Shown here in pieces: positions 1 to 64,000 of a stretch of DNA of 64,000 bases. Positions within the stretch are counted from its first letter, which is position 1, and the number at the start of each line of letters is the position of its first letter. The stretch lies in the NCBI GenBank assembly GCA_963783645.1, contig CAWAOH010000019.1, positions 1,738 to 65,737 on the forward strand, read 5' to 3'. The notes under the pieces were generated by a model that saw only the letters and a program-made list of their open reading frames with translations, was not told where the DNA came from and made no database searches. Both the position numbers and the translations under genes were made by a program. The DNA is from Candidatus Bathyarchaeota archaeon (GTDB taxonomy: Archaea > Thermoproteota > Bathyarchaeia > 40CM-2-53-6).

Positions 1-585
1 TTGACTACCAAAACTGGCCAATTCTGCCACGGGCACCCATCCGCTCGGAAGCTCGCTTTGGCCCAGATTTGACAACAGATACATCTTGAAGAAGTATTCA
101 CCTGCAACAATTGGCGCAACGACGCCATTTATTCTGACGTAATACCATTCGCCCCCCGTCGTGAAGTTAATGAATTGACGGAGCGTGTTTGCGTCAGCCG
201 TTACGGAGACAACAGTCCACCCTGGACCATACCTGTCTGAGATCGAGAGGCTCCTCACTGCGACGTTCGCATAATCATTGGTTACAGTTGAAACAACCTG
301 TTCTGGAAGAATATTATGAAACTCAGGTGGAATCATAATAGCCAAAGTATTCCATCCTCGATTGCTTGAGAAACCCGACGCTGAGAGAGCAAATATCAAG
401 TCACCAGTGGAGCCGACGAGTACACCATCGCCTGGCCACACATGGCCTATTAATCCTGAAACTTGAACATCAGACACCCTATATGACGACGGTCGGCTCA
501 GAGCCTGAGCACCGTGAACTGAAACAGGTGCGTTGCTGATGACGAATAATGCGATCATCAGCATCGCTAAAGGTCTCATGCGCAT
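1..585 (-). CDS. Secreted surface protein, paralog of the giant protein at 14703-19402 (partial, runs off the window start)
   Basis: Manual translation, absent from the ORF track: MRMRPLAMLMIALFVIS...GHVWPGDGVLVGSTGDLIFA...QVVSTVTNDY...GEWYYVRINGVVAPIVAGEYFFK...QNWPVLVVK. These motifs recur in the 18128-19402 segments. One frameshift near the left edge. Confidence 0.85.
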   Translation of the reverse strand, partial: MRMRPLAMLMIALFVISNAPVSVHGAQALSRPSSYRVSDVQVSGLIGHVWPGDGVLVGSTGDLIFALSASGFSSNRGWNTLAIMIPPEFHNILPEQVVSTVTNDYANVAVRSLSISDRYGPGWTVVSVTADANTLRQFINFTTGGEWYYVRINGVVAPIVAGEYFFKMYLLSNLGQSELPSGWVPVAELASFGSQ

Positions 586-770
586 GCACATTACGCATTT
601 GGCTCTTACATATTAACGGATGGAGAGTTGTTACAAATTTCCTAATAGCAACAACCTTATTTCATTTAGACACCCTAACAAGTCGCCCTACGCTTCTTTC
701 GTCGATTGTGCCAGAGATTCGCTTAGAATCATACGAATTGTTTCCGGTATGGAATGCAGATAACGGTGTG

Positions 771-828
771 GGCATCAGAAGTTGAACCGTCATTTTGGTG
801 TGTGTGGGGCTAATGGTGCGCACCATTA
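771..828. repeat. Copy of GT-rich palindromic repeat unit (TTGAACCGTC...TTTGGTGTGTGTGG...TGGTGCGCAC)
   Basis: Matches units at 2480-2631 in both orientations; ends in the palindrome CTAATGGTGCGCACCATTAG. Confidence 0.75.
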
Positions 829-1066
829 GAGACATCTCTTCATAGTTGAACTATGCATGGCATAAAATCGGGTAACACGCACTATATCGCAAATTAGCAG
901 TCATCTCTTGCGCTTCGCTTTCGATCTATTTCGTTTTATCAATTGCTTGGTTATGCGTGGGTCACCGAGTGAGGTTGCCTTGGGGGGGGTGCGACACCAC
1001 CAGTCTATGCGATAGCTAGCGCTATTCACTCAAATGCGTCGCCTATGACCGCCTCAACGGAACGCC

Positions 1067-2341
1067 CTAGGTGCTGAGCCTAATCTTGATGGGGTCAGTG
1101 AACAGGAGCTTCACATCATTGGTGCATTCGATCTTGCCAGCATCTCGCAGGTAGTACTTGATGTATATCGTCCGGTCGGTGAGATCCATGACGAATGTCC
1201 ACATGGTTCGTAGGGGGTAAGGGATGTGGGCTCCTGCCTCTTCCGCATCGTCGGTCGCGCCGTAGACTTTGCTCATGATCTGGAAACAGTCGTCCACAGT
1301 GAATTTGCCTTGGTGCGAATCGACGATGTCTTGTACGGTACGGAAGCGGTTGAAGGTGTTATAGTTGGCCTTCGGGTCAGTACTAGGGAAACTGGTCACA
1401 GCCGGATAGAGGTGCACGGCATGGTTAGTGACGACTTGCGGTTTCCCTTCGTTGCTGTCTACGAACACATACTCGCCAGTCTTGCTGTCGATCTCGAAGA
1501 TCGTCGAGGCACCGGTGGGATCGCTGATGATCCAGTGTATAGCTTCAACGGGAAAGAAGATGCGTTGTTGCAGGATCATGAGTTTGGCCTCCTTCACGGT
1601 TCTGCAGCGGTTCATGAGCAAGCTGATAATGTGCATCTGACCTAGACCCGTGTTGTGGCCGCCAACGAAGGGGGTCGGTTCTCCAGGACCCTGCTGGTCG
1701 ACCAACGAGTCTGCGAACAGTCCGTGCTCGTTGATGCCGTCCAACTGGAAATTGAGGAGGTCCATGCCGGTCGTCTGCATACTGGCATAACCCTGATCGG
1801 GGTAGAATTCCGCGATGAAGCCATGCTTACCCATCAGAGGCGCCCCTGCGTACTTCTTTCCGGTGAACATTTCCATTGCACTGACTATGTACCATTCGTA
1901 GTTACGGCCGACTAGCGTATGACCATTGGCTGTAGTGTTCGGTGGGAAGGATACACTGGTGCAAGCGAACGAGCCGACGTCGTACGGCAGGACTGTGGTG
2001 TCGTGGTCAGTATCATCCTCGGTGAGGTTGAACGCATCCGCAACGCCTATGGAACGTTCATACAACGCCGGGAAGTTGTCTTTGAGGTAGATCTTGCACG
2101 CCTCTCCGTAAGTCGAATCGGTGTACTTCGCGAGTTTACTGACTCCAAGGTCTCGGCGGGCGATCTCAGCAAGGGTTTTACCGATCTCCCGATTGGAGCC
2201 TCGCAGAACCAAGTGGCGAATCTCTTGGAAATTCTCAGGGGCCTGTGGAATCAGAGTCTCGTCTTTGATGAGCAACGGTTCTTTAGCAGTCCCAGTAGTT
2301 GATAGTGTCACACTAGAAATTGCTGATCTGCTGTGCTGCAT
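1067..2341 (-). CDS. Peptidase C45 / acyl-CoA:6-APA acyltransferase-like Ntn hydrolase
   Basis: Propeptide followed by autocleavage Cys motif FAC-TS, LVGRNYEW, DGINEHGL and VVTNH. Confidence 0.8.
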   Translation of the reverse strand: MQHSRSAISSVTLSTTGTAKEPLLIKDETLIPQAPENFQEIRHLVLRGSNREIGKTLAEIARRDLGVSKLAKYTDSTYGEACKIYLKDNFPALYERSIGVADAFNLTEDDTDHDTTVLPYDVGSFACTSVSFPPNTTANGHTLVGRNYEWYIVSAMEMFTGKKYAGAPLMGKHGFIAEFYPDQGYASMQTTGMDLLNFQLDGINEHGLFADSLVDQQGPGEPTPFVGGHNTGLGQMHIISLLMNRCRTVKEAKLMILQQRIFFPVEAIHWIISDPTGASTIFEIDSKTGEYVFVDSNEGKPQVVTNHAVHLYPAVTSFPSTDPKANYNTFNRFRTVQDIVDSHQGKFTVDDCFQIMSKVYGATDDAEEAGAHIPYPLRTMWTFVMDLTDRTIYIKYYLRDAGKIECTNDVKLLFTDPIKIRLST

Positions 2342-2460
2342 ACTTCAGAAACCGCCGCCGATTCAAACTGGAACGGAGGTACTGTTGTGGCATTCGAATT
2401 TAGTGTTTTGTGACGGTTTTCTGATAAGTCTGAATTGCGGTCACTCATGTTTTCATTTGA

Positions 2461-2655
2461 ACTCTCATCCGTCGTCGTAAAAGTGTGTGTGTGTGGTATT
2501 AGTGGTGCGAGCACCGTAATTTGAACCGTCAATTTTGTGTGTGTGTGCGCACCAGCTATACCACACACCAAACGACGACTGACGACGGTTCAAATTCTGC
2601 TGCTAGCACTTTGATTACCACACACACAATTAGTCGGACTACGACGGAAGAGAGT
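2461..2655. repeat. ~195-bp imperfect palindrome built from the GT-rich repeat unit
   Basis: Arms pair as ACTCTC/GAGAGT, CCGTCGT/ACGACGG, TGTGTGTGTGGTA/TACCACACACACA and AATTTGAACCGTC/GACGGTTCAAATT. Confidence 0.85.
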
Positions 2656-2768
2656 AGACTATTCAACGAGAAAGCCTAACCGACCTATCTAAGGAACTTA
2701 AGGAGAAGTGTGTACCAATTCAAGCAAACGCTAGTACCGGTAGGTTTGAGCATTGCTATAGGAGGAGA

Positions 2769-4891
2769 TTAGTTTCTGATCGAGTTGATTGCCGTCGAAA
2801 CTATCACTCCCGACAGCAGCATTGATGAGACAACTATCACGGGAGCAACGAGCATTAGTATTGCGGACGACAGGACTTCACCTACAAATAAGCAAGCTAT
2901 CGTGATCAGTAGGGTCACGCAGAGCATTCTTGTAACTTTAGCTGCTTCGCGTCGCCGTTGAAGCTTCGCTCGCATCAGACTCAGTGGCAACCCAATATAT
3001 ATCGCTCCAACCAAGCAACTTGCAAACAGACCCGACAGCAAAACTCCCAGTTCAGGATATGTTGACATGGCTGTGAAGAGGTCTGATGCAAGGAGTAACA
3101 CTGCGACCATTGGGTAGAGGACTCCCTTCATTATCATTCGTGATGCTGCATGGGTTGTGAGATAGGTTGCAACGTACGGACTGAATGAATAGTACCATGC
3201 ATTGAAGACGATCATGAAACTGGCGCCGGCTTTGGTCTTTTGAACGGAGTTATCACGAAAGCTGCGTAGAATTTGAACCTCAGGACTCAACTCGGATCCA
3301 TAGGTTGCCGTCGCTATTAGGCACTGAGGTGCAGGGATTCCAGTGGCGGTGTTGATCATGATAGCCACATTAGTTGCGTGACTAAAGACGCGCTGGTACC
3401 TGTTACAATTAGCGTAAATGAACCCGTCGAGGATGTTGGGGAGGCGTTTACTGTTAAAGTGGATGTAGCGATTCCTCCCGGTAACGGAGTGATTGGCCCA
3501 GGTAGATCAATCGAGATACCTGATGGCGCAGCCGTCATCCAAGAGTAACTCAGAAACACTGCAGATCCGAAGTCGTTAAGTGAAGTGACCGAGACCTTTG
3601 TAGCAGCGGTCGATCCCTGACTCAGTGACATGGTCGAGGACATGACGATTGAGAAGTCAGGGGTTACCGTGCGACCACTAGAAATCGTGCTTAGCGTCGT
3701 GGTTGATCCCGTAGCTAATTGCACTCGAACCGTTACGTTGAAAATGTGACTGAGCGATCCGCTCGTTCCTGTAATCCTCAATTTGAACAAACCAGCTGAG
3801 GCATTCAAACTTCCGGTAACGAATAGTTGCGTAGTGGCATTAGTGCCAGGAGAGGGAGTTGCCGGGTGGGGAGGAATGAATGATAGACCTACCGGGGGCG
3901 GGTTAAGCCATGATGCTGTGAATGACACGGTTAAGTTGAAGCCGTTGATCGAACCAACTGAGATCTTGGACGCGGAGCTTCCACCCTGAGTTACAATGAT
4001 CATCGTGGGATCGGCTGAAATTGTGAAGTCACCGAGCACAGTTACAATGAGGGTGAGAGTTGAAGTTGGATGCTGTGATCCGCTAATTCCAATGATGGTG
4101 ATAGGATATGTGCCAACGGTCGCATTCGTGGCTACCGATATCGTTACGGCCGTGCTTGCTGATCCTCGTGCAGGTAGAGTCACCGAATTGCTGTCGAATC
4201 TCACGGTCACGCCCGCGGGTACATCTCGTACAGTGAGGTTAACAGATGCATCAAAACCTCCGAAAGATGCCAATTTGACAGTTGAACTTCCGGAAAGGCC
4301 CGGAGCCACAGTTAGTGTTGCAGGGGTGACTTCCATAGCAAAGGTACCAGAAAACTCCATAAACTCGAAATTAGCACCATTAAGAAGCGGGACTCCTCCC
4401 GAATATCCGTATCCTGCATAAGCTACAGAGCAATAATTCCAGTTTATTCCAGCTGAAGGTGAGTTATCCGTCAGGTCGAGTGCGTAGGTTTCACCTGGCG
4501 TGACCTGAACACCGTTGTCAAAGGTCACGTTAAACCAGTCGCCATTAGTTGCGAGACCAAATTGGGGAGGAACTATGAAATCCTTTGATGCGAGGAGGTC
4601 TCCTCTAATTCCTCCCGAGAGAATCTTGGCAGTCATAGAAGTATTTTCGCTGATCGTAGAATAGAGATTGAGAGAGAAACTCACAATGTCGGTTTCAGTT
4701 GGAGTAAAGGTTTGACCTAAAGGCGTATTGTATGCCTCTCCGACCGCCGCGAGATATCCCCCTCCACCGGCGTTGCAGTGTTGGTCGACGAATGTTGTCA
4801 CCGCCTGCGCGGGGGCAGGTGTTCTTAACGATATTAAGAGAAAGAGGAGCACAACTGGCAGACCGACAGCTGCACGAGGGTTCATATCCAT
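2769..4891 (-). CDS. Secreted Ig-like repeat surface protein with C-terminal CFI-box-CTERM domain and multi-TM tail (frameshift near 3360)
   Basis: Signal peptide; three DF.IS..P...T.T repeats; downstream ORF begins CLIATATYGSELSPEVQILRSFRD...FNAWYYSFSP. Confidence 0.8.
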
Positions 4892-4995
4892 ACACAGTTC
4901 TCGAAGTGGCTATTTGTTGATTTCCATCCAAGATCAGCCCAGCACGAGCTCAGTTTCTCCTCAAGACCCAAGTTGCGCGCATCCTAATCGTTGAT

Positions 4996-5304
4996 TTACT
5001 TAACAAATCCTGAGTTCTGAAGCCTTTCTATTGTTTTTGCTTGGACAGTGAAATACAACCTTTGGTTGGCCGATTTCCGGAGATAGTGAAGTGTGCTCTT
5101 TCCTATCCCAAGCTTCCTCGCATCAATCTGTCTTAGGGCAAGAATTCCTTCTCTAATCGCACGTTTGTCTGTCCTCTCAAGAAGAGGGATGGGCTCATAG
5201 AAATCAAGCCTGCGACACCGATCACTCAGGTATCTTCCCAGTTCACTCACCTTCTCCTGAATCACCGTATCCCATTTCATCATACGACCCTTGTAACTGA
5301 CGCT
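4996..5304 (-). pseudogene. cas1: C-terminal remnant of a casposon-type (solo) Cas1 with HTH tail
   Basis: SVSYKGRMMKWDTVIQEK..ELGRYL..LDFYEP..ERTD..ARKLGIGKSTLHYLRK resembles the casposase C-terminus; the catalytic N-terminal part is absent. Confidence 0.65.
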
Positions 5305-5589
5305 ATATCGTCGTGCGGGTAAGTGAATTCTAGCGGCAAGTTCGTGTGAACGACTCGTAGCGACGTTTTCCGAGTTGTATCAAGAAGTTATAATAATCTT
5401 CGCGCTGATCCTTCACCGCGTGAATTAATTGTCGAAGCTTGACTATCAGGAAATCGGACCAAGAATCGGAGCCCAGATCGTTGACGGCATCATTCTCTGA
5501 TATCTAGGTCAGATAAGAAACAGCGACTTGGCGATAAGCTAGGAAAGACAGTAGTCGTCAAAGCATAATGAGTAATTCACACAGTAGGT

Positions 5590-6024
5590 CTATTCCTTTA
5601 GCGTGTTGAAGCAGACGCAGGTAACTGTCCTCATAACACCTTTCATCTCCCTCAGCTTGTCAAGCACTAGTTTACCCAGTTCTTCCATTGATCCAGCCCT
5701 AACCTTCAGCATGATATCCCACTCCCCAGTGATCAAGTGAACTTCTGCCACTCTCGGCAATTGGCCTATTTGGATGCCGAGATTTCTCTGAGAGACTGTC
5801 CCCGGCATGAAGGAAACAAAAATGAACGCAGTCACCGGCCGTCCGAGTAGCGAATAATCGGGCTGCGCAACGAATTTTCTGATAACTCCGCTCCGTTTCA
5901 TCCTCTCAATTCGTTCTTGAACGGTTGCCCGCGGGATTCCCAGATCGTTCGAGATGTCGACCACAGATTTCCGAGCATCCTCCATTAGCACATCCAGAAT
6001 CCTACGGTCCTTCGCGTCGATCAT
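5590..6024 (-). CDS. Lrp/AsnC family transcriptional regulator
   Basis: IDAKDRRIL..L.EDAR HTH and VHLITGEWD RAM domain. Start 6024 is preferred because of TATA spacing. Confidence 0.95.
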   Translation of the reverse strand: MIDAKDRRILDVLMEDARKSVVDISNDLGIPRATVQERIERMKRSGVIRKFVAQPDYSLLGRPVTAFIFVSFMPGTVSQRNLGIQIGQLPRVAEVHLITGEWDIMLKVRAGSMEELGKLVLDKLREMKGVMRTVTCVCFNTLKE

Positions 6025-6030
6025 GTTTCT

Positions 6031-6107
6031 TGGCAATATGCCAGGTTTCATTAAAGTTTGCGGTTGTTTTCCGGCAGATTGCGGTTTTCTGCGGCAAAAT
6101 GCTTATA
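6031..6107. promoter_or_regulatory. Divergent lrp/asnA promoter with tandem operator-like repeats
   Basis: TTGCGGTTGTTTTCCGGCA and TTGCGGTTTTCTGCGGCA lie between two opposing TATA-like boxes; palindrome TGGCAATATGCCA is also present. Confidence 0.55.
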
Positions 6108-6132
6108 GTGAAAACCATTCACCCCGAGCATT

Positions 6133-7111
6133 ATGTCCTTTGATACGGGGATAAGGCTGTCGCTGCAGGAATTGCCGAAGCCCTTAGACCAATTGTCCGT
6201 TAGTGAACTTGAAAGAAGACGCCAGATCTCTGCGGTGACAACCCGAGTACTACGATACCTCACTGAAAAGTTCACATCGTTAGGATTCGAATGGACACTT
6301 CCTGTGATATTCTCGAAATCTACTGACCCACTGTGGCCGGATCCGGGAGCCTCGATAGAGAAACGGATCGAAGTCGAAATGTATGAGGAGACAGTGCGGA
6401 CAACGCTCAGTATGATAGTTCACAAACTTGTCGCATGCTCTCTAGTTTATTCCAAGCTGTTTGCGATCTCACCCAACGTACGCATCGAGAAAAGGGAACG
6501 AAAGTTCACTGGTTGGCACCTCTACGAGTTTACACAGTTAGATTTCGAGGCAAGGTCCGCGTCCTCGAAGGATATCATGGAGCTAATCGAGGTAATCCTT
6601 CAGGGCATGATGGAGCATTTGAACGCTGACTGCAGTGAAACATTGGGCTCTCTCCGAAATGAGAAGCTCAGAGTTCCAACGACGCCCTTCGATTCCTTCA
6701 ACAGAGAAGAACTTGTCAGTAGGTACGGCAATGAGTGGGAGTCCGCGACTCCCGATAGAGATTCACGACCCTGTGTGGGTCACGAACATACCTAGAGAGT
6801 TTTATGATTATCAGGACCTTCAAACCCAGAAGTGGGATAACTACGATCTGTACGTGCCAAAATATGGTGAGATCCTTTCGGGATCTAAGCGGGAATGGGA
6901 GTACGATAAGATCCTTACGAAGATGGATAGAGACCAGGTTCCGAAAGAAAACTATGCACTTCTTCTTAGGCTAGCAAGAGAACACCGGTTGAAGCCCTCC
7001 GCGGGCGCTGGGATAGGACTTGAGAGACTCGTGAGCTGGATAGTGGGTGTGAAGCACATAGCCGAAGTTCAACCGTTTCCCAAGATACCTGGAAACGTAT
7101 ACGACCTCTAG
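6133..7111 (+). CDS. asnA: Archaeal AspRS-like asparagine synthetase A (frameshift near 6745)
   Basis: STDPLWPD, SMIVHK, SPNVRIE, HLYEFTQLDFE, GEILSG and SAGAGIGLERL; no anticodon-binding domain. Confidence 0.9.
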
Positions 7112-7282
7112 ACTGAATAAACCCCTTCGATTCTGGTCTATCTCATCTAAGCGCCCATTTTTCTCCCCAATGGAGCGCACTGTCAATCCTTCACATATTT
7201 CTTCAGCAGTAAATTTCACAGTCAGATTTCGGAACTCGGTCCATGTTTCCTTCTGCGGAGGGCTAGCAGCATCAGACTACAA

Positions 7283-8283
7283 CTATTGCTGCGACAGCAG
7301 CGATGTGATTGCTATCGGGATCGTATAGTCTGTTGTCCATTCTGCTGTCCATGTGCGCGGGCTGTTCATTTGAAGCGTTGCAGTATTTGATGTGGTTTTG
7401 AGTTGATTGTTCTCGAACCATCCTTCGAAATGAGTCTTGGCTCCTAACATGCCGAGGAGTCCGAGGGAGAGTTGAGGGGTAACCGAGATTTGAACATTAG
7501 ACCCTTCATAGTACCAGTCAGCACCCGTAGCGTTTACAGGACTGATTAGTGTGAGTTTGTATTCTTTGATATATTCAGCGGCCAGTACTGTGTCGATCTC
7601 CAGATTATCTGTCCGGTTTAGTTGCGTAGAAGCGTCGCTCCACCCGCCGAACACTAGCCTTGTGGAGTCGTCGAGTGATGTCATGTTCGGAACGGAAATT
7701 GCATGGACTCCGGGCGCAAGATTAATGGAAATACTACCTGGAGGTTGTTGTTTGCCGTCAATCGTCACTGACACATTATCCAGCACGGTGACCTTTAGCG
7801 TAAGTATAGTCCCGCCTTTTATGATGAATCGTTGTGTGCTTATCGAATTGGGGATGACTTCCCCGGTAGAGTTCAGAGGCCTATAGTCGCTCCGAGATTG
7901 TAGATGCGTGCGTGGGTAGAGATTGTGAGTTGGAAGACGATGTGTTCGCTTCCTGAAGTTGCGTTCAGTCTCCAACCACATAACGGCGTAGTGCTATATT
8001 TTTCAGGAAGAGGTATGCACGCCTCTGACGTTGCTGATACTGTCCCAACAGCGAATCGTCTATAGTCCAAATCCTCTATCTCCGCAAAGAGGATATCGCC
8101 CTTATGCACGCCGGAGAAAGTAATGTCGAAAGTGACGGGGGCTGTAGGATTGGTCACCCGTTGGGTCGGATAGGATAGATTCTGCATTTGGATGCTTGCT
8201 GATTGGGCGTGAACTATTGAAACGGCATAGCTTGAGAAGAGTACAACAACCAGCATCGCAATTGTGATCTGCTTTCGTCCCAC
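7283..8283 (-). CDS. Secreted/membrane-anchored protein with GW-repeat modules (frameshifted)
   Basis: Signal peptide in the 7873-8283 ORF; FGGWSD, GADWYYEGS and QMNSPRTWTAEW repeats; start of a C-terminal TM. Confidence 0.7.
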
Positions 8284-8449
8284 GGAGTATCCCTAACGAC
8301 AACGACACATGTATGTTAATACTATTTCGCACTATTTTCCATACACAACCACATCCTGATCAACAGAACAAGAAATCTAATGAGGTGAACGCAATCGATG
8401 ACCACCACAGAGTTTGATAAAATGAAACTGAACCGAAGAAGAGTCCGAA

Positions 8450-8673
8450 GTGAACATCACCCTAGTGTGCGCACTACTAGAGTTGATCTCGGACTTCTGG
8501 TCCTTGCCCGAAAACCAATCTGGTGCCCGTATCAATAGCACTAGGACTAACCGATGCCTGTAAGCTGAAAGCAACGATCGTTCCTGTAATCACCCACGTT
8601 CACTGCCCTTTTAACGATTGCAGGCTCGCTCTCATCCCACCCCTGAAGGGTGTAGGTTTTCCCGCTCGCTTTG
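8450..8673 (-). mobile_element. Non-autonomous IS200/IS605 remnant (left end plus first tnpB codons; possible degenerate right end)
   Basis: ~8551-8678 is near-identical to 38145-38272, including the subterminal hairpin and the TTTAT flank; ORF starts MLSAYRHRL like tnpB (MLSAYRYRL). Confidence 0.85.
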
Positions 8674-8734
8674 ATAAATGAAACGAAATTCAGCAGGGAT
8701 AAATGATTCGGAGCAACATTTGCAGGTGAGTAAC

Positions 8735-9817
8735 ATGAGCAAGACGAAAGTGGGTGTCTTAGGCGCGACGGGGATCGTCGGGCAGATGTACATCAAATTG
8801 CTTGAGGACCATCCGTGGTTTGAGGTAAGCTACGTTGCAGCCTCCCCAAGATCCTCAGGAATGAGGTATTCAGAGGCTGTTGAAGGCAGGTGGCACATGC
8901 AGACAGGAATACCGAATGATGTGGGACAACTCAAAGTTGAGGATGCAAACACGGTTGACAAAGCTCTCGGAAAATGCAGCTTTGTATTTTCAGCGCTTGA
9001 GATTGAGAAGCAAGCTATCAGAGATCTCGAGAACACGTACGCGCAGAATGATATCCCAGTTGTATCCAATGCATCTGCGCACAGATGGACAGAGGACGTT
9101 CCCATGTTGATACCTGAGATAAACTACAGCCATCTAGAGATCATACCCATCCAGAAAAAGAATCATGATTGGAAAAAAGGATTCGTGGTTGTGAAACCAA
9201 ACTGCAGTCTCCAGAGCTACCTCATGCCCATCTACGCTCTTGAGAAGGGGGGATTCGAAGTAAGGCGGATCATTGTCACAACGCTACAAGCTCTTTCAGG
9301 AGCAGGCTACCCGGGAGTACCATCGCTTGACATGATTGATAATGTTGTGCCATTCATCGCTGGTGAAGAAGAAAAATCAGAGAAAGAGCCTCTCAAGATA
9401 CTGGGGAAAATTGAGAAGAATAAGTTCGTAAATAACGACTCGATAAGGATATCCGCACACTGCAATAGAGTTCCGGTTCTTGACGGACATACCGCTTGCG
9501 TAAGCGTTGAGTTCGGAGAACGAAAGCCCTCTAAGGAACAAATAATCCAGATATGGCGCGAGTTTAGATCCTTGCCGCAGGAACTGAAACTTCCTTCCGC
9601 TCCTGAGCAACCGATAATCTATCGCAATGAAGAAAATAGGCCTCAGCCGAATAAGGACAGAGACAACGACAAAGGGATGGCGGTCACGGTCGGGAGACTT
9701 AGAGAATGCAATGTCTTTGACTTCAAATTCGTGGGGCTGTCACACAATACCATAAGGGGGGCTGCGGGTGGAGGAATACTCAATGCTGAGTTATTGAAAA
9801 TCAAAGGATTTCTCTGA
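8735..9817 (+). CDS. asd: Aspartate-semialdehyde dehydrogenase
   Basis: GVLGATGIVG, KPNCS catalytic Cys, QALSGAGYPG and HNTIRGAAGG. Confidence 0.97.
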   Translation: MSKTKVGVLGATGIVGQMYIKLLEDHPWFEVSYVAASPRSSGMRYSEAVEGRWHMQTGIPNDVGQLKVEDANTVDKALGKCSFVFSALEIEKQAIRDLENTYAQNDIPVVSNASAHRWTEDVPMLIPEINYSHLEIIPIQKKNHDWKKGFVVVKPNCSLQSYLMPIYALEKGGFEVRRIIVTTLQALSGAGYPGVPSLDMIDNVVPFIAGEEEKSEKEPLKILGKIEKNKFVNNDSIRISAHCNRVPVLDGHTACVSVEFGERKPSKEQIIQIWREFRSLPQELKLPSAPEQPIIYRNEENRPQPNKDRDNDKGMAVTVGRLRECNVFDFKFVGLSHNTIRGAAGGGILNAELLKIKGFL

Positions 9818-10027
9818 TATAAACAGGACGAGGACGCAAACCCCTGAACTTCAGGGCATAAGTCGAGCATAAGTAAGGAGAGAGACGAGTAAAGACTACG
9901 AGCTGTTCACCTTTTCCCGTACGTAAACGGTGTTTATGGGCTGAAGGTTCCGGTCGAGTTCTGCGATTAAATCCTATTAACTGGTTTAGTACTTCTATTA
10001 GTACAATCGCTTGGTTGGATTTGGATT

Positions 10028-10450
10028 ATGCAGCTTAGGATCCTCTTCTTGGGGGCAGTCGTGCTTCTTGCGCTGAGTCTGCCAAGCGCTAGTGCATTGC
10101 CTCCGTGCCTAATTCAAAATATCAATTACACTTACCCCTCCTCGGTAACGGTGGGGCAACAGATCACCGTCAAAACACATCTACAGGCGACATGCGTGCA
10201 GTGGCCTCCGTATGCAATAGCGTACAGTATCCGCGTCGACCTATCTGACGCTGACACGCCCATCGTTCACTCGACGATTACGTATCAGGTTGGGTACTCT
10301 CAAACATACATTGACACAGTCTTCCCTAACACTGCTCAAGCGCCCGCTTCTCCGGGCACGTGGGGGCTCAGAGTCGACGTCTATCTTTGGGGTGGAAGCG
10401 GCCAATTGCTCATACATGCAGTGGACTATGCAAAGCTTCAAGTCGGGTAG
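10028..10450 (+). CDS. Small secreted protein with a Cys-bracketed beta domain
   Basis: Signal peptide; C..N..YP...QQI.V.T....C...Y..RVDL.D shared with 21838-22419. Confidence 0.75.
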   Translation: MQLRILFLGAVVLLALSLPSASALPPCLIQNINYTYPSSVTVGQQITVKTHLQATCVQWPPYAIAYSIRVDLSDADTPIVHSTITYQVGYSQTYIDTVFPNTAQAPASPGTWGLRVDVYLWGGSGQLLIHAVDYAKLQVG

Positions 10451-10610
10451 TCCTCCAACACCTCAATCCTCTATTCTATTATTGATAGAGATGCACCAGG
10501 GACTTCAGCCAGCCCCGTAAGCGAACGGCCGTTTTTGACGTAAATTTACGTAAAAATTACACGTTTCTTGACGTTTACGATTGCGGCCGGAATAGCAGCT
10601 GCTTTGACGT

Positions 10611-10886
10611 TCATAGGCTCTTGAATGCGTCTTTCAAATCTTTCCGGGGGAGTTTTAGGTTTAATGCGTCTTTGATGCTTTCTATTGAGGACCCGGGCAC
10701 TCTGCCCGTCGCGTGACGTACGACGATCTTCTTACCGAGCACATACTTTGCTATGTCCGCTGGGAATTCTACTATTACGTTTGTTACTTTCATCTCGGCA
10801 AGATCAAATTCCAAGTCCTTGACTTTCCCAAGGTTAACCATATCTTTGCTAAAGACTACCATGTTCTTGAGATTACTAGCGTACAA
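10611..10886 (-). CDS. PRC-barrel domain protein
   Basis: ASNLKNMVVFSKD..NLGKVKDLEFD and IESIKD patterns. Confidence 0.8.
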   Translation of the reverse strand: MYASNLKNMVVFSKDMVNLGKVKDLEFDLAEMKVTNVIVEFPADIAKYVLGKKIVVRHATGRVPGSSIESIKDALNLKLPRKDLKDAFKSL

Positions 10887-11542
10887 GACCGCTCAACCAA
10901 GACTGGGTAATGGCTCCGGTCCTAAATATGAATAGCTGATCTGATGCTCTGATTGTTCGCAGACTGGATCTCTCCTGAAGTCCGTTGCACGATCGTTCAT
11001 TAGAGGATTCAAGTATGTTATGTTCACAGTCGAGGTGACCTGTCAAGGCCGGATTCAATTGGAGTTGCAGGTTTCGATATGCAACGATACCACAACGAAC
11101 TTGCTTGCGGCTGCGATAATCCCGTAGCCAAAGTTCGTCAAACACAGATGTGACGCCAATGATTATTCCGCCAAGCGCTCCAACTATTCCTGACGCTTGT
11201 GAGTTAGCGTCCTGGACTGCCTTCTGGTAGGCTTCTGTGCGTAGCGCATTGTAATTAGGGTAACAAACTTGAAGGAGATTCCATCCACTGGTTTACGCCC
11301 GCCGTATTGCGGCGTCATCGATCTCGCTCACATCCGACAGATTCCAAGCTCTAATCACCATGACTTCGACAGAGTTTATGGCAACGTAGCCAACGAGCTG
11401 AGTGTTGTTATTGTTCAGACTATTAGGTCGGCTAAACGTTATGAGGTGAATGTCGATTTGATTGACTCAGCGAATAATCGCATAGTGACGAAAGCCGTGG
11501 TCATTTTCGCGTCATTCCTGTAGGCTTTGTCAGCGATCCCTA

Positions 11543-11619
11543 GACTGGTTTACGGGGCGAACTGTAAACAGCGTGCCTTCATGAGGCGCACCTGCTGTTA
11601 CAGTTCCACGCCACCAGTC
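11543..11619. other. Long imperfect intergenic hairpin
   Basis: Stems GACTGGT/ACCAGTC, GGCG/CGCC, AACTGTA/TACAGTT, ACAGC/GCTGT and GTGCCT/AGGCGC. Confidence 0.7.
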
Positions 11620-12161
11620 AGCATGCTGGACGCGGCGACGTCAGGAATGGTGCTAAAATGAATCCCGTGTTTTCGGCACTAGCGGTGATTGGTAGTCAAT
11701 CAAAGCGACGTAAGACAATCTCATACTGCTAATGCCCACGTATGATCTCATACAATACGCAAGAGTCAGCTCGGATACGTTGCCGTAACTCTGTTCGAAT
11801 TGTCATGGTGATTGGAGCTGGCAATCGGCCGAATGTGGGCAAGATCGTTTCTTGATCGCCGTAGTACATCCGTGAAGCATACCAGGTGGATGGAATTCTC
11901 CTTCAATGTTCGTTGACCCTAACTTACTAACCCGCATACGCTCAGAAGTCTACCAGAAGTCAGTTGCAGGATCGCTAACTCACAAGTCGTCAGGAATCAG
12001 TTCGATCTTTGCTTTTCGTAGAGTAATCATTCCCGTGCTGAATTCTCTGTTTCAACGAACTTAGGCGTGGCCAGCGGGATAGCTATACATCCTAGGCTTA
12101 GGTTATGGTGGTACGAGCTGTATCGGGCCGTGGGACTTCATTGAAAATTCACGGTGGGCAA

Positions 12162-12400
12162 CTAGGTCACCTGTGTACGGTGAACATGAACAACTTGTAC
12201 CTCTAACGATAGTATATTCTGTATCTTCCAAACCTTACACGGTAGGTATTCTTCCATTTTCTTGATATCCCAATTCTCTTCAAGGAACGGAAAGTTTTGC
12301 AGATCGTTGATGAAAGTGTTAGCTTCTATCTTTCGAGACTCTTCTGTCATATTCTCTTGGATGAAGTTGCTGACTTTATGATGAACCGTCACGGTGTATT
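12162..12400 (-). pseudogene. RelE/ParE-family toxin, frameshifted
   Basis: YTVTVHHKV..FI..L.NFP..WDIKKM, then the alternate frame gives NTYRVRFGRYRIYY; overlaps the upstream antitoxin. Confidence 0.7.
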
Positions 12401-12615
12401 TTTGACCTAAATGACTGATTGAATTCGGCAAGGGTTAACGACTTTCCTTCATCCATTTCTCGTTCTGCTTCGTCTAATTCACGTAGTTCTTCCTCAGTTA
12501 GCTTCTCCGTAGGCATCTTTTCGTGCCTGTTAATTTCCTCTGCCTGTTCGATGTAGCGCATTAGCGTACGGAGTGCTTCGGCAGCTTCTTCAGGTCGAAC
12601 CACTTGTAAAGTCAT
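12376..12615 (-). CDS. Putative antitoxin
   Basis: Acidic LTEEELRELDEAEREMDEGKSLTLAEF motif directly upstream of the RelE-like gene. Confidence 0.7.
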   Translation of the reverse strand: MTLQVVRPEEAAEALRTLMRYIEQAEEINRHEKMPTEKLTEEELRELDEAEREMDEGKSLTLAEFNQSFRSKIHRDGSS

Positions 12616-12835
12616 TACCCATCACCAATCACACATACTCTATCTAGGCATGTCTAGCTAGGCCGAGGCATGCCATGGCGCGTCAGTTTATGCCATGTGG
12701 CGCGGATGGCCATACTAGGCAGGCGTAGGTAGCGTTCTGTACCCTATATTGCATAGCATGCAAATAACTTCTCAGTAGGAGATTTGGGGGCAATTCGGTA
12801 GAAACTATTAATCCACGTAACCTAGTTCACGCAGT

Positions 12836-14535
12836 ATGGCCGCCGCGACGCCTACGTTAGATTTCAAGCACTCTCTACGACGAATGTTTCTGTACGGTGC
12901 GATAGGCGGCGTTATTGCGACGCTCATCCAGTACGTAGGAGCGGTTGCTTCAGCCTTCCCTTTCCGCCCGTAGAGATCTTCAGAATTATACTTGCGCCCG
13001 TGCCCGGCTCGTTGCAGTCGGTTGCAGTTGAGAACCTTGGTGAATACGCGAAGTACGGCGCAGTTCACCTTTGCCACTGCGGCCTATGTTCTGTTGTATG
13101 GGTTAATCGGTGCTTCCTTGGGTGCGCGGTCTCGTGAGCGTATGCTCTCGAAACCTTGGGCACTTTTGTTTTGCATTGTACCAACGATCGTGGCCTTCGC
13201 GTTCGAGTTCGAGCTGGCGCCTAGCTACTCTTCGCTCTCATCCTTGGCGGGTTGGTTGCTTGCTGTAGGTCTCATTATCGTTGCAAACATCTCATTCACG
13301 GGAACTTTCATGGGATTAATGAATTTGGAGCATGAACACATGTTGACTTCGTCCCCCGTTCCGGCAACCGGGTTACCGCGCCGAGGATTCCTCAGGAAAG
13401 CTGCTGGTCTGGCTTTTGTTGTGGCTGCCGCCGCAGCTTGGCATTAAGCTTGGCTTATCAGTTCTTTCTGGTCAACCAGTTGTGGGAACTAGCAACCCGA
13501 TCCCAGTGAATCCTGAACCGTCGACAACAACCATGACCACGAGTACTGCCGCGGCTTCCACGTCCACCGTTGCGGCTACATCAACATCGTCCGGGCTTGC
13601 TCCGGTTTTTGCGGATCCGAGAATCAGCGACCTCGTCAAGTCGGAGGTCACGGATAATCGAATCTTTTACCGCGTAGACATTGACCCTGATCCACCTGAA
13701 CTGGATTTTGACAGTTGGTCCCTGGCGATTGACGGCAAAGTTTCGAATCCCAAGACGATCAAGAAGGCTGACATCCTGTCTCTGCCAACGACGGATGAAT
13801 ACGTGACCCTCGAGTGCATCAGCAACACCATCAACCCGCCGGCGGGACTCATTAGTAACGCTAAGTGGACGGGAGTACCTCTTGCGATGCTTCTCAATCA
13901 GGTTGGCCTTCTGCCCGAAGCAAAGTACATTATCTTTCACAGCGCGGACGGTTACCGCGTGGGGATACCCGTTGAGCGAGCCATGCATCCTGAAACAATC
14001 TTAGCTTACAAGATGAACGATGATTTCCTGCGTCAAGAGCATGGTTTTCCTCTCCGCGCGATCATCCCAGGAATCTATGGGATGATGAACGCCAAATGGA
14101 TCACTCAGATTACGGTTGTAGATTACGTCTACTTGGGATATTGGCAAACTCGAGGATGGTCGAATGATGCCAGGATCAAGACAACTTCAATCATCTACTA
14201 CCCATCTCGTCAAATCAGCGGGGAGCAGATCAACGTCGGTCCAGATGGCTACGTTCCCGTAGCCGGAGTTGCCTTCGCGGGCGACCGGGGCATCAGCAAA
14301 GTGGAAGTAAGCACGGACGGAGGGAAAACATGGAACCTGGCATACCTGAAACCTCCAACCTCCCCATATCTCATGGGTTCTCTGGGCGTACGAGTGGACC
14401 CCGCCAAGCAAAGGTCAATATCAACTCATCGTGAAAGCAACCGACGGAACTGGCACATTGCAGAGCGGAGCTACAACTAACCCGTTCCCATACGGCGCGA
14501 CAGGATACAATTCGCTAAACGTCTACGTTACATAG
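12836..14535 (+). CDS. Membrane-bound sulfite-oxidase-family molybdopterin oxidoreductase (frameshifted)
   Basis: N-terminal TMs, RRGFL, FYRVDI, TLECISN, NAKWTGVPL, HGFPLRAIIPGIYG, GYWQTRGW and PFPYGATG. Confidence 0.9.
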
Positions 14536-14702
14536 AGTCAGCAGGTATGCCCCTAGAGCCCCAGAGATAAAGCTCACCGCTAGGCCGAGAAAACATCTTA
14601 CAGAAATTGAATGGAAAAACGTTACGTCTCTTTCGGAGTTTATAGAAGAAAAAGAAGGAGGGGCTACGATCGCTTTCGCGTTCGGACAGCGTCCCCGCTG
14701 TC

Positions 14703-17700
14703 TTACTTGCGTCTGCGTCGTAGTACGTATAGTGATGCTGCTAGTGCGGATACTGCTGCGATTGCTATGCCGCTGAATTCTGGTACGGGTATGTTGGATT
14801 GTTCTAGGTACATGTTTTGTCCTGTGCCAGTTTGGCCGCTTGATACGGCTACTGACCAGGTTTGTGATGCTATGCCTGGACTGCTGAGATGGTGAACTTG
14901 TACGTTCCTGGTGGTAGGTAGGCTTGGTAGACTGCCGTCGTACGTGTAGAAGTTCCAGGCCTGCTGCCGCCTTGTGCGCCCACTACGTTAACTAAGCCCC
15001 AGCTGAGTGGTCGGAACTCGTTACTCCAAGTGAACGCTAGAGCGTTGCCTGTCACTAATCCGTTCAGGTCGACTTCGAAGATTGCGCTTGCTTCACCACT
15101 GTTGTGGGCGTTGCTGATTTGCCAGACGCCTTCCTGCGAGTATGGACCTAGATGGTTCGGTGCCATGCTGTGTCCGACTGCGAATGGTATTGCTGTATTC
15201 AGAGCCATGTCTTCTGTTAGGCTGATGCCTGACTTGGCTGTGGTTCCTGGGATGATGTGGTATGATTCACCCATCAGTAAACCTGCTACTGGTGGATAGT
15301 AGTTCGGTGTTTGCTGGTGCACATCGTGAAGGCTGGCATTGCTGTGGCTGGATCTTGATAGTAACTGTTCCAGTAGGTACAATGTATGAGTTCATACTGG
15401 GAAGCCGCCTGGTACAAAGGTTTCGATGCTTGGAACGTGTTCGGCGATGCATGTAGGTTGTGACGCCGATTCCTTCGAAGCAGTCTGTTCCGGTGTTGTT
15501 GGCGTACCAGTTGACGAAGTCTACTTCAGCGGTCCATCCGCCTTGGTAGTCTGGTGCACCGAGGATACCCGTAGTTCGGGAAGTAGCCTGGATTATTCCA
15601 GTTCATTCCTGGCGCAGCGTAGCATGCTAAGTCGAATTCACAGAATCCGCCAAAGACTGGATCTCCAGAAGTATGTTTCCTTGTTGTAGTACTCGTTTAC
15701 TCCGCCGTTCTGTCCTGCTGCTGGTACTTGTGGTAGTCCTGCCATGAGGACGTGAAGTTCAGTCACCCGCCTGGCAAGTAATTGTACGAGTTGAGTAGCT
15801 TCGGGAATGGAATGTTTCCACCCTGTCCACCATTAAGCAACGGAGGTCGCAGCTCCATTGACTGGGTCTCCCATGTTGCCGAATGGATACTGGGTTGTTC
15901 CGTCAGCGGCTCTTGCGAAGCCGTTGCCTGTTACGTATGTGCCTTCGCTCGACATCCATTCAGCGACTAAGTTGCCTGAGTCGTCGAATAGTCGAACTCT
16001 AGCGGACATGTTGCCGTCGGTTGGTGTGATGATGTGTTCTTTCTTGAAGAGTATGTCCAATGTTACGTTGACGCCGATTACTAGGTTGATTTTCATGTCG
16101 GCGACTTGGCCTGAGTTGCCGTATACTGAGTAATCCTTGTCCTGGACGTATCCGTAGGTGTAGGCGTGTAAATCGTACTGTTCGTTGACTGGAAGTGCGG
16201 ATGGGTACAAGTTAATGTATCCAGTTAATGCGGAACTGTACATTCCACCCACCCTGCCTCCTCCGAGGCCGGCTTGGGTTGCGCTGTAGTGACATACTGC
16301 GTTCCCGTTGAGTTTCGTCGCTGTCAAGAGGTAAGCCCATGGGCCACCTGTGTAGCCTCCTACAAAGCCGAGACGGCTAAGTTCTTGTCCGAAGAACGCG
16401 TCGTTGCGAGTTTCCGTCGTAGGCGATGTACTTTTGTGATGATGGGTCAAGGTATAGTGGGTTCCATCCACCACCGCACATTTGGACAAAGCTTGCTGTG
16501 TCATTCTGGAATAGGCAGACTGGTTGGTGTCGTATCCGCCATGTTACCTACCTCGTCGCTGATGAAGTCGACGAGGGTGCCGTTGTTGTAGATTCCGATG
16601 TCAATTTCTTGACCAACCATAGGTTCGCATCGAGTCAGGCATTCCGTGGGCAGTGGCTAAATTTGGGTGTACGGTGGGACTTGGCCAAAGCCGTTACCTG
16701 GTCAGTGCCGTTCCGCCGTGTGTGAATCCTGCGCCCCATGGGTATGGTTGTTGTCCTGAGCAGTAAGTGTCGGGTGCGGCTGGATTGTTGTTAATTGGGA
16801 AGTTCGGCATGTCCCGATGGCAGCCATTAACGTGGTAGGCCAACTAAGTCCGTAGCCCCATTGGCCCCAGACCCAGTTTCTGCTAACGCGTGGTCGTTCC
16901 CAGTCGATGCTGTAGACTGTAAGGTTGAAGCCTGCGCCTCGGTATACGTGGTCGCTGATGCTGGTTGGGTTACCGCTGAGTGTTACTGATACCCATTCTA
17001 CTGGAGCTGCTTCAATGTAGCCGAGTACGAAGACGTGTGGTTGGTATGTGCCTGAGGGGATGCCGTAGTTCTCTCCGCCCCAAGTGTCGTTGAAGCCCCA
17101 GAACTGAATGTTCGCGCGACCTGTATTGATGGCGTGCTGGTTTAATCCTGCCGTGTCGAGGTGGTTGCCATGCTGGAACTCTCCGTAGGCGAAGGATGCT
17201 CCTTGCCAGTCAGTATATTTGCCCTTCGTGTACACTGCGCCGTGAAGAACCATTAGAACCGATTGAACCACCGGTTCGGGCAGTCGAATAGCCTCTAGCC
17301 GTAGTAGCCTTCGCAGCCGAGTAGTGATTGGTTGTATGACCAGACTATGCCGTTCGCGTCAACTAGGACTCCGGACATTACTCCGGCGCCTGTGTCGATT
17401 GGGTCTTCAGTAATGCCGTTGATGACGTTGTGGAAGTGAACAGTCTTGTTCACCCAGCTTGATAGGCGTAGGTCGATTGGTAGTGTTACGTCTCCAGCCC
17501 ACTCGTTTGGTGTTACGTCAAAGTAGTATTCTTGGAAGGTGCTACCGTCCAAGGCGGACTGTACGTAGCGGAAGGTCCACGCACGAGCGTAGTATCTTCC
17601 TGGGGTTAAGCCGTTAACCCAAGTAGCGTAAACTTGCGGAACCATTCCGTCAAGGTCTCTTGGGGCACCGTACTCACCCTTAACACCGAACTCAAAGTGG

Positions 17701-19402
17701 AACGGAATCGTTGTACCGCCCTGAACGAACCAGTGTTGTGGAGGACCAACTCCCTGTGGATCTTGGAAGTTGCTGGTTGTTAGTAAGTATCCTGGTTCCG
17801 AGTCCGTTGGCCACGCTTGAGACTTGGTAGAATGACAGTTGGTCCTGACGTTGTACTGTCCGTATCCGTTCCATGGTACGTATTCGTGCCATGGGAAGGC
17901 AATGTTAGCTCCTGTTCGTGGGTCGGCGCAGTATCCTGCGTCACGCCTGTCGTAGAACATTTCTTGGCCGCCCGCTATACACGGAAGTGGGGACCAGGAG
18001 ACCATGTTAGCGCTGGGGTCTGGGATGTGGTTGAGTGTTGGAGCGTCGTATAGTTCAATCTTAATGTATTGACCAGTTGATATTAGCTGGTCCTTGACAT
18101 ACACATTAGGTGGTCGCCTGTCATGCGTTAAGCATTGTACTGATACGGCCATGGCTCATCACCGAACTGGTGCTTGGTGAACACGTTGCCGTGAATCACT
18201 GGACCAGGTTGTAGGTAACCATCGAAGTGCAAAGACTGACCTTTCAACACAGTGAAGCCTGACTGGACAAGCGTCTGCGGATAACCAGCCGCTGATGCGT
18301 ATAGGTCGTAGACTCCTGGCGCTAAGCCTTCCACTTCGTAGTGGCCTGCGGCTGTTGCGTTGAAGTATCCGACTGCATCGACGAGCGGTAGATCCGGACG
18401 TTGCTGACCAGTGTATGGGTCAAGGCGAGTAGTCATCTTGGCCCAAACTTTACCAGCTTCCTGGATTGGTTTGCTGTATAGGGTTTGGTTATAACCAGCG
18501 TACCGGATGGTTCCGGTTATGATGGCTGGATCAATCTCACCCTTCACAAGCATAACCGGCCAGTTCTGTGTTGGGAGGAACTGAGTCGGACTCATCCCGA
18601 CTTTTAGTGACGAAACTGTATCTGTGCTTACTCCTTCGGCTCCGCCAAGATAAGACGCACCGCCGTTGATCAGGAGGATCTTGAAGAAGTATCTGCCCGC
18701 GGTGGTTGGAGCGGTTACTCCGTTGATTCTAATGTAGTACCATTCTCCGGCTGATGTGAACGAAATGCGCTGATGGTTGTAGTACGAAGACTGGAGTGGT
18801 GAGTTTCCGCTTTGGCCGCCGTCAGCTGCGATAAACACTACATGCCATCCTGGAGCATAACGGTCGAATGGTGAGCAGTATTGACAGTAATTCCCGAGTA
18901 GTCGTTCGTTAGAGTAGAGACGACCTGCGAAGCGTCAGGGACAGTGAAGTTTGATGGGATGTAGATAGCTATGTTATCCCAGGTACCCATGTAGCCGTAT
19001 GTTGCGTTGATGGCGAAGATGAGGTCACCAGTTGATCCTGTGAGTACAGCTCCGAATGGCGCATACGCGTCACTCTCAAGCTGATACCAGGAACTGCTCG
19101 GCGATTGCCGAACTGGTTGTTCCCGGCGCGCTCGCGGGCTTTCCGCCCGGATAGGGTGATTGATAGCCTGGTCCACTATTGACGCTCGCAAAACTTGGGG
19201 AACCTCCCCATGTGTTTTGGCCGCCTCCTGGCCAGACATACCCAATAACCCCTGGGACGTGGGGGTCGAAGTCATTTGCATGGTACCGATAGGTGCCCGT
19301 TAGGTCACCTAAGGTGAAGTGAGCCGACACCGGATTTACAATAGCAAACGTACTAATTGCGAAAATCGCGATTGTCAGCACTGCAGCTAATTTCTTATGC
19401 AA
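14703..19402 (-). CDS. Giant (~1550 aa) secreted surface / S-layer-like protein with PEF-CTERM sorting signal (many frameshifts)
   Basis: TTG start with signal peptide HKKLAAVLTIAIFAISTFAIVNPVSA; consecutive ORF fragments with carboxypeptidase-regulatory-like domains (GHYEVEGLAPGVY); C-terminus NIPVPEFSGIAIAAVSALAASLYVLRRRRK. Confidence 0.85.
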
Positions 19403-19652
19403 TTTTATTTTTTCCTTTAATTGTGTTATGCGTACGTGAATACGCATACAAGTCAGGATGGCCATCTGATCGTATATAAGGCGGAGTGTTGGATTCCGAC
19501 ATATCAAAGAAATCGCGAAGATGTCATCCTGAACTCCATCAAATTTCAGCACATGAAAAACTCGGACCCAACTCGAAGAGTCATGTCGATTAAGAGCTCA
19601 ACAAGGGATGAATCAACGGTAACCCTAATTTGGCACGCCTATATACCACGCC

Positions 19653-21824
19653 ATGGCCATTCTATTGCGCCCAGCACCCCTAGTCCTCATTCTACTAGTC
19701 TTCCTCCCACTACTGGCCACTAGCGTAGGAGCACAACGCACGCCACACTACGTGGTGCTCTATGCTCATTCGTACGGCGATACCGCAATCCTAAACGCTC
19801 TTCCGCAGTGGTCAGGACAAAAGGCGGCTGACATCAGCAAAGGGATCACATTCCGACTCAATCCGGTACTTGGAGATAATTTGCACATTTACGGAGGCAT
19901 CACTTTCACGCTCTACCTTCGAGCCAGCGCTAGCTTCTTCGGAACCATAGGAATACAAGTTTCAGAACTCTCGAAAGACGGTAAAGAGACGTTAGTTCCC
20001 AACGCAAAAGCACCGGACAACCCGCTCACATTAGACACGAGAACAGTACCAGTCACATTCGGAGTTGGAATCGTAGACTACGAGTTCCAATCTGGCTCAT
20101 CGATACTTCTTCGCATCGGAGTTGATCAAGTATTCAAGCCCGGAATACCACTCCTAGTCTGGGACGACACCACTACACCAACGAGCCTAAGGCTACCAGC
20201 GATCTCTCCAACGAGGGCGCAACTGCAATTCATCGGACACCCAAGCTTCGGACACATATTCGAAGCAGACGGCGAGGGCAATCAGACTGTAAGAATCGAC
20301 GCGAACGTCAGGGACACGATCGGAGTCTACCGCTTCCAGTCCGTAGCCTTCAAACTAACAGCGCCCAACGGAAATATCACCACTGTCCAAATGAACCCGA
20401 GTAACAGTACCGATTACTCAAGTCTCTACTCGACTACCGCCGAGCTGAGTCAGGGTGAATGGCAGATCGGTTTCGTGTTACGTGATTTGGCAGGGGATAG
20501 TTACGAGTTTAACGACAATTTGTGGGTGACACCCTTCTACCCTGTTATGATTCAGGTAGTTGGGTCGGACGGTGTCAGCCTCCAGCAGGCGACTTTGAAC
20601 GTTACGTTTGGAAATAACGCTGCTTGGACTTCCTTGACAAATCAGACAGGCTGGGGCATCCTTTCTCTTCCCTCAAGTCAGATAGTGGGACCCCTAAACA
20701 TTACTATTCGTTGGTTAGGAACCGAGACCCTGTCTTCTCTGGACATCGTGGGAACTTCGCGATTTCTCTTCACAATCCTAGTTTACAATCCAGCTGTTCG
20801 CGTAGTCATGAACGGTCTGCCAGTCCCGGTTGCCCACGTGACTCTCTACCAGTTCGGGGTGGTACAACAGGGGTACACTGGAATAAACGGGGCCGTCAAC
20901 TTCAGGACGATACCTGCAGGAAACTACACTGTTCGCGTCGATTATCTTTTCGCGGCCTATGAAGCGCCTTTGAGCGTACACGCAAACGATGTGACCACAC
21001 TTTCTGTACCTTTACCACATAGGACAATTCTGCTTGTCTCGACGCTCGTCCTTATTGGACTCGCAACAACGCTAGTGGTTCGAAGAAGACGCGGCAAACT
21101 CTATCCGCGAAGCTTCGAATATTTCAATGAGATAACACATGGTGGTCTCCCTGACGCCTGTTTCACGGTCATCGTTGGCGACTCTGGTTCCGGAAAGAGT
21201 GTCTTGTTGAACTCTCTTGCCGGAGAACACTTGGCTTCGGGAAAAGCGATCTACGTAACTAACACAGAGTACCCTGAAAAAATCCGCGAAAACCTAGTGA
21301 AGCTTGGGGTATGCAAGAAAGAAGACGTACAGCAGGATAGACTGATCTTTATAGATGCTTATTCCGCAGTCGGGGGAAGCTCATCGAAAGAGGAATTTTC
21401 AGTAAGCTCCTATACTGATATGACGACTCTGGGTTTGAACATAAGCAAGTGTCTCCAGATTGTTGGACCAGGAGCGGACGTTTACTTAGATTCGTTAGCC
21501 GCGTTGATCACGGTGCTGCGTATTGATTACTTGATTAATTTTCTTCAATCAGTGGCTGCCAAGGTGAAGGCGAATAATGGGAAATTCTGCGTGACAATTG
21601 GGTCGGGCATCGAGAAGAAGGATATGACTAAGCTTGAGGAGACTACTGACTGCGTAATTGAGACTCAACTTCAGGAATCCGGCAGTGGCCAACGAAGGCG
21701 AATGCGGATTAAGAAACTCAGGGATAGACCCTACAATGACCATTGGATACGCTTCCAAGTGCAGGAGGGTAAAGGAATCATACTCCTCACGAATTCCAAA
21801 CCTGACAATTCATCCAAGGTCTAA
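19653..21824 (+). CDS. Ectodomain + single TM + cytoplasmic KaiC/RAD55-like ATPase
   Basis: Signal peptide, ~430-aa beta-rich ectodomain, TM followed by RRRRGK, then GGLP, Walker A GDSGSGKS, FIDAY, VYLDSL and RRMRIKKLR. Confidence 0.9.
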   Translation: MAILLRPAPLVLILLVFLPLLATSVGAQRTPHYVVLYAHSYGDTAILNALPQWSGQKAADISKGITFRLNPVLGDNLHIYGGITFTLYLRASASFFGTIGIQVSELSKDGKETLVPNAKAPDNPLTLDTRTVPVTFGVGIVDYEFQSGSSILLRIGVDQVFKPGIPLLVWDDTTTPTSLRLPAISPTRAQLQFIGHPSFGHIFEADGEGNQTVRIDANVRDTIGVYRFQSVAFKLTAPNGNITTVQMNPSNSTDYSSLYSTTAELSQGEWQIGFVLRDLAGDSYEFNDNLWVTPFYPVMIQVVGSDGVSLQQATLNVTFGNNAAWTSLTNQTGWGILSLPSSQIVGPLNITIRWLGTETLSSLDIVGTSRFLFTILVYNPAVRVVMNGLPVPVAHVTLYQFGVVQQGYTGINGAVNFRTIPAGNYTVRVDYLFAAYEAPLSVHANDVTTLSVPLPHRTILLVSTLVLIGLATTLVVRRRRGKLYPRSFEYFNEITHGGLPDACFTVIVGDSGSGKSVLLNSLAGEHLASGKAIYVTNTEYPEKIRENLVKLGVCKKEDVQQDRLIFIDAYSAVGGSSSKEEFSVSSYTDMTTLGLNISKCLQIVGPGADVYLDSLAALITVLRIDYLINFLQSVAAKVKANNGKFCVTIGSGIEKKDMTKLEETTDCVIETQLQESGSGQRRRMRIKKLRDRPYNDHWIRFQVQEGKGIILLTNSKPDNSSKV

Positions 21825-21837
21825 CTCCGGGGAGTTC

Positions 21838-22419
21838 ATGCAGAATGCCAAAAACAAGGGAAGGCTGCAACGGTTGATTTCCAGAATCGCAATCGGCGCA
21901 AGTCTACTTGCCTGGATTCTGCTTATGTTTTCCACCAATTCTGTAGCATCTGCATCACTCTGCCAGTTGATTAACGTCGCATCCACCTATCCTCACCAAG
22001 CGTTACCTAATCAACAGATTCAAGTGAGCACAAATGTTGCTGGCTCTTGCGCCTCTAACGGCGAGGACTATTTCGCGGTCAGGGTTGACTTGGTGGATAG
22101 ACTGTCGAATTCTATGCCTTCATCAAATAGTGTTCCAGTAGGATACAATGCGAAGAACTTCTCAGTAACCGTAGAGAACCATGCTGTAACTCCACATGAG
22201 AATGTGACTTGGCCGTTGGAAATTGACGTCTACGTACTCGAATCAGGTGGACTAGCGGGAAAATACTTGCTTACGGTCGATAACGCAACAATACAAGTGG
22301 GCAACATGTCCATGCCCGAGTTTAACCTCGCCCCTAGCTCCGTGATCCCCCTCACGTTGCTTGTTACCGTATTGGTAATACGTCAACGCAAAACTATGCA
22401 ATCTCGGCGACGGAACTAA
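21838..22419 (+). CDS. Secreted protein with PEF-CTERM-like tail
   Basis: Signal peptide; Cys-bracketed domain as in 10028; MPEF + TM + basic tail. Confidence 0.8.
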   Translation: MQNAKNKGRLQRLISRIAIGASLLAWILLMFSTNSVASASLCQLINVASTYPHQALPNQQIQVSTNVAGSCASNGEDYFAVRVDLVDRLSNSMPSSNSVPVGYNAKNFSVTVENHAVTPHENVTWPLEIDVYVLESGGLAGKYLLTVDNATIQVGNMSMPEFNLAPSSVIPLTLLVTVLVIRQRKTMQSRRRN

Positions 22420-23204
22420 CTCCGTCGCTTTCTGAACATTACCAGTATTATTCCTGCTCCTGCAATCACAACCAAGGCTGCAGGTAACCAATTCATGAAA
22501 GCGTTCTCTGAACTGAACGACGTTGGAGTAGATGTGACTGCAGGTGTTTGAGTCGAGAACACGAGGTTAGTATTCTCAATGATGCTGGTTGAGGTGTAAG
22601 CTACCGTCTCGCTCTGAACAGTTGGAGCATAATCCTCGGCAGAGTATGAGACGTAGCCACCGTAGAAAATTCGTGAAACAAACACTAGCGCGTACTCACC
22701 GCTCTCAGGGACAACCCATTCCACATTGGATGATGGGCCATATACGCGAAGCATCGAACTCCGTAAGCCGTAACCACAATTAGAATGCTCGAAGCTGTAG
22801 AATTGGCCCTTGTTAAGAATAAGAAAAACGATTCCTCTACCTACCATTGATAACTCGAAATGGCCTCTAATTATGTGACCCGCTGTCGCATTGAGGAGGA
22901 AATAGTCATAGAAGAGGCATGAATAGTCCACGTCAAAGTCAAATCGGCCGCCACTCGCCCCCACCGTATACCCCAGGGAGAAAGAACCTGTTCTTTTATC
23001 ATAGCCAGATGGCGTCAGATCGTATTGAGCCGACTTCGAGGATGTAGCTGTCGTCAGAATCGTTGAATACGCAGTCACGGTCGAACTGCTCGTGGAATAT
23101 TGGCTGCTGGTTATGACAGTTTGACTCACCGCCAATTGTGGAGTGACTAACGTGACAAGTACCGAACAGGCCAACAAGAGGCTCAACATAGTCTTTGAGG
23201 TCAT
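22416..23204 (-). CDS. Membrane-anchored Ser/Thr-rich secreted protein
   Basis: Signal peptide, S/T linkers, WVVPESGEYALVF beta domain, C-terminal TM and RKRR. Confidence 0.75.
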   Translation of the reverse strand: MTSKTMLSLLLACSVLVTLVTPQLAVSQTVITSSQYSTSSSTVTAYSTILTTATSSKSAQYDLTPSGYDKRTGSFSLGYTVGASGGRFDFDVDYSCLFYDYFLLNATAGHIIRGHFELSMVGRGIVFLILNKGQFYSFEHSNCGYGLRSSMLRVYGPSSNVEWVVPESGEYALVFVSRIFYGGYVSYSAEDYAPTVQSETVAYTSTSIIENTNLVFSTQTPAVTSTPTSFSSENAFMNWLPAALVVIAGAGIILVMFRKRRS

Positions 23205-23677
23205 CGCGTCCTACTCTGAAAGCAGATACTGCCAAATATCTTATTCGGATATTAGAAAGAACCTTGAGGTGCAAATAGAAGGGCTTTCCTTAAGAAAGCC
23301 AGGTGCCACGCCGCAGTCATTGCAGTTGCGTCGATAGCTGCGGTAGCCTTCAAGCGACGAACACAAGTCCAATTTTGTCTCAACTGTGGGAATAAACTTC
23401 CAAGGGGAAGCATATTCTGCCTCGAATGCGGACACAAACAGGAAACAGGTCTGAAATGAATCGTGATACCGAATCTTTCATTTTCCTTTCATCAATACTA
23501 AGACTCTGTGAGGATTGCATCTCTTCATACGGTTATGCTGCTTACCAAACCGTAATTCTGAATCTAACTGTACGTTGATGAATTCAGAGCAAATAACCTC
23601 GAGACTAGCACGCAACACACCAGACAGACTTGAAGTAGACACAACTGAACAATGATTCTTCTGTTACTCTAACGCAG

Positions 23678-26587
23678 TTATCCGTTGCTTTCGCGTCTTC
23701 GTCTTGTGAGTACAAGGACTCCGACTCCGAGCAGCATACCTATCAGGACTGCTTCGATCGGGAACCCTGGTATTGGCGGTATCGCGAAGTCAGTCGAGTA
23801 TGAGGCCACGTACGTTGTTGGAGCATTCACCGTTAACGGGCCTGCGATAGCTCCCCCTGTTGCGTTCGTCCAACCAGAGAACTTGTGAATCATGTATCCG
23901 TCAATGACTGTTTGATTCAAGACCGGATTGATTGTCGTGCCCTTCTGGTACCACGTCCGGTATGCGCCATTCACGGACAGATTATAGGTTGCATTTTTCA
24001 AATTCATCTGGACAATTGTTGAGTTTGATATTCCGCTAACTTTGAAGGTTACCAAGTATTCCGTGTTCCATTTGGCGTTCAGTGTCTTTGGGTCATTCAC
24101 GCGTAGTGTCATGTTGGATGATGATCCGGTGTAGTCTCCTGTCCAACCCGCGAAAATTCTCCGCGTAGAGTTAGCATAGTCAATCTCCCTCTGAATGTTG
24201 ACTGGAACGTTTGATCCAGCATCGTACCAGCCTCCACCTAGAGAGGTTCCGTAGGCGGATTGAATGTTGACCAGGTACTGAGTCTTCCATCCTGCTTGCA
24301 GGGTTGTCGGTGAGTTCACGGTGATTTGTGTGTTAGGATTCCTCCCAAGCGCAGTTGAATTCCAACCTGTGAATACGAGTCTAGTTGCGTTTGAGTATTG
24401 GACGGTTGATTGCACACCAACCGTAGCAATTTGTCCAGCATTATACCAGCCACTACCGGTGGGCGAGCCGGTTGATGAGATTATGGTCACGTAGTATTGT
24501 GTAATCCAGTTTGCTTTCAACGATACCGGTTTCGTCATGTTGACCTGTAGATAGGTTGAGTTTGAACTCATGTCCCCGCTCCACCCGTCAAACAATAGGC
24601 GGGAAGAATTCGCTGTCACGTTAGAAGGATCAGAAGCGGATACTACGACAATCACCTTTGGGTCATACCAACCGCTAATCGAAGTCGAACCCCCGTTCGA
24701 ACTTATCGACAGTAAATATTTTGTTGCGAAAACAGCTTGGATGACGGTGTTGGAGGTAACCGTGATTTTGCGAGGATTCTCTAAGCTACCGTCCGACCAT
24801 CCTGCAAATTGTTGCCTAACCCCTAGCGAAGTATTCACGGCGGGTTGAATTTGCACGGTGATGTTGCCTGCGGACACGCTCGTTTGCAATTGCCCCGAAG
24901 TCACATTATACTTCACGCCATTGATTGAGACCCAAACGTTACCGTTGGAGGTCACGTTCAATGGAACATTGATTGTAAGCGTGGGACCCACATTCACGTT
25001 GAAAGTCGCAACGTTATTCGCCCTGTTGGTATCGTTGATCAAATGGTTCGGGTCGATAGTTATCTGGAACACGTGGCTGCCAACTACTGAAACCCACGTG
25101 AAACTGGTCTGAGTTGAAACGCCAACTCCAACGCTTACCTGAGTATTCGTGTAAACGCTACCGTCGAGTTTCACTTCAACCTGCGCGTCAGTTACATCTT
25201 GAGTACCGAGGTTCGATATTTGCACGGTGACCGTCACATTAGTGTTCGGACTCGTGATGACTACGGGCTGTGAGTCGATATTGGTTATTGCCAAGTCGAT
25301 GTACGATGTTTGGTTTTGGATTGGTGGAGGAGGGGCGCCACCTCTGTTTACTGTAACCTGATAAGAGTTACCCGTTTTGCCGGTTACGGTTACGGCGATG
25401 CCGTTTTTGCTGTCCGTGAACGTTTGACCCACGTTCCACACTGCGTCCTCCAACGCGGGAATGCTTGGATGACCATCCATAACATGGACTCTGCCAACGA
25501 TAGCTGTATTGTCAACGTACGTTATCAGGACCCCAGCAGCCGGTAACGCAGAGTCGAATCCAATTGCTGCTCTAACCTCAACCAAATAATATTGGCTCGG
25601 AGTTGTTGTGCTCCCGATTGGAATCTGGACCGCGTGAAGGTTACTGGATGCAACTTCAGTTGGGTCAACTGTGTAAGTGGTTGTTGCGCCGGATAATGCT
25701 GTTGTGAGCATTGATCCAGAGATGAAGCCTAGCTGGATCTTGTCCCAAGCGGACATGTGTGCTGGGCTCGAGCCGGCCGGGTCACCGTTCCATAGTCCTT
25801 TGTCCATCAGCTCCCAAGGTCCAAGTATTGTTTTGCCGTTGAGTGTGTTGTAAAGGTCGGGGAGTCCTAGCTGGTGTCCAAATTCATGAGCATACACACC
25901 TATCGGTACTGCGCCGCTAGCTTCAAGCTCGGGCACAATTTGGAATTTTGTGAGCGTCTTCGTACTGGTGCGTACGTAGACTCCCCCCAGGTACGTTACA
26001 GACCAGACATCGTCCTTGACTCCACTAGACTCTTCTCCATATCCTGAGTGAATGAATACGTAGTAATCATAATTCGAGAAATTTATACCCTGGTTCTGTG
26101 CCGTGGTCGCTGCATCACTCGCGATCTGCCAAGAGGCATCCGAGCCACTGCAATCGGCATCATCAATCGAGGTGCAGTCTCTTCCATAATGGGACTCTGG
26201 ATACGGAAGCTTGTACCATCCAGCCACATCTCCCTTCAGTGTAACCGAACCGTACGAAATTTCTTGATAGTAAGAGCCTACTTGACCAAAGAATTCTTGC
26301 TTCAACGTATCAGTGCTTACCGTGTAGTTGATGTCGGAGAAGTAAGCCGCGATCACTAAGACTCTTAAGATACCCGAAACCGGAGCCGGGCGAGCAATGT
26401 ACCCCGGCGTAGGGGTTGGTAATGGCATCGAGGGGCTTGGTGCAAAAACCGCAATTGGTCCGCTATTCGACGTGCGTACAGGCGACACCCAATTCGGGGC
26501 TAATAGGATTGTGAAAAAGATGAGCGTCAGGAGTAACCGCTTATTCAGTATGAAACCAAACATGTTCTCGTCGACCGAAGCTTTCAA
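23678..26587 (-). CDS. M6 (immune inhibitor A-like) metalloprotease with CARDB and GW repeats and a PGF-type C-terminal anchor
   Basis: HEFGHQLGLPDLY, WELMDKGLWNG, IDPN..INDTNRANN (CARDB) and PIPGFP + TM + RRRR. Confidence 0.92.
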   Translation of the reverse strand: MKASVDENMFGFILNKRLLLTLIFFTILLAPNWVSPVRTSNSGPIAVFAPSPSMPLPTPTPGYIARPAPVSGILRVLVIAAYFSDINYTVSTDTLKQEFFGQVGSYYQEISYGSVTLKGDVAGWYKLPYPESHYGRDCTSIDDADCSGSDASWQIASDAATTAQNQGINFSNYDYYVFIHSGYGEESSGVKDDVWSVTYLGGVYVRTSTKTLTKFQIVPELEASGAVPIGVYAHEFGHQLGLPDLYNTLNGKTILGPWELMDKGLWNGDPAGSSPAHMSAWDKIQLGFISGSMLTTALSGATTTYTVDPTEVASSNLHAVQIPIGSTTTPSQYYLVEVRAAIGFDSALPAAGVLITYVDNTAIVGRVHVMDGHPSIPALEDAVWNVGQTFTDSKNGIAVTVTGKTGNSYQVTVNRGGAPPPPIQNQTSYIDLAITNIDSQPVVITSPNTNVTVTVQISNLGTQDVTDAQVEVKLDGSVYTNTQVSVGVGVSTQTSFTWVSVVGSHVFQITIDPNHLINDTNRANNVATFNVNVGPTLTINVPLNVTSNGNVWVSINGVKYNVTSGQLQTSVSAGNITVQIQPAVNTSLGVRQQFAGWSDGSLENPRKITVTSNTVIQAVFATKYLLSISSNGGSTSISGWYDPKVIVVVSASDPSNVTANSSRLLFDGWSGDMSSNSTYLQVNMTKPVSLKANWITQYYVTIISSTGSPTGSGWYNAGQIATVGVQSTVQYSNATRLVFTGWNSTALGRNPNTQITVNSPTTLQAGWKTQYLVNIQSAYGTSLGGGWYDAGSNVPVNIQREIDYANSTRRIFAGWTGDYTGSSSNMTLRVNDPKTLNAKWNTEYLVTFKVSGISNSTIVQMNLKNATYNLSVNGAYRTWYQKGTTINPVLNQTVIDGYMIHKFSGWTNATGGAIAGPLTVNAPTTYVASYSTDFAIPPIPGFPIEAVLIGMLLGVGVLVLTRRRRESNG

Positions 26588-26718
26588 GCCGACTCTGGAG
26601 CAAATTTTGATAAAGTGTTTAGATGCACGGAGCAGTGCACGCTCATCTTCAAGCGTTTAGTAGGATTAACAGCATCCTTGCAACGTTACTGTCTTAGATT
26701 TCTAGACTCAACGAGAGA

Positions 26719-29026
26719 CTAAGCCACGGCTCTTGCGACGCCTAGACTAGTGGCGATAGGTATCAGGAACATGTTGCACAGCAACAGTAAGACTTCTGCT
26801 ATCAACGCAAATGGTTGCACGATTGCGTAAAGGAAGCTGGCTACGAGAAGCCCTAATGAAACCACCCACAGCCCGACTAGCGGAATGAGCCACAGGAAGC
26901 TAGGTCGACGATGACTTGTCGCGGCTCTTAACACCGCTACCGCTGCGCTTACTGGAAACACATAAACGAAGCCAACTAGGAAACTTCCGATAATGTAACC
27001 GATTAGTGGCGAACCTCCGGGAATTACGAACACAGTGAGGCTGTAACCCAAGGTCATCATTGTGCCTGCTAGCGTCAGGAGGGTGGAAGCGTATGGAACT
27101 GCATGGACCACATCCTCGACGCTTCTCATTATCTGCGTAAGCGAGTCTGACGTACCGATGATTGGTACCGTTGAGTCTACGATGCGAATGTTGACGACTT
27201 GTGATGCCGATGAGTGCTCTGAGTCACCTGGCCAGTACGCTTTCAAGTAGTAGCTACCTGGCTGAGTGAATGGGTATGCGTAGGAGAATGTTCCGTCCGG
27301 CGAGACAGATACATCTGCTATACGCTGCCAGTTTACATTATTCAGGCTGTAGAGTAAACTGATTGATTTTGATTCAGTCGATATTCTCTGGATTGAGCCA
27401 GTTATCGAAAGTGGGATTCCTGGTGCTGCCACAGTGGGCCACACCTGCAAGTTTACGTTGATGCTATCTTTTGGGACGCCTGTGAAGATTACTGCCACAT
27501 CAACTGGTTTTGTGATGGTTAGACCACCCGTCACTGTCTGGTTATCTACTCGTAATCCGGAGTACACGTAGTTGGTTGTGGATTGTTGGATCTGTGTGCT
27601 TTGAACATTAATCGAAAGAGACGCGTTTTCGTCGACCCACAGTATGTATGGAGCAGACCCGTTTACCGTGACGATAGAATTCACAACCGAGATTTGGGCG
27701 CTGGCATTGTCTGGCAATCCGACGGGCGTTACGGTCACCTTGTATTGTGTCGTCCACAAGGCGGTAACCTGCCTTGCTGAATCCATTACTGTCCATGTTT
27801 GATTGGAAGTTGAATTGGCGTCTCCCTGCCATTTTTCGAATACCATCCTAGTTCCGTTTCCTGAATCAACCTCGCTCGGTACACCGAAGCTCTGCGTTGG
27901 CACCCCTAGCGTACCAGCCCGCACCAATTGGGGCACCGTATGGAGTTGCGATCGTGAGTGAATATTCCTTCGTGTAGTTACCGAAAATGTCCAGTGAGGA
28001 GTTAAGCTGCAAGCTTAACGGGTTGGCTGATCCGAATTTGCTCCACGAAGAAAAACGGAGTCTGGAACTGCCAGAGTTTTGGATTTCGGCAGGGACTTGG
28101 ACGTTAACTCGCCCGCTCGGTACACCTAGCGAAACCAATCCACGGTCGTTGGTTTGAAACGGAAAATCGTCAACTAGGACGGTAAGGTTTGACTGTCCTG
28201 TACGGACCGTTACTTGATTGGAGAATGACCCTTTAATCCATCTCGCGGCGACCGTTCTTCCATCAAACTTTCTGTAATCGTTCAGTCTCAGCTGGTGCTC
28301 GACGATTACGTGGTATGCATCATTATTCTGCATGTAAAGAATGGCAAAGTAGTAGTTTCCCGCCCGGTCGGTTAGTAGAGACCAAACCTCATTGTAATCC
28401 GTTGATCCGCCGAAGAGTTGATTGACGAGAGGATAAATGGTCAGCAGCGTCGTACCATTGTACAATTGTCCACCCCTTTGAGTAAGGTAGAGATCTGGCC
28501 CAAGAGCGGAGAGGGCGTTAGTTACCTCCGGGGCTGCGGGAATCTGTAGTTTTGGCATGTCGACAGATACGGTTGTTACGGTCCTGTTGAATACATGCTG
28601 TGCGCCTTGAAATGTCCAACTATTGATATTTCCGCTTTTGTAGTCGAACCATCGAAGGAGGAATGGCATATCAGTTGAATTTCTAAGGTAGAGAAAACCG
28701 ATTCCGAAATCCGTCTGAGTCACGTTCGCTAAGAAAATTATGTAGATTCGGCCCTGCGACCATTGGGCTGTGGCGTAACCCCATGGCATCAGTGTAATTG
28801 CTCCCAAGCCGTTAATTGACAAAGTAGCGCCTTGAGGGGAGGCACGAAGGGTATAGCCTTCACTTGTTCCTCCAGCGTAGAAATCTATGACTTGATTTCT
28901 TGCGGAAGCATTAGGTAGAGGTACAGTAACAAAAGCTGTCTGTGCACGGACGCTTGTTATGTTAATGCCTACGCCTACGATAAGGAGAACGGCGAATAAC
29001 ATAGTAACGGCTACTCGGTTGATCAT
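26719..29026 (-). CDS. Secreted multidomain protein with GW repeats, Ig-like domain and multi-TM C-terminus (frameshift near 27900)
   Basis: Signal peptide; GAGWY repeat; YYLKAYWPGD Ig-like domain; several C-terminal TMs. Confidence 0.75.
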
Positions 29027-29217
29027 GTGGATGCCTGCGAATGTTTACTGTCTGATTGTTGAGAAGGGCATGGGCGTTCCCTACTCTTACTGTTAAATGC
29101 CAATGCACCCCCAGCTCGGGCAATTGCTTCATTCATGTGAAGGCATCTTCTCAAGGGAGGCAACGCTTACGTAATGTTTATTGCAAGTGTACCGCGTGCA
29201 TAGGTAAGTGACGGGAA

Positions 29218-29697
29218 ATGAAGTCCGTGCGGTACCTACTCGCAGTGTCATTGTTCGTCGCACTAATGCTTCTGAGCAGTAAACTCGTTTTAGCCCAACC
29301 TCACCCTAACCAATACTACGGGTCAGGTGGCGGAATGATAATGGGAACAATCTTAGGATTCAACATGTGGGATCAGTTAGAACCTGTCGATTGGGCTTCT
29401 GTGTACGCTAACAATGGTCAGCACACTTTTGTGGCATATTCCAGTGCGGGCGGTTTCTATGAGATGTTCGTGCCCACTGGCTTGTATAACGTTACCGTCG
29501 TGCAGCCCGGATACGTCAACTACAGCAATACTGTCTCTGTATCTGACGGGTCAACGAGCAGGATAAACTTCACGCTAGAGCTATCGCACGTACCAGTTCC
29601 GGAATTCCAACCAAACTTCACACTGATGGTGATGATCCTAACGCTTGGCGCAGCCCTCGTAGTAAGAAGACGATCTCTAAAGCGCTCAAAGACGTAG
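29218..29697 (+). CDS. Small PEF-CTERM protein (carboxypeptidase-regulatory-like domain)
   Basis: Signal peptide; GFYEMFVPTGLYNVT; VPVPEF + TM + RRR. Confidence 0.85.
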   Translation: MKSVRYLLAVSLFVALMLLSSKLVLAQPHPNQYYGSGGGMIMGTILGFNMWDQLEPVDWASVYANNGQHTFVAYSSAGGFYEMFVPTGLYNVTVVQPGYVNYSNTVSVSDGSTSRINFTLELSHVPVPEFQPNFTLMVMILTLGAALVVRRRSLKRSKT

Positions 29698-29818
29698 CAT
29701 TCGACGTGTAGATTCAGACTGCGTCCATTCTCCCCTGTTTATTACGTTCCTGGCATCGATACTTTAGAGTGTGAGTATTCATGCTCTTTTGCGAAGACTG
29801 CTGTTCCCACAGTGATTC

Positions 29819-30367
29819 TTGATGAGTGAAACTATGGTCGCCACTGTAAATCGGTTGCAACTCGCTTTGAATGCAGGCCGATTCATGGTAATAGCATCGA
29901 CCATAGCCATCGTGCTGTACTACTTGCCCAACTACTACCTATACGAGAAGCTCGTCGCAGAGAACTCCGCAATTTTGATGCAGCTGATCGGCATCAAGTC
30001 AACTATTTGGACTCAAGGGAACCGAGTGTTCCTTAACGAGTTCGAGATTCAGCGAATGTGCACTGGGGTTCAGGTCATGGCGGTCTTCCTTGGCATTCTT
30101 GTGGCTGTTCCAAAGGTTGCGTTGAAGAAGAGAATTCTCGTATTCAGCGTTGTTGCGGTAAGCGTTCACATGGCTAACATAGGACGGATTGCGTTTGAGA
30201 TATGGCTTGTCTATAACGGAATCCTGCCCTGGTCACTCGTGCATTATCCGACAGGATTGATACTGGGAATCTTTTCAGTTGCATTCTTAATTGTCGCGGC
30301 TGATTATTTCATTCCACAGATAGGCGACATGGCATTTTCATTGATTGACGGCCCCAGAGCCCGGTAG
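29819..30367 (+). CDS. Archaeosortase / exosortase family protein
   Basis: Polytopic membrane protein with FEIQRMCTG (Cys), ANIGRI (Arg) and SLVH (His); adjacent to a PEF-CTERM gene. Confidence 0.85.
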   Translation: MMSETMVATVNRLQLALNAGRFMVIASTIAIVLYYLPNYYLYEKLVAENSAILMQLIGIKSTIWTQGNRVFLNEFEIQRMCTGVQVMAVFLGILVAVPKVALKKRILVFSVVAVSVHMANIGRIAFEIWLVYNGILPWSLVHYPTGLILGIFSVAFLIVAADYFIPQIGDMAFSLIDGPRAR

Positions 30368-31555
30368 ATCCGCGCCGCAATGGATACAGTGCTTCCACTC
30401 TTTCTCTACAGCTTCCCCACAACTGTTGCACCGCAATGAATCCGATTCTCCACTTGTTGACTCAGCTGCCTCACTGAGCGGTTCAACGTCAGCTCTCTTC
30501 CGACGCAATAAAACGAGGACTAATGCGCCAATGATTCCAAGTAGGAGTATCCCGGGGAGTACCAGTGGAGTGTAATCTACCGAAAAATTGGCCTTGATCG
30601 ACTTAGGCGAGTTCATGGTTAAGTTAACCCGATTTGATTGCGAATTCACGTCCCCGCTCCAACCTTGGAAGTTGTACTTCAACCCTAAGAGACTCAATGA
30701 TGAATTGACTGAAACTGAAGTTTCCACTTGCAGAGTCACGTTTGATCCAGGATCGTAATATTCCGAGTATGAGTATGTGGATACAATTGATGATACTTGT
30801 AGCAAATACTGGTGACGATATGCCCCAACTACCTTGACGTCTCCGTCTAGCAGGATGCTTCTCTCAGACTGATTATTTCCATCGCTCCATCCGTTGAAGA
30901 TCAATCGTGTGAAATTCTGCAGGTCGACCTGCGCGGGGACCGATAGTAAGTATGTTTCACCGACTGGCAGCATAATCTCCGTACTTCCGGACAAGGAAGT
31001 TAGTTGCGTTGAGTTGGTGACTGTGACCTGTAATCCTGCTTCACCTAAGTCTATCTCAAGGTTCGCTGTTCGTGCGACCTTCACCAGCAACTGCTCATAG
31101 CCCGGTCCTTGCACGGAATCATTGTAGTATCGCCAAACGTTTCCGTTCAAATAATACGCGAATGCGATGAGTTGCATGGCGCCTTCGCTTGTCGGCGCAG
31201 TTAAGCTTACGTTCCAAGTCCTGTCGCCGCCACCTGTCACGTTTGCCGAGTCACTTTGCCAGAGAGGATTAGTTTGATTCTCGACGGATGCGCTGTTATA
31301 GATTGCGGCGCGTATCGTTACATTTTCAGGTCCATGAGTTGCATACTCCACATCAAGAATCACTGAGAATACACTGTTAGGTGCTACTTGTCTGGGCGAC
31401 TGAAAGCTCGCTACACGCAGTAGCCCCAAATCCGCTCCTTGCGCATAAACAGTCGTTGTGCCGAATGCAAGCAAGAGCACTAAGCTTGCAAGAAGAGTGG
31501 ATCGGTGAACCGTTAACAATTGACTCAATCTTCCACGGAATTCTTGATAGCCCAT
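30338..31555 (-). CDS. Ectodomain-TM-cytoplasmic zinc-ribbon protein
   Basis: Signal peptide, GW repeats, TM + RRKR, and C-terminal CNSCG...CIHCG. Confidence 0.8.
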   Translation of the reverse strand: MGYQEFRGRLSQLLTVHRSTLLASLVLLLAFGTTTVYAQGADLGLLRVASFQSPRQVAPNSVFSVILDVEYATHGPENVTIRAAIYNSASVENQTNPLWQSDSANVTGGGDRTWNVSLTAPTSEGAMQLIAFAYYLNGNVWRYYNDSVQGPGYEQLLVKVARTANLEIDLGEAGLQVTVTNSTQLTSLSGSTEIMLPVGETYLLSVPAQVDLQNFTRLIFNGWSDGNNQSERSILLDGDVKVVGAYRHQYLLQVSSIVSTYSYSEYYDPGSNVTLQVETSVSVNSSLSLLGLKYNFQGWSGDVNSQSNRVNLTMNSPKSIKANFSVDYTPLVLPGILLLGIIGALVLVLLRRKRADVEPLSEAAESTSGESDSLRCNSCGEAVEKEWKHCIHCGADLPGSGAVNQ

Positions 31556-32172
31556 TCAAGTGCTTTGCTGACTCCTTCGGCGACATTTTTCGCTACCGGG
31601 AGTGGTAACGATGTACTTTCCGGTAGGCCTCGCGCCACAGGGATTATATGAAACTTGCCAGCGAACCCGCCACGTTCAATCTCATCCTTAAGACTCAATA
31701 ATTGAGCTTCAAGATCCTCCTTGGGAAGAAGCGGAAGCACAAGGTCCGCTCTCAACTCTTCAGAATTCCTGAGTAACTCTAGAGTCGTCTTCGTTTTGCC
31801 CAGGTTAGAAGCATGTAGTCCGACCGATCGTAGCAAAGCAGCAACAGACATGGACAAGAGATGTCCCCACTCGAGCCCAATCGGACCAACCGTTGCGGCA
31901 AAGTCAAACTTGCCTTCAGACGCGGCGATGGTGGGTTCGAGAATCTGCAGGCACGAATTGATTGCGCCCTCGGCTCCCACGAGTCTATTTTGATCTGCTC
32001 CTCCCAACTCGTTAAGGTCGAGCAGGATGTTCACTCCTTCAATTACAGCGTCCAGGACCTCATTCGGCGTGGCCTCCGCTAGGGCCGCGTTTGTTTTCTG
32101 CCGGGTCTGTTCGGGATCTCCCGCCAACACTGCGTTCGTCAACTGTTGGAGACGCTGCTCGCTTTCCGTCAA
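31525..32172 (-). CDS. Corrinoid (B12-binding) protein homolog with degenerate cobalamin motif
   Basis: Helical cap (AVLAGD...EVLDAVIEG) plus Rossmann-like part (AALLRSVG..NLG..ADLV); DxHxxG replaced by EWGHLLS. Confidence 0.6.
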   Translation of the reverse strand: MTESEQRLQQLTNAVLAGDPEQTRQKTNAALAEATPNEVLDAVIEGVNILLDLNELGGADQNRLVGAEGAINSCLQILEPTIAASEGKFDFAATVGPIGLEWGHLLSMSVAALLRSVGLHASNLGKTKTTLELLRNSEELRADLVLPLLPKEDLEAQLLSLKDEIERGGFAGKFHIIPVARGLPESTSLPLPVAKNVAEGVSKALEWAIKNSVED

Positions 32173-32933
32173 GGTCGCCGTCGTTCTGCATTTTGAGTCA
32201 AATTAGGCATTCGGTTACGCTTCTGAGACGGAATATGGGATAACAGGGAGGTCTGTTTCGATCGTGATTGAACTTGGATAGTAAGGATTCCGTCAGCGTA
32301 GGGTGAGGCTTCTTGGAGGAAGCTTGAGAATTTTGAAACCGCGACTATGGGGACTCTTCCGATGATCCTGTCGCGAGGTTCTCCTAAGGTCAGAATTATT
32401 GGAACCATTGGAAGATCGGTTCGAGAAATGCCGTGTCTCTGCATAATTTCAGGTCTCTCTGCGAGCGCACGTGCCCTTTCAACTTGAGCTTCAGCAGCAT
32501 TTTTCATTCGAGAATATGCAAGTGCCCGCGACCAGTGCTTGCAGTCGACAATCAGAATCCAGACGGCGTTCCACGCGAGAATATCGATCTCACGCCTTCC
32601 GACCTTACTCTTGAATACGAGGTGTCTAATTGATTGGAAGCCGCTTTGGTCTAATGCGGTTTCAACGAACTCTTCGAATTCCTGCCAAGCAAGCAGGCGG
32701 GAGACTTGCTGAGCATCTCGACCTGTTCTTACTAGCTCTTCTGCTAGCATTACCCGTTGGTGAGAGCCCAATTCGAGAAACTCATGGTTGAGGTTAACGA
32801 TTCCTCTCTCTTGCAGAGATCCCAGCTCGGCATCAAGACTCTCAGCGGGCATCTCCTTCCGGAGATCCTCCACTGAAATACGCATCTGTCGCTTGGTCAG
32901 TTGAAGTAACTTGATTTCTAAACGGGTGACCAT
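32169..32933 (-). CDS. PD-(D/E)xK nuclease (Mrr/NERD-like) with N-terminal HTH-like region
   Basis: WQEFEEFV, REIDIL and VDCKHW. Confidence 0.8.
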   Translation of the reverse strand: MVTRLEIKLLQLTKRQMRISVEDLRKEMPAESLDAELGSLQERGIVNLNHEFLELGSHQRVMLAEELVRTGRDAQQVSRLLAWQEFEEFVETALDQSGFQSIRHLVFKSKVGRREIDILAWNAVWILIVDCKHWSRALAYSRMKNAAEAQVERARALAERPEIMQRHGISRTDLPMVPIILTLGEPRDRIIGRVPIVAVSKFSSFLQEASPYADGILTIQVQSRSKQTSLLSHIPSQKRNRMPNLTQNAERRRP

Positions 32934-32944
32934 CGCGATCTGGC

Positions 32945-34085
32945 CTAAAAGATGAAGAAGCAGAAGACGAGCATAGTCAAGGCTACACCAAACAAGGCCT
33001 TTCTGAAACTCGAGAGAGGGGACACGTCATCTAGAGGCTCGACACCTTCAAGCGGTTTGCGGCTAATCAACATGAAGATGATTAGTAGTAACGCGAATCC
33101 CCAGTAACCGGCCAGAAAGAGGACGCCAAACCCAAGCAGAGCAATTACTTTGTGGCCCTTATCGCCAAATGTGGCGCGGTGCAATGTGCCCGCCATCCAA
33201 CTGCCAGACTGGAAGAATGTTCAGGAACGTAATCAACGCGCCAACTTCAGCAGCGAAGGCAACTTGTGTCAGAACCATGACTTGTCCCGCAGGTACAATT
33301 CTGAACCCGATGTTGCTCAGTACGTCAAGTAATAGTGGCTCATTCGGCCAGCTGTTGACCGAAAGAAGATTAGCCTTCAGTAACAGCTGTGCCTGTTGTC
33401 CACTTATTAGCGGAGCTGTCAGATACGCGAATAATGCAACAATAATCGTTGCAAGGAAACCGGCAATAGGTCCGCTAAATCCGAGATCGAATAACTGGTC
33501 TCGGTTGCCTGGCGGCCCACGAAGAGAAATAACGGCCCCAAAAGTTCCGAAAGGAAATGGAGGCGGAGCAGGCACAAAGTATGGTAGAGTTCCATCCATC
33601 TTGTGGTGTCGAACGGCCAGCACATGTCCCAATTCGTGTATTCCAACAATACCAAGGATTGAGACTGCAAGAATCACGACCTGCAATACAAGATTCGATC
33701 CGGAGAAGAGCGCCCGTGTCAACCTAGGGTCAACGTCGAAAATCAGCGTGTAACTTGCGAACCCGACGCTCGCTATCGTAGCCAAGAATAGGATGAGATT
33801 GATGCTGAGACGTGGTTTGCGGAGATTTGGTTTCGGGAACACTGAGACAACTAGCTTGTCTGCCACTCTCTGAATCCGCGCAGTGAGATGATGGTTTCGT
33901 AGATCCAGGAGCAATTCTTGGAATTTCTGCTTGATCGGTTCCTCTGCGACCACAAATGCAGGTAACCCATTAACGTCTACGTATGCATCTTTGATGGTAA
34001 ACCGGTATTCTAGCATTGATCGGATTGAACCGAAATCGATTGAAAATGTGGGCAGAGAGCTAGTCGATGGCGGTGATTCAGACAC
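32945..34085 (-). CDS. Site-2 protease, M50 family (frameshift near 33175)
   Basis: HELGH, LPYFVP..GTFGA, GPIAG and NILPVWQLDGGH. Confidence 0.92.
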
Positions 34086-34210
34086 GAATGATACTCCCGT
34101 TTTCGAGCGGCTAGCAGTAGAATATCATTTAAACATATTCTATTCCGTGCCCTCGAACTATGCAGATAATGTGATATAGTCCATGCAGGTAGGAATTTTC
34201 GACCAAGCAG

Positions 34211-34695
34211 TTGCTCCTACAGAACAATTATTCGCTTCGCGTTTTTGCTCCCGGCGACGTCGAGTCTGTGGTAAACATTAATCGCGTATGTCTACCAGAA
34301 AACTACGCGTCCTATTTCTTCCTAGATACTTTCAATAGCTCACCACAAACGTTCATCGTTGCCGAATCACAGGGACGAGTCGTCGGCTACATAATGTGCA
34401 GGATGGAGCATGGGTTTTCAGATGTACGAAAGCTTCACTTTGCCAAAAAGGGACACATCATTTCTGTGGCAGTAATGCCAGATTTCAGAAGAATGGGCAT
34501 CGGCCACGGTCTTGTAGAGCAGCGTTATCGGCACTTTCTGGTCTCAGCGCAGATGAATGCTTTCTAGAAGTGCGAATAACGAATGACACAGCAATTGACC
34601 TATACAAGAAGCTGGGTTTCCAAGTCACGCGAACGATTCCCAGATATTACTACGACGGTTCAGATGCGTACGTTATGGGTAGGCCGATTCAATAG
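34211..34695 (+). CDS. rimI: N-terminal acetyltransferase Ard1/RimI (frameshift near 34520)
   Basis: CLPENY, GHIISVAV..RRMGIG, LEVRITN and RYYYDGSDAY. Confidence 0.92.
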
Positions 34696-36082
34696 AGGAC
34701 CTCGATACGGGTTCTGCGCGTATTGTGACGATTGCGTTAGTAAATTCCCTCCGAACGCTATCTTCGATTTTTGATGCAAGTTCATGCACCCGTGCGATGT
34801 TATCGGAAGCGTTGAAGAAACATCGGATGTTGATATGTAAACCTTCCCGGGTGGAGTAGATCATAATTGCACTCAACTTGATGATCTTCTCGTAGGAGTC
34901 AATAACTGACCGCACCGTATCCGAAATGGACTTATCATCTACGATTGTTCCCTTTGTGCTCTCGGCGAGGGCAGGTTCAATGTGTACTGTCACCTGTCGA
35001 ACGTTAGGCACTGACGCTTCGATAGCACTCTCGACAATCTCAGCAATTTGATGCGCTTTGTCCAAAGGAAGGCTTGAATCAACCTGAACATGGAGCGTAA
35101 CGTACAGCAAGCCTTCAACCTCGGTCACTGACAGGTTGTGTATTCCCCTTGCACCCTCTACCCTCCGCGTCGCATTCCTGATTCTCAGCTCTATCGGGAT
35201 CTCCCATTCCAATGGCTCTACGTGGATCATTATGGAGGATTCGCCAAGCAGATTAGCCAGATTTGTTTCAACTCGAGAAGCAATACTATCAGCATCGACA
35301 ACTTGTGCATAGGGAGAAACTGCTATGACTGCATCAACAAAGGTTACTTGACCAACACGCCGTGCTCGGAGTTCCTTCACTTTCAAAACCTCATCAGTCC
35401 TCTTGATCTCGTTCATGATCGAACGCACTAATTTTCCAGATATCGCATCACTCAGATCCAATGATGAAGCGTAGACCAGCCTGATACTCAAGTATCCAAG
35501 CAGAGCAGCCAGCACTAATGAGACAAGTGTGTCACCCACTGGATATCCGAGGCGGGTTAGCGTAAGAGCGACTAACACGAGACCTGTTGAAATGAAATCT
35601 GAGAATGCATGGTAGAGATCGGCCTTCACAGACAATGATCCCGTTTTTAGTGCAGCTGTCAGGATCAGCACACGAAAAATATCGACAGCCATCGTGTAAG
35701 CTGCCGCGCCGAATCCAAAAAGAGAAGCCTGCGAGTTGTGGCCGCTACTGAAACGTGACAATGCAATGATTAGGATTGAACCAGCTAAGATCAAGAGAGT
35801 GATTCCACCAATAAGCGCGCCTAGAGTTTCGATTTTTCCGTGACCATACGTATGATCCTCGTCGGCGGGCTTCAGCGAGAGGCTCGTCGCTACAAACAAT
35901 ATGAGTGTGGACACTGCATCAAACACAGCATGAGCAGCATCACTCGCGAGAGCCAAACTACCAGTGAAGTAGGCTGCGGCCCCTTCAACCAAAATCACTG
36001 AGATGATCGCGATGAGCGATATTTTCAACGCCAGGGTCTTAGTGATTCTTGGCAATAGGCGAACGGGGAGGCCGAATCTCAA
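34673..36082 (-). CDS. Cation diffusion facilitator with three tandem C-terminal domains
   Basis: SDAAHAVFD, PADEDHTYGHGKIE, ADLYHAFSD, and three IHVEP/VHIEP/IRAEP-ended domains. Confidence 0.92.
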   Translation of the reverse strand: MRFGLPVRLLPRITKTLALKISLIAIISVILVEGAAAYFTGSLALASDAAHAVFDAVSTLILFVATSLSLKPADEDHTYGHGKIETLGALIGGITLLILAGSILIIALSRFSSGHNSQASLFGFGAAAYTMAVDIFRVLILTAALKTGSLSVKADLYHAFSDFISTGLVLVALTLTRLGYPVGDTLVSLVLAALLGYLSIRLVYASSLDLSDAISGKLVRSIMNEIKRTDEVLKVKELRARRVGQVTFVDAVIAVSPYAQVVDADSIASRVETNLANLLGESSIMIHVEPLEWEIPIELRIRNATRRVEGARGIHNLSVTEVEGLLYVTLHVQVDSSLPLDKAHQIAEIVESAIEASVPNVRQVTVHIEPALAESTKGTIVDDKSISDTVRSVIDSYEKIIKLSAIMIYSTREGLHINIRCFFNASDNIARVHELASKIEDSVRREFTNAIVTIRAEPVSRSSIESAYP

Positions 36083-36116
36083 CCGAACTTAAGGGTTTAC
36101 CGGACACCTATGAGCC

Positions 36117-36243
36117 GGATCATAGCATTCAAGCATCAATCGGGAAAGCGGTGCCACCTTACCATCTCCATTGTGTGCTATGGAAAATCTAACGACGTTA
36201 AAGAGATGGAGATTGACAGGCTTGAGATTCTTGTCTATGCTCC
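36117..36243. ncRNA. Candidate structured non-coding RNA
   Basis: Nested stems GGA/TCC, CATAG/CTATG, TCAAGC/GCTTGA, TCAATC/GATTGA and CCATCTC/GAGATGG span almost the whole intergenic region. Confidence 0.4.
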
Positions 36244-36252
36244 TTACGAGTT

Positions 36253-36885
36253 TTAGGCGACGCGATAGCTCACACCTAACCCGTCGCCAAGCGGAACGAT
36301 TAGGCTTCTCAATCGTCTATCTCTGAAAATCATTCTTGTATATTCGCTGATACCGGTCTCGCCTTCTCTACGTTTCGCGCTTAAAACTGACCCACCCCAC
36401 AACAGGTTATCGGCGAGTATGACACTGCCGACGTGAGTCAAACGCATTGAATGATTGAGATAACTTGGATACTCATCCTTGTCGGCGTCTATGAACACGC
36501 AGTCAAAGTATCCTTTCAAGCGTGGTAATACCTCAAGCGCTGGGCCCAAGTGGATAGTGACTCTTTTTCCGTATCCTGCATTTTTCATCACTTTCTTAAA
36601 TTCAGCCGCGACGTATGGGTGGTGTTCGACTACTTCTAATTTCGACGTCTTCTTCATTCCCTTTAGTAACCATAAGCCGCTATATCCTCCACCAGGTCCT
36701 ATTTCCAGAACTCTCTTCGGGTTCGTCATCCTTGCAACTAGTTCCAGGAGACGTCCTCGAGAGGCGTCGATGGGGATTACTCCGTAAGGTCGAAGTTCTA
36801 TGGATTTCCTGTAAGCTTGAGAGAGTGCAGCGTCTCCTTCACCCACCAGGCGTTCAACGTAATCGGAAACCTGCTCGTATTGCAT
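36253..36885 (-). CDS. SAM-dependent O-methyltransferase (YrrM/CCoAOMT-like)
   Basis: VLEIGPGGGYS, FDCVFIDADK, ADNLLWGG and PLGDGL. Confidence 0.92.
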   Translation of the reverse strand: MQYEQVSDYVERLVGEGDAALSQAYRKSIELRPYGVIPIDASRGRLLELVARMTNPKRVLEIGPGGGYSGLWLLKGMKKTSKLEVVEHHPYVAAEFKKVMKNAGYGKRVTIHLGPALEVLPRLKGYFDCVFIDADKDEYPSYLNHSMRLTHVGSVILADNLLWGGSVLSAKRREGETGISEYTRMIFRDRRLRSLIVPLGDGLGVSYRVA

Positions 36886-36956
36886 TATGTCCTACCTAAC
36901 AACAATCGTCGTAGTGTCCACACCGTCTGCATTTTGATCGGAGCTTACTACCAGAT

Positions 36957-38267
36957 GTGATGTCCTCCCACGCCTAAAGGTTGTGGGCTTCTCGCTTCAA
37001 TGCCGCTGCTTGCCCATGCCTTAACGTTCGCATGGGTAGAGGTTTTGGCTCTGCGGGTGACAACCCTCCATCCGAGGGCGAGCAACTCAAGATGCCAAGC
37101 TTCCTAATCAGCAATGCTGAATTCAAATCTCGGGGTAGGTGAGTTTCACAGTTTGGGCACCGATGTTCTCGTGTCAGCTAGAGTTTTCGGAACCCAGGTT
37201 AGGCATTGGTGGCAGAATTGACTGGTGCCATATGGATCAATGAACAATACGTGTTTCCCTAGCATGTCCGCTTTGCGCATGCACTTCAACGCGAATTGGC
37301 TCCACGACGAGTCCGAGATTGCTTTCGCTAGGTGATGGTTTCTGAGCATGCCTGCAACATTCAACTTCTCCAAGACCAACACATCGCATTCTTTGAAAAT
37401 AGCGTTAATGAGCTTGTTCTGCCAGTCCTCACGTTGACGAGCAACATGCAAGTGAACCCTCGCCAGTTGTAGATGCCAATGCCCGTCGTCGCCTCGAACC
37501 TTTACGTTTCCTTGCCAATCGTCTTTGCAGATGCTTAATTTTCTCTTCGGCGACGCGTAGAAACTTCGGGTACTCAACGGATTCAGCGTTATCCAATGTC
37601 AGGAACTGTTTTAGGCCAAGGTCTCCGCCGCGAAACCTATCGTTTGCTACGTGGCTAATGTCAGGTTTGAGAGGCTCGGTTCGGTTGGTTAGGAGAATGG
37701 CGTACCATTCTCCCACCGTGTATTTGATGGTTAGTCTTCGAACTGTGCCTTGCAGTGGCCTGTGAAGGAAGATTCTTACCTTCCCAATCTTTGATAGATG
37801 ATAGGCGCCTGTTTTCCAGTTTGAAGCCTGACTGCGGATACGTTAACGACCTGTAGTCTTTGAACTGTTTGCTTCTTGGAAACCGTGCTCTACCTTCAAA
37901 ATAGTTCTTGAATGCGATTGCAACTCTGTCGGCTACGTTCTGCTCGACCTGCGAGTAGACTTGCCGTAGCTTCGGGTTGTTTCGTCTGATCTGTAGCGCT
38001 AGGCTTCTGAGCTCTGTCCTGCTTAATGATTGATGGTTCTGTTGGTATTGCTGAATCCTCTCAGCTCTCAGCGTGTTGTATAGTTCACATAGGGCGTGTA
38101 GGCTGCGTTTGAGCCGCATCTCCTGCACGCTCGAAGGGTACAGCCGATACCTGTAAGCTGAAAGCAACGATTATTCCTAGATTCACTCACGTCCACTGCC
38201 CCTTTTAACGATTGCAGGCTCGCTCTCATCCCACCCCTGAAGGGTGTGGGTTTTCCCGCTCGCTTTG
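36957..38267 (-). mobile_element. IS200/IS605 family element, tnpB-only (IS1341-like)
   Basis: Left end CAAAGCGAGCG with subterminal hairpin, preceded by TTTAT; right end hairpin CCCAC..GTGGG followed by terminal TCAC; no tnpA. Confidence 0.9.
36974..38167 (-). CDS. tnpB: RNA-guided nuclease TnpB (frameshifted in the assembly)
   Basis: AYRYRLYP, FPRSK, GDLGLK (RuvC-I), VLEKLNV (RuvC-II), TSQFCHQC zinc finger and RDLNSA (RuvC-III). Confidence 0.92.
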
Positions 38268-38413
38268 ATAAAATCGATCAGTTCTCCACACATTGGACAG
38301 GTTGTAGTGTTTTGCGTTCCAATACGCCTCTCCGACCTTTGTTCCTAATTGGGTTGATAAGAATTACATGCGTTCGACAAGAGTTAATTCCTACAGCAAA
38401 TCGTAGGAATATT

Positions 38414-38731
38414 GTGAGGACTTTGACTATCCAGTGTTCGAATTGTGGCATTGAGAATAGAGACGAGGCAAATTACTGTTTGAAATGTAGGACTCCACTG
38501 ATCGAGCGCGCGGTGTGGCCTGCCTCTGCAGGCAGCTGGATGTTAGTTAGCGCATGCAGAAATCATCCGCTGAAACCCAGCCAGCTTACCTGCGCAGATT
38601 GTGGCGCCCCAATTTGTTTCGAGTGTTCACGATCGAGCTACTGTTTCGCCTGCTATCGCCGACGCGTCTTGGCCAGTGAACCCCGCGTTCCAATCGGATT
38701 CAGTGCAGGCACTTTTTACAGGTTGTTCTGA
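38414..38731 (+). CDS. Zinc-ribbon plus B-box-like Cys-rich protein
   Basis: CSNCG..YCLKC and CRNHP..CADCG..ICFEC..CFAC. Confidence 0.7.
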   Translation: MRTLTIQCSNCGIENRDEANYCLKCRTPLIERAVWPASAGSWMLVSACRNHPLKPSQLTCADCGAPICFECSRSSYCFACYRRRVLASEPRVPIGFSAGTFYRLF

Positions 38732-38947
38732 CGTCTACGCCGAACTACCGTCGTGATTTGATTAGAGAGACGAACACGACCATTCCAGCGGTCGCTGTTG
38801 GCAAATAGATAATCGTAAGCTCGAAGTCGAACGCAAGGAACGCACTGTTGAGGTATCGAAGTGCAAGAAAACAAAGTGATACGGCTAGTAGAATAATGAA
38901 GGCGTATATCCAAGTGCGAGTCTCGGGCCTATCTTGAGCTTTTGCCG

Positions 38948-39247
38948 TTAGAGCGCTGCCTCCTCGCGTTCTCCCTCGAGGAGGATCTTCAGTGGAATAT
39001 TCATACTGGTACCGTCCGGAAGGGCTCTCCTAATACTGATAGGTAAGACGCCTTCCTGCAATTCAGTCTCTGCGATATCGATTGGCGACATTGCAGCCGG
39101 AGACAGATCGAGCAGGACTGGTGCGCCCATCGAAATCTGAAGGGCCCGGGCCCCCACGACTCTGGCGCGTTCGAAGCGCGTGAGCTTCTTGGGGCCGATG
39201 AGCGCGGTCGCCGCTCTCTTACTCGCCTTCTCCTTCTTCTTTGGCAC
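38948..39247 (-). CDS. rpoK: RNA polymerase subunit K (Rpo6)
   Basis: [22 protein letters not shown]. Confidence 0.97.
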
Positions 39248-40868
39248 TATCCTGTGGCCCCTTCGGTCCGCCCGCTCCTTCCTTCGACTTCGAAGCGGCG
39301 ATGACGTCGTCTATCTTAAGAAGCATTCCGGCTGCTTCTCCTGCAGACTTGATGGCTTGAATCTTCACGACGAGGGGCTCGTACACGTCAAGCTTTGAGA
39401 GATCGCTGACTTTCCCCTTGAACGGGTCAATACCCACCCATCGCTGTTTTCCTTGATGTTTTGATCGCAATTCCATCAGTGAATTTATGGGATCCATTCC
39501 CGCGTTCTCTGCGAGAACCATTGGAATCGTTTCAAGCGCATCCGCGAACGCTTGAACTGCTAGCTGCTCTTTGCCGGATAACTTTTCGCCGTAGCTCCTG
39601 AGCATTTTTGCGACTTCGGTTTCCGTCGCTCCGCCCCCTACCACTACATAGGGTTCCACGACTACGTCTCGAACGACGCATAAGGCGTCGTGGATTGCGC
39701 GTTCAGCTTCGTCAACGACTCGTTCGGTTCCGCCTCTTACTATGATGCTGAGTGCTTTGGCATCTTTGCAGCCCTCGATGAAGGTCATTTTGTCATCAGA
39801 AACTTTCCTTTCCTCCGTAAGCTTCGCGTACCCGAGATCAGCTGATTTGAGATCTTCTATGTTTGTTATAATGTGGGCTCCCGTTGCCTTGGCTAACTTC
39901 TCCATATCAGATTGCTTGACCCTTCGAACTGCGAGGATGTTTTTCTTCGCCATGAAGTGTTGTACTACGTCGTCGATTCCTTTCTCGCAGACGACAACGT
40001 TAGCGCCAACTGACGCAATCTTCTCCACCATTCCCCGAAGTATCTTTTCTTCCTCATCCAGAAAACGTTTCATCTGGTCAGGATTATCGATGTTGAGTTT
40101 AGAATCGAATTCAGTTTTCTCAATTTCAAGGGCGCAGTTGAGCAGGGCGATTTTGGAGCCCTCGACTCGTCTGGGCATGCCCGGGTGTATTACTTCCTTG
40201 TCCAACAGTATGCCTTGAATTAGTGTTGTGTCCGTTAGAGAGCCGCCGGGTTTTTTCTCAACCTTAATGTTATCAACGTCTGCGTCAAACTTTGCTCCCA
40301 CTTTGTTAGCGACTTGAAGAACTGCTCTTACAGCAATGTCGGCAATGTAGTCCTTCTGTTCTGAAAGAAGTTTGCTGGCGATGGAGACTCCGGCTATTTT
40401 CTTCAGCATTGCCTTGTCGGTCGGATTGACCTTGATCGCTATCTTTTGCAGGAATTCAAGCGCCTTTTCTCCTGCCAAGGAGTATCCGTCTATGACTTGG
40501 GTTGGATGAACATCTTTGTCCATTAGAGCCTGCGCTTTGCTAAGTAATTCTCCTGCCAAGATCACGGCGGTGGTAGTGCCATCGCCGACTTCATCATCTT
40601 GGGTCTTCGCGACCTCCACCATTGTCTTCGCCGCTGGATGCTGAACATCCATCTCATCAAGGATTGTGGCTCCATCATTGCTTATTGTGACGTCGCCGAA
40701 CCCATCGACGAGCATCTTGTCCATGCCTTTTGGTCCAAGTGAGGACTTGATTGATTCCGCAATTACCAAGGCAGCCTCAATATTCGCGTGTTGGGCCTCT
40801 CGACCTTGCGTACGTGAGGTACCTTCTCTTAGAATGATGACATTTTGTCCGCCAATATTTACTGACAT
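39219..40868 (-). CDS. ths: Thermosome (group II chaperonin) subunit
   Basis: [18 protein letters not shown] and EVGDGTTT. Confidence 0.98.
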
Positions 40869-41148
40869 TACTCACAGCCTCCGCTAACCGACTATAAATC
40901 AACCCAAAATTGTCACGATATAAGGGTTGTGTGTTGGGACTGCCACTTGGGCAATTGCGCCGGACCATCGCGCTTGACTCAAATCTGGTATGCTACCCTT
41001 TCGATTCGATCAACTACAACGAGTTTTTGATTGAAGATCCATCCATTCGATCAAAGTTGTCACGTACCATGCGTGAACGCGGTAGGAACGTTTATGCACC
41101 AATCCTCTTCCTTCCTTCCTTTCGGAGTAAATTCTCGAGACGGTACCT

Positions 41149-42271
41149 GTGCGGGAGATAATTCGAATCAATCAACCATTCCTTGGTAAGGAGGAAATTG
41201 ATGCTGTGACCGAGGTTTTGAAGAGCGGAATCCTTACCGAAAAAAGTGGCATGGGACCTCGAACGCTGGAATTTGAGAAGGAATTTGCGCACTATGTTGG
41301 GGCGAAGCATGCGGTGGCCATGTCAAGTGGTACTGCTGCACTACATGCTGCTCTCGCAGTTACGGGAGTGAAACCCGGAGACGAAGTGGTCGTTCCGTCT
41401 TTCACTTTTCATGCAACGGCCGAGACAGTTCTGATGTGTGGAGGTGAACCCGTCTTTGCGGATATCGATCCTGAGACTTACACAGTGACTACTGAAACAG
41501 TTGAGGCAGTAATGACGCGGAATACGAAAGCGATTGTTCCTGTGCACCTATATGGGCTGCCAGTAGATCTCGACCCACTGAAAAAACTCGCTCGCGAAAC
41601 GCGGCGTTGCGCTGATCGAAGATGCGGCCCAAGCTCACGGGGCAGAATACAACGGCTCCATGATAGGATCGATCGGTGACATGACTTGCTTCAGCTTCTA
41701 TGCCGGTAAGAACATGACTACAGGAGAAGGGGGAATGATAACAACAAATGATGATGATCATTCGGACAAGCTTCGGATGATGCGGACACATGGAGAGCGA
41801 CGACCGTACTGGCCCACAATGGTCGGCAACAATTATCGCATGAACGAAATGCTCGCCGCTATAGGTCTAGTTCAACTTCGAAAATTACCTGGCTTCTTGG
41901 AAAGGAGGCGAAACAATGCACGCGTCCTAAGCGAGAAGCTTGGAATACTTGGCAAGGTTATGCCTCCTAAGCAACCAACCGGGAGAAAACATGCGTGGTA
42001 TCTCTACACACTCCGGCTGAGAGGGGCTAATGCCGGGAAGAGAAACAAAGTTGTGGAGAAGTTGAGATCCAAGAACATTGAAGGCGCTGTATACTACGAA
42101 TCACCACTTCATCTGCTTCCGTTATACCGAGAGCGAGCAGCAGCATCGCGTCGACCGCTGCCCGAGACAGAGAAAGCATGTCGCCAGGTGTTCTCTGTTC
42201 CGGTTCACCCGAAGCTGAGCGATTCAGAGTTGGAGTATGTCTTTGAGACTCTCAAGAGGGTCTTAGCTTGA
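41149..42271 (+). CDS. DegT/DnrJ/EryC1/StrS PLP aminotransferase (frameshift near 41600)
   Basis: SSGTAALH, PVHLYG and FSFYAGKNMTTGEGG. Confidence 0.92.
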
Positions 42272-43600
42272 TCGCCCCACCTTGAGTGGCGTTGATTTGA
42301 GAATTTCATCGAGCGTAGGTTTAGTGGTTTCGCGAATTTCATAGCGAACTCGTACGGCAGGTTTCCTGATGTTCATTATTCGCCGGAGATCGATTGGCGT
42401 GCCAAGAACCACCGAATCACATTTGACGGCATCAATAGTCGTTTCCAGGTCTCTAACCTGCTTTTCCCCATAACCCATGGCAGGCAGAACCCGTCCCAAG
42501 TGTGGATACTTCTCGTACGTTCGCTTGATTGAGCCAACCGCATAGGGCCGAGGATTAACAAGGCTTTTCGCCTTATACCTGCGGGCAGCAATTGCGCCTA
42601 CACCTTCTTTCATATTCCCGTGGGTCACAGTTGGACCATCTTCAACAGCTAACACCTTCTTGCCGCGAATGTTCGATTTGTCGTCTACGTAAATCTCCGA
42701 TGCCGCCTCCACTATTTTCGCGTCAGGGTTTATCCGTCTAATATTATCGCGGACGAGCTTAAGGTTCGCACGTGAAGCACTGTCGACTTTGTTTATGAGC
42801 ACTACATGCGCCATCCTCAAGTTTGCTTCACCTGGATAGTACACAAGCTCATCTCCGGGTCTCAAAGGGTCAACGACCACGATTTGAAGATCAGGCACAT
42901 AAAACGGAAAATCATTGTTACCCCCATCCCAAAGGATTACGTCAGCTTCTCTCTCAGCTTCTCGAAGTATCTTCTCATAATCTACGCCCGCATAGACGAC
43001 ATTGCCGACGTCGATGTGAGGTTCGTATTCTTCTCGTTCCTCGATAGTGCACTCGAAGCGATCCATATCTTCGTAAGAGGCAAAGCGTTCGCACACTTGT
43101 TTTTCCAAGTCACCATACGGCATGGGGTGACGGATTACCACGACTCGGTGGCCCATCTTCTTCAAGGATCGCGCGACGGCACGTGATACAGTGCTTTTTC
43201 CTGCTCCAGTGCGGACTGCACAAACGGAAACGACCGGCAAATTGGATTTCAACATAGTTGTCTTTGGGCCCATTAGGCGGAAATCTGACCCAGAAGCAAG
43301 AACGAGAGAAGCCTTCTGCATTACGACCTCATGTGGAAGGTCGCTATATGCAAGCACGGTGAGTTCAATGTCCTTCTCCTCGATTATCTTGGAGAGATCT
43401 CTCTCTGAAAGAATCGTGATGCCGGCTGGGTACCTAGGCCCCGCGAGAGACGGCGGATAAGTACGACCTTCTATTCCAGGAATCTGAGTCGCCGTAAACG
43501 CAACTACCTCATAATCTGGGTTGTTCCGGAAATAGACGTTAAAATTATGAAAATCTCTGCCAGCGGCTCCCATTATCAGCGTCCGTACGGGTTTGTCCAT
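42263..43600 (-). CDS. P-loop protein of the cyclic 2,3-diphosphoglycerate synthetase-like family (COG2403)
   Basis: GAAGRDFHNFN, AVRTGAGKS, CTIEEREEYE, WDGGNND and EDGPT. Confidence 0.88.
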   Translation of the reverse strand: MDKPVRTLIMGAAGRDFHNFNVYFRNNPDYEVVAFTATQIPGIEGRTYPPSLAGPRYPAGITILSERDLSKIIEEKDIELTVLAYSDLPHEVVMQKASLVLASGSDFRLMGPKTTMLKSNLPVVSVCAVRTGAGKSTVSRAVARSLKKMGHRVVVIRHPMPYGDLEKQVCERFASYEDMDRFECTIEEREEYEPHIDVGNVVYAGVDYEKILREAEREADVILWDGGNNDFPFYVPDLQIVVVDPLRPGDELVYYPGEANLRMAHVVLINKVDSASRANLKLVRDNIRRINPDAKIVEAASEIYVDDKSNIRGKKVLAVEDGPTVTHGNMKEGVGAIAARRYKAKSLVNPRPYAVGSIKRTYEKYPHLGRVLPAMGYGEKQVRDLETTIDAVKCDSVVLGTPIDLRRIMNIRKPAVRVRYEIRETTKPTLDEILKSTPLKVGRSS

Positions 43601-43751
43601 TTCGCCGTCCTCGATTCGGGCAACTGAGACTGTGGTAGTTATTCTTTGCCCCCGAAAACTACGGAAAACAACATTTCATAGCAAGAAAAGGAGGAAAGTA
43701 GAATCAATTTTTAAGCGCAAGAACGTGAAAGATCAACAGTTCTAGTCGAGC

Positions 43752-44165
43752 ATGAGCATCTTGACATCTGAACCATCTGAAGCGAAACCCAATGCGGAAG
43801 ATGTTTCGCGTTACAAAATTCGACTGATTGCGGAAGGATACGGGGAAGCTGACGCTGAGCTGATACGATTTCATAGCCCTGTCACCGTTGACAACTTAGC
43901 GAACGCCATTCCCTTTGAAGGGCGTGCAGCCAGATGGAAAGAGGAGATTTACTTTGAGACGCCTGTCAAGTTGGGTTCTGAGAAAGCGAAGAGCAAGGTA
44001 GAAGTGGGCAGTATGGCATATTGGCCGATGGGATCTGCGCTTTGCATATTCTATGGAGCTACGGAGCCTTATAGTCCGGTGAACGTTGTTGGCATGGTAG
44101 TCTCTAACTTGGAACTGTTCCGGAACATAAAGAGCGGAACGAAGATACGGGTTGTAAAGGCTTAG
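43752..44165 (+). CDS. Cyclophilin-like fold protein (DUF369)
   Basis: WKEEIYF, AYWPMGSALCIF and SPVNVVG. Confidence 0.85.
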   Translation: MSILTSEPSEAKPNAEDVSRYKIRLIAEGYGEADAELIRFHSPVTVDNLANAIPFEGRAARWKEEIYFETPVKLGSEKAKSKVEVGSMAYWPMGSALCIFYGATEPYSPVNVVGMVVSNLELFRNIKSGTKIRVVKA

Positions 44166-44491
44166 GCACCGGCCAGGCGGTAGATCCTGATTCTGGCGTT
44201 ACCGCCTTCAGCTTTAACCATTCGCCTTCTCTCTAGTTCTTCGAGTATGTCACGTGCAACGCTCAGTCTTACGTTAAATTGTGATGCAATCGAGTAGGGG
44301 GTTAATGCTCCCATTTTGGATAGTTCTCCTATGAACTTCTCGTCTTCGAAGTTAGGGAGGTTAATGCCGCCAGTCTTCTTTTCTGGAATAGATCCTTTGC
44401 TCTTACCTTTCTTTGCAGGTTCAGGTTTCTTATCCTGATGTACCTGCTGTTTCTCCATCTGCGCCATACTCTTCTTTTTAGCCCCACCCAA
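44162..44491 (-). CDS. rps25e: 30S ribosomal protein S25e
   Basis: MGGAKKK N-terminus; LTPYSIASQFNVRLSVAR..L. Confidence 0.9.
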   Translation of the reverse strand: MGGAKKKSMAQMEKQQVHQDKKPEPAKKGKSKGSIPEKKTGGINLPNFEDEKFIGELSKMGALTPYSIASQFNVRLSVARDILEELERRRMVKAEGGNARIRIYRLAGA

Positions 44492-44620
44492 GAGAATTCA
44501 CTCGTAGGCGCTACCAGGTCAGCTGAATAAAAATCTTGGTTTTACTTTCGATAGGCACTACAATGAACTAGTATTAGGAGGATGCTGGGACTCTCATGAC
44601 ATGCCAACTTTGTGGGTACA

Positions 44621-45385
44621 TCATTTTATTGATTCGTATATGGCTCTGGCTACGTCTCGTGGACTCGGTGAAGCATAGATTGTCCTACCCACAATGAGGT
44701 AAGTTGCCCCGGCTTCGATAGCTTCCTTCGCATCTCCTCCCTGTGTTCCGACTCCAGGGCTGTAAATCTCCATTGAAGGTCCTACGAGAGATCGAACTTG
44801 TCTGATGATCTCAGGCCTTGTCGCTCCTACCACTATTCCATCTGCTCCCCACTCAATTGCCATATTGGCAAATCGCTCGAAAATTGGCTTTTGTCCATCC
44901 GCAGTGCTGGTTATCATAGAGTAAAACTGCTCTGCGCCAGGATTACTCATGTAAACTAGCAAAATAACGCCCTTGCCCCCCTTTCTTGCCAACTCGAAAA
45001 CGGAATCCATTCCGCCTTTCCACCCAGTTACCGGACTTGCTATTACAGCATCAAATCCTGCGTGAATGTAAGAGCGCATCATGAATGAGTTTGTGTGTCC
45101 AACGTCGTTCAGTTTTGCGTCCATTATTACGGGCAATGAACGCTCATGTGCGTTCTTCACGAGCTCGCTGACTGCGGGCAATCCAATTGAAAGGACGAGT
45201 TGGCGGTTTATCTTGACTGCGCAGATGTATTCTCCTACATTCTCCAGAATTTCGTTGCACTCCATGATGAGTGCTTGATGATCGTCGTTTTCAAGGTCGA
45301 GAGCTAACACGATTCTACTTTGAGTTCTTTCTGAAGAACGCGCGAACAGTATTGGTGAATGACAAATGTGGTTCCAGCGGGCCAT
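44621..45385 (-). CDS. pyrF: Orotidine-5'-phosphate decarboxylase
   Basis: IVLALD, DAKLNDVGHT, VVGAT, SPGVGTQGG and IVGR. Confidence 0.95.
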   Translation of the reverse strand: MARWNHICHSPILFARSSERTQSRIVLALDLENDDHQALIMECNEILENVGEYICAVKINRQLVLSIGLPAVSELVKNAHERSLPVIMDAKLNDVGHTNSFMMRSYIHAGFDAVIASPVTGWKGGMDSVFELARKGGKGVILLVYMSNPGAEQFYSMITSTADGQKPIFERFANMAIEWGADGIVVGATRPEIIRQVRSLVGPSMEIYSPGVGTQGGDAKEAIEAGATYLIVGRTIYASPSPRDVARAIYESIK

Positions 45386-45424
45386 ACAATCTATTGGCGT
45401 AACGAGCCGAAGACTATTGCTTAC

Positions 45425-46131
45425 TTAGGAAAGATGGGCATGTCGTCGACCTGCGACTAGCTTTGCATAGAAGAATTTGGCGTCGCTCGTGTTATTAGTA
45501 AATTCCATTTTTTCTCCGTTCGGTTTGACTGCGATGTACTTAACGAAACCGAGACTGGCATCTATTGGTTGATCCAATGTTACATAGAAGAAGACAGGTA
45601 AAGCATCAGCTTCGTAGTAGTGCTCGAATGGAATGCACGTGCCGATAATGTGGCGTTTACCGCGGGGAAAGTGCCAGAGTGGGAAAGAGTGTTCCTTCTC
45701 TAAGGAAAGTGGCAATAGGATTCTCGCGATGGATTTTACATCTTCGACTTCGGCAAGCATGGGATGTGGGATTTCCGGAAATTTCCCCTCAATAGCGTCG
45801 ACGAAAGCATCAGGAATATTCTTCAGCTCCACGAATGACCCGTACCGGTACCGAGTGTCTCCAGCGTCGTCGGAGAACATCCATTCTTCGCCCTTCGACG
45901 AATCACTTCGATATGCGAGAAAGGGTTTCGGTGGCGGATCTGAGATCGTGTACGCCAGTATTGGCAGGTCTCCGTCCCAATACATGTATGCAGTGAATAA
46001 GCCGAAGATGTGCTTGCCCTTGTGTTTGAAGTACCACAGGATTTGGGAACCCTCGGTCAAGCCTAGGGCTAATCTCGAGAAGTTCAGCATGTCACTACGT
46101 GTACAGGCACTGGTGGCTTGACTGATTCCAT
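45425..46131 (-). CDS. Hypothetical protein with two tandem copies of a ~105-aa domain
   Basis: LWYFKHKGKHIFG..LPILAY..GEEWMFSDD versus LWHFPRGKRHIIG..LPVFFY..GEKMEFTNN; upstream ATG at 46131 via a frameshift. Confidence 0.7.
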
Positions 46132-46191
46132 CAAAACACCGTTTCTGTTAGAAGCAGACCAAACGATATATAACTTTACGAGCCGCTAATT

Positions 46192-46938
46192 CTACCGGAA
46201 CAGAGTCTTCTTCTCTTTGGTCTGATTAAGCATTGAATTGATCCGGATTCCTTTATCGTATTCCACTCCCCTAATGATGGCCACGGGTATCCGATCACTT
46301 TTTCGCATCACGAGTTCTGCAGCTGAGGCCAATTCATCCGCAATTGCGATTTGAGTAACGTTGAGCTGATTTCCGAACATGTCTTGGCTACCACGGTAAT
46401 CGACTATTGGGTTCAAGCCATCCACGCCGATTGCGACGTTGACTTGTCCGTTCCTCCAAGCGCGGCCGAAGGTGTCAGAGATGATGACTCCAACCTCAAC
46501 ACCAGTCAACTCCATAATTCTCTGTCTGAATCATCTTGAGCCGATTTGTCAGGATCAACTGGGAGTAGCACTACGAAGTCATTTTGCCCACGTTTGATCT
46601 ATCAACTCCGCGTTGGCGCAAACAAATCCATGCGGCGTTTCCACGATAAGATGGCCCCCCGCATTCTGACTATGCTAGCGGATTCTCTTAGAATCACTTC
46701 AACATGTCTCGGATCCTTCGCTGACGTCTTGGCAATGGTCTCTGCAAGTTTGAAGGATGAACCGATGATAGGTCGAGAACTTTCCCTCTGCCTTCGAGAC
46801 TATTTTCTGGGCAACGACAAGAATATCGTTGGCTTGGATCTGTATGGATTCTTCCTTCGCTGCTTGGACCAGCTGGTCACCTATATTATCGCCGGGGTTT
46901 ACCAATGGCATTTTGCTTATGCCAAGTATCTGAATCAA
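46192..46938 (-). CDS. cofE: Coenzyme F420-0:L-glutamate ligase (frameshifted)
   Basis: AQKIVSKAEG, CANAGVD (manual read), IISDTFGRAWR and ADELASAAEL. Confidence 0.92.
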
Positions 46939-49542
46939 AATTCGTCTTCACCCTGTAGAAGAAAGACTCAAGTTTCTTAACTCCAGCAAGATCTTCGAAA
47001 TCTACGCCCAAAGCGTCAAGTACCTGCTCAAAAGTTCCGCGAATATATTCGATATACTTCTCAATGTCGACTTCTTCTAGCCGAGCAAGTTGAACTGGTT
47101 TTACGCCAAGTTCTCCACGAACTTTCACGAATGAGACAATGTCTCCTGATTTCATTTCGGTCCCGGCTTGTTGGAGGAGTCTCGCCGCCTTGACGTGCTG
47201 AGGAGTTGTTTTCGTGTAATTCTCTGGAGTTCTACTCATCATCATTGAAAAGGCAAGTTCCGATAGGGAATATTGTTTGTTTCGTAATTTGACGTAGCAT
47301 TCTTTGACGATTTCGATGATCTTTGTTTTTGCAGTTTCGATATCTTCCGGAGATTTTACCTCGCTAAGTATTGAAACCATCTGATAGAAAATGCCATGCA
47401 GGAATGCTGGAATATGACGTTTTTTACCTGTTAGGCCTTTAATGTCAACGCTGCCGTCTGGAAATACGCCGAAGTAGTTCTTCTTTCTCGAACTTAAGGC
47501 CAAGTACCGGTAGTTCTTGTCGATTTCAAGTTCCATCTTTAGGATGGTTCGTGACCATTCGATGAGTTTGTTCAGTGAGGCGACGTTCTGACTACCTAGG
47601 AAGATGGAGTCGGTGTCCCCGTAGAACACCTCGAGGCTTAGCTTCTGTGCTTCTTGCAAGGTTTCAGTGATCACGTGTCTTCCGATTGCGGCCGTTGCCT
47701 CGGCCACAGGAGGACAATACAGTGCGAAGTTGTCTGCACCAAAGACACCGTAGCTTGCATTGAGAACAACTTTCAGCGCATCCGAAACAACTTTGTACCA
47801 GCTCTGCAGTGGCGGAGAAAGTGTTCGATCTTTTGATTTTACCTTATACCAGTTTACTCGAAGATCGCGCAAGGAGCCGATAAGTAGGCTTTCTAGTCCG
47901 CGTTTCTCGCTGCAAACCCAGTGAGGCGTTCCTGGAATCAGGTTGCGCCTGCAAGCATCATGTGAACATCTCACAGTCTCGTAACCCAAGTTCCATTCCT
48001 TTATGATGGATGGATACAGTGAGGCAAAGTCCAAGAACCGAGACGTTGAAGTGTACGCCCGGCTTCGGTTCAACCACTATCGCTCCTTTGTACTTCTTAC
48101 CTTTAATGACCGCCTCTGTAGTTGTCTCTCCTTTCACTTCGAGGATTTCATCTTTTCGCGGGATCAAGTAATTTTGCTTGCGATGATGACAAAACATAAT
48201 ACTTCGAATCCAGCCAGATACACCTTGCCTTGAGACGTCATCGATCGTCATGTAACTGATTCTCGAAAGTGCCGTCATCAACTTCATAACGAGTTCGTCA
48301 TTGAATGAAGTCAGATTTAGTACAATTTGCGAATCACGATAACAGTAAGCTGCTAATTCTTTGTAGGACGCTTTTGAAACGGAGTCTATTTCTAATCTTC
48401 GAACTTTCAACCAATGCCTCTCCTACTGCGTCAAGTGTGTTTTCTCGATATTTCTGTCCAAATGCGTAGATTTGGATTGATCGATTAAAGAAGAATTTGT
48501 AGAGGTCAATGTGCACGCCGTACTTGAGGAACGCGACGTCACGTCCCATTTCGATCGGAATTTCATCGTTTCTGAAGCCCAAACGCTGTGCCCTATGGTA
48601 CAGGTATTTGAGATCGAAATCGTCGCCGTTGAAGGTAACGATCACTGGAAAGTTCAAAAGGGCCAGGAACAGCGCCACTAGAAGATCCTCTTCCTTGGAG
48701 TAGAATTCGAGTTTCATACCTGCGGACAGGCTCGTCTGTCCTTCTTCTATACCCTCTCTTTCGAGAAGTAGTACTCTGCTCGTCCCATCTGACCCCACGA
48801 GACTCACGCAAATGACGGGGTCTTCTGCAATCTCAGGATCAGGTACCCGTGTTTCTACGCGATTAGAGACCTCAATATCGAGGGCAACTCTCCTGTATTG
48901 CGGAACGGGGCATTCGAGCAATCTCATCCATTCATTAGCGAGCAACTTATACTCAGGACTTGCATCGTGAAACATTTTCTCGATTTCTTTGCTGGTTTGA
49001 TCAGATAATTTGTAGCTGACTTGTTGAAGTTGCTTGGCTTTGCATTCATACATCATGCCAGGTTCGATACCGCGATCGTAAATGTAGTTCTCAACGTACT
49101 TGATGTCTGCTTCCCAAGCGGTGATAGCATCACGAATTGATCCTGTAGCTTTGCCGCCTATCGTCAGTGGATCTTTCGCGACTATTCTTGTAACGTTGAC
49201 TGTTTGCCCTCTGAGAGCATCGAATTTTGAATCTTCTTCAAAATGATCAAAGCCTGGATTTTTAGCGACATTGACATTCCTTTGCAGCTCAGACAATGAT
49301 TGCTTGCTATAGCAATACGGTCTGTGTCCGGTATCATCAAACCAGAAGTGAATTTTATGAGAAGACGGATCATACAGACGCAGGAAGCATTTCTTGAGAC
49401 TTCCGTCGTATCCTATCGATATGAGATATGATGGCGGAAAGTCTTCTGAGGTCAAAGGGACGAAAACAAGCCCTTGACGACCGGTTTGAGCAGGATGACT
49501 TGATTGCACTGAACTACCTTTGAAGTAAGTCTCGAGGGTCAT
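46886..49542 (-). CDS. polB: Family B DNA polymerase (PolB1-like), split by indels
   Basis: ALDIEV, FNGDDFD, DFASLYPSII, KVVLNASYG and YGDTDS. Confidence 0.96.
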
Positions 49543-49616
49543 TTCCGTCTGTGCGAGGTGAATGCACAGGCTCTACTAAATAGTTGCGTGATGTTAATCT
49601 CCACGGTTAATTCAGG

Positions 49617-50924
49617 TTGAGGAGAAATTCTCTCGCTGTTGCAATCGAAGCCCTGAGCTGGATGGCCTACGCGAGATTAGGCGAGAGAACGGCACTTTTC
49701 CGGGCTGCTGATCAGTTAGACGCGAGTCCAGACGAGCTGCGACAGGCTCATCGCCTCATAATGGAGACTACACGGTTCCAAAATCGACTGGAACATTACG
49801 TTTCGTTGGTCTCGAATGGTAAACTCGACGAGATGCCGCATGGAGTGTCGGGTTTTCTAAGGATCCTCGCGTTCTTGAGATACGTTGACCGAGCGGATGA
49901 GAGACAGCTTCGACTGGCAATTTCATCGGCTAGGCAGATCCTTGGTTGGAAAATACTGCGCCCGTATGAGGAAACCATTGGGCGAATTGTTACTGAAACC
50001 TGTTCTTTTCACGCTCAGAATGATTATGAGAGGATCTCGCTTGAAACTTGTCATCCTACGTGGTACGTGCAACGTATCTTGTTGTTGTTCGGTCGCGATG
50101 TCGGTCTCCAAATCCTGAATCGAAACCTCAAACCCATTCCGCTTTACATTCGATTAAATCCGCTCCAAACCAATTCGTCATCGGCGCAAGGTACTATCAG
50201 TGCTGCAGAAGTGGACGGATTGAAAGGAGTATGGAAATTGAATGACTCCCACAAACTTGGACCGCAACAACTTGAATTCGTTAAGACAGGAAAAATCGTC
50301 ATTCAAGATCTCTCCGCAATTGTTTCAGGCATTGTGGCTTCGCCTCAACCAGGAGACAGTGTACTAGACGTATGTGCGGCTCCAGGCAACAAGACAAGCC
50401 ATCTGGCTGCTCTGATGAGCAATAAGGGAGAGATATTCTCGATCGACGTCTCTAGTGAGAGGATGGCGCATTGGAAGAAAGAGATCGACCGAGTAGGGTG
50501 CTTGATAGCTAACGGGATTATTGCGGATGCGAGTAGACTGAAACTTAACGTTGAAGCTGAAGTTGTACTCGTGGATCCACCGTGTTCCAATACGGGGGTA
50601 TTCGCAAAGAATCCTACGATGAAATGGAGACTTTCTGCCGCACGCCTCCAAACGCTGATCAGGAGGCAATCAACCATCTTGGATTCTGCCTCGAAACATG
50701 TTCGTGCGGGTGGAAGCCTAGTTTATTCAACATGCAGCATCCTACCCGAAGAGAACGAGGACGTAATCGCCTCTTTTCTCCGTAGAAATCCTGACTTCAT
50801 GTTAGAACACCAGAAGCCGTTTTTGGGATCATCCGGATTAAAGGGACTCGAGCGATGCCAGAGGTTCTACCCTAACTTGCATGAGTGCAATGGATATTTC
50901 ATTGCAAAGTTGCGAAGACTCTAA
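49617..50924 (+). CDS. RsmB/NOP2 family RNA m5C methyltransferase
   Basis: LDVCAAPGNKT, VDPPCS and YSTCS..ENE. Confidence 0.93.
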   Translation: MRRNSLAVAIEALSWMAYARLGERTALFRAADQLDASPDELRQAHRLIMETTRFQNRLEHYVSLVSNGKLDEMPHGVSGFLRILAFLRYVDRADERQLRLAISSARQILGWKILRPYEETIGRIVTETCSFHAQNDYERISLETCHPTWYVQRILLLFGRDVGLQILNRNLKPIPLYIRLNPLQTNSSSAQGTISAAEVDGLKGVWKLNDSHKLGPQQLEFVKTGKIVIQDLSAIVSGIVASPQPGDSVLDVCAAPGNKTSHLAALMSNKGEIFSIDVSSERMAHWKKEIDRVGCLIANGIIADASRLKLNVEAEVVLVDPPCSNTGVFAKNPTMKWRLSAARLQTLIRRQSTILDSASKHVRAGGSLVYSTCSILPEENEDVIASFLRRNPDFMLEHQKPFLGSSGLKGLERCQRFYPNLHECNGYFIAKLRRL

Positions 50925-51784
50925 CTCTTCCGTGCTTTTTCCGCGTTCGCGATGACTTCGAAAATTAGTCTGGAAGCCGCAACAGCAGCCGCTCCTGAAT
51001 CATAATTCGGGCACACCTCGACAAGATCAAATGCAATCATCCTCTCCGCTGCAACCGCGCTAACAAGGTGCGTTAGTTCACTTGGTGTGAGGCCATCAAA
51101 CTCCGGATTGGCGACACCTGGACAAAACGCAGGATCTAAGACGTCCGAGTCAATGGTCAGATAGGTACGCTGGAACTTACCAAGAAATTCTCTTAGCTTC
51201 TCCGCAGCTTTCTCTAGGCCTAGCTCGCGGAGGCCCCATGGAGTGAGATGTTGAATTCTTTCCTTCTGGATGAACTCTACTTCTTCCTTACAGAGAGCAC
51301 GCACGCCGCAGACGTAGATACCGTCGGTCCCGACCACTTCACTTATCCGCCTCAGAACAGTCGCGTGTGACAGTTTACCACCACCATACTCATCACGCAG
51401 GTCTCCATGTGCGTCAAAGCTAACCACGCCCACGCTTTTCGGCAGGCTCTGTACAGCCCCCAGCGTTATTGTATGCTCTCCCCCAATGCAAATCGGCATC
51501 TTGCCAGCGGACAAGATATCACCGGCGACACCTCGAAGGCGACGAAGCGTCTCCGCGGCGTCATCAACAATATGCAAATCTCCGGCATCATGGATCGGCA
51601 CAGATTCAATGTCTACGCCCGTGCGAAGACTGTAAGTCTCGATGTTCAAAGATGCTTCACGAATAGCACCCGGTCCGAAACGTGAACCTGACCTGAAAGT
51701 ACTCGTATGGTCATATGGAACTCCAATAACTACGTATCGTGCTTCCTCGAGGGATTTCGAATAACCTGAAAAGCTGCCAGTCAT
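50921..51784 (-). CDS. speB: Agmatinase
   Basis: GGEHT, DAHGD and DSDVLDP. Confidence 0.93.
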   Translation of the reverse strand: MTGSFSGYSKSLEEARYVVIGVPYDHTSTFRSGSRFGPGAIREASLNIETYSLRTGVDIESVPIHDAGDLHIVDDAAETLRRLRGVAGDILSAGKMPICIGGEHTITLGAVQSLPKSVGVVSFDAHGDLRDEYGGGKLSHATVLRRISEVVGTDGIYVCGVRALCKEEVEFIQKERIQHLTPWGLRELGLEKAAEKLREFLGKFQRTYLTIDSDVLDPAFCPGVANPEFDGLTPSELTHLVSAVAAERMIAFDLVEVCPNYDSGAAAVAASRLIFEVIANAEKARKS

Positions 51785-51955
51785 TGATGTATGTAAGGAC
51801 AGATTCTCCAGTTTGCCGTGCCTCCTCTGAACTCGTAAGCCTTTTTGTCCGTATCAACTCGTACTGCTTTTAACCCATACTGTTTCAGCTCTGACGACAC
51901 CGTGGCAATCAGACAAACTCTGTAAGGGTTAAATGGAACAGCCTATGACATAGAT

Positions 51956-52346
51956 GTGGAGACGGGCTTGTTGAAAGGGAGTTTGATAACGGTTCTATTA
52001 TCAACTCTCATAGTTGGTTCCTTTATCGTGCCCGCGATGGCTCAAGGAGTTACAACGGGATACACTGTGCAGGTTACTTTCTTCTATCCTTGCGTTTGTA
52101 CCCTCACTAACATCCAAGTTATAGCGAGCGATCAGACCGGTAAGCCCGTTGCTAAGGCATTGAGCCCCGACGGAAGCATGCTTTTAGTAATGTTCCGGAC
52201 GGAGAATCCCGTATTGGCTTATTGTCAGCGCATCTGGAGATGCAAGTTTCTCATATTATCGACCATGGTCAGTACATGGTTTTAGTGTCGTAGCCGTCCA
52301 AATTATCGGCGGGTACTACTACGCCACGATATACTTGGGTAGATAG
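51956..52346 (+). CDS. Small secreted hypothetical protein (frameshift)
   Basis: Signal peptide ending PAMA; reading frame continues after an indel to TAG at 52344-52346. Confidence 0.5.
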
Positions 52347-52397
52347 CCCTTCGGTTATTCCATACCGATAACTCGGAGTGCAATCGGAAGTTAGTTC

Positions 52398-52973
52398 TTG
52401 CACGTCTGTAATCATAGGGCATGCTACCCTGTGATCATGAAATGTCAGTGCGATTTCGTATGCACAAAGCTTTATGCCAGATCTATAGGCGTTATTAGAC
52501 TTCCACGAATTGAGGTTGAAAGTTTGGGCGAAGTATCGAACGAGCGCTCTGCCGGAATTTGGGGCGCGTTAATCATCTACGCACTTGGCGGAGTCTATAT
52601 GCTCAGCTTTTGGGCACTTGACCAAGCGGCATATTACTTGGCGCTATTCGGCATCATCTCATTATTGATTGCAGGTGCTTTATTCAAGACTTCTCGCTGG
52701 GCTTGGTGGTTGGGTCTATTCTCATTTCCGATTTACTTCGTTGATGTAGCCTATGCTCTGCTAACGTCAGTGAACTTAGTGGGGTGGTATTCTGACCTCC
52801 CGACGGGAGCGTTTCATGCCTCAATGGTTACTTATCTTGTCTTTCTTTGTGTGGGCTTCATACTATTGCTTGACAGAAGAAACGTCTTGAGGTCGGACAG
52901 TATACTCGACCTTCTCAACAAACCCTTGTCATCGAAGCCTGCAACGACAGGAAAGCATGATAGTAAGGTCTAG
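52398..52973 (+). CDS. Hypothetical 4-TM membrane protein (true start probably ~52525)
   Basis: Four hydrophobic segments. Confidence 0.65.
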   Translation: MHVCNHRACYPVIMKCQCDFVCTKLYARSIGVIRLPRIEVESLGEVSNERSAGIWGALIIYALGGVYMLSFWALDQAAYYLALFGIISLLIAGALFKTSRWAWWLGLFSFPIYFVDVAYALLTSVNLVGWYSDLPTGAFHASMVTYLVFLCVGFILLLDRRNVLRSDSILDLLNKPLSSKPATTGKHDSKV

Positions 52974-54281
52974 TCACGAGCTACTCGAATACTCCCTATT
53001 TTTGGAGTTCGGTAGAAGTAGGATGTTCTCGAGAACAACCCTTCGATCACCGCACGTGAATTGCTGAAAAGCAATCCGTAGACTATCGCCCCCAAATATC
53101 CGAGGTGGAGAATCCGTCTCAGTTTCATTACTCCTACCTGAGAGAATTCTGAGAGAGTTACGCCTGAAGCCACAAGGGGCGCGCTGTAGATCACCAAGGA
53201 GAGTAAGAAGGTGATGAGTGCAACTTGATATCTCCAGAATCCCATGAGCCAAAACGATGGTGGAAAGACCGAGTAGTACAATAGCCCGACCACGATTGCG
53301 ATAATGGTAAGCGGACAAATGAAATATGTTGAGAGGTGCAGGATAGCCTCCATTTTCTGAAAGAAATTCAGCTGAGCACTTCTCAGGATTGCTCCGCCGT
53401 GCTTCCTTAGGCATTCAGAATATCCTTTTGCCCATCGATATTGCTGGTGTCTGAGGTTATCGAAGCTCGGAGGTATTTCACCCGGGCAGACGACTGTGGG
53501 AACGTAGATATACTTCCATCCTTTGAGGTGAAGGCGTATCGATAGGTCCAAGTCTTCTGCCAGAGTGTCGGCGCTCCATCCTCCTGCGTCCTCAATGGCT
53601 TTGCGTCTGAAGACTCCGCATGTGCCGCTGAAATGTGCCAACAGGTTTCCCACATATCGCGCCCGTTGATCTACAAACGCGTAAACGTCGATCGCAAGCG
53701 ACATTGCTTTGGCAATCCATGAAAATTGTCCGTCAAGGTAACTCCATCTTGACTGAGCAAACGCAACTCTATCATCTAGGTATAGATGAGGAATCATTTT
53801 CTTCAGGAAATCAGCAGGCGGAACATAATCCGCAGTCGAAGAGGGCGATAAATTCGCCTGTACTCTTCTGCATTGCAACTTCAAGCGCTCCTGCCTTGAA
53901 ACCTGTGCGACGTTCGCGATGAATAACCCTAACGAGATTGGGATACTTCGCCTCGAATGATTTTGCAATCCTAGTAGTTGTGCCATCGTTTGAATCATCC
54001 ATCACTATGATCTCTAGCTTATCAGCTGGATAATCCAGCTTAACACAGGCGTCCAGTAAGCGCCCGGCTACTGTCTCTTCATTAAACAATGGAAGATGAA
54101 CCGAGACTCTCGGCCAAGTTTCCAAAATGGGAGGCGCAGCAAGTTTGTTTCTTCCTCTGACCGAGAGAAGTGTGAGTATCCACATGTTGAATGCGTAAAT
54201 GGAGATAAGCCCCGTAACCATGGCAACCGTGAACAGCACGAGCTGTTGAAGGTTGGTCAGGTTCGCTGGGAACAAATACAT
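52970..54281 (-). CDS. GT2 cellulose-synthase-like glycosyltransferase (frameshift near 53830)
   Basis: LPLFNE, MDDS, GFKAGAL, TLAEDLD and QQYRW. Confidence 0.92.
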
Positions 54282-54300
54282 TCTCTCAACCGACTAGAGT

Positions 54301-56499
54301 CTAGCGCTCGTAACGGATTTGAGTGTATAAGCCTATCTTTCCGTCATCATTTAGGGTCCGGACAGGTTTTTCTGTTTTTTGAATCGATGAATTTATGGTA
54401 ATCTCTTGTCCTGTACCCTTAGGTTTGTTAATGTAGCAATTCGGGCAGGAGACAACGGGTGGATTCCACTTTTTGCCTTTCCACTTTACTTGCATCATCT
54501 GAAAACCACATTCTGAACATCCCTTATCGAGAAATTCTAATTGTGCCATGCGCGTGGGCGGGAGAGGTAGTGAGAACTTGCAGTCTGCCCTAACTTTGTG
54601 ACCAATGAAGCGCTTGCCATTCTTGCTTGCAATCCATATCAGAGCTTGCCCACATTTGGGACAGGGCACGTCCAACGTAACCTTGTCCATCCACATCTTC
54701 CCTATTGTTACCGTGAGCTCTGAACCAATCTCGTCTTCCTTCGCCTTCAAATCCTGAAGTATCGGCTTCAAGTACTCAATTGTGGATTGTACTACGTGCT
54801 GCCTGATTTCCTTCCCAAGCTCTATCTGTTCCATCATCGCTTCGAGCTCACGCGTGAACTTCACGTCCATTATCTTCGGACAATATTTCATCAGAATCTC
54901 GCTCACTCGGAACGCAAGAGGCGTAGCCGTCATAATGCGATGTTCCTCCTTGACATAACCGCGTTCGTACAGTGTTTCAATGATGTCCGCTCGAGTTGCT
55001 TTGGTTCCTATCTCTGCTTCTTCCATTGATTTTAACAGACTACTTGGATTGAACCGAGCAGGCGGCTGGACGTACTTTTCTTCGAAATGTATTTCCTCGA
55101 CAGGGATCCGTTGGCCTTCCTTTAGCGGAGGGAGCGTGACATCATCGAATTTCGCATAGCGTCCGTAAAATTCGATCCATCCTTTTGAGAGGATTCGAGC
55201 AGCTCGCAGAAAGAATCGGTGCTCACCAACCTTGATTATCGCTTTGTCACTTTGCCTGATCGCGATTTCTCCGAAAGTAGCTAGAAAACGCCTTACGATC
55301 AAATCGAATAGTCTCTGCTCCCGAAAATCTTTCGTATTTCTAGGTCCTGCACCTGTGGGGTATACTGCAGGATGCGCTGGATCTTCCTTTTTGCCCTGGA
55401 TTGGGGCGAGGCGGCTGAAGGTTAGGAGTTTTGCAGTCTCCCTTTTGTATGACTCGAGTTTGCTCAATCCCCTCAGTACTTCTAGGTATCCGATAGTTGG
55501 AGGAAGTTTCTGGCTTGATGTTCTCGGGTATGAGATGAGTTGATCGAGGTATAGGTGTTCAGCGATTGCGAGGGTGGTTCTTGGTGTGAAACCGAAATGG
55601 CGGTAAGCTTCTGCCTGGAGACCAGAAAGATCGAAAGGAGTTGGTGGTGCCAAATTATACGCGCGTGACTCGACTTTCTCCAGGATTCCTATCTTGCCAG
55701 TGCATTCGTTCACAATTCTTTGAGCCTCCTGTCTCCTGTCTATTCGTTCAACTTCAAATTCGGCTTCAACTTTCTTACCGCCAACGTTGACGGTTGCCTT
55801 CAAGATCCAGTAAGGTGTCGGAACGAAGCACTGAATCTCTCGTTCTCTCTCAACTACGAAGCGCATGGTAGGTCCCTGCACTCTTCCTGTACTGAGGGTG
55901 GAGTAACGGTGGCTCGCTTTCATCGCGGACTGCGTGAGCGCACGAGACAAGTTGATGCCGTATAACCAGTCAACTTCGTGTCGACACATTCCAGCTTGCG
56001 CGAATTCAAAATCCAAGTGCGGCGATAGTCTTGAATATGCATCTCGCAATTCCTTGCTGGTGAGAGTCGAGAACTTCATGCGATGTGCTTTCTCATCTGC
56101 CCCGTTACATGCGTACTTCAGAATTGTATAGCCGATGAGCGAACCTTCTAAATCGTAATCACATGCGTTGACGAACCGATCGGCATTTTTGGAAACTTCC
56201 GATATCGCTCGAATCCATTTTTCCTGTCGTATTTGGCCACGCTCCACAAGGTGCTTAGGTTTCCACGTGAAGTCCCAAACCGGATATTGGGACCTCGTTT
56301 TCTCTCCTTCAGCAGCAACTGCGTAGAGATGTCCCAATGCGGAACATACAAGTATTCGCTCTTCATTGTAGAAAACTTCGAAAAACGGAACTCCTTCGAC
56401 GCTCAGTTTTGTCGGCTTCTTCTCTCTACTTAACGCCTCGGCAACATGTAATGCTGCATCCGGCTTTTCAGTGACAATGAGAGTAGTGTTCGATGTCAA
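54301..56499 (-). CDS. topA: Type IA DNA topoisomerase
   Basis: EKP, ACDYDLEG, STGRVQGP, ISYPRTSS, GTKATR and C-terminal zinc fingers. Confidence 0.97.
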   Translation of the reverse strand: MTSNTTLIVTEKPDAALHVAEALSREKKPTKLSVEGVPFFEVFYNEERILVCSALGHLYAVAAEGEKTRSQYPVWDFTWKPKHLVERGQIRQEKWIRAISEVSKNADRFVNACDYDLEGSLIGYTILKYACNGADEKAHRMKFSTLTSKELRDAYSRLSPHLDFEFAQAGMCRHEVDWLYGINLSRALTQSAMKASHRYSTLSTGRVQGPTMRFVVEREREIQCFVPTPYWILKATVNVGGKKVEAEFEVERIDRRQEAQRIVNECTGKIGILEKVESRAYNLAPPTPFDLSGLQAEAYRHFGFTPRTTLAIAEHLYLDQLISYPRTSSQKLPPTIGYLEVLRGLSKLESYKRETAKLLTFSRLAPIQGKKEDPAHPAVYPTGAGPRNTKDFREQRLFDLIVRRFLATFGEIAIRQSDKAIIKVGEHRFFLRAARILSKGWIEFYGRYAKFDDVTLPPLKEGQRIPVEEIHFEEKYVQPPARFNPSSLLKSMEEAEIGTKATRADIIETLYERGYVKEEHRIMTATPLAFRVSEILMKYCPKIMDVKFTRELEAMMEQIELGKEIRQHVVQSTIEYLKPILQDLKAKEDEIGSELTVTIGKMWMDKVTLDVPCPKCGQALIWIASKNGKRFIGHKVRADCKFSLPLPPTRMAQLEFLDKGCSECGFQMMQVKWKGKKWNPPVVSCPNCYINKPKGTGQEITINSSIQKTEKPVRTLNDDGKIGLYTQIRYER

Positions 56500-56738
56500 G
56501 CAATCGTCCCCTTGTCTCGAACGTGTTTGATTACTTCTTTTACTGCAAACCCAGTTTCTGGATGCCTTTCTAACTCTGAGTAGTACTTCTCTTTTTCAAG
56601 ACCTCCGAATGCTTCGCTCCAAATAATGTAGGCGTGCTTCAGATTTGCCAATGCGATCTTGTGGAGACTGCAGAATTCTCCCGTCTTTTCTTTGCGTCTT
56701 TCACAGAGGGCGCATTGCTCAGACATCTCAGTGACCAC
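56496..56738 (-). CDS. Small Cys/His protein translationally coupled to topA
   Basis: CALC...FCSLH; its stop overlaps the topA start. Confidence 0.7.
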   Translation of the reverse strand: MVTEMSEQCALCERRKEKTGEFCSLHKIALANLKHAYIIWSEAFGGLEKEKYYSELERHPETGFAVKEVIKHVRDKGTIA

Positions 56739-56814
56739 TATGAAGTTACTAGTCGCTAGTAGTGGCTAATTTAGGGCTTATTGGAGGATTTGAGTATAGA
56801 ATAGCTCTTGTCAG

Positions 56815-57366
56815 CTATTTTCTAATTCGCCTAGGGCCTCGTCCAAAAATCCAAGCGGCGGAGACCATTACGAGTAGAGACGCGAATTGAGATATCGAGT
56901 ATTGCCATATCTGGTCCAATCCCATCACTGACTTGCCAGTGTTCAAGAATGATTGGGCGAAATCATGTAGTTGTGAGATGTTGCTTGCACTGCTCATTCT
57001 AGTCCAGAACCAATCCGAGCCAATTATGTAAGGAATGTAAAGTACACAGACGAAGGCTGCAAGTGAGACCAGGATAACTCGCATAAGACGGAGGATGGAG
57101 AGAGTATCTTGCTCTGGTGCAGCGCGTCGAGGAAAAAGCGCGAACGACACTTCGAACCAGACAACGAACGAGACAAGCACAACACCCACAACAGGGAGCC
57201 ATTGGAGGGGAATCGAGAGTTTGACTGTTCCGAGCATGAATTCGTGAATCTTCAGTTCGAATCCTTTCGATGCTATGTACGCTAAGTAGAACCAATCCAA
57301 CAAGAATATTACTGCAGTAGTTCCGAGTACAGTCGAAAGTCTTGTTAATGTTGGATTCTTCGGCAC
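56815..57366 (-). CDS. Hypothetical membrane protein
   Basis: Four hydrophobic segments. Confidence 0.65.
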   Translation of the reverse strand: MPKNPTLTRLSTVLGTTAVIFLLDWFYLAYIASKGFELKIHEFMLGTVKLSIPLQWLPVVGVVLVSFVVWFEVSFALFPRRAAPEQDTLSILRLMRVILVSLAAFVCVLYIPYIIGSDWFWTRMSSASNISQLHDFAQSFLNTGKSVMGLDQIWQYSISQFASLLVMVSAAWIFGRGPRRIRK

Positions 57367-57456
57367 ACGCGCTTCCTTCTTGGCTGCGGGAAGTTTGCAT
57401 GGGATGCTATAAAGAATTGTTATCTCATAGCTGAACTAATCGTATGGCGGATAAGG

Positions 57457-59092
57457 ATGACTGGACGCACTGAAGCCGAAATAGTTGGTCGCGGCACCTG
57501 GCTAGACATGGTCGCTCATCGCATGCTCTTACGCGAGGAGAATATTGGGAGAAACGCACCGATTCTTAGAACAGAAAGCGGACTGGGCGCGTCTGGGATT
57601 CCGCACGTTGGAAGCTTAGGAGATGTCATAAGAGCTTACGGCGTGAAACTCGCGCTCGAAACGCAAGCTCGGAAGTCAGAATTCATTGCCTTCTCGGATG
57701 ATATGGACGGTCTAAGAAAAGTTCCAGCAGGCATGCCTGACTCGTTGAAGAAATATCTAGGTCATCCAGTCTCATCAATACCTGATCCTTACAATTGTCA
57801 CGGAAGCTATGCAGCTCACATGAACTCGCTTCTCCGAGACGCAATGGACAAATGTGGCGTTGAATACAATTTTCATTCTGCAACAGAAGATTATCGAAGA
57901 GGAGTATTCACAGATCAGATTAGAAAGATTCTGGTGGCTGCTGATCGTATAGGACGCATTGTGAAGGAAGAGGTTGGACAAGACAAGTACACAGTGATAC
58001 TGCCATATTTTCCTGTATGTGGTTCATGCGGAAGAATTTACACGACCCAGGCTCAGGAATTCAACATTAGCACGGACAAAGTCCTTTACTCTTGCGAAGG
58101 ATCTGGAGAGATCAGAGGGCAATCGATTGAGAGTTGCGGCTACAAAGGAGAAGTGGACGTTAAGGATGGGCAAGGTAAACTCCCATGGAAAGCAGAGTTT
58201 GCCGCAAGATGGGACGCACTAAAAATAAACTTCGAAGCGCATGGCAAGGAACTCACGGATTCAGTGCGGGTTAACGACCGTGTATGCCAGGAAGTTCTAA
58301 GCTATCCGCCCCCATTCCATGTTCGCTATGAATTATTCCTGGATAAGGGCGGAGAGAAGATTTCAAAATCGAAATCAGCTCTCGACGTAATTACCCCGCA
58401 GACTTGGTTCAAGTACGGACCACCCAGCGTCACTAAATCTGCTAATGTTCAAGCGAATTACTGGCGCTCGAAATTTAGGTGTGGAGGACATCCCAGGCTA
58501 CGTTAACGAGCTTCACTCTCTCGAGGACGTGTACTTCGGAGCTCATGCAATCTCAGACAATAAGGAATCTGCGAAATTGAAGGGTCTATTCGAGTACACT
58601 TATTTCCTTAAGCCTCCTGCGCGCCACTCATCTTACATACCATATAATCTGCTAGTCTATCTTGTGACTGTGGCTCCTCCTGATAAGCGCAGCGAGTATG
58701 TTGAAGCAAAGCTTCGCGAGTACGGTTACATCAAAACTGGACTGACATCAGACATAGAAGAAGAGCTGAACTATGCGACTAATTGGGCAGAGGATTTCAA
58801 AACAATAGCAGAGTCAACGATTCAACTGACTGGACCTCAACGCCTAGCCGTGGAGGATCTGGTCAGCATTGTAAGATCGGAGACGGATGAGAGAACACTT
58901 CAAAATTCGATCTTCAATCTTGCAAAGAAATACGCAATCGAGCCTCCAGATTTCTTCAAGCTGCTCTACACAATATTGCTTGGCGCACCAAAAGGACCTC
59001 GACTAGGGCCTTACATCAAAGCGATGGGAAGCGAGAACGTTGCTCGGGCGCTCGAGCGCACTGTGGGCACATCCAAACCAAGTCCGACATAA
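57457..59092 (+). CDS. lysS: Class I lysyl-tRNA synthetase (frameshift near 58430)
   Basis: SGIPHVG, FSDDMDGLRKVP, GKLPWK, KISKS and GPRLG. Confidence 0.96.
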
Positions 59093-59145
59093 ACGAACGG
59101 AAGCGCTGAACATACTTATCTAAGTTCAATAATCAGCTGATAGTC

Positions 59146-59259
59146 GGGCCCGTAGTCTAGTCAGGATCAGGACGCTGAGATCATCGCGTAAGCCTGCGGA
59201 CAGGTATATCCTGACAGCACAGCCGGAGGTCGAGGGTTCAAATCCCTCCGGGCCCGCCA
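59146..59259 (+). tRNA. tRNA-Arg(GCG) with two introns (59178-59191 at 29/30; 59200-59220 at 37/38), CCA encoded
   Basis: Acceptor GGGCCCG/CGGGCCC; T-arm GAGGG-TTCAAAT-CCCTC; removing both inserts gives anticodon arm CTGGC-CT-GCG-GA-GCCGG. Confidence 0.85.
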
Positions 59260-59515
59260 CGATTTTCATGATTCAAAACTCTTCACCACTACTGCAATGG
59301 TTACAATGGGCACTATTCTCGACACATCAAATCAGTGAACATTCCTATGGTTGGCGGAACAACTCTAAACGGTGAGCAATGGGTAAGTTTGACGACGCTG
59401 AGGACATTATGTCCCTTGGGTCGTATAGGAAAAAGAGGAACAAGCTAAGAAAACACTTCAGCCTCATAGTGTAGACTGAAGAGAGGCAGTGTTCGGAAGA
59501 GCTTACTCGCTAGAC

Positions 59516-59683
59516 TTAACGTCGCAAATAGTTTTGTCCGGGTTTTCTTCCCAAATCGATCCGTTTCTCTGCATTCCGTCGAGCTCTGATCTTCGGGATT
59601 GGAGAGTGTCTTTCGCGACCTTGAACCTTCGGAGTCTGGGACCGAACTTTCCCCGCCTTGGTTAACGAGCCGTGAGTTGGCAT
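59516..59683 (-). CDS. rps30e: 30S ribosomal protein S30e (below the ORF-track cutoff)
   Basis: Manual translation MPTHGSLTKAGKVRSQTPKVQ... Confidence 0.95.
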   Translation of the reverse strand: MPTHGSLTKAGKVRSQTPKVQGRERHSPIPKIRARRNAEKRIDLGRKPGQNYLRR

Positions 59684-59820
59684 CTTACCATCAACATGAT
59701 CCTATCGAGTAGCACCGTATTTAGCCTTTCCCGGGACAGCGAATGTTGCGTGTAATCGCTACGATCCTGACAATTCTTATATTGATTTGATCGGCGGCTA
59801 CGGAGCAATCTGGTGTGTAG

Positions 59821-59967
59821 ATGGGCAGATGCGGGTCATTCATGTGCGTAAGTCCTGCTCAATGGACTTGTTCTGAATGCGGCAGACCGTACTGTTTCTT
59901 TCATACAACCACGCATGGCCACGATCAGCAAATCATTATTGAACCAGAGTTCACCGTGAGCGCATAA
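59821..59967 (+). CDS. 48-aa zinc-finger microprotein (AN1/B-box-like)
   Basis: MGRCGSFMCVSPAQWTCSECGRPYCFFHTTTHGH... Confidence 0.65.
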   Translation: MGRCGSFMCVSPAQWTCSECGRPYCFFHTTTHGHDQQIIIEPEFTVSA

Positions 59968-59975
59968 AGTACTCA

Positions 59976-61446
59976 TCATGCGACGGCTATCTGGTCCTGG
60001 AAGAAGTACCGCGTCGCGCCTAGAGTCTGCACCTCCAGCGGGCGCACGTTAATTACCATGGGGAAGTTGCTGACCAAATCACCTACTGCTAGGCATCGAT
60101 GTGGTGGAAGATCGCGAACGATCATTCTGATCGTCTCAGCATCGAGTTTGGCGACCTTCGAGACGATTTCCAAGTCATGCTCGTTGGAGAAATTGAAGAG
60201 AAAAATATTATCTGCCTGCCGGTAGATGCCTCCATCAATTGTATCAGGCTGATTTGTAATGAACGTTGCAAAGAGTCCTAGATGGCGCATTCGTGTCACG
60301 ATATCATCCCAATACGTTTCTCGCAAGTACAGATGTGCCTCTTCCGCAAACAAGAAGATTCCATTCAGTCTGTGTGATGATAGTAGATCGGTTAACTTGC
60401 TAATGAGTAGCTCTACAGTTATTCGACGCAATGTGGAAGGTTGATTTTTCATGTTGACGACAAGCGCCACTCCGGAAGCGTGTTTACGGAATACCTCCTC
60501 GAGATTGAGGGCCGCTTGATGATCATTTGTGAAGATCCCTGAATCGTCAAGAGTGTTGAATCTCGCCTGAAGAGCATCTTTGATACTCTCATGACATTCA
60601 AAACTCGCGATCGCGGCGCCAAGCGCATTCATTGTCAATCCGTTTTGTTGTTCGAGTTGGTGCCATATTCTGGCGAAGACTCGTGACGAATTATCCGGTA
60701 GGGAAAGAGCGTGCACTAGGATTCCTAGGAATGTGCTGAGTCCTATCTCATCTAATGAGAATCGGAGGTTGACTCCTGGAATCAAAGGAAGTATTTTTGT
60801 GGACAGGTTGCTCTCTTCCGTCATGCGTCCGCCCTAGATTCACATATTCTCCGTTAACATCTAGTACTACCACTGGGGCGCCTTGCTTTACGAGAGTGGT
60901 GACGAGTAGTTTGCTAAGGTGGGATTTACCGGTTCCCTTTCGCCCAGTGATGACGTTCAGTCGCCCGTCAAGCGCGGAGAGATCACTTGTGATTATTGAC
61001 GATCGACGGGTCGAACCTAACTCGAATGGATGCTTGGCGGATAACGCTCCTGTCAGGAAGGTGGGCGACATTAATTCAACATGGGCATGAATTCTGGATG
61101 GCAACCATGAGACGTCGCGTGAGAGCCGGCCGTTCTGTAGTGCTCCGCGGATTTTTCCGACAAGCAATCGTGTATCTTTCAGGACTTCTATCTGTGAAGA
61201 TACTTTGAATGGATCGACATCTTCTCCTGTGAGAATGCCTTCCGATATTCCATCTCGGAGTAGATCTTCGAGGATTCCGGGTATGTTCGCGTATTGTACA
61301 TCTATTATTTGCGCGATGAGCGCTCGTTCTTTGGTTCCGTCCTTTATGAGAACGTAATCTCCTTTCTCAACATCCTCATCGAGGAAGCAGAGTAATTGAA
61401 TGCTGTCGCCTTCTTTTCTCAGAATTTTCAATGCCTTGTTTCCCAT
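59976..61446 (-). CDS. herA: HerA/FtsK-family ATPase (frameshift near 60810)
   Basis: N-terminal HAS-barrel-like region, GRKGTGKS, LDVNGEY, AEEAH and RMRHLG..TNQP. Confidence 0.9.
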
Positions 61447-62525
61447 CCAGTACCGAACGGACCGAATAGAGAACGCCGCAGGGCAAATTTCGGTAGGAGT
61501 TGAATGCCGAATCTTGCTGTTGCCATAGATTGAATTGCCAAGACGTCGCTTGCGGTGAATGTTGAAAGGATGTGAGCTAGTCTGAGTGTTTCTGGATAGC
61601 CCTGGTCGACGATATCTGTCCCAGTTAATTGTTTGACGGAAGCCACACAGTCTTCTGTTTGGACTTTGCGGTCAATATCGATTCTGAACGGAAACCCCGA
61701 TCGAGCCAATTTTCCAACGAATACTCGACCCATGAATTGAATTGGATATGCAGGGAATTGGCGCCTGATCCGCTTATCAACGTCAAGTAAGCAAGGTTCT
61801 GAGTTTTGCTCTAGTAGAGCTGTGATGGACTTGTCGTGTATTCGCAGTTGAGTGTTCTTGGAAATGGCGATCACGAGGTTGCCCGATCTACGAGCGATTT
61901 CTAAGAATTTCTCCATCTCTCCGACAGGGTTGTCTGGTGTCCCGGCGGTCAGTGATCCATCAATTAGAATTAGAGCGTCTGCGAGTGATCTGGTGATGCT
62001 TAGTTGAAGCCATCTCTCGAGTGAGTTTCTGACCCGTCTGAGAAGGATTTCAACATTGGATGCACCGGCGAAGGTTGCGATACCAAGCCCTGGAATCTGG
62101 TCGAGCCTTAATGAATTGCCAAGTGAGAAGACTAGCGGTCCATACCGTGTATACTTGTAGTGTTTTCCTTCAAGCGTGACTACGGCGCCGCGAAGCGCGC
62201 ATAATGATCCGTCCTCGAGCTCTCCAAGTCTAATTGTTGAAGTGTCAATTGCGGCGACCGGTCGGTTTGAGGGTGTTGGAGTTAATCGAATTATTTCGTT
62301 ATCGTCGACAGTTCCGACTTCTAGCGCACTGCACTCAGCATCGTAATTCCTTGGATTGAGTTGATCCGTTATGCTTGGTTCTGTGTAGAGGACTTCCCCT
62401 CTCTTGTTCTCTATGGATAATCTGCAGAATCTGAGGAACCTTTCTGGGAGTTCACCTATGCCCATCTGTTCTTGGCTGACGAAGTCGCTCATGCTTTGTT
62501 GAACAGTTGCAGATTGGTGACTCAC
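61428..62525 (-). CDS. nurA: NurA-family nuclease
   Basis: AAIDTS, LIDGSL, AISKNT and GYPETLRLAH. Confidence 0.85.
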   Translation of the reverse strand: MSHQSATVQQSMSDFVSQEQMGIGELPERFLRFCRLSIENKRGEVLYTEPSITDQLNPRNYDAECSALEVGTVDDNEIIRLTPTPSNRPVAAIDTSTIRLGELEDGSLCALRGAVVTLEGKHYKYTRYGPLVFSLGNSLRLDQIPGLGIATFAGASNVEILLRRVRNSLERWLQLSITRSLADALILIDGSLTAGTPDNPVGEMEKFLEIARRSGNLVIAISKNTQLRIHDKSITALLEQNSEPCLLDVDKRIRRQFPAYPIQFMGRVFVGKLARSGFPFRIDIDRKVQTEDCVASVKQLTGTDIVDQGYPETLRLAHILSTFTASDVLAIQSMATARFGIQLLPKFALRRSLFGPFGTGWETRH

Positions 62526-62543
62526 CGAGGTTCCTCTCTAGAG

Positions 62544-63050
62544 TTAAGTCCTGTCGGTTAGTTTGAGAGAATCTTCGAGTTCCATTAGTCCCTTCTGGGT
62601 TATTCGATAGTTTCCGCGATCGGTACGTTCTATTAACCCAATTTTTTGCATGTTGACGATTGTGTTGCGAATTGTCTTGGGTGCTTTGCTTACCGCAGTC
62701 GCGATCTCTTCTATATTCAACGAGTCGGAGGGACGCTTTGCGAACTTTGCAGCCAGGTGCGCCATGAATAGGACTATTGAGATCGATCTTTCGGCAGGTA
62801 ACTCGTTTCGAGTAAGGAGCAGTTGACTGCTGTTCGTCATCTTGGCGAATTCCGACACTCTATCGGCCAAGCCTGCCAGGTCTGGCACGTACATTAGTTT
62901 CCTTGCAAGATCATATGTCGGTATTGTGTGGGAGACGAAATGCAGTATTTGCGGAATTAATTCCTCAGCAGCCCCACTTGACTCGAAGTGGATTCCGTCG
63001 ATATCAATTTGAACTTTGACTTGTTTCGTTTGAATTTCTGACATAGTCAT
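62544..63050 (-). CDS. Winged-helix protein, paralog of 63047-63583
   Basis: EEIA..VSKAPKTIRN...GLIERTDRGNYRITQKG. Confidence 0.8.
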   Translation of the reverse strand: MTMSEIQTKQVKVQIDIDGIHFESSGAAEELIPQILHFVSHTIPTYDLARKLMYVPDLAGLADRVSEFAKMTNSSQLLLTRNELPAERSISIVLFMAHLAAKFAKRPSDSLNIEEIATAVSKAPKTIRNTIVNMQKIGLIERTDRGNYRITQKGLMELEDSLKLTDRT

Positions 63051-63583
63051 GCGGCTCCTTGATTCTTTCTCAGTTTTGGTAGAACCTGTTCTTGAAAGAT
63101 ATGCAATCCTAAGGTTGTTACGTGATATTCGCCCTTGCCTTTCCTTTCCGCCAAGCTTTCAGCGCATAACTCGCTGAGTCGTCCGGCCACTGTCCCGCTT
63201 GACCGCTTCGTTGCTGCAATGAGAGCAGATGCCTGGACGGTGTCACTCGTCGATTTGCCGGTCAACTCTGCCATTTTTTCTTTGGCCAAATGAAGCAAAA
63301 GCAATTCACGGTCAGCGAGCCCTTCGGTCGGCACGGTCACCACGACACCCTCCGGAGTGATAGCTACGATTCCCTCACAAGCATTGGCGAGTTTACTGAG
63401 ATCCACTGAGAGAACAAGGTGCGATGCGAGCTCGAGTTGTGGTATCAACGAGGTTAGGAAGGAAAGCACACTTTTTGCAACATCCTCGGGAGCGCCAGTG
63501 ATCTTTTTTTCTAAAGAACCGTAGCGTATTGTCACCTCTAAGGGATAACCTACGCTTGCTAGTTCCTGGGATCGTTCTGACAA
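63047..63583 (-). CDS. Winged-helix protein, paralog of 62544-63050
   Basis: SSGTVAGRLSEL..LAERKGKGEYHVTTLG. Confidence 0.8.
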   Translation of the reverse strand: MSERSQELASVGYPLEVTIRYGSLEKKITGAPEDVAKSVLSFLTSLIPQLELASHLVLSVDLSKLANACEGIVAITPEGVVVTVPTEGLADRELLLLHLAKEKMAELTGKSTSDTVQASALIAATKRSSGTVAGRLSELCAESLAERKGKGEYHVTTLGLHIFQEQVLPKLRKNQGAA

Positions 63584-63784
63584 GTTACCTTCATTTCAGT
63601 TACACTCTAGTCATAGTATAAAAGCATTGAAGTGCTGATTATTCTTGCAAGATGTTACTTTTGTAAGGGCACTATGTTTGTGCACAGAACAACACGATTG
63701 TGTTAGAATTGATGGTTCCGCTAGGTGTTACTTCATCTCGACTCAACACCATGCATGATGTCTCATGCTCGGTGACAGATTTTT

Positions 63785-64000
63785 ATGCCCAGTCCTATGC
63801 ATGTACCGTCAGAGATGCACTATAATGAGCTCAAACTTCTGGTCCTGAGGATATTCTCTGATCAGGGTTTGATGAATAGTTTGGCCGTTGCTGCGGGGTT
63901 GGGAGCTGCTGGGGTGGAGTTGGAGATGCATGCTGTTCGGATGGCGCTGATGCGGTATTACAAGCAGGGATTGTTGAGCCGTGAGAGGAAGTTAGGGATG
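63785..64000 (+). CDS. Winged-helix protein (partial, runs off the window end)
   Basis: Manual translation ...ELKLLVLRIF...HAVRMALMRYYKQGLLSRER. Confidence 0.65.
   Translation, partial: MPSPMHVPSEMHYNELKLLVLRIFSDQGLMNSLAVAAGLGAAGVELEMHAVRMALMRYYKQGLLSRERKLGM

Follow-up and report, generated by a model that had tools for sequence, protein, structure and literature searches.

The window, meaning the whole 64,000-nucleotide stretch of DNA analysed here, comes from a Candidatus Bathyarchaeota archaeon. It contains a gene, called TM-KaiC in this work, whose product joins a putative exported part, a single membrane helix and a KaiC-type ATPase domain. The gene and the predicted parts of its product are located as follows.

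19653..21824, forward strand: TM-KaiC gene, 723 aa, ATG start, intact, no internal stop
19653..19733, forward strand: signal peptide (aa 1-27), hydrophobic at residues 3-21, probably cut after VGA
19740..20207, forward strand: ectodomain D1 (aa 30-185), jelly roll resembling the C-terminal domain of PepX/CocE hydrolases
20211..20777, forward strand: ectodomains D2 (aa 187-293) and D3 (aa 295-375), beta sandwiches in the model
20793..21005, forward strand: ectodomain D4 (aa 381-451), CarboxypepD_reg-type sandwich (3e8v, Z 13.0)
21006..21098, forward strand: juxtamembrane VPLPHRT, TM helix (aa 458-476) and RRRRGK
21102..21791, forward strand: KaiC/RecA-like ATPase domain (aa 484-713), from PF06745 and structure matches

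The first-pass annotation had described an uninterrupted open reading frame of 723 codons. This was confirmed. DNA contigs from two other metagenomes cover long pieces of TM-KaiC, of 1431 and 1848 nt, free of indels and with 8 and 18 mismatches, respectively. Full-length proteins 98% and 92% identical to TM-KaiC were also found elsewhere. In two sets of peat metatranscriptome contigs the depth over 19573-21824 was 0-2, a figure from contigs, which cannot show absence. Residues 3-21 are hydrophobic, and among 30 homologs Q28 never varies and A27 hardly does. This fits a signal peptide, as noted in the first-pass annotation, that is probably cleaved.

The structure of TM-KaiC was predicted with AlphaFold2 (mean pLDDT 83.4). 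In the model, residues 32-451 form beta strands only, arranged in the four modules listed above (~30-185, 187-293, 295-375 and 381-451), which agrees with the beta-rich ectodomain claimed earlier. Behind them come a helix (459-472) and an alpha/beta domain of RecA-like fold (484-713). Comparison of D1 by VIA-align gave matches to 8yzn (Z 16.5, rmsd 2.3, 147 residues aligned), 6nff (Z 14.7), 4pf1 (Z 13.7) and 3i2f (Z 12.1), and one atlas cluster was automatically named after the PepX C-terminal domain. D2 is without counterpart in the TM-KaiC variants of ~626 aa. D4 scored 30.9 bits against PF13620, slightly below the cut-off of 32.3. The DUF7504 model (PF24336) gave 23.5 on the window protein, below its gathering cut-off of 27, and is passed by most homologs. 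No local similarity of the ectodomain to the neighbouring giant and M6 proteins was detected by BLASTP at E up to 0.1.

The first-pass annotation pointed to a free-standing outside-in receptor. According to this explanation, which we consider unlikely, an external ligand or stress on the envelope is sensed by the ectodomain and passed on by the KaiC domain to the general KaiC network of the cell, and the surface-protein genes are mere neighbours. The D1 fold speaks for it, as jelly rolls of this kind are often used for binding. The mean pairwise identity is 62% for the soluble KaiC described below, 46% for the TM-KaiC ATPase domain and 29% for the ectodomain, which is thus the fastest-evolving part. 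TM-KaiC forms range from ~586 to 1009 aa and the number of ectodomain domains differs between clades, as in sensor families. Against the receptor, Pfam recognises no ligand-binding family in the ectodomain.

The annotated membrane helix with RRRRGK was found as described, with hydrophobic residues at 458-476 and the basic residues directly behind. By inspection, a basic cluster occupies this place in 36/36 loci. The window protein contains seven N-glycosylation sequons in the ectodomain versus two in the cytoplasmic part. Based on the basic cluster and the sequon bias, TM-KaiC is predicted to be a type-I membrane protein with its ATPase domain inside, not outside, the cell. Neither HisKA nor HATPase_c was detected in TM-KaiC with Pfam at E up to 0.01, so the protein is not a two-component sensor histidine kinase.

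In front of the helix, V452, P453, P455, H456 and T458 are all invariant in 30 close homologs. The segment VPxPHRT, TM helix and RRRRGK could mimic the PEF-type sorting signal of neighbouring proteins and dock in, or be cut by, an archaeosortase or a nearby M50 protease, freeing the stalk or the ATPase. The giant surface protein and a 159-aa protein of the window show the same geometry, '(I/V)P(V/I)PEF' followed by ~20 hydrophobic residues and an Arg cluster, and an M50 protease (cluster c13) is encoded in 7 of the 36 loci. Such a pseudo-substrate is nonetheless the least probable of the explanations considered. The motif is not PEF, a Pro-rich edge with a basic cluster is common among single-pass proteins, and the clade differences do not track the signals of the neighbours; no co-variation between the two was seen by eye. 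Furthermore, the segment lies inside the protein (aa 452-482), while known archaeosortase sorting signals are C-terminal. TM-KaiC as a true archaeosortase substrate was rejected, as the internal segment reads PHR and not PEF/PGF.

The C-terminal domain matched PF06745 over residues 489-713 with 72 bits (gathering cut-off 26.6, E 6.4e-20). It contains Walker A GDSGSGKS at 509-516, the catalytic E539, Walker B D613-S614 and K688 in the basic finger region. The claim of a RecA-fold ATPase with intact Walker A therefore stands, on the PF06745 match, the Walker A motif and the RecA-like model. By score, by Walker, catalytic and finger motifs and by fold, TM-KaiC belongs to the PF06745 family, with a predicted ATPase activity. 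Among 31 family members, the Walker A Lys, the Walker B Asp and K688 are each kept in 31/31, and the catalytic acidic residue, E in the window protein, in 26/31. The structure of the domain matched PH0284 (2dr3; Z 24.4, rmsd 2.8, 220 residues aligned), SSO2452 (2w0m; Z 23.8), FlaH (4yds, Z 22.0; 4wia, Z 21.6) and KaiC (Z 21.8). The modelled fold is nearest to single-domain archaeal KaiC-like proteins and FlaH/ArlH. PH0284 and SSO2452, both of PF06745, are the best structure and sequence matches for residues 487-715 (profile E 7e-12), and they share with TM-KaiC one RecA-like domain, Walker A, Walker B, the catalytic Glu and the basic finger region. They are soluble proteins of ~230-250 aa, whereas in TM-KaiC the domain is preceded by a signal peptide, an ectodomain of 430 aa and a TM helix.

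The acidic residues that the first-pass annotation had placed at the KaiC phosphosites are present as the pair E662/E663. A phosphomimic argument does not hold in this form. In the HMMER alignment to KaiC, residues 485-711 fall on the CI half and E662/E663 stand opposite the CI 'EE' pair; a usable alignment to the CII S431/T432 loop was not obtained. Because the domain is placed on CI, the pair represents a CI-like or family-wide feature, and phosphomimicry is not demonstrated. In the register of the CI alignment, no conserved Ser/Thr was found in the 31 members at the loop equivalent to S431/T432, and the two positions behind E662/E663 vary (A/S/T/V and others). TM-KaiC thus shares its domain family with cyanobacterial KaiC and differs from the circadian protein in having a single domain instead of tandem CI and CII. 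The circadian models scored 30.3 versus 546.25 (circ_KaiC, TIGR02655) and 56.7 versus 408 (PRK09302, NF006799).

Like TM-KaiC, ArlH/FlaH has a KaiC-like single domain, and ArlH acts together with another ATPase at the membrane. T536-N-T538-E539 of TM-KaiC stands at the place of the ArlH Thr pair and catalytic Glu. Excerpts of the ArlH preprint report that this KaiC-like protein autophosphorylates, which changes its oligomerisation and partner binding. ArlH itself has neither a TM helix nor an ectodomain. We consider it very improbable that TM-KaiC derives from a type-IV-filament or archaellum accessory, with an ArlH-like KaiC fused to an exported stator-like protein and a secretion ATPase encoded elsewhere. 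Apart from the FlaH matches, this derivation is favoured by a genome of another class (G240). The homolog there consists of the ectodomain only (530 aa; 146 bits with the family profile), and downstream of its gene are a KaiC-like gene of its own and genes for two T2SSE ATPases and one T2SSF platform protein. That is one genome. No T2SSE/T2SSF Pfam match and no ArlI/ArlJ gene occurred in the scanned representatives of recurrent neighbour clusters, T2SSE/T2SSF being found only beside the split homolog of G240. The NCBIfam ArlH model (NF052589) gave 48.4 bits on TM-KaiC versus a cut-off of 215.

A mainly structural role, in which TM-KaiC is a surface-layer anchor or stalk and its KaiC domain an oligomerisation or docking platform instead of a working ATPase, is given little credence. 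It would fit the position of the gene among anchored surface proteins and the non-ATPase matches found with Foldseek, which are multi-domain adhesin/stalk proteins (6fwv, 6m48) with low TM-scores. ArlH-type proteins, according to the same excerpts of the ArlH preprint, are without ATPase activity in standard assays. The invariant Walker A Lys and Walker B Asp and the widely kept catalytic residue argue instead for a nucleotide-dependent function, and a pure anchor does not need the conserved soluble ATPase partner described below.

The fusion is the rule in this family. A C-terminal KaiC domain was present in 30/34 scanned ectodomain-bearing representatives (>=450 aa), and the fusion is encoded in 36/36 loci examined; homologs consistently split into two genes, which would speak against a fused receptor, were not found. 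Among the matches listed, with identities of 50-98%, PF06745 is carried by 76/79 clusters. The G240 homolog was the one split case found. The window protein has the full family architecture (signal peptide, PepX_C-like D1, sandwiches, TM helix, basic cluster, KaiC) and matched atlas family clusters of 741 and 730 aa with scores of 0.99 and 0.98. The family is confined almost wholly to one order of Bathyarchaeia. Split and polytopic relatives occur outside this class.

The genes around TM-KaiC in the window are listed below.

14706..19402, reverse strand: giant surface-protein gene, divergent, fragmented; PEF-type C-terminal anchor signal in orthologs
21838..22419, forward strand: small secreted protein, 13 nt behind the TM-KaiC stop; ends in MPEF, TM and basic tail
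22416..23204, reverse strand: secreted protein with C-terminal TM and RKRRS
23678..26587, reverse strand: M6 metalloprotease with CARDB and a PGF-like C-terminal sorting signal (Loki-CTERM model)
26722..29026, reverse strand: surface-protein gene, a single protein of 764-769 aa in relatives; frame change near 27880
29218..29697, forward strand: 159-aa CarboxypepD_reg/PEGA protein ending in VPVPEF, TM and RRR
29819..30367, forward strand: small archaeosortase-family protein, 182 aa (exo_archaeo TIGR04178, 37.2 bits versus 23)

In a tblastn search, 14706-19402 matched orthologs of 1456-1473 aa end to end. The divergent giant surface protein noted earlier is therefore real by homology and lies on the opposite strand, but its gene is split: the match crosses frames -3/-2/-1/-3/-2, with at least 5 frame changes and at least 7 ORFs. 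Other runs show indels at these breaks or close to them, and the breaks are possibly artefacts of assembly or strain. Homologs of the two small downstream proteins adjoin the soluble-KaiC operon in G233 (21838..22419) and G220 (22416..23204); because they recur only sporadically, they are not regarded as core partners. The M6 metalloprotease is kept at the same position across the genus, and the small archaeosortase adjoins the 159-aa protein in 15/36 loci. The archaeosortase is recognised by NCBIfam TIGR04178, and Pfam Exosortase_EpsH had no match in the genome of the window.

The conservation of the neighbourhood was analysed in 36 TM-KaiC loci. A soluble KaiC is encoded in 25/36, adjoining TM-KaiC in 20, and an archaeosortase-family gene in 26/36. 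The soluble KaiC matches PF06745 at 202 bits. In an order-wide sample it adjoins TM-KaiC in 18/20 cases, of which 17 are tail-to-tail at a distance of 2-26 nt and one is co-directional. In a phylogenetic tree, one side of a branch (UFBoot 99 / SH-aLRT 93) consists of the ATPase domains from the 36 TM-KaiC proteins, and the soluble partners form another group (support 100/99). The two subtrees show the same terminal groupings, and a pair from another class (G381) sits beside each of the two groups. The adjacency to one soluble KaiC and the shared groupings argue for a dedicated pair, not for the free-standing receptor, and the 'one-component' form claimed at first is not borne out.

Other genes recurring in the 36 loci encode giant/CarboxypepD_reg proteins (20/36), M6/surface proteins (24/36), the PTPS_related membrane protein (14/36) and a GT87-like protein (12/36). 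The last two are multi-TM and glycosyltransferase-like, and the recurrent giant surface proteins end in a PEF-type anchor signal. In loci L043 and L094 all genes are co-directional, in the order giant protein, TM-KaiC, soluble KaiC, c6, PTPS_related, GT87-like, c11, c8 and archaeosortase. Every member of this operon except the two KaiCs is membrane or exported. The model of c6, the conserved protein behind the soluble KaiC, shows a beta sandwich between two TM helices (pLDDT 82); it is left without a fold assignment because its best PDB match reached Z 5.6. A high-scoring ortholog of the operon archaeosortase (>=232 bits) was found in 33 genomes, 31 of them with TM-KaiC. It is missing from 18/49 TM-KaiC genomes, including 11/11 sampled from genus g2 and the genome of the window. 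Since all these genomes belong to one order, the co-occurrence may reflect shared ancestry and not function.

The module is incomplete in the window: TM-KaiC, the fragmented giant gene and a downstream island of anchored proteins are present. The soluble KaiC partner is absent from the window, and the two small downstream ORFs are not soluble KaiC. A profile scan of the assembly, which is 76% complete, did not find the soluble-KaiC/archaeosortase operon, and its members c4, c5, c6, c7, c8 and c11 were not found there. A single-protein search for PTPS_related in five genomes, performed without a positive control, gave no match. In the closest relatives (G233, G220 and G223) the operon and TM-KaiC lie on different contigs. 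The sole soluble-KaiC-like gene of the window genome, C16 (255 bits), is not placed in the main soluble-KaiC clade, and the genes around it are unrelated. A search of a collection of genome contigs for related loci with generic Walker A patterns gave 7 matches, all unrelated P-loop proteins. The free-standing receptor gains from the fact that the gene, although separated from the partner operon, is intact both in the window and in the closest relatives, and from four other KaiC-domain genes in the window genome.

The first-pass annotation had proposed that the protein reports on the state of the envelope. This link became stronger, because relatives group the gene with the giant PEF-type protein, archaeosortases and glycosyltransferase-like membrane proteins; the one-component form of the idea is not supported. 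Because relatives keep TM-KaiC beside a soluble KaiC and genes for building and anchoring giant surface proteins, it looks like a connection, so far undescribed, of the envelope with the cell interior. The reading that we tentatively prefer, at somewhat less than an even chance, is that TM-KaiC supplies the membrane-bound half of a module of two KaiCs and that this module is coupled to the biogenesis of surface proteins. The exported part would form a glycosylated stalk, built from one jelly roll and three beta sandwiches. The cytoplasmic part would be a single KaiC/RecA-type ATPase domain, fewer than ~10 residues behind the membrane helix. The much more conserved soluble KaiC would be the other half, and in most lineages having the module, the module appears to be encoded with machinery that makes, glycosylates and anchors giant PEF-type surface proteins. 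The ATPase domains may form a ring flush with the membrane, whose assembly would be altered by ATP binding, hydrolysis, possibly autophosphorylation, and the soluble KaiC. The single TM helices would couple this ring to stalks touching the surface-protein layer. In this manner the module could tie the envelope state to a cytoplasmic nucleotide switch and regulate the maturation of surface proteins or serve as a checkpoint for it, with the signal running in either direction.

A more specific version of the two-KaiC module seems to us rather doubtful, albeit conceivable. The tethered TM-KaiC and the soluble KaiC would then represent a split double-ring KaiC, and their two rings would resemble the CI/CII double ring. 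Contacts of the stalk with the surface layer would change ring assembly, ATP turnover and phosphorylation, giving a readout that involves no kinase domain of the histidine or Ser/Thr type. The device would gate the archaeosortase-dependent anchoring and the glycosylation of the giant surface protein, and the juxtamembrane segment resembling a sorting signal would dock it onto the archaeosortase. If true, this would be a new class of archaeal transmembrane signalling device.

In the bacterial Wzc-type BY-kinases, which are encoded in surface-polymer loci, an exported domain is combined with a membrane anchor and a cytoplasmic P-loop autokinase that forms rings; such loci also occur with exosortase systems. 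These kinases have a MinD-like fold, a helical exported domain between two TM helices and a C-terminal Tyr cluster. TM-KaiC has a RecA/KaiC fold, a beta ectodomain and a tail without Tyr, so it is not a member of this group and the likeness is an analogy.

Archaea have many KaiC-like ATPases, for which a role as signalling hubs has been proposed. Makarova, Galperin and Koonin (2017; cited in PMC5847659) are said to have proposed that such ATPases form archaeal signalling networks through fusion or linkage with domains for input and output. To our knowledge, the signal input to these ATPases is largely unknown and few transmembrane receptors have been recognised in archaea. No membrane-anchored KaiC fusion is described in the titles or abstract openings of the literature searched. 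Passages of PMC5847659 describe KaiC-REC, HalOD1 and inactivated-KaiC fusions, and these passages mention no KaiC that carries a signal peptide, an ectodomain and a TM helix. A KaiC wired to an exported stalk and a dedicated soluble partner would provide a testable case of KaiC communication across the membrane, in a defined genomic setting of giant anchored surface proteins, archaeosortases and glycosyltransferase-like proteins. TM-KaiC also offers a way to study how the envelope is made in Bathyarchaeia, which are uncultured and globally abundant. The giant-protein region was covered at very high depth by metatranscriptome contigs of near relatives, and for this reason the giant-protein class may be a major component of their envelope.

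As the first-pass annotation had stated, TM-KaiC is encoded by a single unbroken ORF of 723 aa. It has an ATG start and no stop codons inside. The gene and its neighbours in the window are as follows:

14706-19402, - strand: giant surface-protein gene with a PEF-type signal, upstream of TM-KaiC and on the opposite strand; end-to-end match to giants of 1456-1473 aa
19653-21824, + strand: TM-KaiC gene, 723 codons, ATG start, ORF called with no interruption
21838-22419: small secreted protein ending in MPEF + TM + basic tail; starts 13 nt past the TM-KaiC stop
22416-23204, - strand: C-terminally anchored protein
23678-26587, - strand: M6 metalloprotease, 969 aa, with a CARDB domain and 'PPIPGFP + TM + RRRR'; Loki-CTERM score 30.2 vs 19.9
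26722-29026, - strand: surface-protein gene, split near 27880 into ORFs of 405 and 386 aa; orthologs are single, 764-769 aa
29218-29697, + strand: 159-aa CarboxypepD_reg/PEGA protein ending in VPVPEF + TM + RRR, directly upstream of the archaeosortase
29819-30367, + strand: small archaeosortase-family protein, 182 aa; exo_archaeo signature 37.2 vs 23

Independent DNA contigs of two further metagenomes match long stretches of the TM-KaiC gene without indels, over 1431 nt (8 mismatches) and 1848 nt (18 mismatches), and full-length proteins 98% and 92% identical to its product exist elsewhere; the gene is thus real and intact. From the sequences of 30 homologs, AlphaFold2 gave a model with a mean pLDDT of 83.4 and with the ectodomain mostly above 85. 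At the N-terminus, residues 3-21 are hydrophobic, and the invariance of Q28 and near-invariance of A27 in the 30 homologs are consistent with the proposed signal peptide being of the cleaved type. The model predicts beta strands only over residues 32-451, arranged in four modules, in agreement with the beta-rich ectodomain read earlier, followed by a helix (459-472) and a RecA-like alpha/beta domain (484-713). The hydrophobic segment 458-476 is followed directly by RRRRGK, and the RecA-fold ATPase was recognized both in the model and by the Pfam KaiC family on residues 489-713 (72 bits vs a cut-off of 26.6), with an intact Walker A motif, GDSGSGKS, at 509-516; in these points, too, the first reading held.

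A Lys/Arg cluster was found after the hydrophobic stretch, ~30-43 residues ahead of Walker A, in 36/36 family members examined, and in the window protein 7 N-glycosylation sequons lie in the ectodomain, compared with 2 on the cytoplasmic side. These sequence features place the ATPase domain inside the cell, the location that a receptor of the kind first proposed would need. The juxtamembrane segment 'VPLPHRT + TM + RRRRGK' (21006-21098, + strand) has the layout of the neighbours' PEF-type C-terminal sorting signals, yet it is internal, and the motif differs from clade to clade. It might serve as a sorting-signal mimic or a cleavage device, given the resemblance of 'VPxPHRT + TM + RRRRGK' to the PEF-type signal; the motif is, however, not PEF, is internal and does not co-vary with the neighbours' signals, and we give this reading a very slight probability.

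Structures were compared by Z scores, independently of Foldseek. The closest matches of the ATPase domain are PH0284 (Z 24.4, rmsd 2.8, 220 aligned) and SSO2452 (Z 23.8), both KaiC-like proteins of archaea with a single domain; FlaH/ArlH (Z 22.0 and 21.6) and KaiC (Z 21.8) come next. The protein passes the Pfam cut-off of the KaiC/RecA-like domain family. The equivalog cut-offs of circadian KaiC and of ArlH are both far from being reached, so TM-KaiC is neither of these. The first ectodomain module, D1 (31-185), is a jelly roll matching C-terminal domains of PepX-/CocE-type hydrolases (Z 16.5, 14.7, 13.7 and 12.1), and D4 is a sandwich of the CarboxypepD_reg type (Z 13.0), which Pfam scores at 30.9 bits, slightly below the cut-off. 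In the protein atlas, Bathyarchaeota clusters of 741 and 730 aa were found, one of them auto-named with a PepX C-terminal domain. Full-text literature searches listed no paper with a title or abstract opening that describes a KaiC domain joined to a signal peptide, an ectodomain and a TM helix. On paper, TM-KaiC would work like a Wzc-type co-polymerase kinase, but the two have neither fold nor motifs in common.

The acidic residues noted earlier at the KaiC phosphosite positions are present, as E662/E663 are mostly E/E in 31 members. Their assignment to the phosphosites did not hold: HMMER aligns the domain with the CI half of KaiC, where E662/E663 face the CI 'EE', and the CII loop with S431/T432 gave no usable alignment. 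Since the two positions that follow vary (A/S/T/V and others), the alignment indicates that a conserved acceptor is absent at this loop, and the acidic pair is a CI-like or family-wide feature rather than a demonstrated phosphomimic. According to a preprint on ArlH, the KaiC-equivalent positions are not its phosphosites, and the candidate examined next was a Thr pair adjacent to the catalytic Glu (10.1101/2021.03.19.436134). At that place the window protein has T536-N-T538-E539. The Walker A Lys, the Walker B Asp and K688 are each present in 31/31 members and an acidic catalytic residue in 26/31; that TM-KaiC is mainly a structural anchor we consider improbable.

The fusion proved to be the rule, since a KaiC domain is terminal in 30/34 scanned ectodomain-bearing representatives of at least 450 aa; the four without it (465-517 aa) may be truncated. 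In a word-index search, PF06745 was found in 76/79 clusters among the matches listed (50-98% identity), source-named Bathyarchaeia except for one 'Methylomirabilota' label. An exhaustive phmmer search of 1.84 billion sequences with the ectodomain alone gave 64 representatives at E<=0.001 and 22 at 1e-30. In the class-wide sample the family occurs in 49/201 genomes, the window's own included (E<=1e-30); carriers comprise 46/51 other genomes of the window's order and 2/149 beyond it. Within the window's genus, 18/22 other genomes have the same ectodomain type at 28-74% identity. The phylum-wide sample yielded matches in 17/401 genomes, with long frames bearing a C-terminal ATPase limited to the same class and one further genome, G381. 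Members are least alike in the ectodomain (mean pairwise identity 29%) and more alike in the ATPase domain (46%), and the soluble partner is the most conserved (62%). In shorter proteins of ~586-640 aa, either D2 or both D3 and D4 are missing, and one protein is 1009 aa long.

ORFs were called and clustered in 35 loci from other genomes and the window, 8-10 kb per side, with several reaching contig ends. A soluble KaiC of ~250 aa (PF06745, 202 bits) with all canonical motifs occurs in 25/36 loci, in 20 of them right next to TM-KaiC. For the order-wide sample the adjacent cases number 18/20, 17 of them tail-to-tail with 2-26 nt between and 1 co-directional. Identity to the reference copy is 57-96% in 24/25 other alignment rows, and one divergent copy (locus L061) has 40%. 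In a maximum-likelihood tree, a branch with UFBoot 99 / SH-aLRT 93 sets the 36 TM-KaiC ATPase domains apart from the rest, and the soluble partners make up a group of their own (100/99), with terminal groupings common to both subtrees.

Relatives were also found outside the class. G381 (4484-6979, + strand of its locus L110) encodes a soluble KaiC of 260 aa and then a 557-aa membrane protein with a polytopic N-terminus (~5 TM segments), a C-terminal KaiC domain and no ectodomain. In the tree, the TM-KaiC clade has this KaiC domain as its nearest neighbour (99/90), and the soluble partner from G381 falls with the soluble KaiCs; the pair of membrane-bound and soluble KaiC thus predates the ectodomain fusion. 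In G240, of another class in the same phylum (398-7495, - strand of locus L109), an ectodomain-plus-TM homolog of 530 aa has a gene to itself, which lies upstream of a KaiC-like gene (245 aa), two genes for T2SSE ATPases and one for a T2SSF platform protein. The derivation of TM-KaiC from type-IV-filament accessories, to which this neighbourhood is relevant, appears to us highly improbable. G301 has a 701-aa ectodomain-only homolog with unrelated neighbours.

Among the other genes that recur near TM-KaiC, 14 loci have a thaumarchaeosortase-like archaeosortase (exo_archaeo signature 45.8 vs 23) and 15 a small archaeosortase-family protein. Two multi-TM proteins recur as well, one PTPS_related and 730 aa long (14 loci), the other GT87-like (12 loci), as do three small proteins with an anchor (clusters c6, c8 and c11), giant proteins of 1400-1470 aa and M6 metalloproteases. 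We take PF10131 and GT87 to be GT-C glycosyltransferases. In the alignment of the thaumarchaeosortase-like proteins (A2, loci L043-L100), Arg and His are invariant and the nucleophile column, presumably the catalytic residue position, is split between Cys (9) and Ser (8) among the 17 sequences. Two loci (L043 and L094) run all in one direction: giant protein, TM-KaiC, soluble KaiC, c6, PTPS_related, GT87-like, c11, c8, archaeosortase. The giant and 159-aa proteins end in '(I/V)P(V/I)PEF' + TM + Arg cluster, and the M6 proteases in 'PPIPGFP' + TM + Arg cluster (NCBIfam name Loki-CTERM). TM-KaiC is present in 31/33 genomes with an ortholog of the operon archaeosortase (at least 232 bits; next best match 196), whereas 18/49 TM-KaiC genomes lack this ortholog, including 11/11 sampled genomes of genus g2. 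What stays constant is thus the KaiC pair, with the surface-protein machinery as a frequent, non-universal companion.

In some families (loci L044-L047 and L059) the KaiC pair adjoins a processive-type GT2 of 530 aa, one or two ~495-aa proteins that have 8-10 TM segments and match no Pfam family, and a 550-aa nucleotidyltransferase/kinase-like protein, rather than the GT-C-like set. An M50 (site-2-type) membrane protease (33159-34085, - strand) keeps the same downstream position in 7 loci. The pair of 159-aa protein and small archaeosortase is kept in 15/36 loci, and the window's 159-aa VPVPEF protein and 182-aa archaeosortase look like a minimal sortase-substrate pair.

The results thus establish the architecture and topology of TM-KaiC, the conservation of its nucleotide-binding residues, a dedicated soluble paralog and a recurrent setting of proteins that are exported, anchored or glycosylating, with no cytoplasmic NTPases besides the two KaiCs. 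We tentatively favour, at somewhat less than an even chance, a module that regulates or acts as a checkpoint of surface-protein maturation, in which information might flow in one direction or the other; a free-standing receptor, as in the first-pass annotation, seems rather unlikely. For KaiC, PH0284 and ArlH, ring formation, nucleotide-dependent oligomerisation and autophosphorylation that alters partner binding are established (10.1101/2021.03.19.436134). By analogy with these proteins, the ATPase domains of the proposed module would form a ring right beneath the membrane, because the TM-to-ATPase linker is under ~10 residues. This ring could interact with the soluble KaiC and might be coupled to the exported stalks via the TM helices.

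The block from soluble KaiC to archaeosortase is not at the window locus, and profile scans of the whole window-genome assembly (1.59 Mb, 76% complete; most other genomes of the genus are 2.2-3.1 Mb) found none of the neighbour clusters c4, c5, c6, c7, c8 and c11. The sole soluble-KaiC-like gene in this assembly (C16, 255 bits) is not part of the main partner clade, and the genes around it are unrelated. G233, G220 and G223, the closest relatives, carry the operon on a different contig from TM-KaiC, and there it adjoins homologs of the two small ORFs that follow TM-KaiC in the window. The genome with the Loki-CTERM-type M6 protease has relatives that go by the name Bathyarchaeia.

The giant surface protein reported earlier on the other strand was recovered as end-to-end homology over 14706-19402, but as a gene it is broken here, the match to orthologs crossing at least 5 frame changes. 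Compared with the window, contigs from two further metagenomes and from two metatranscriptomes show 1-nt indels or the replacement of a 77-nt segment, and these differences coincide with most of the breaks or lie close to them (14959, 14966, 15568-15573, 16519, 18068-18147, 19104 and 19121), so the breaks may be either strain-specific decay or consensus/assembly errors where the sequence is variable. Short RNA contigs (77-150 nt, ~92-95% alike) from two peat metatranscriptomes cover 14500-19572, with word depths from hundreds to ~47,000, and giant-protein mRNAs of near relatives thus seem to be very abundant there.
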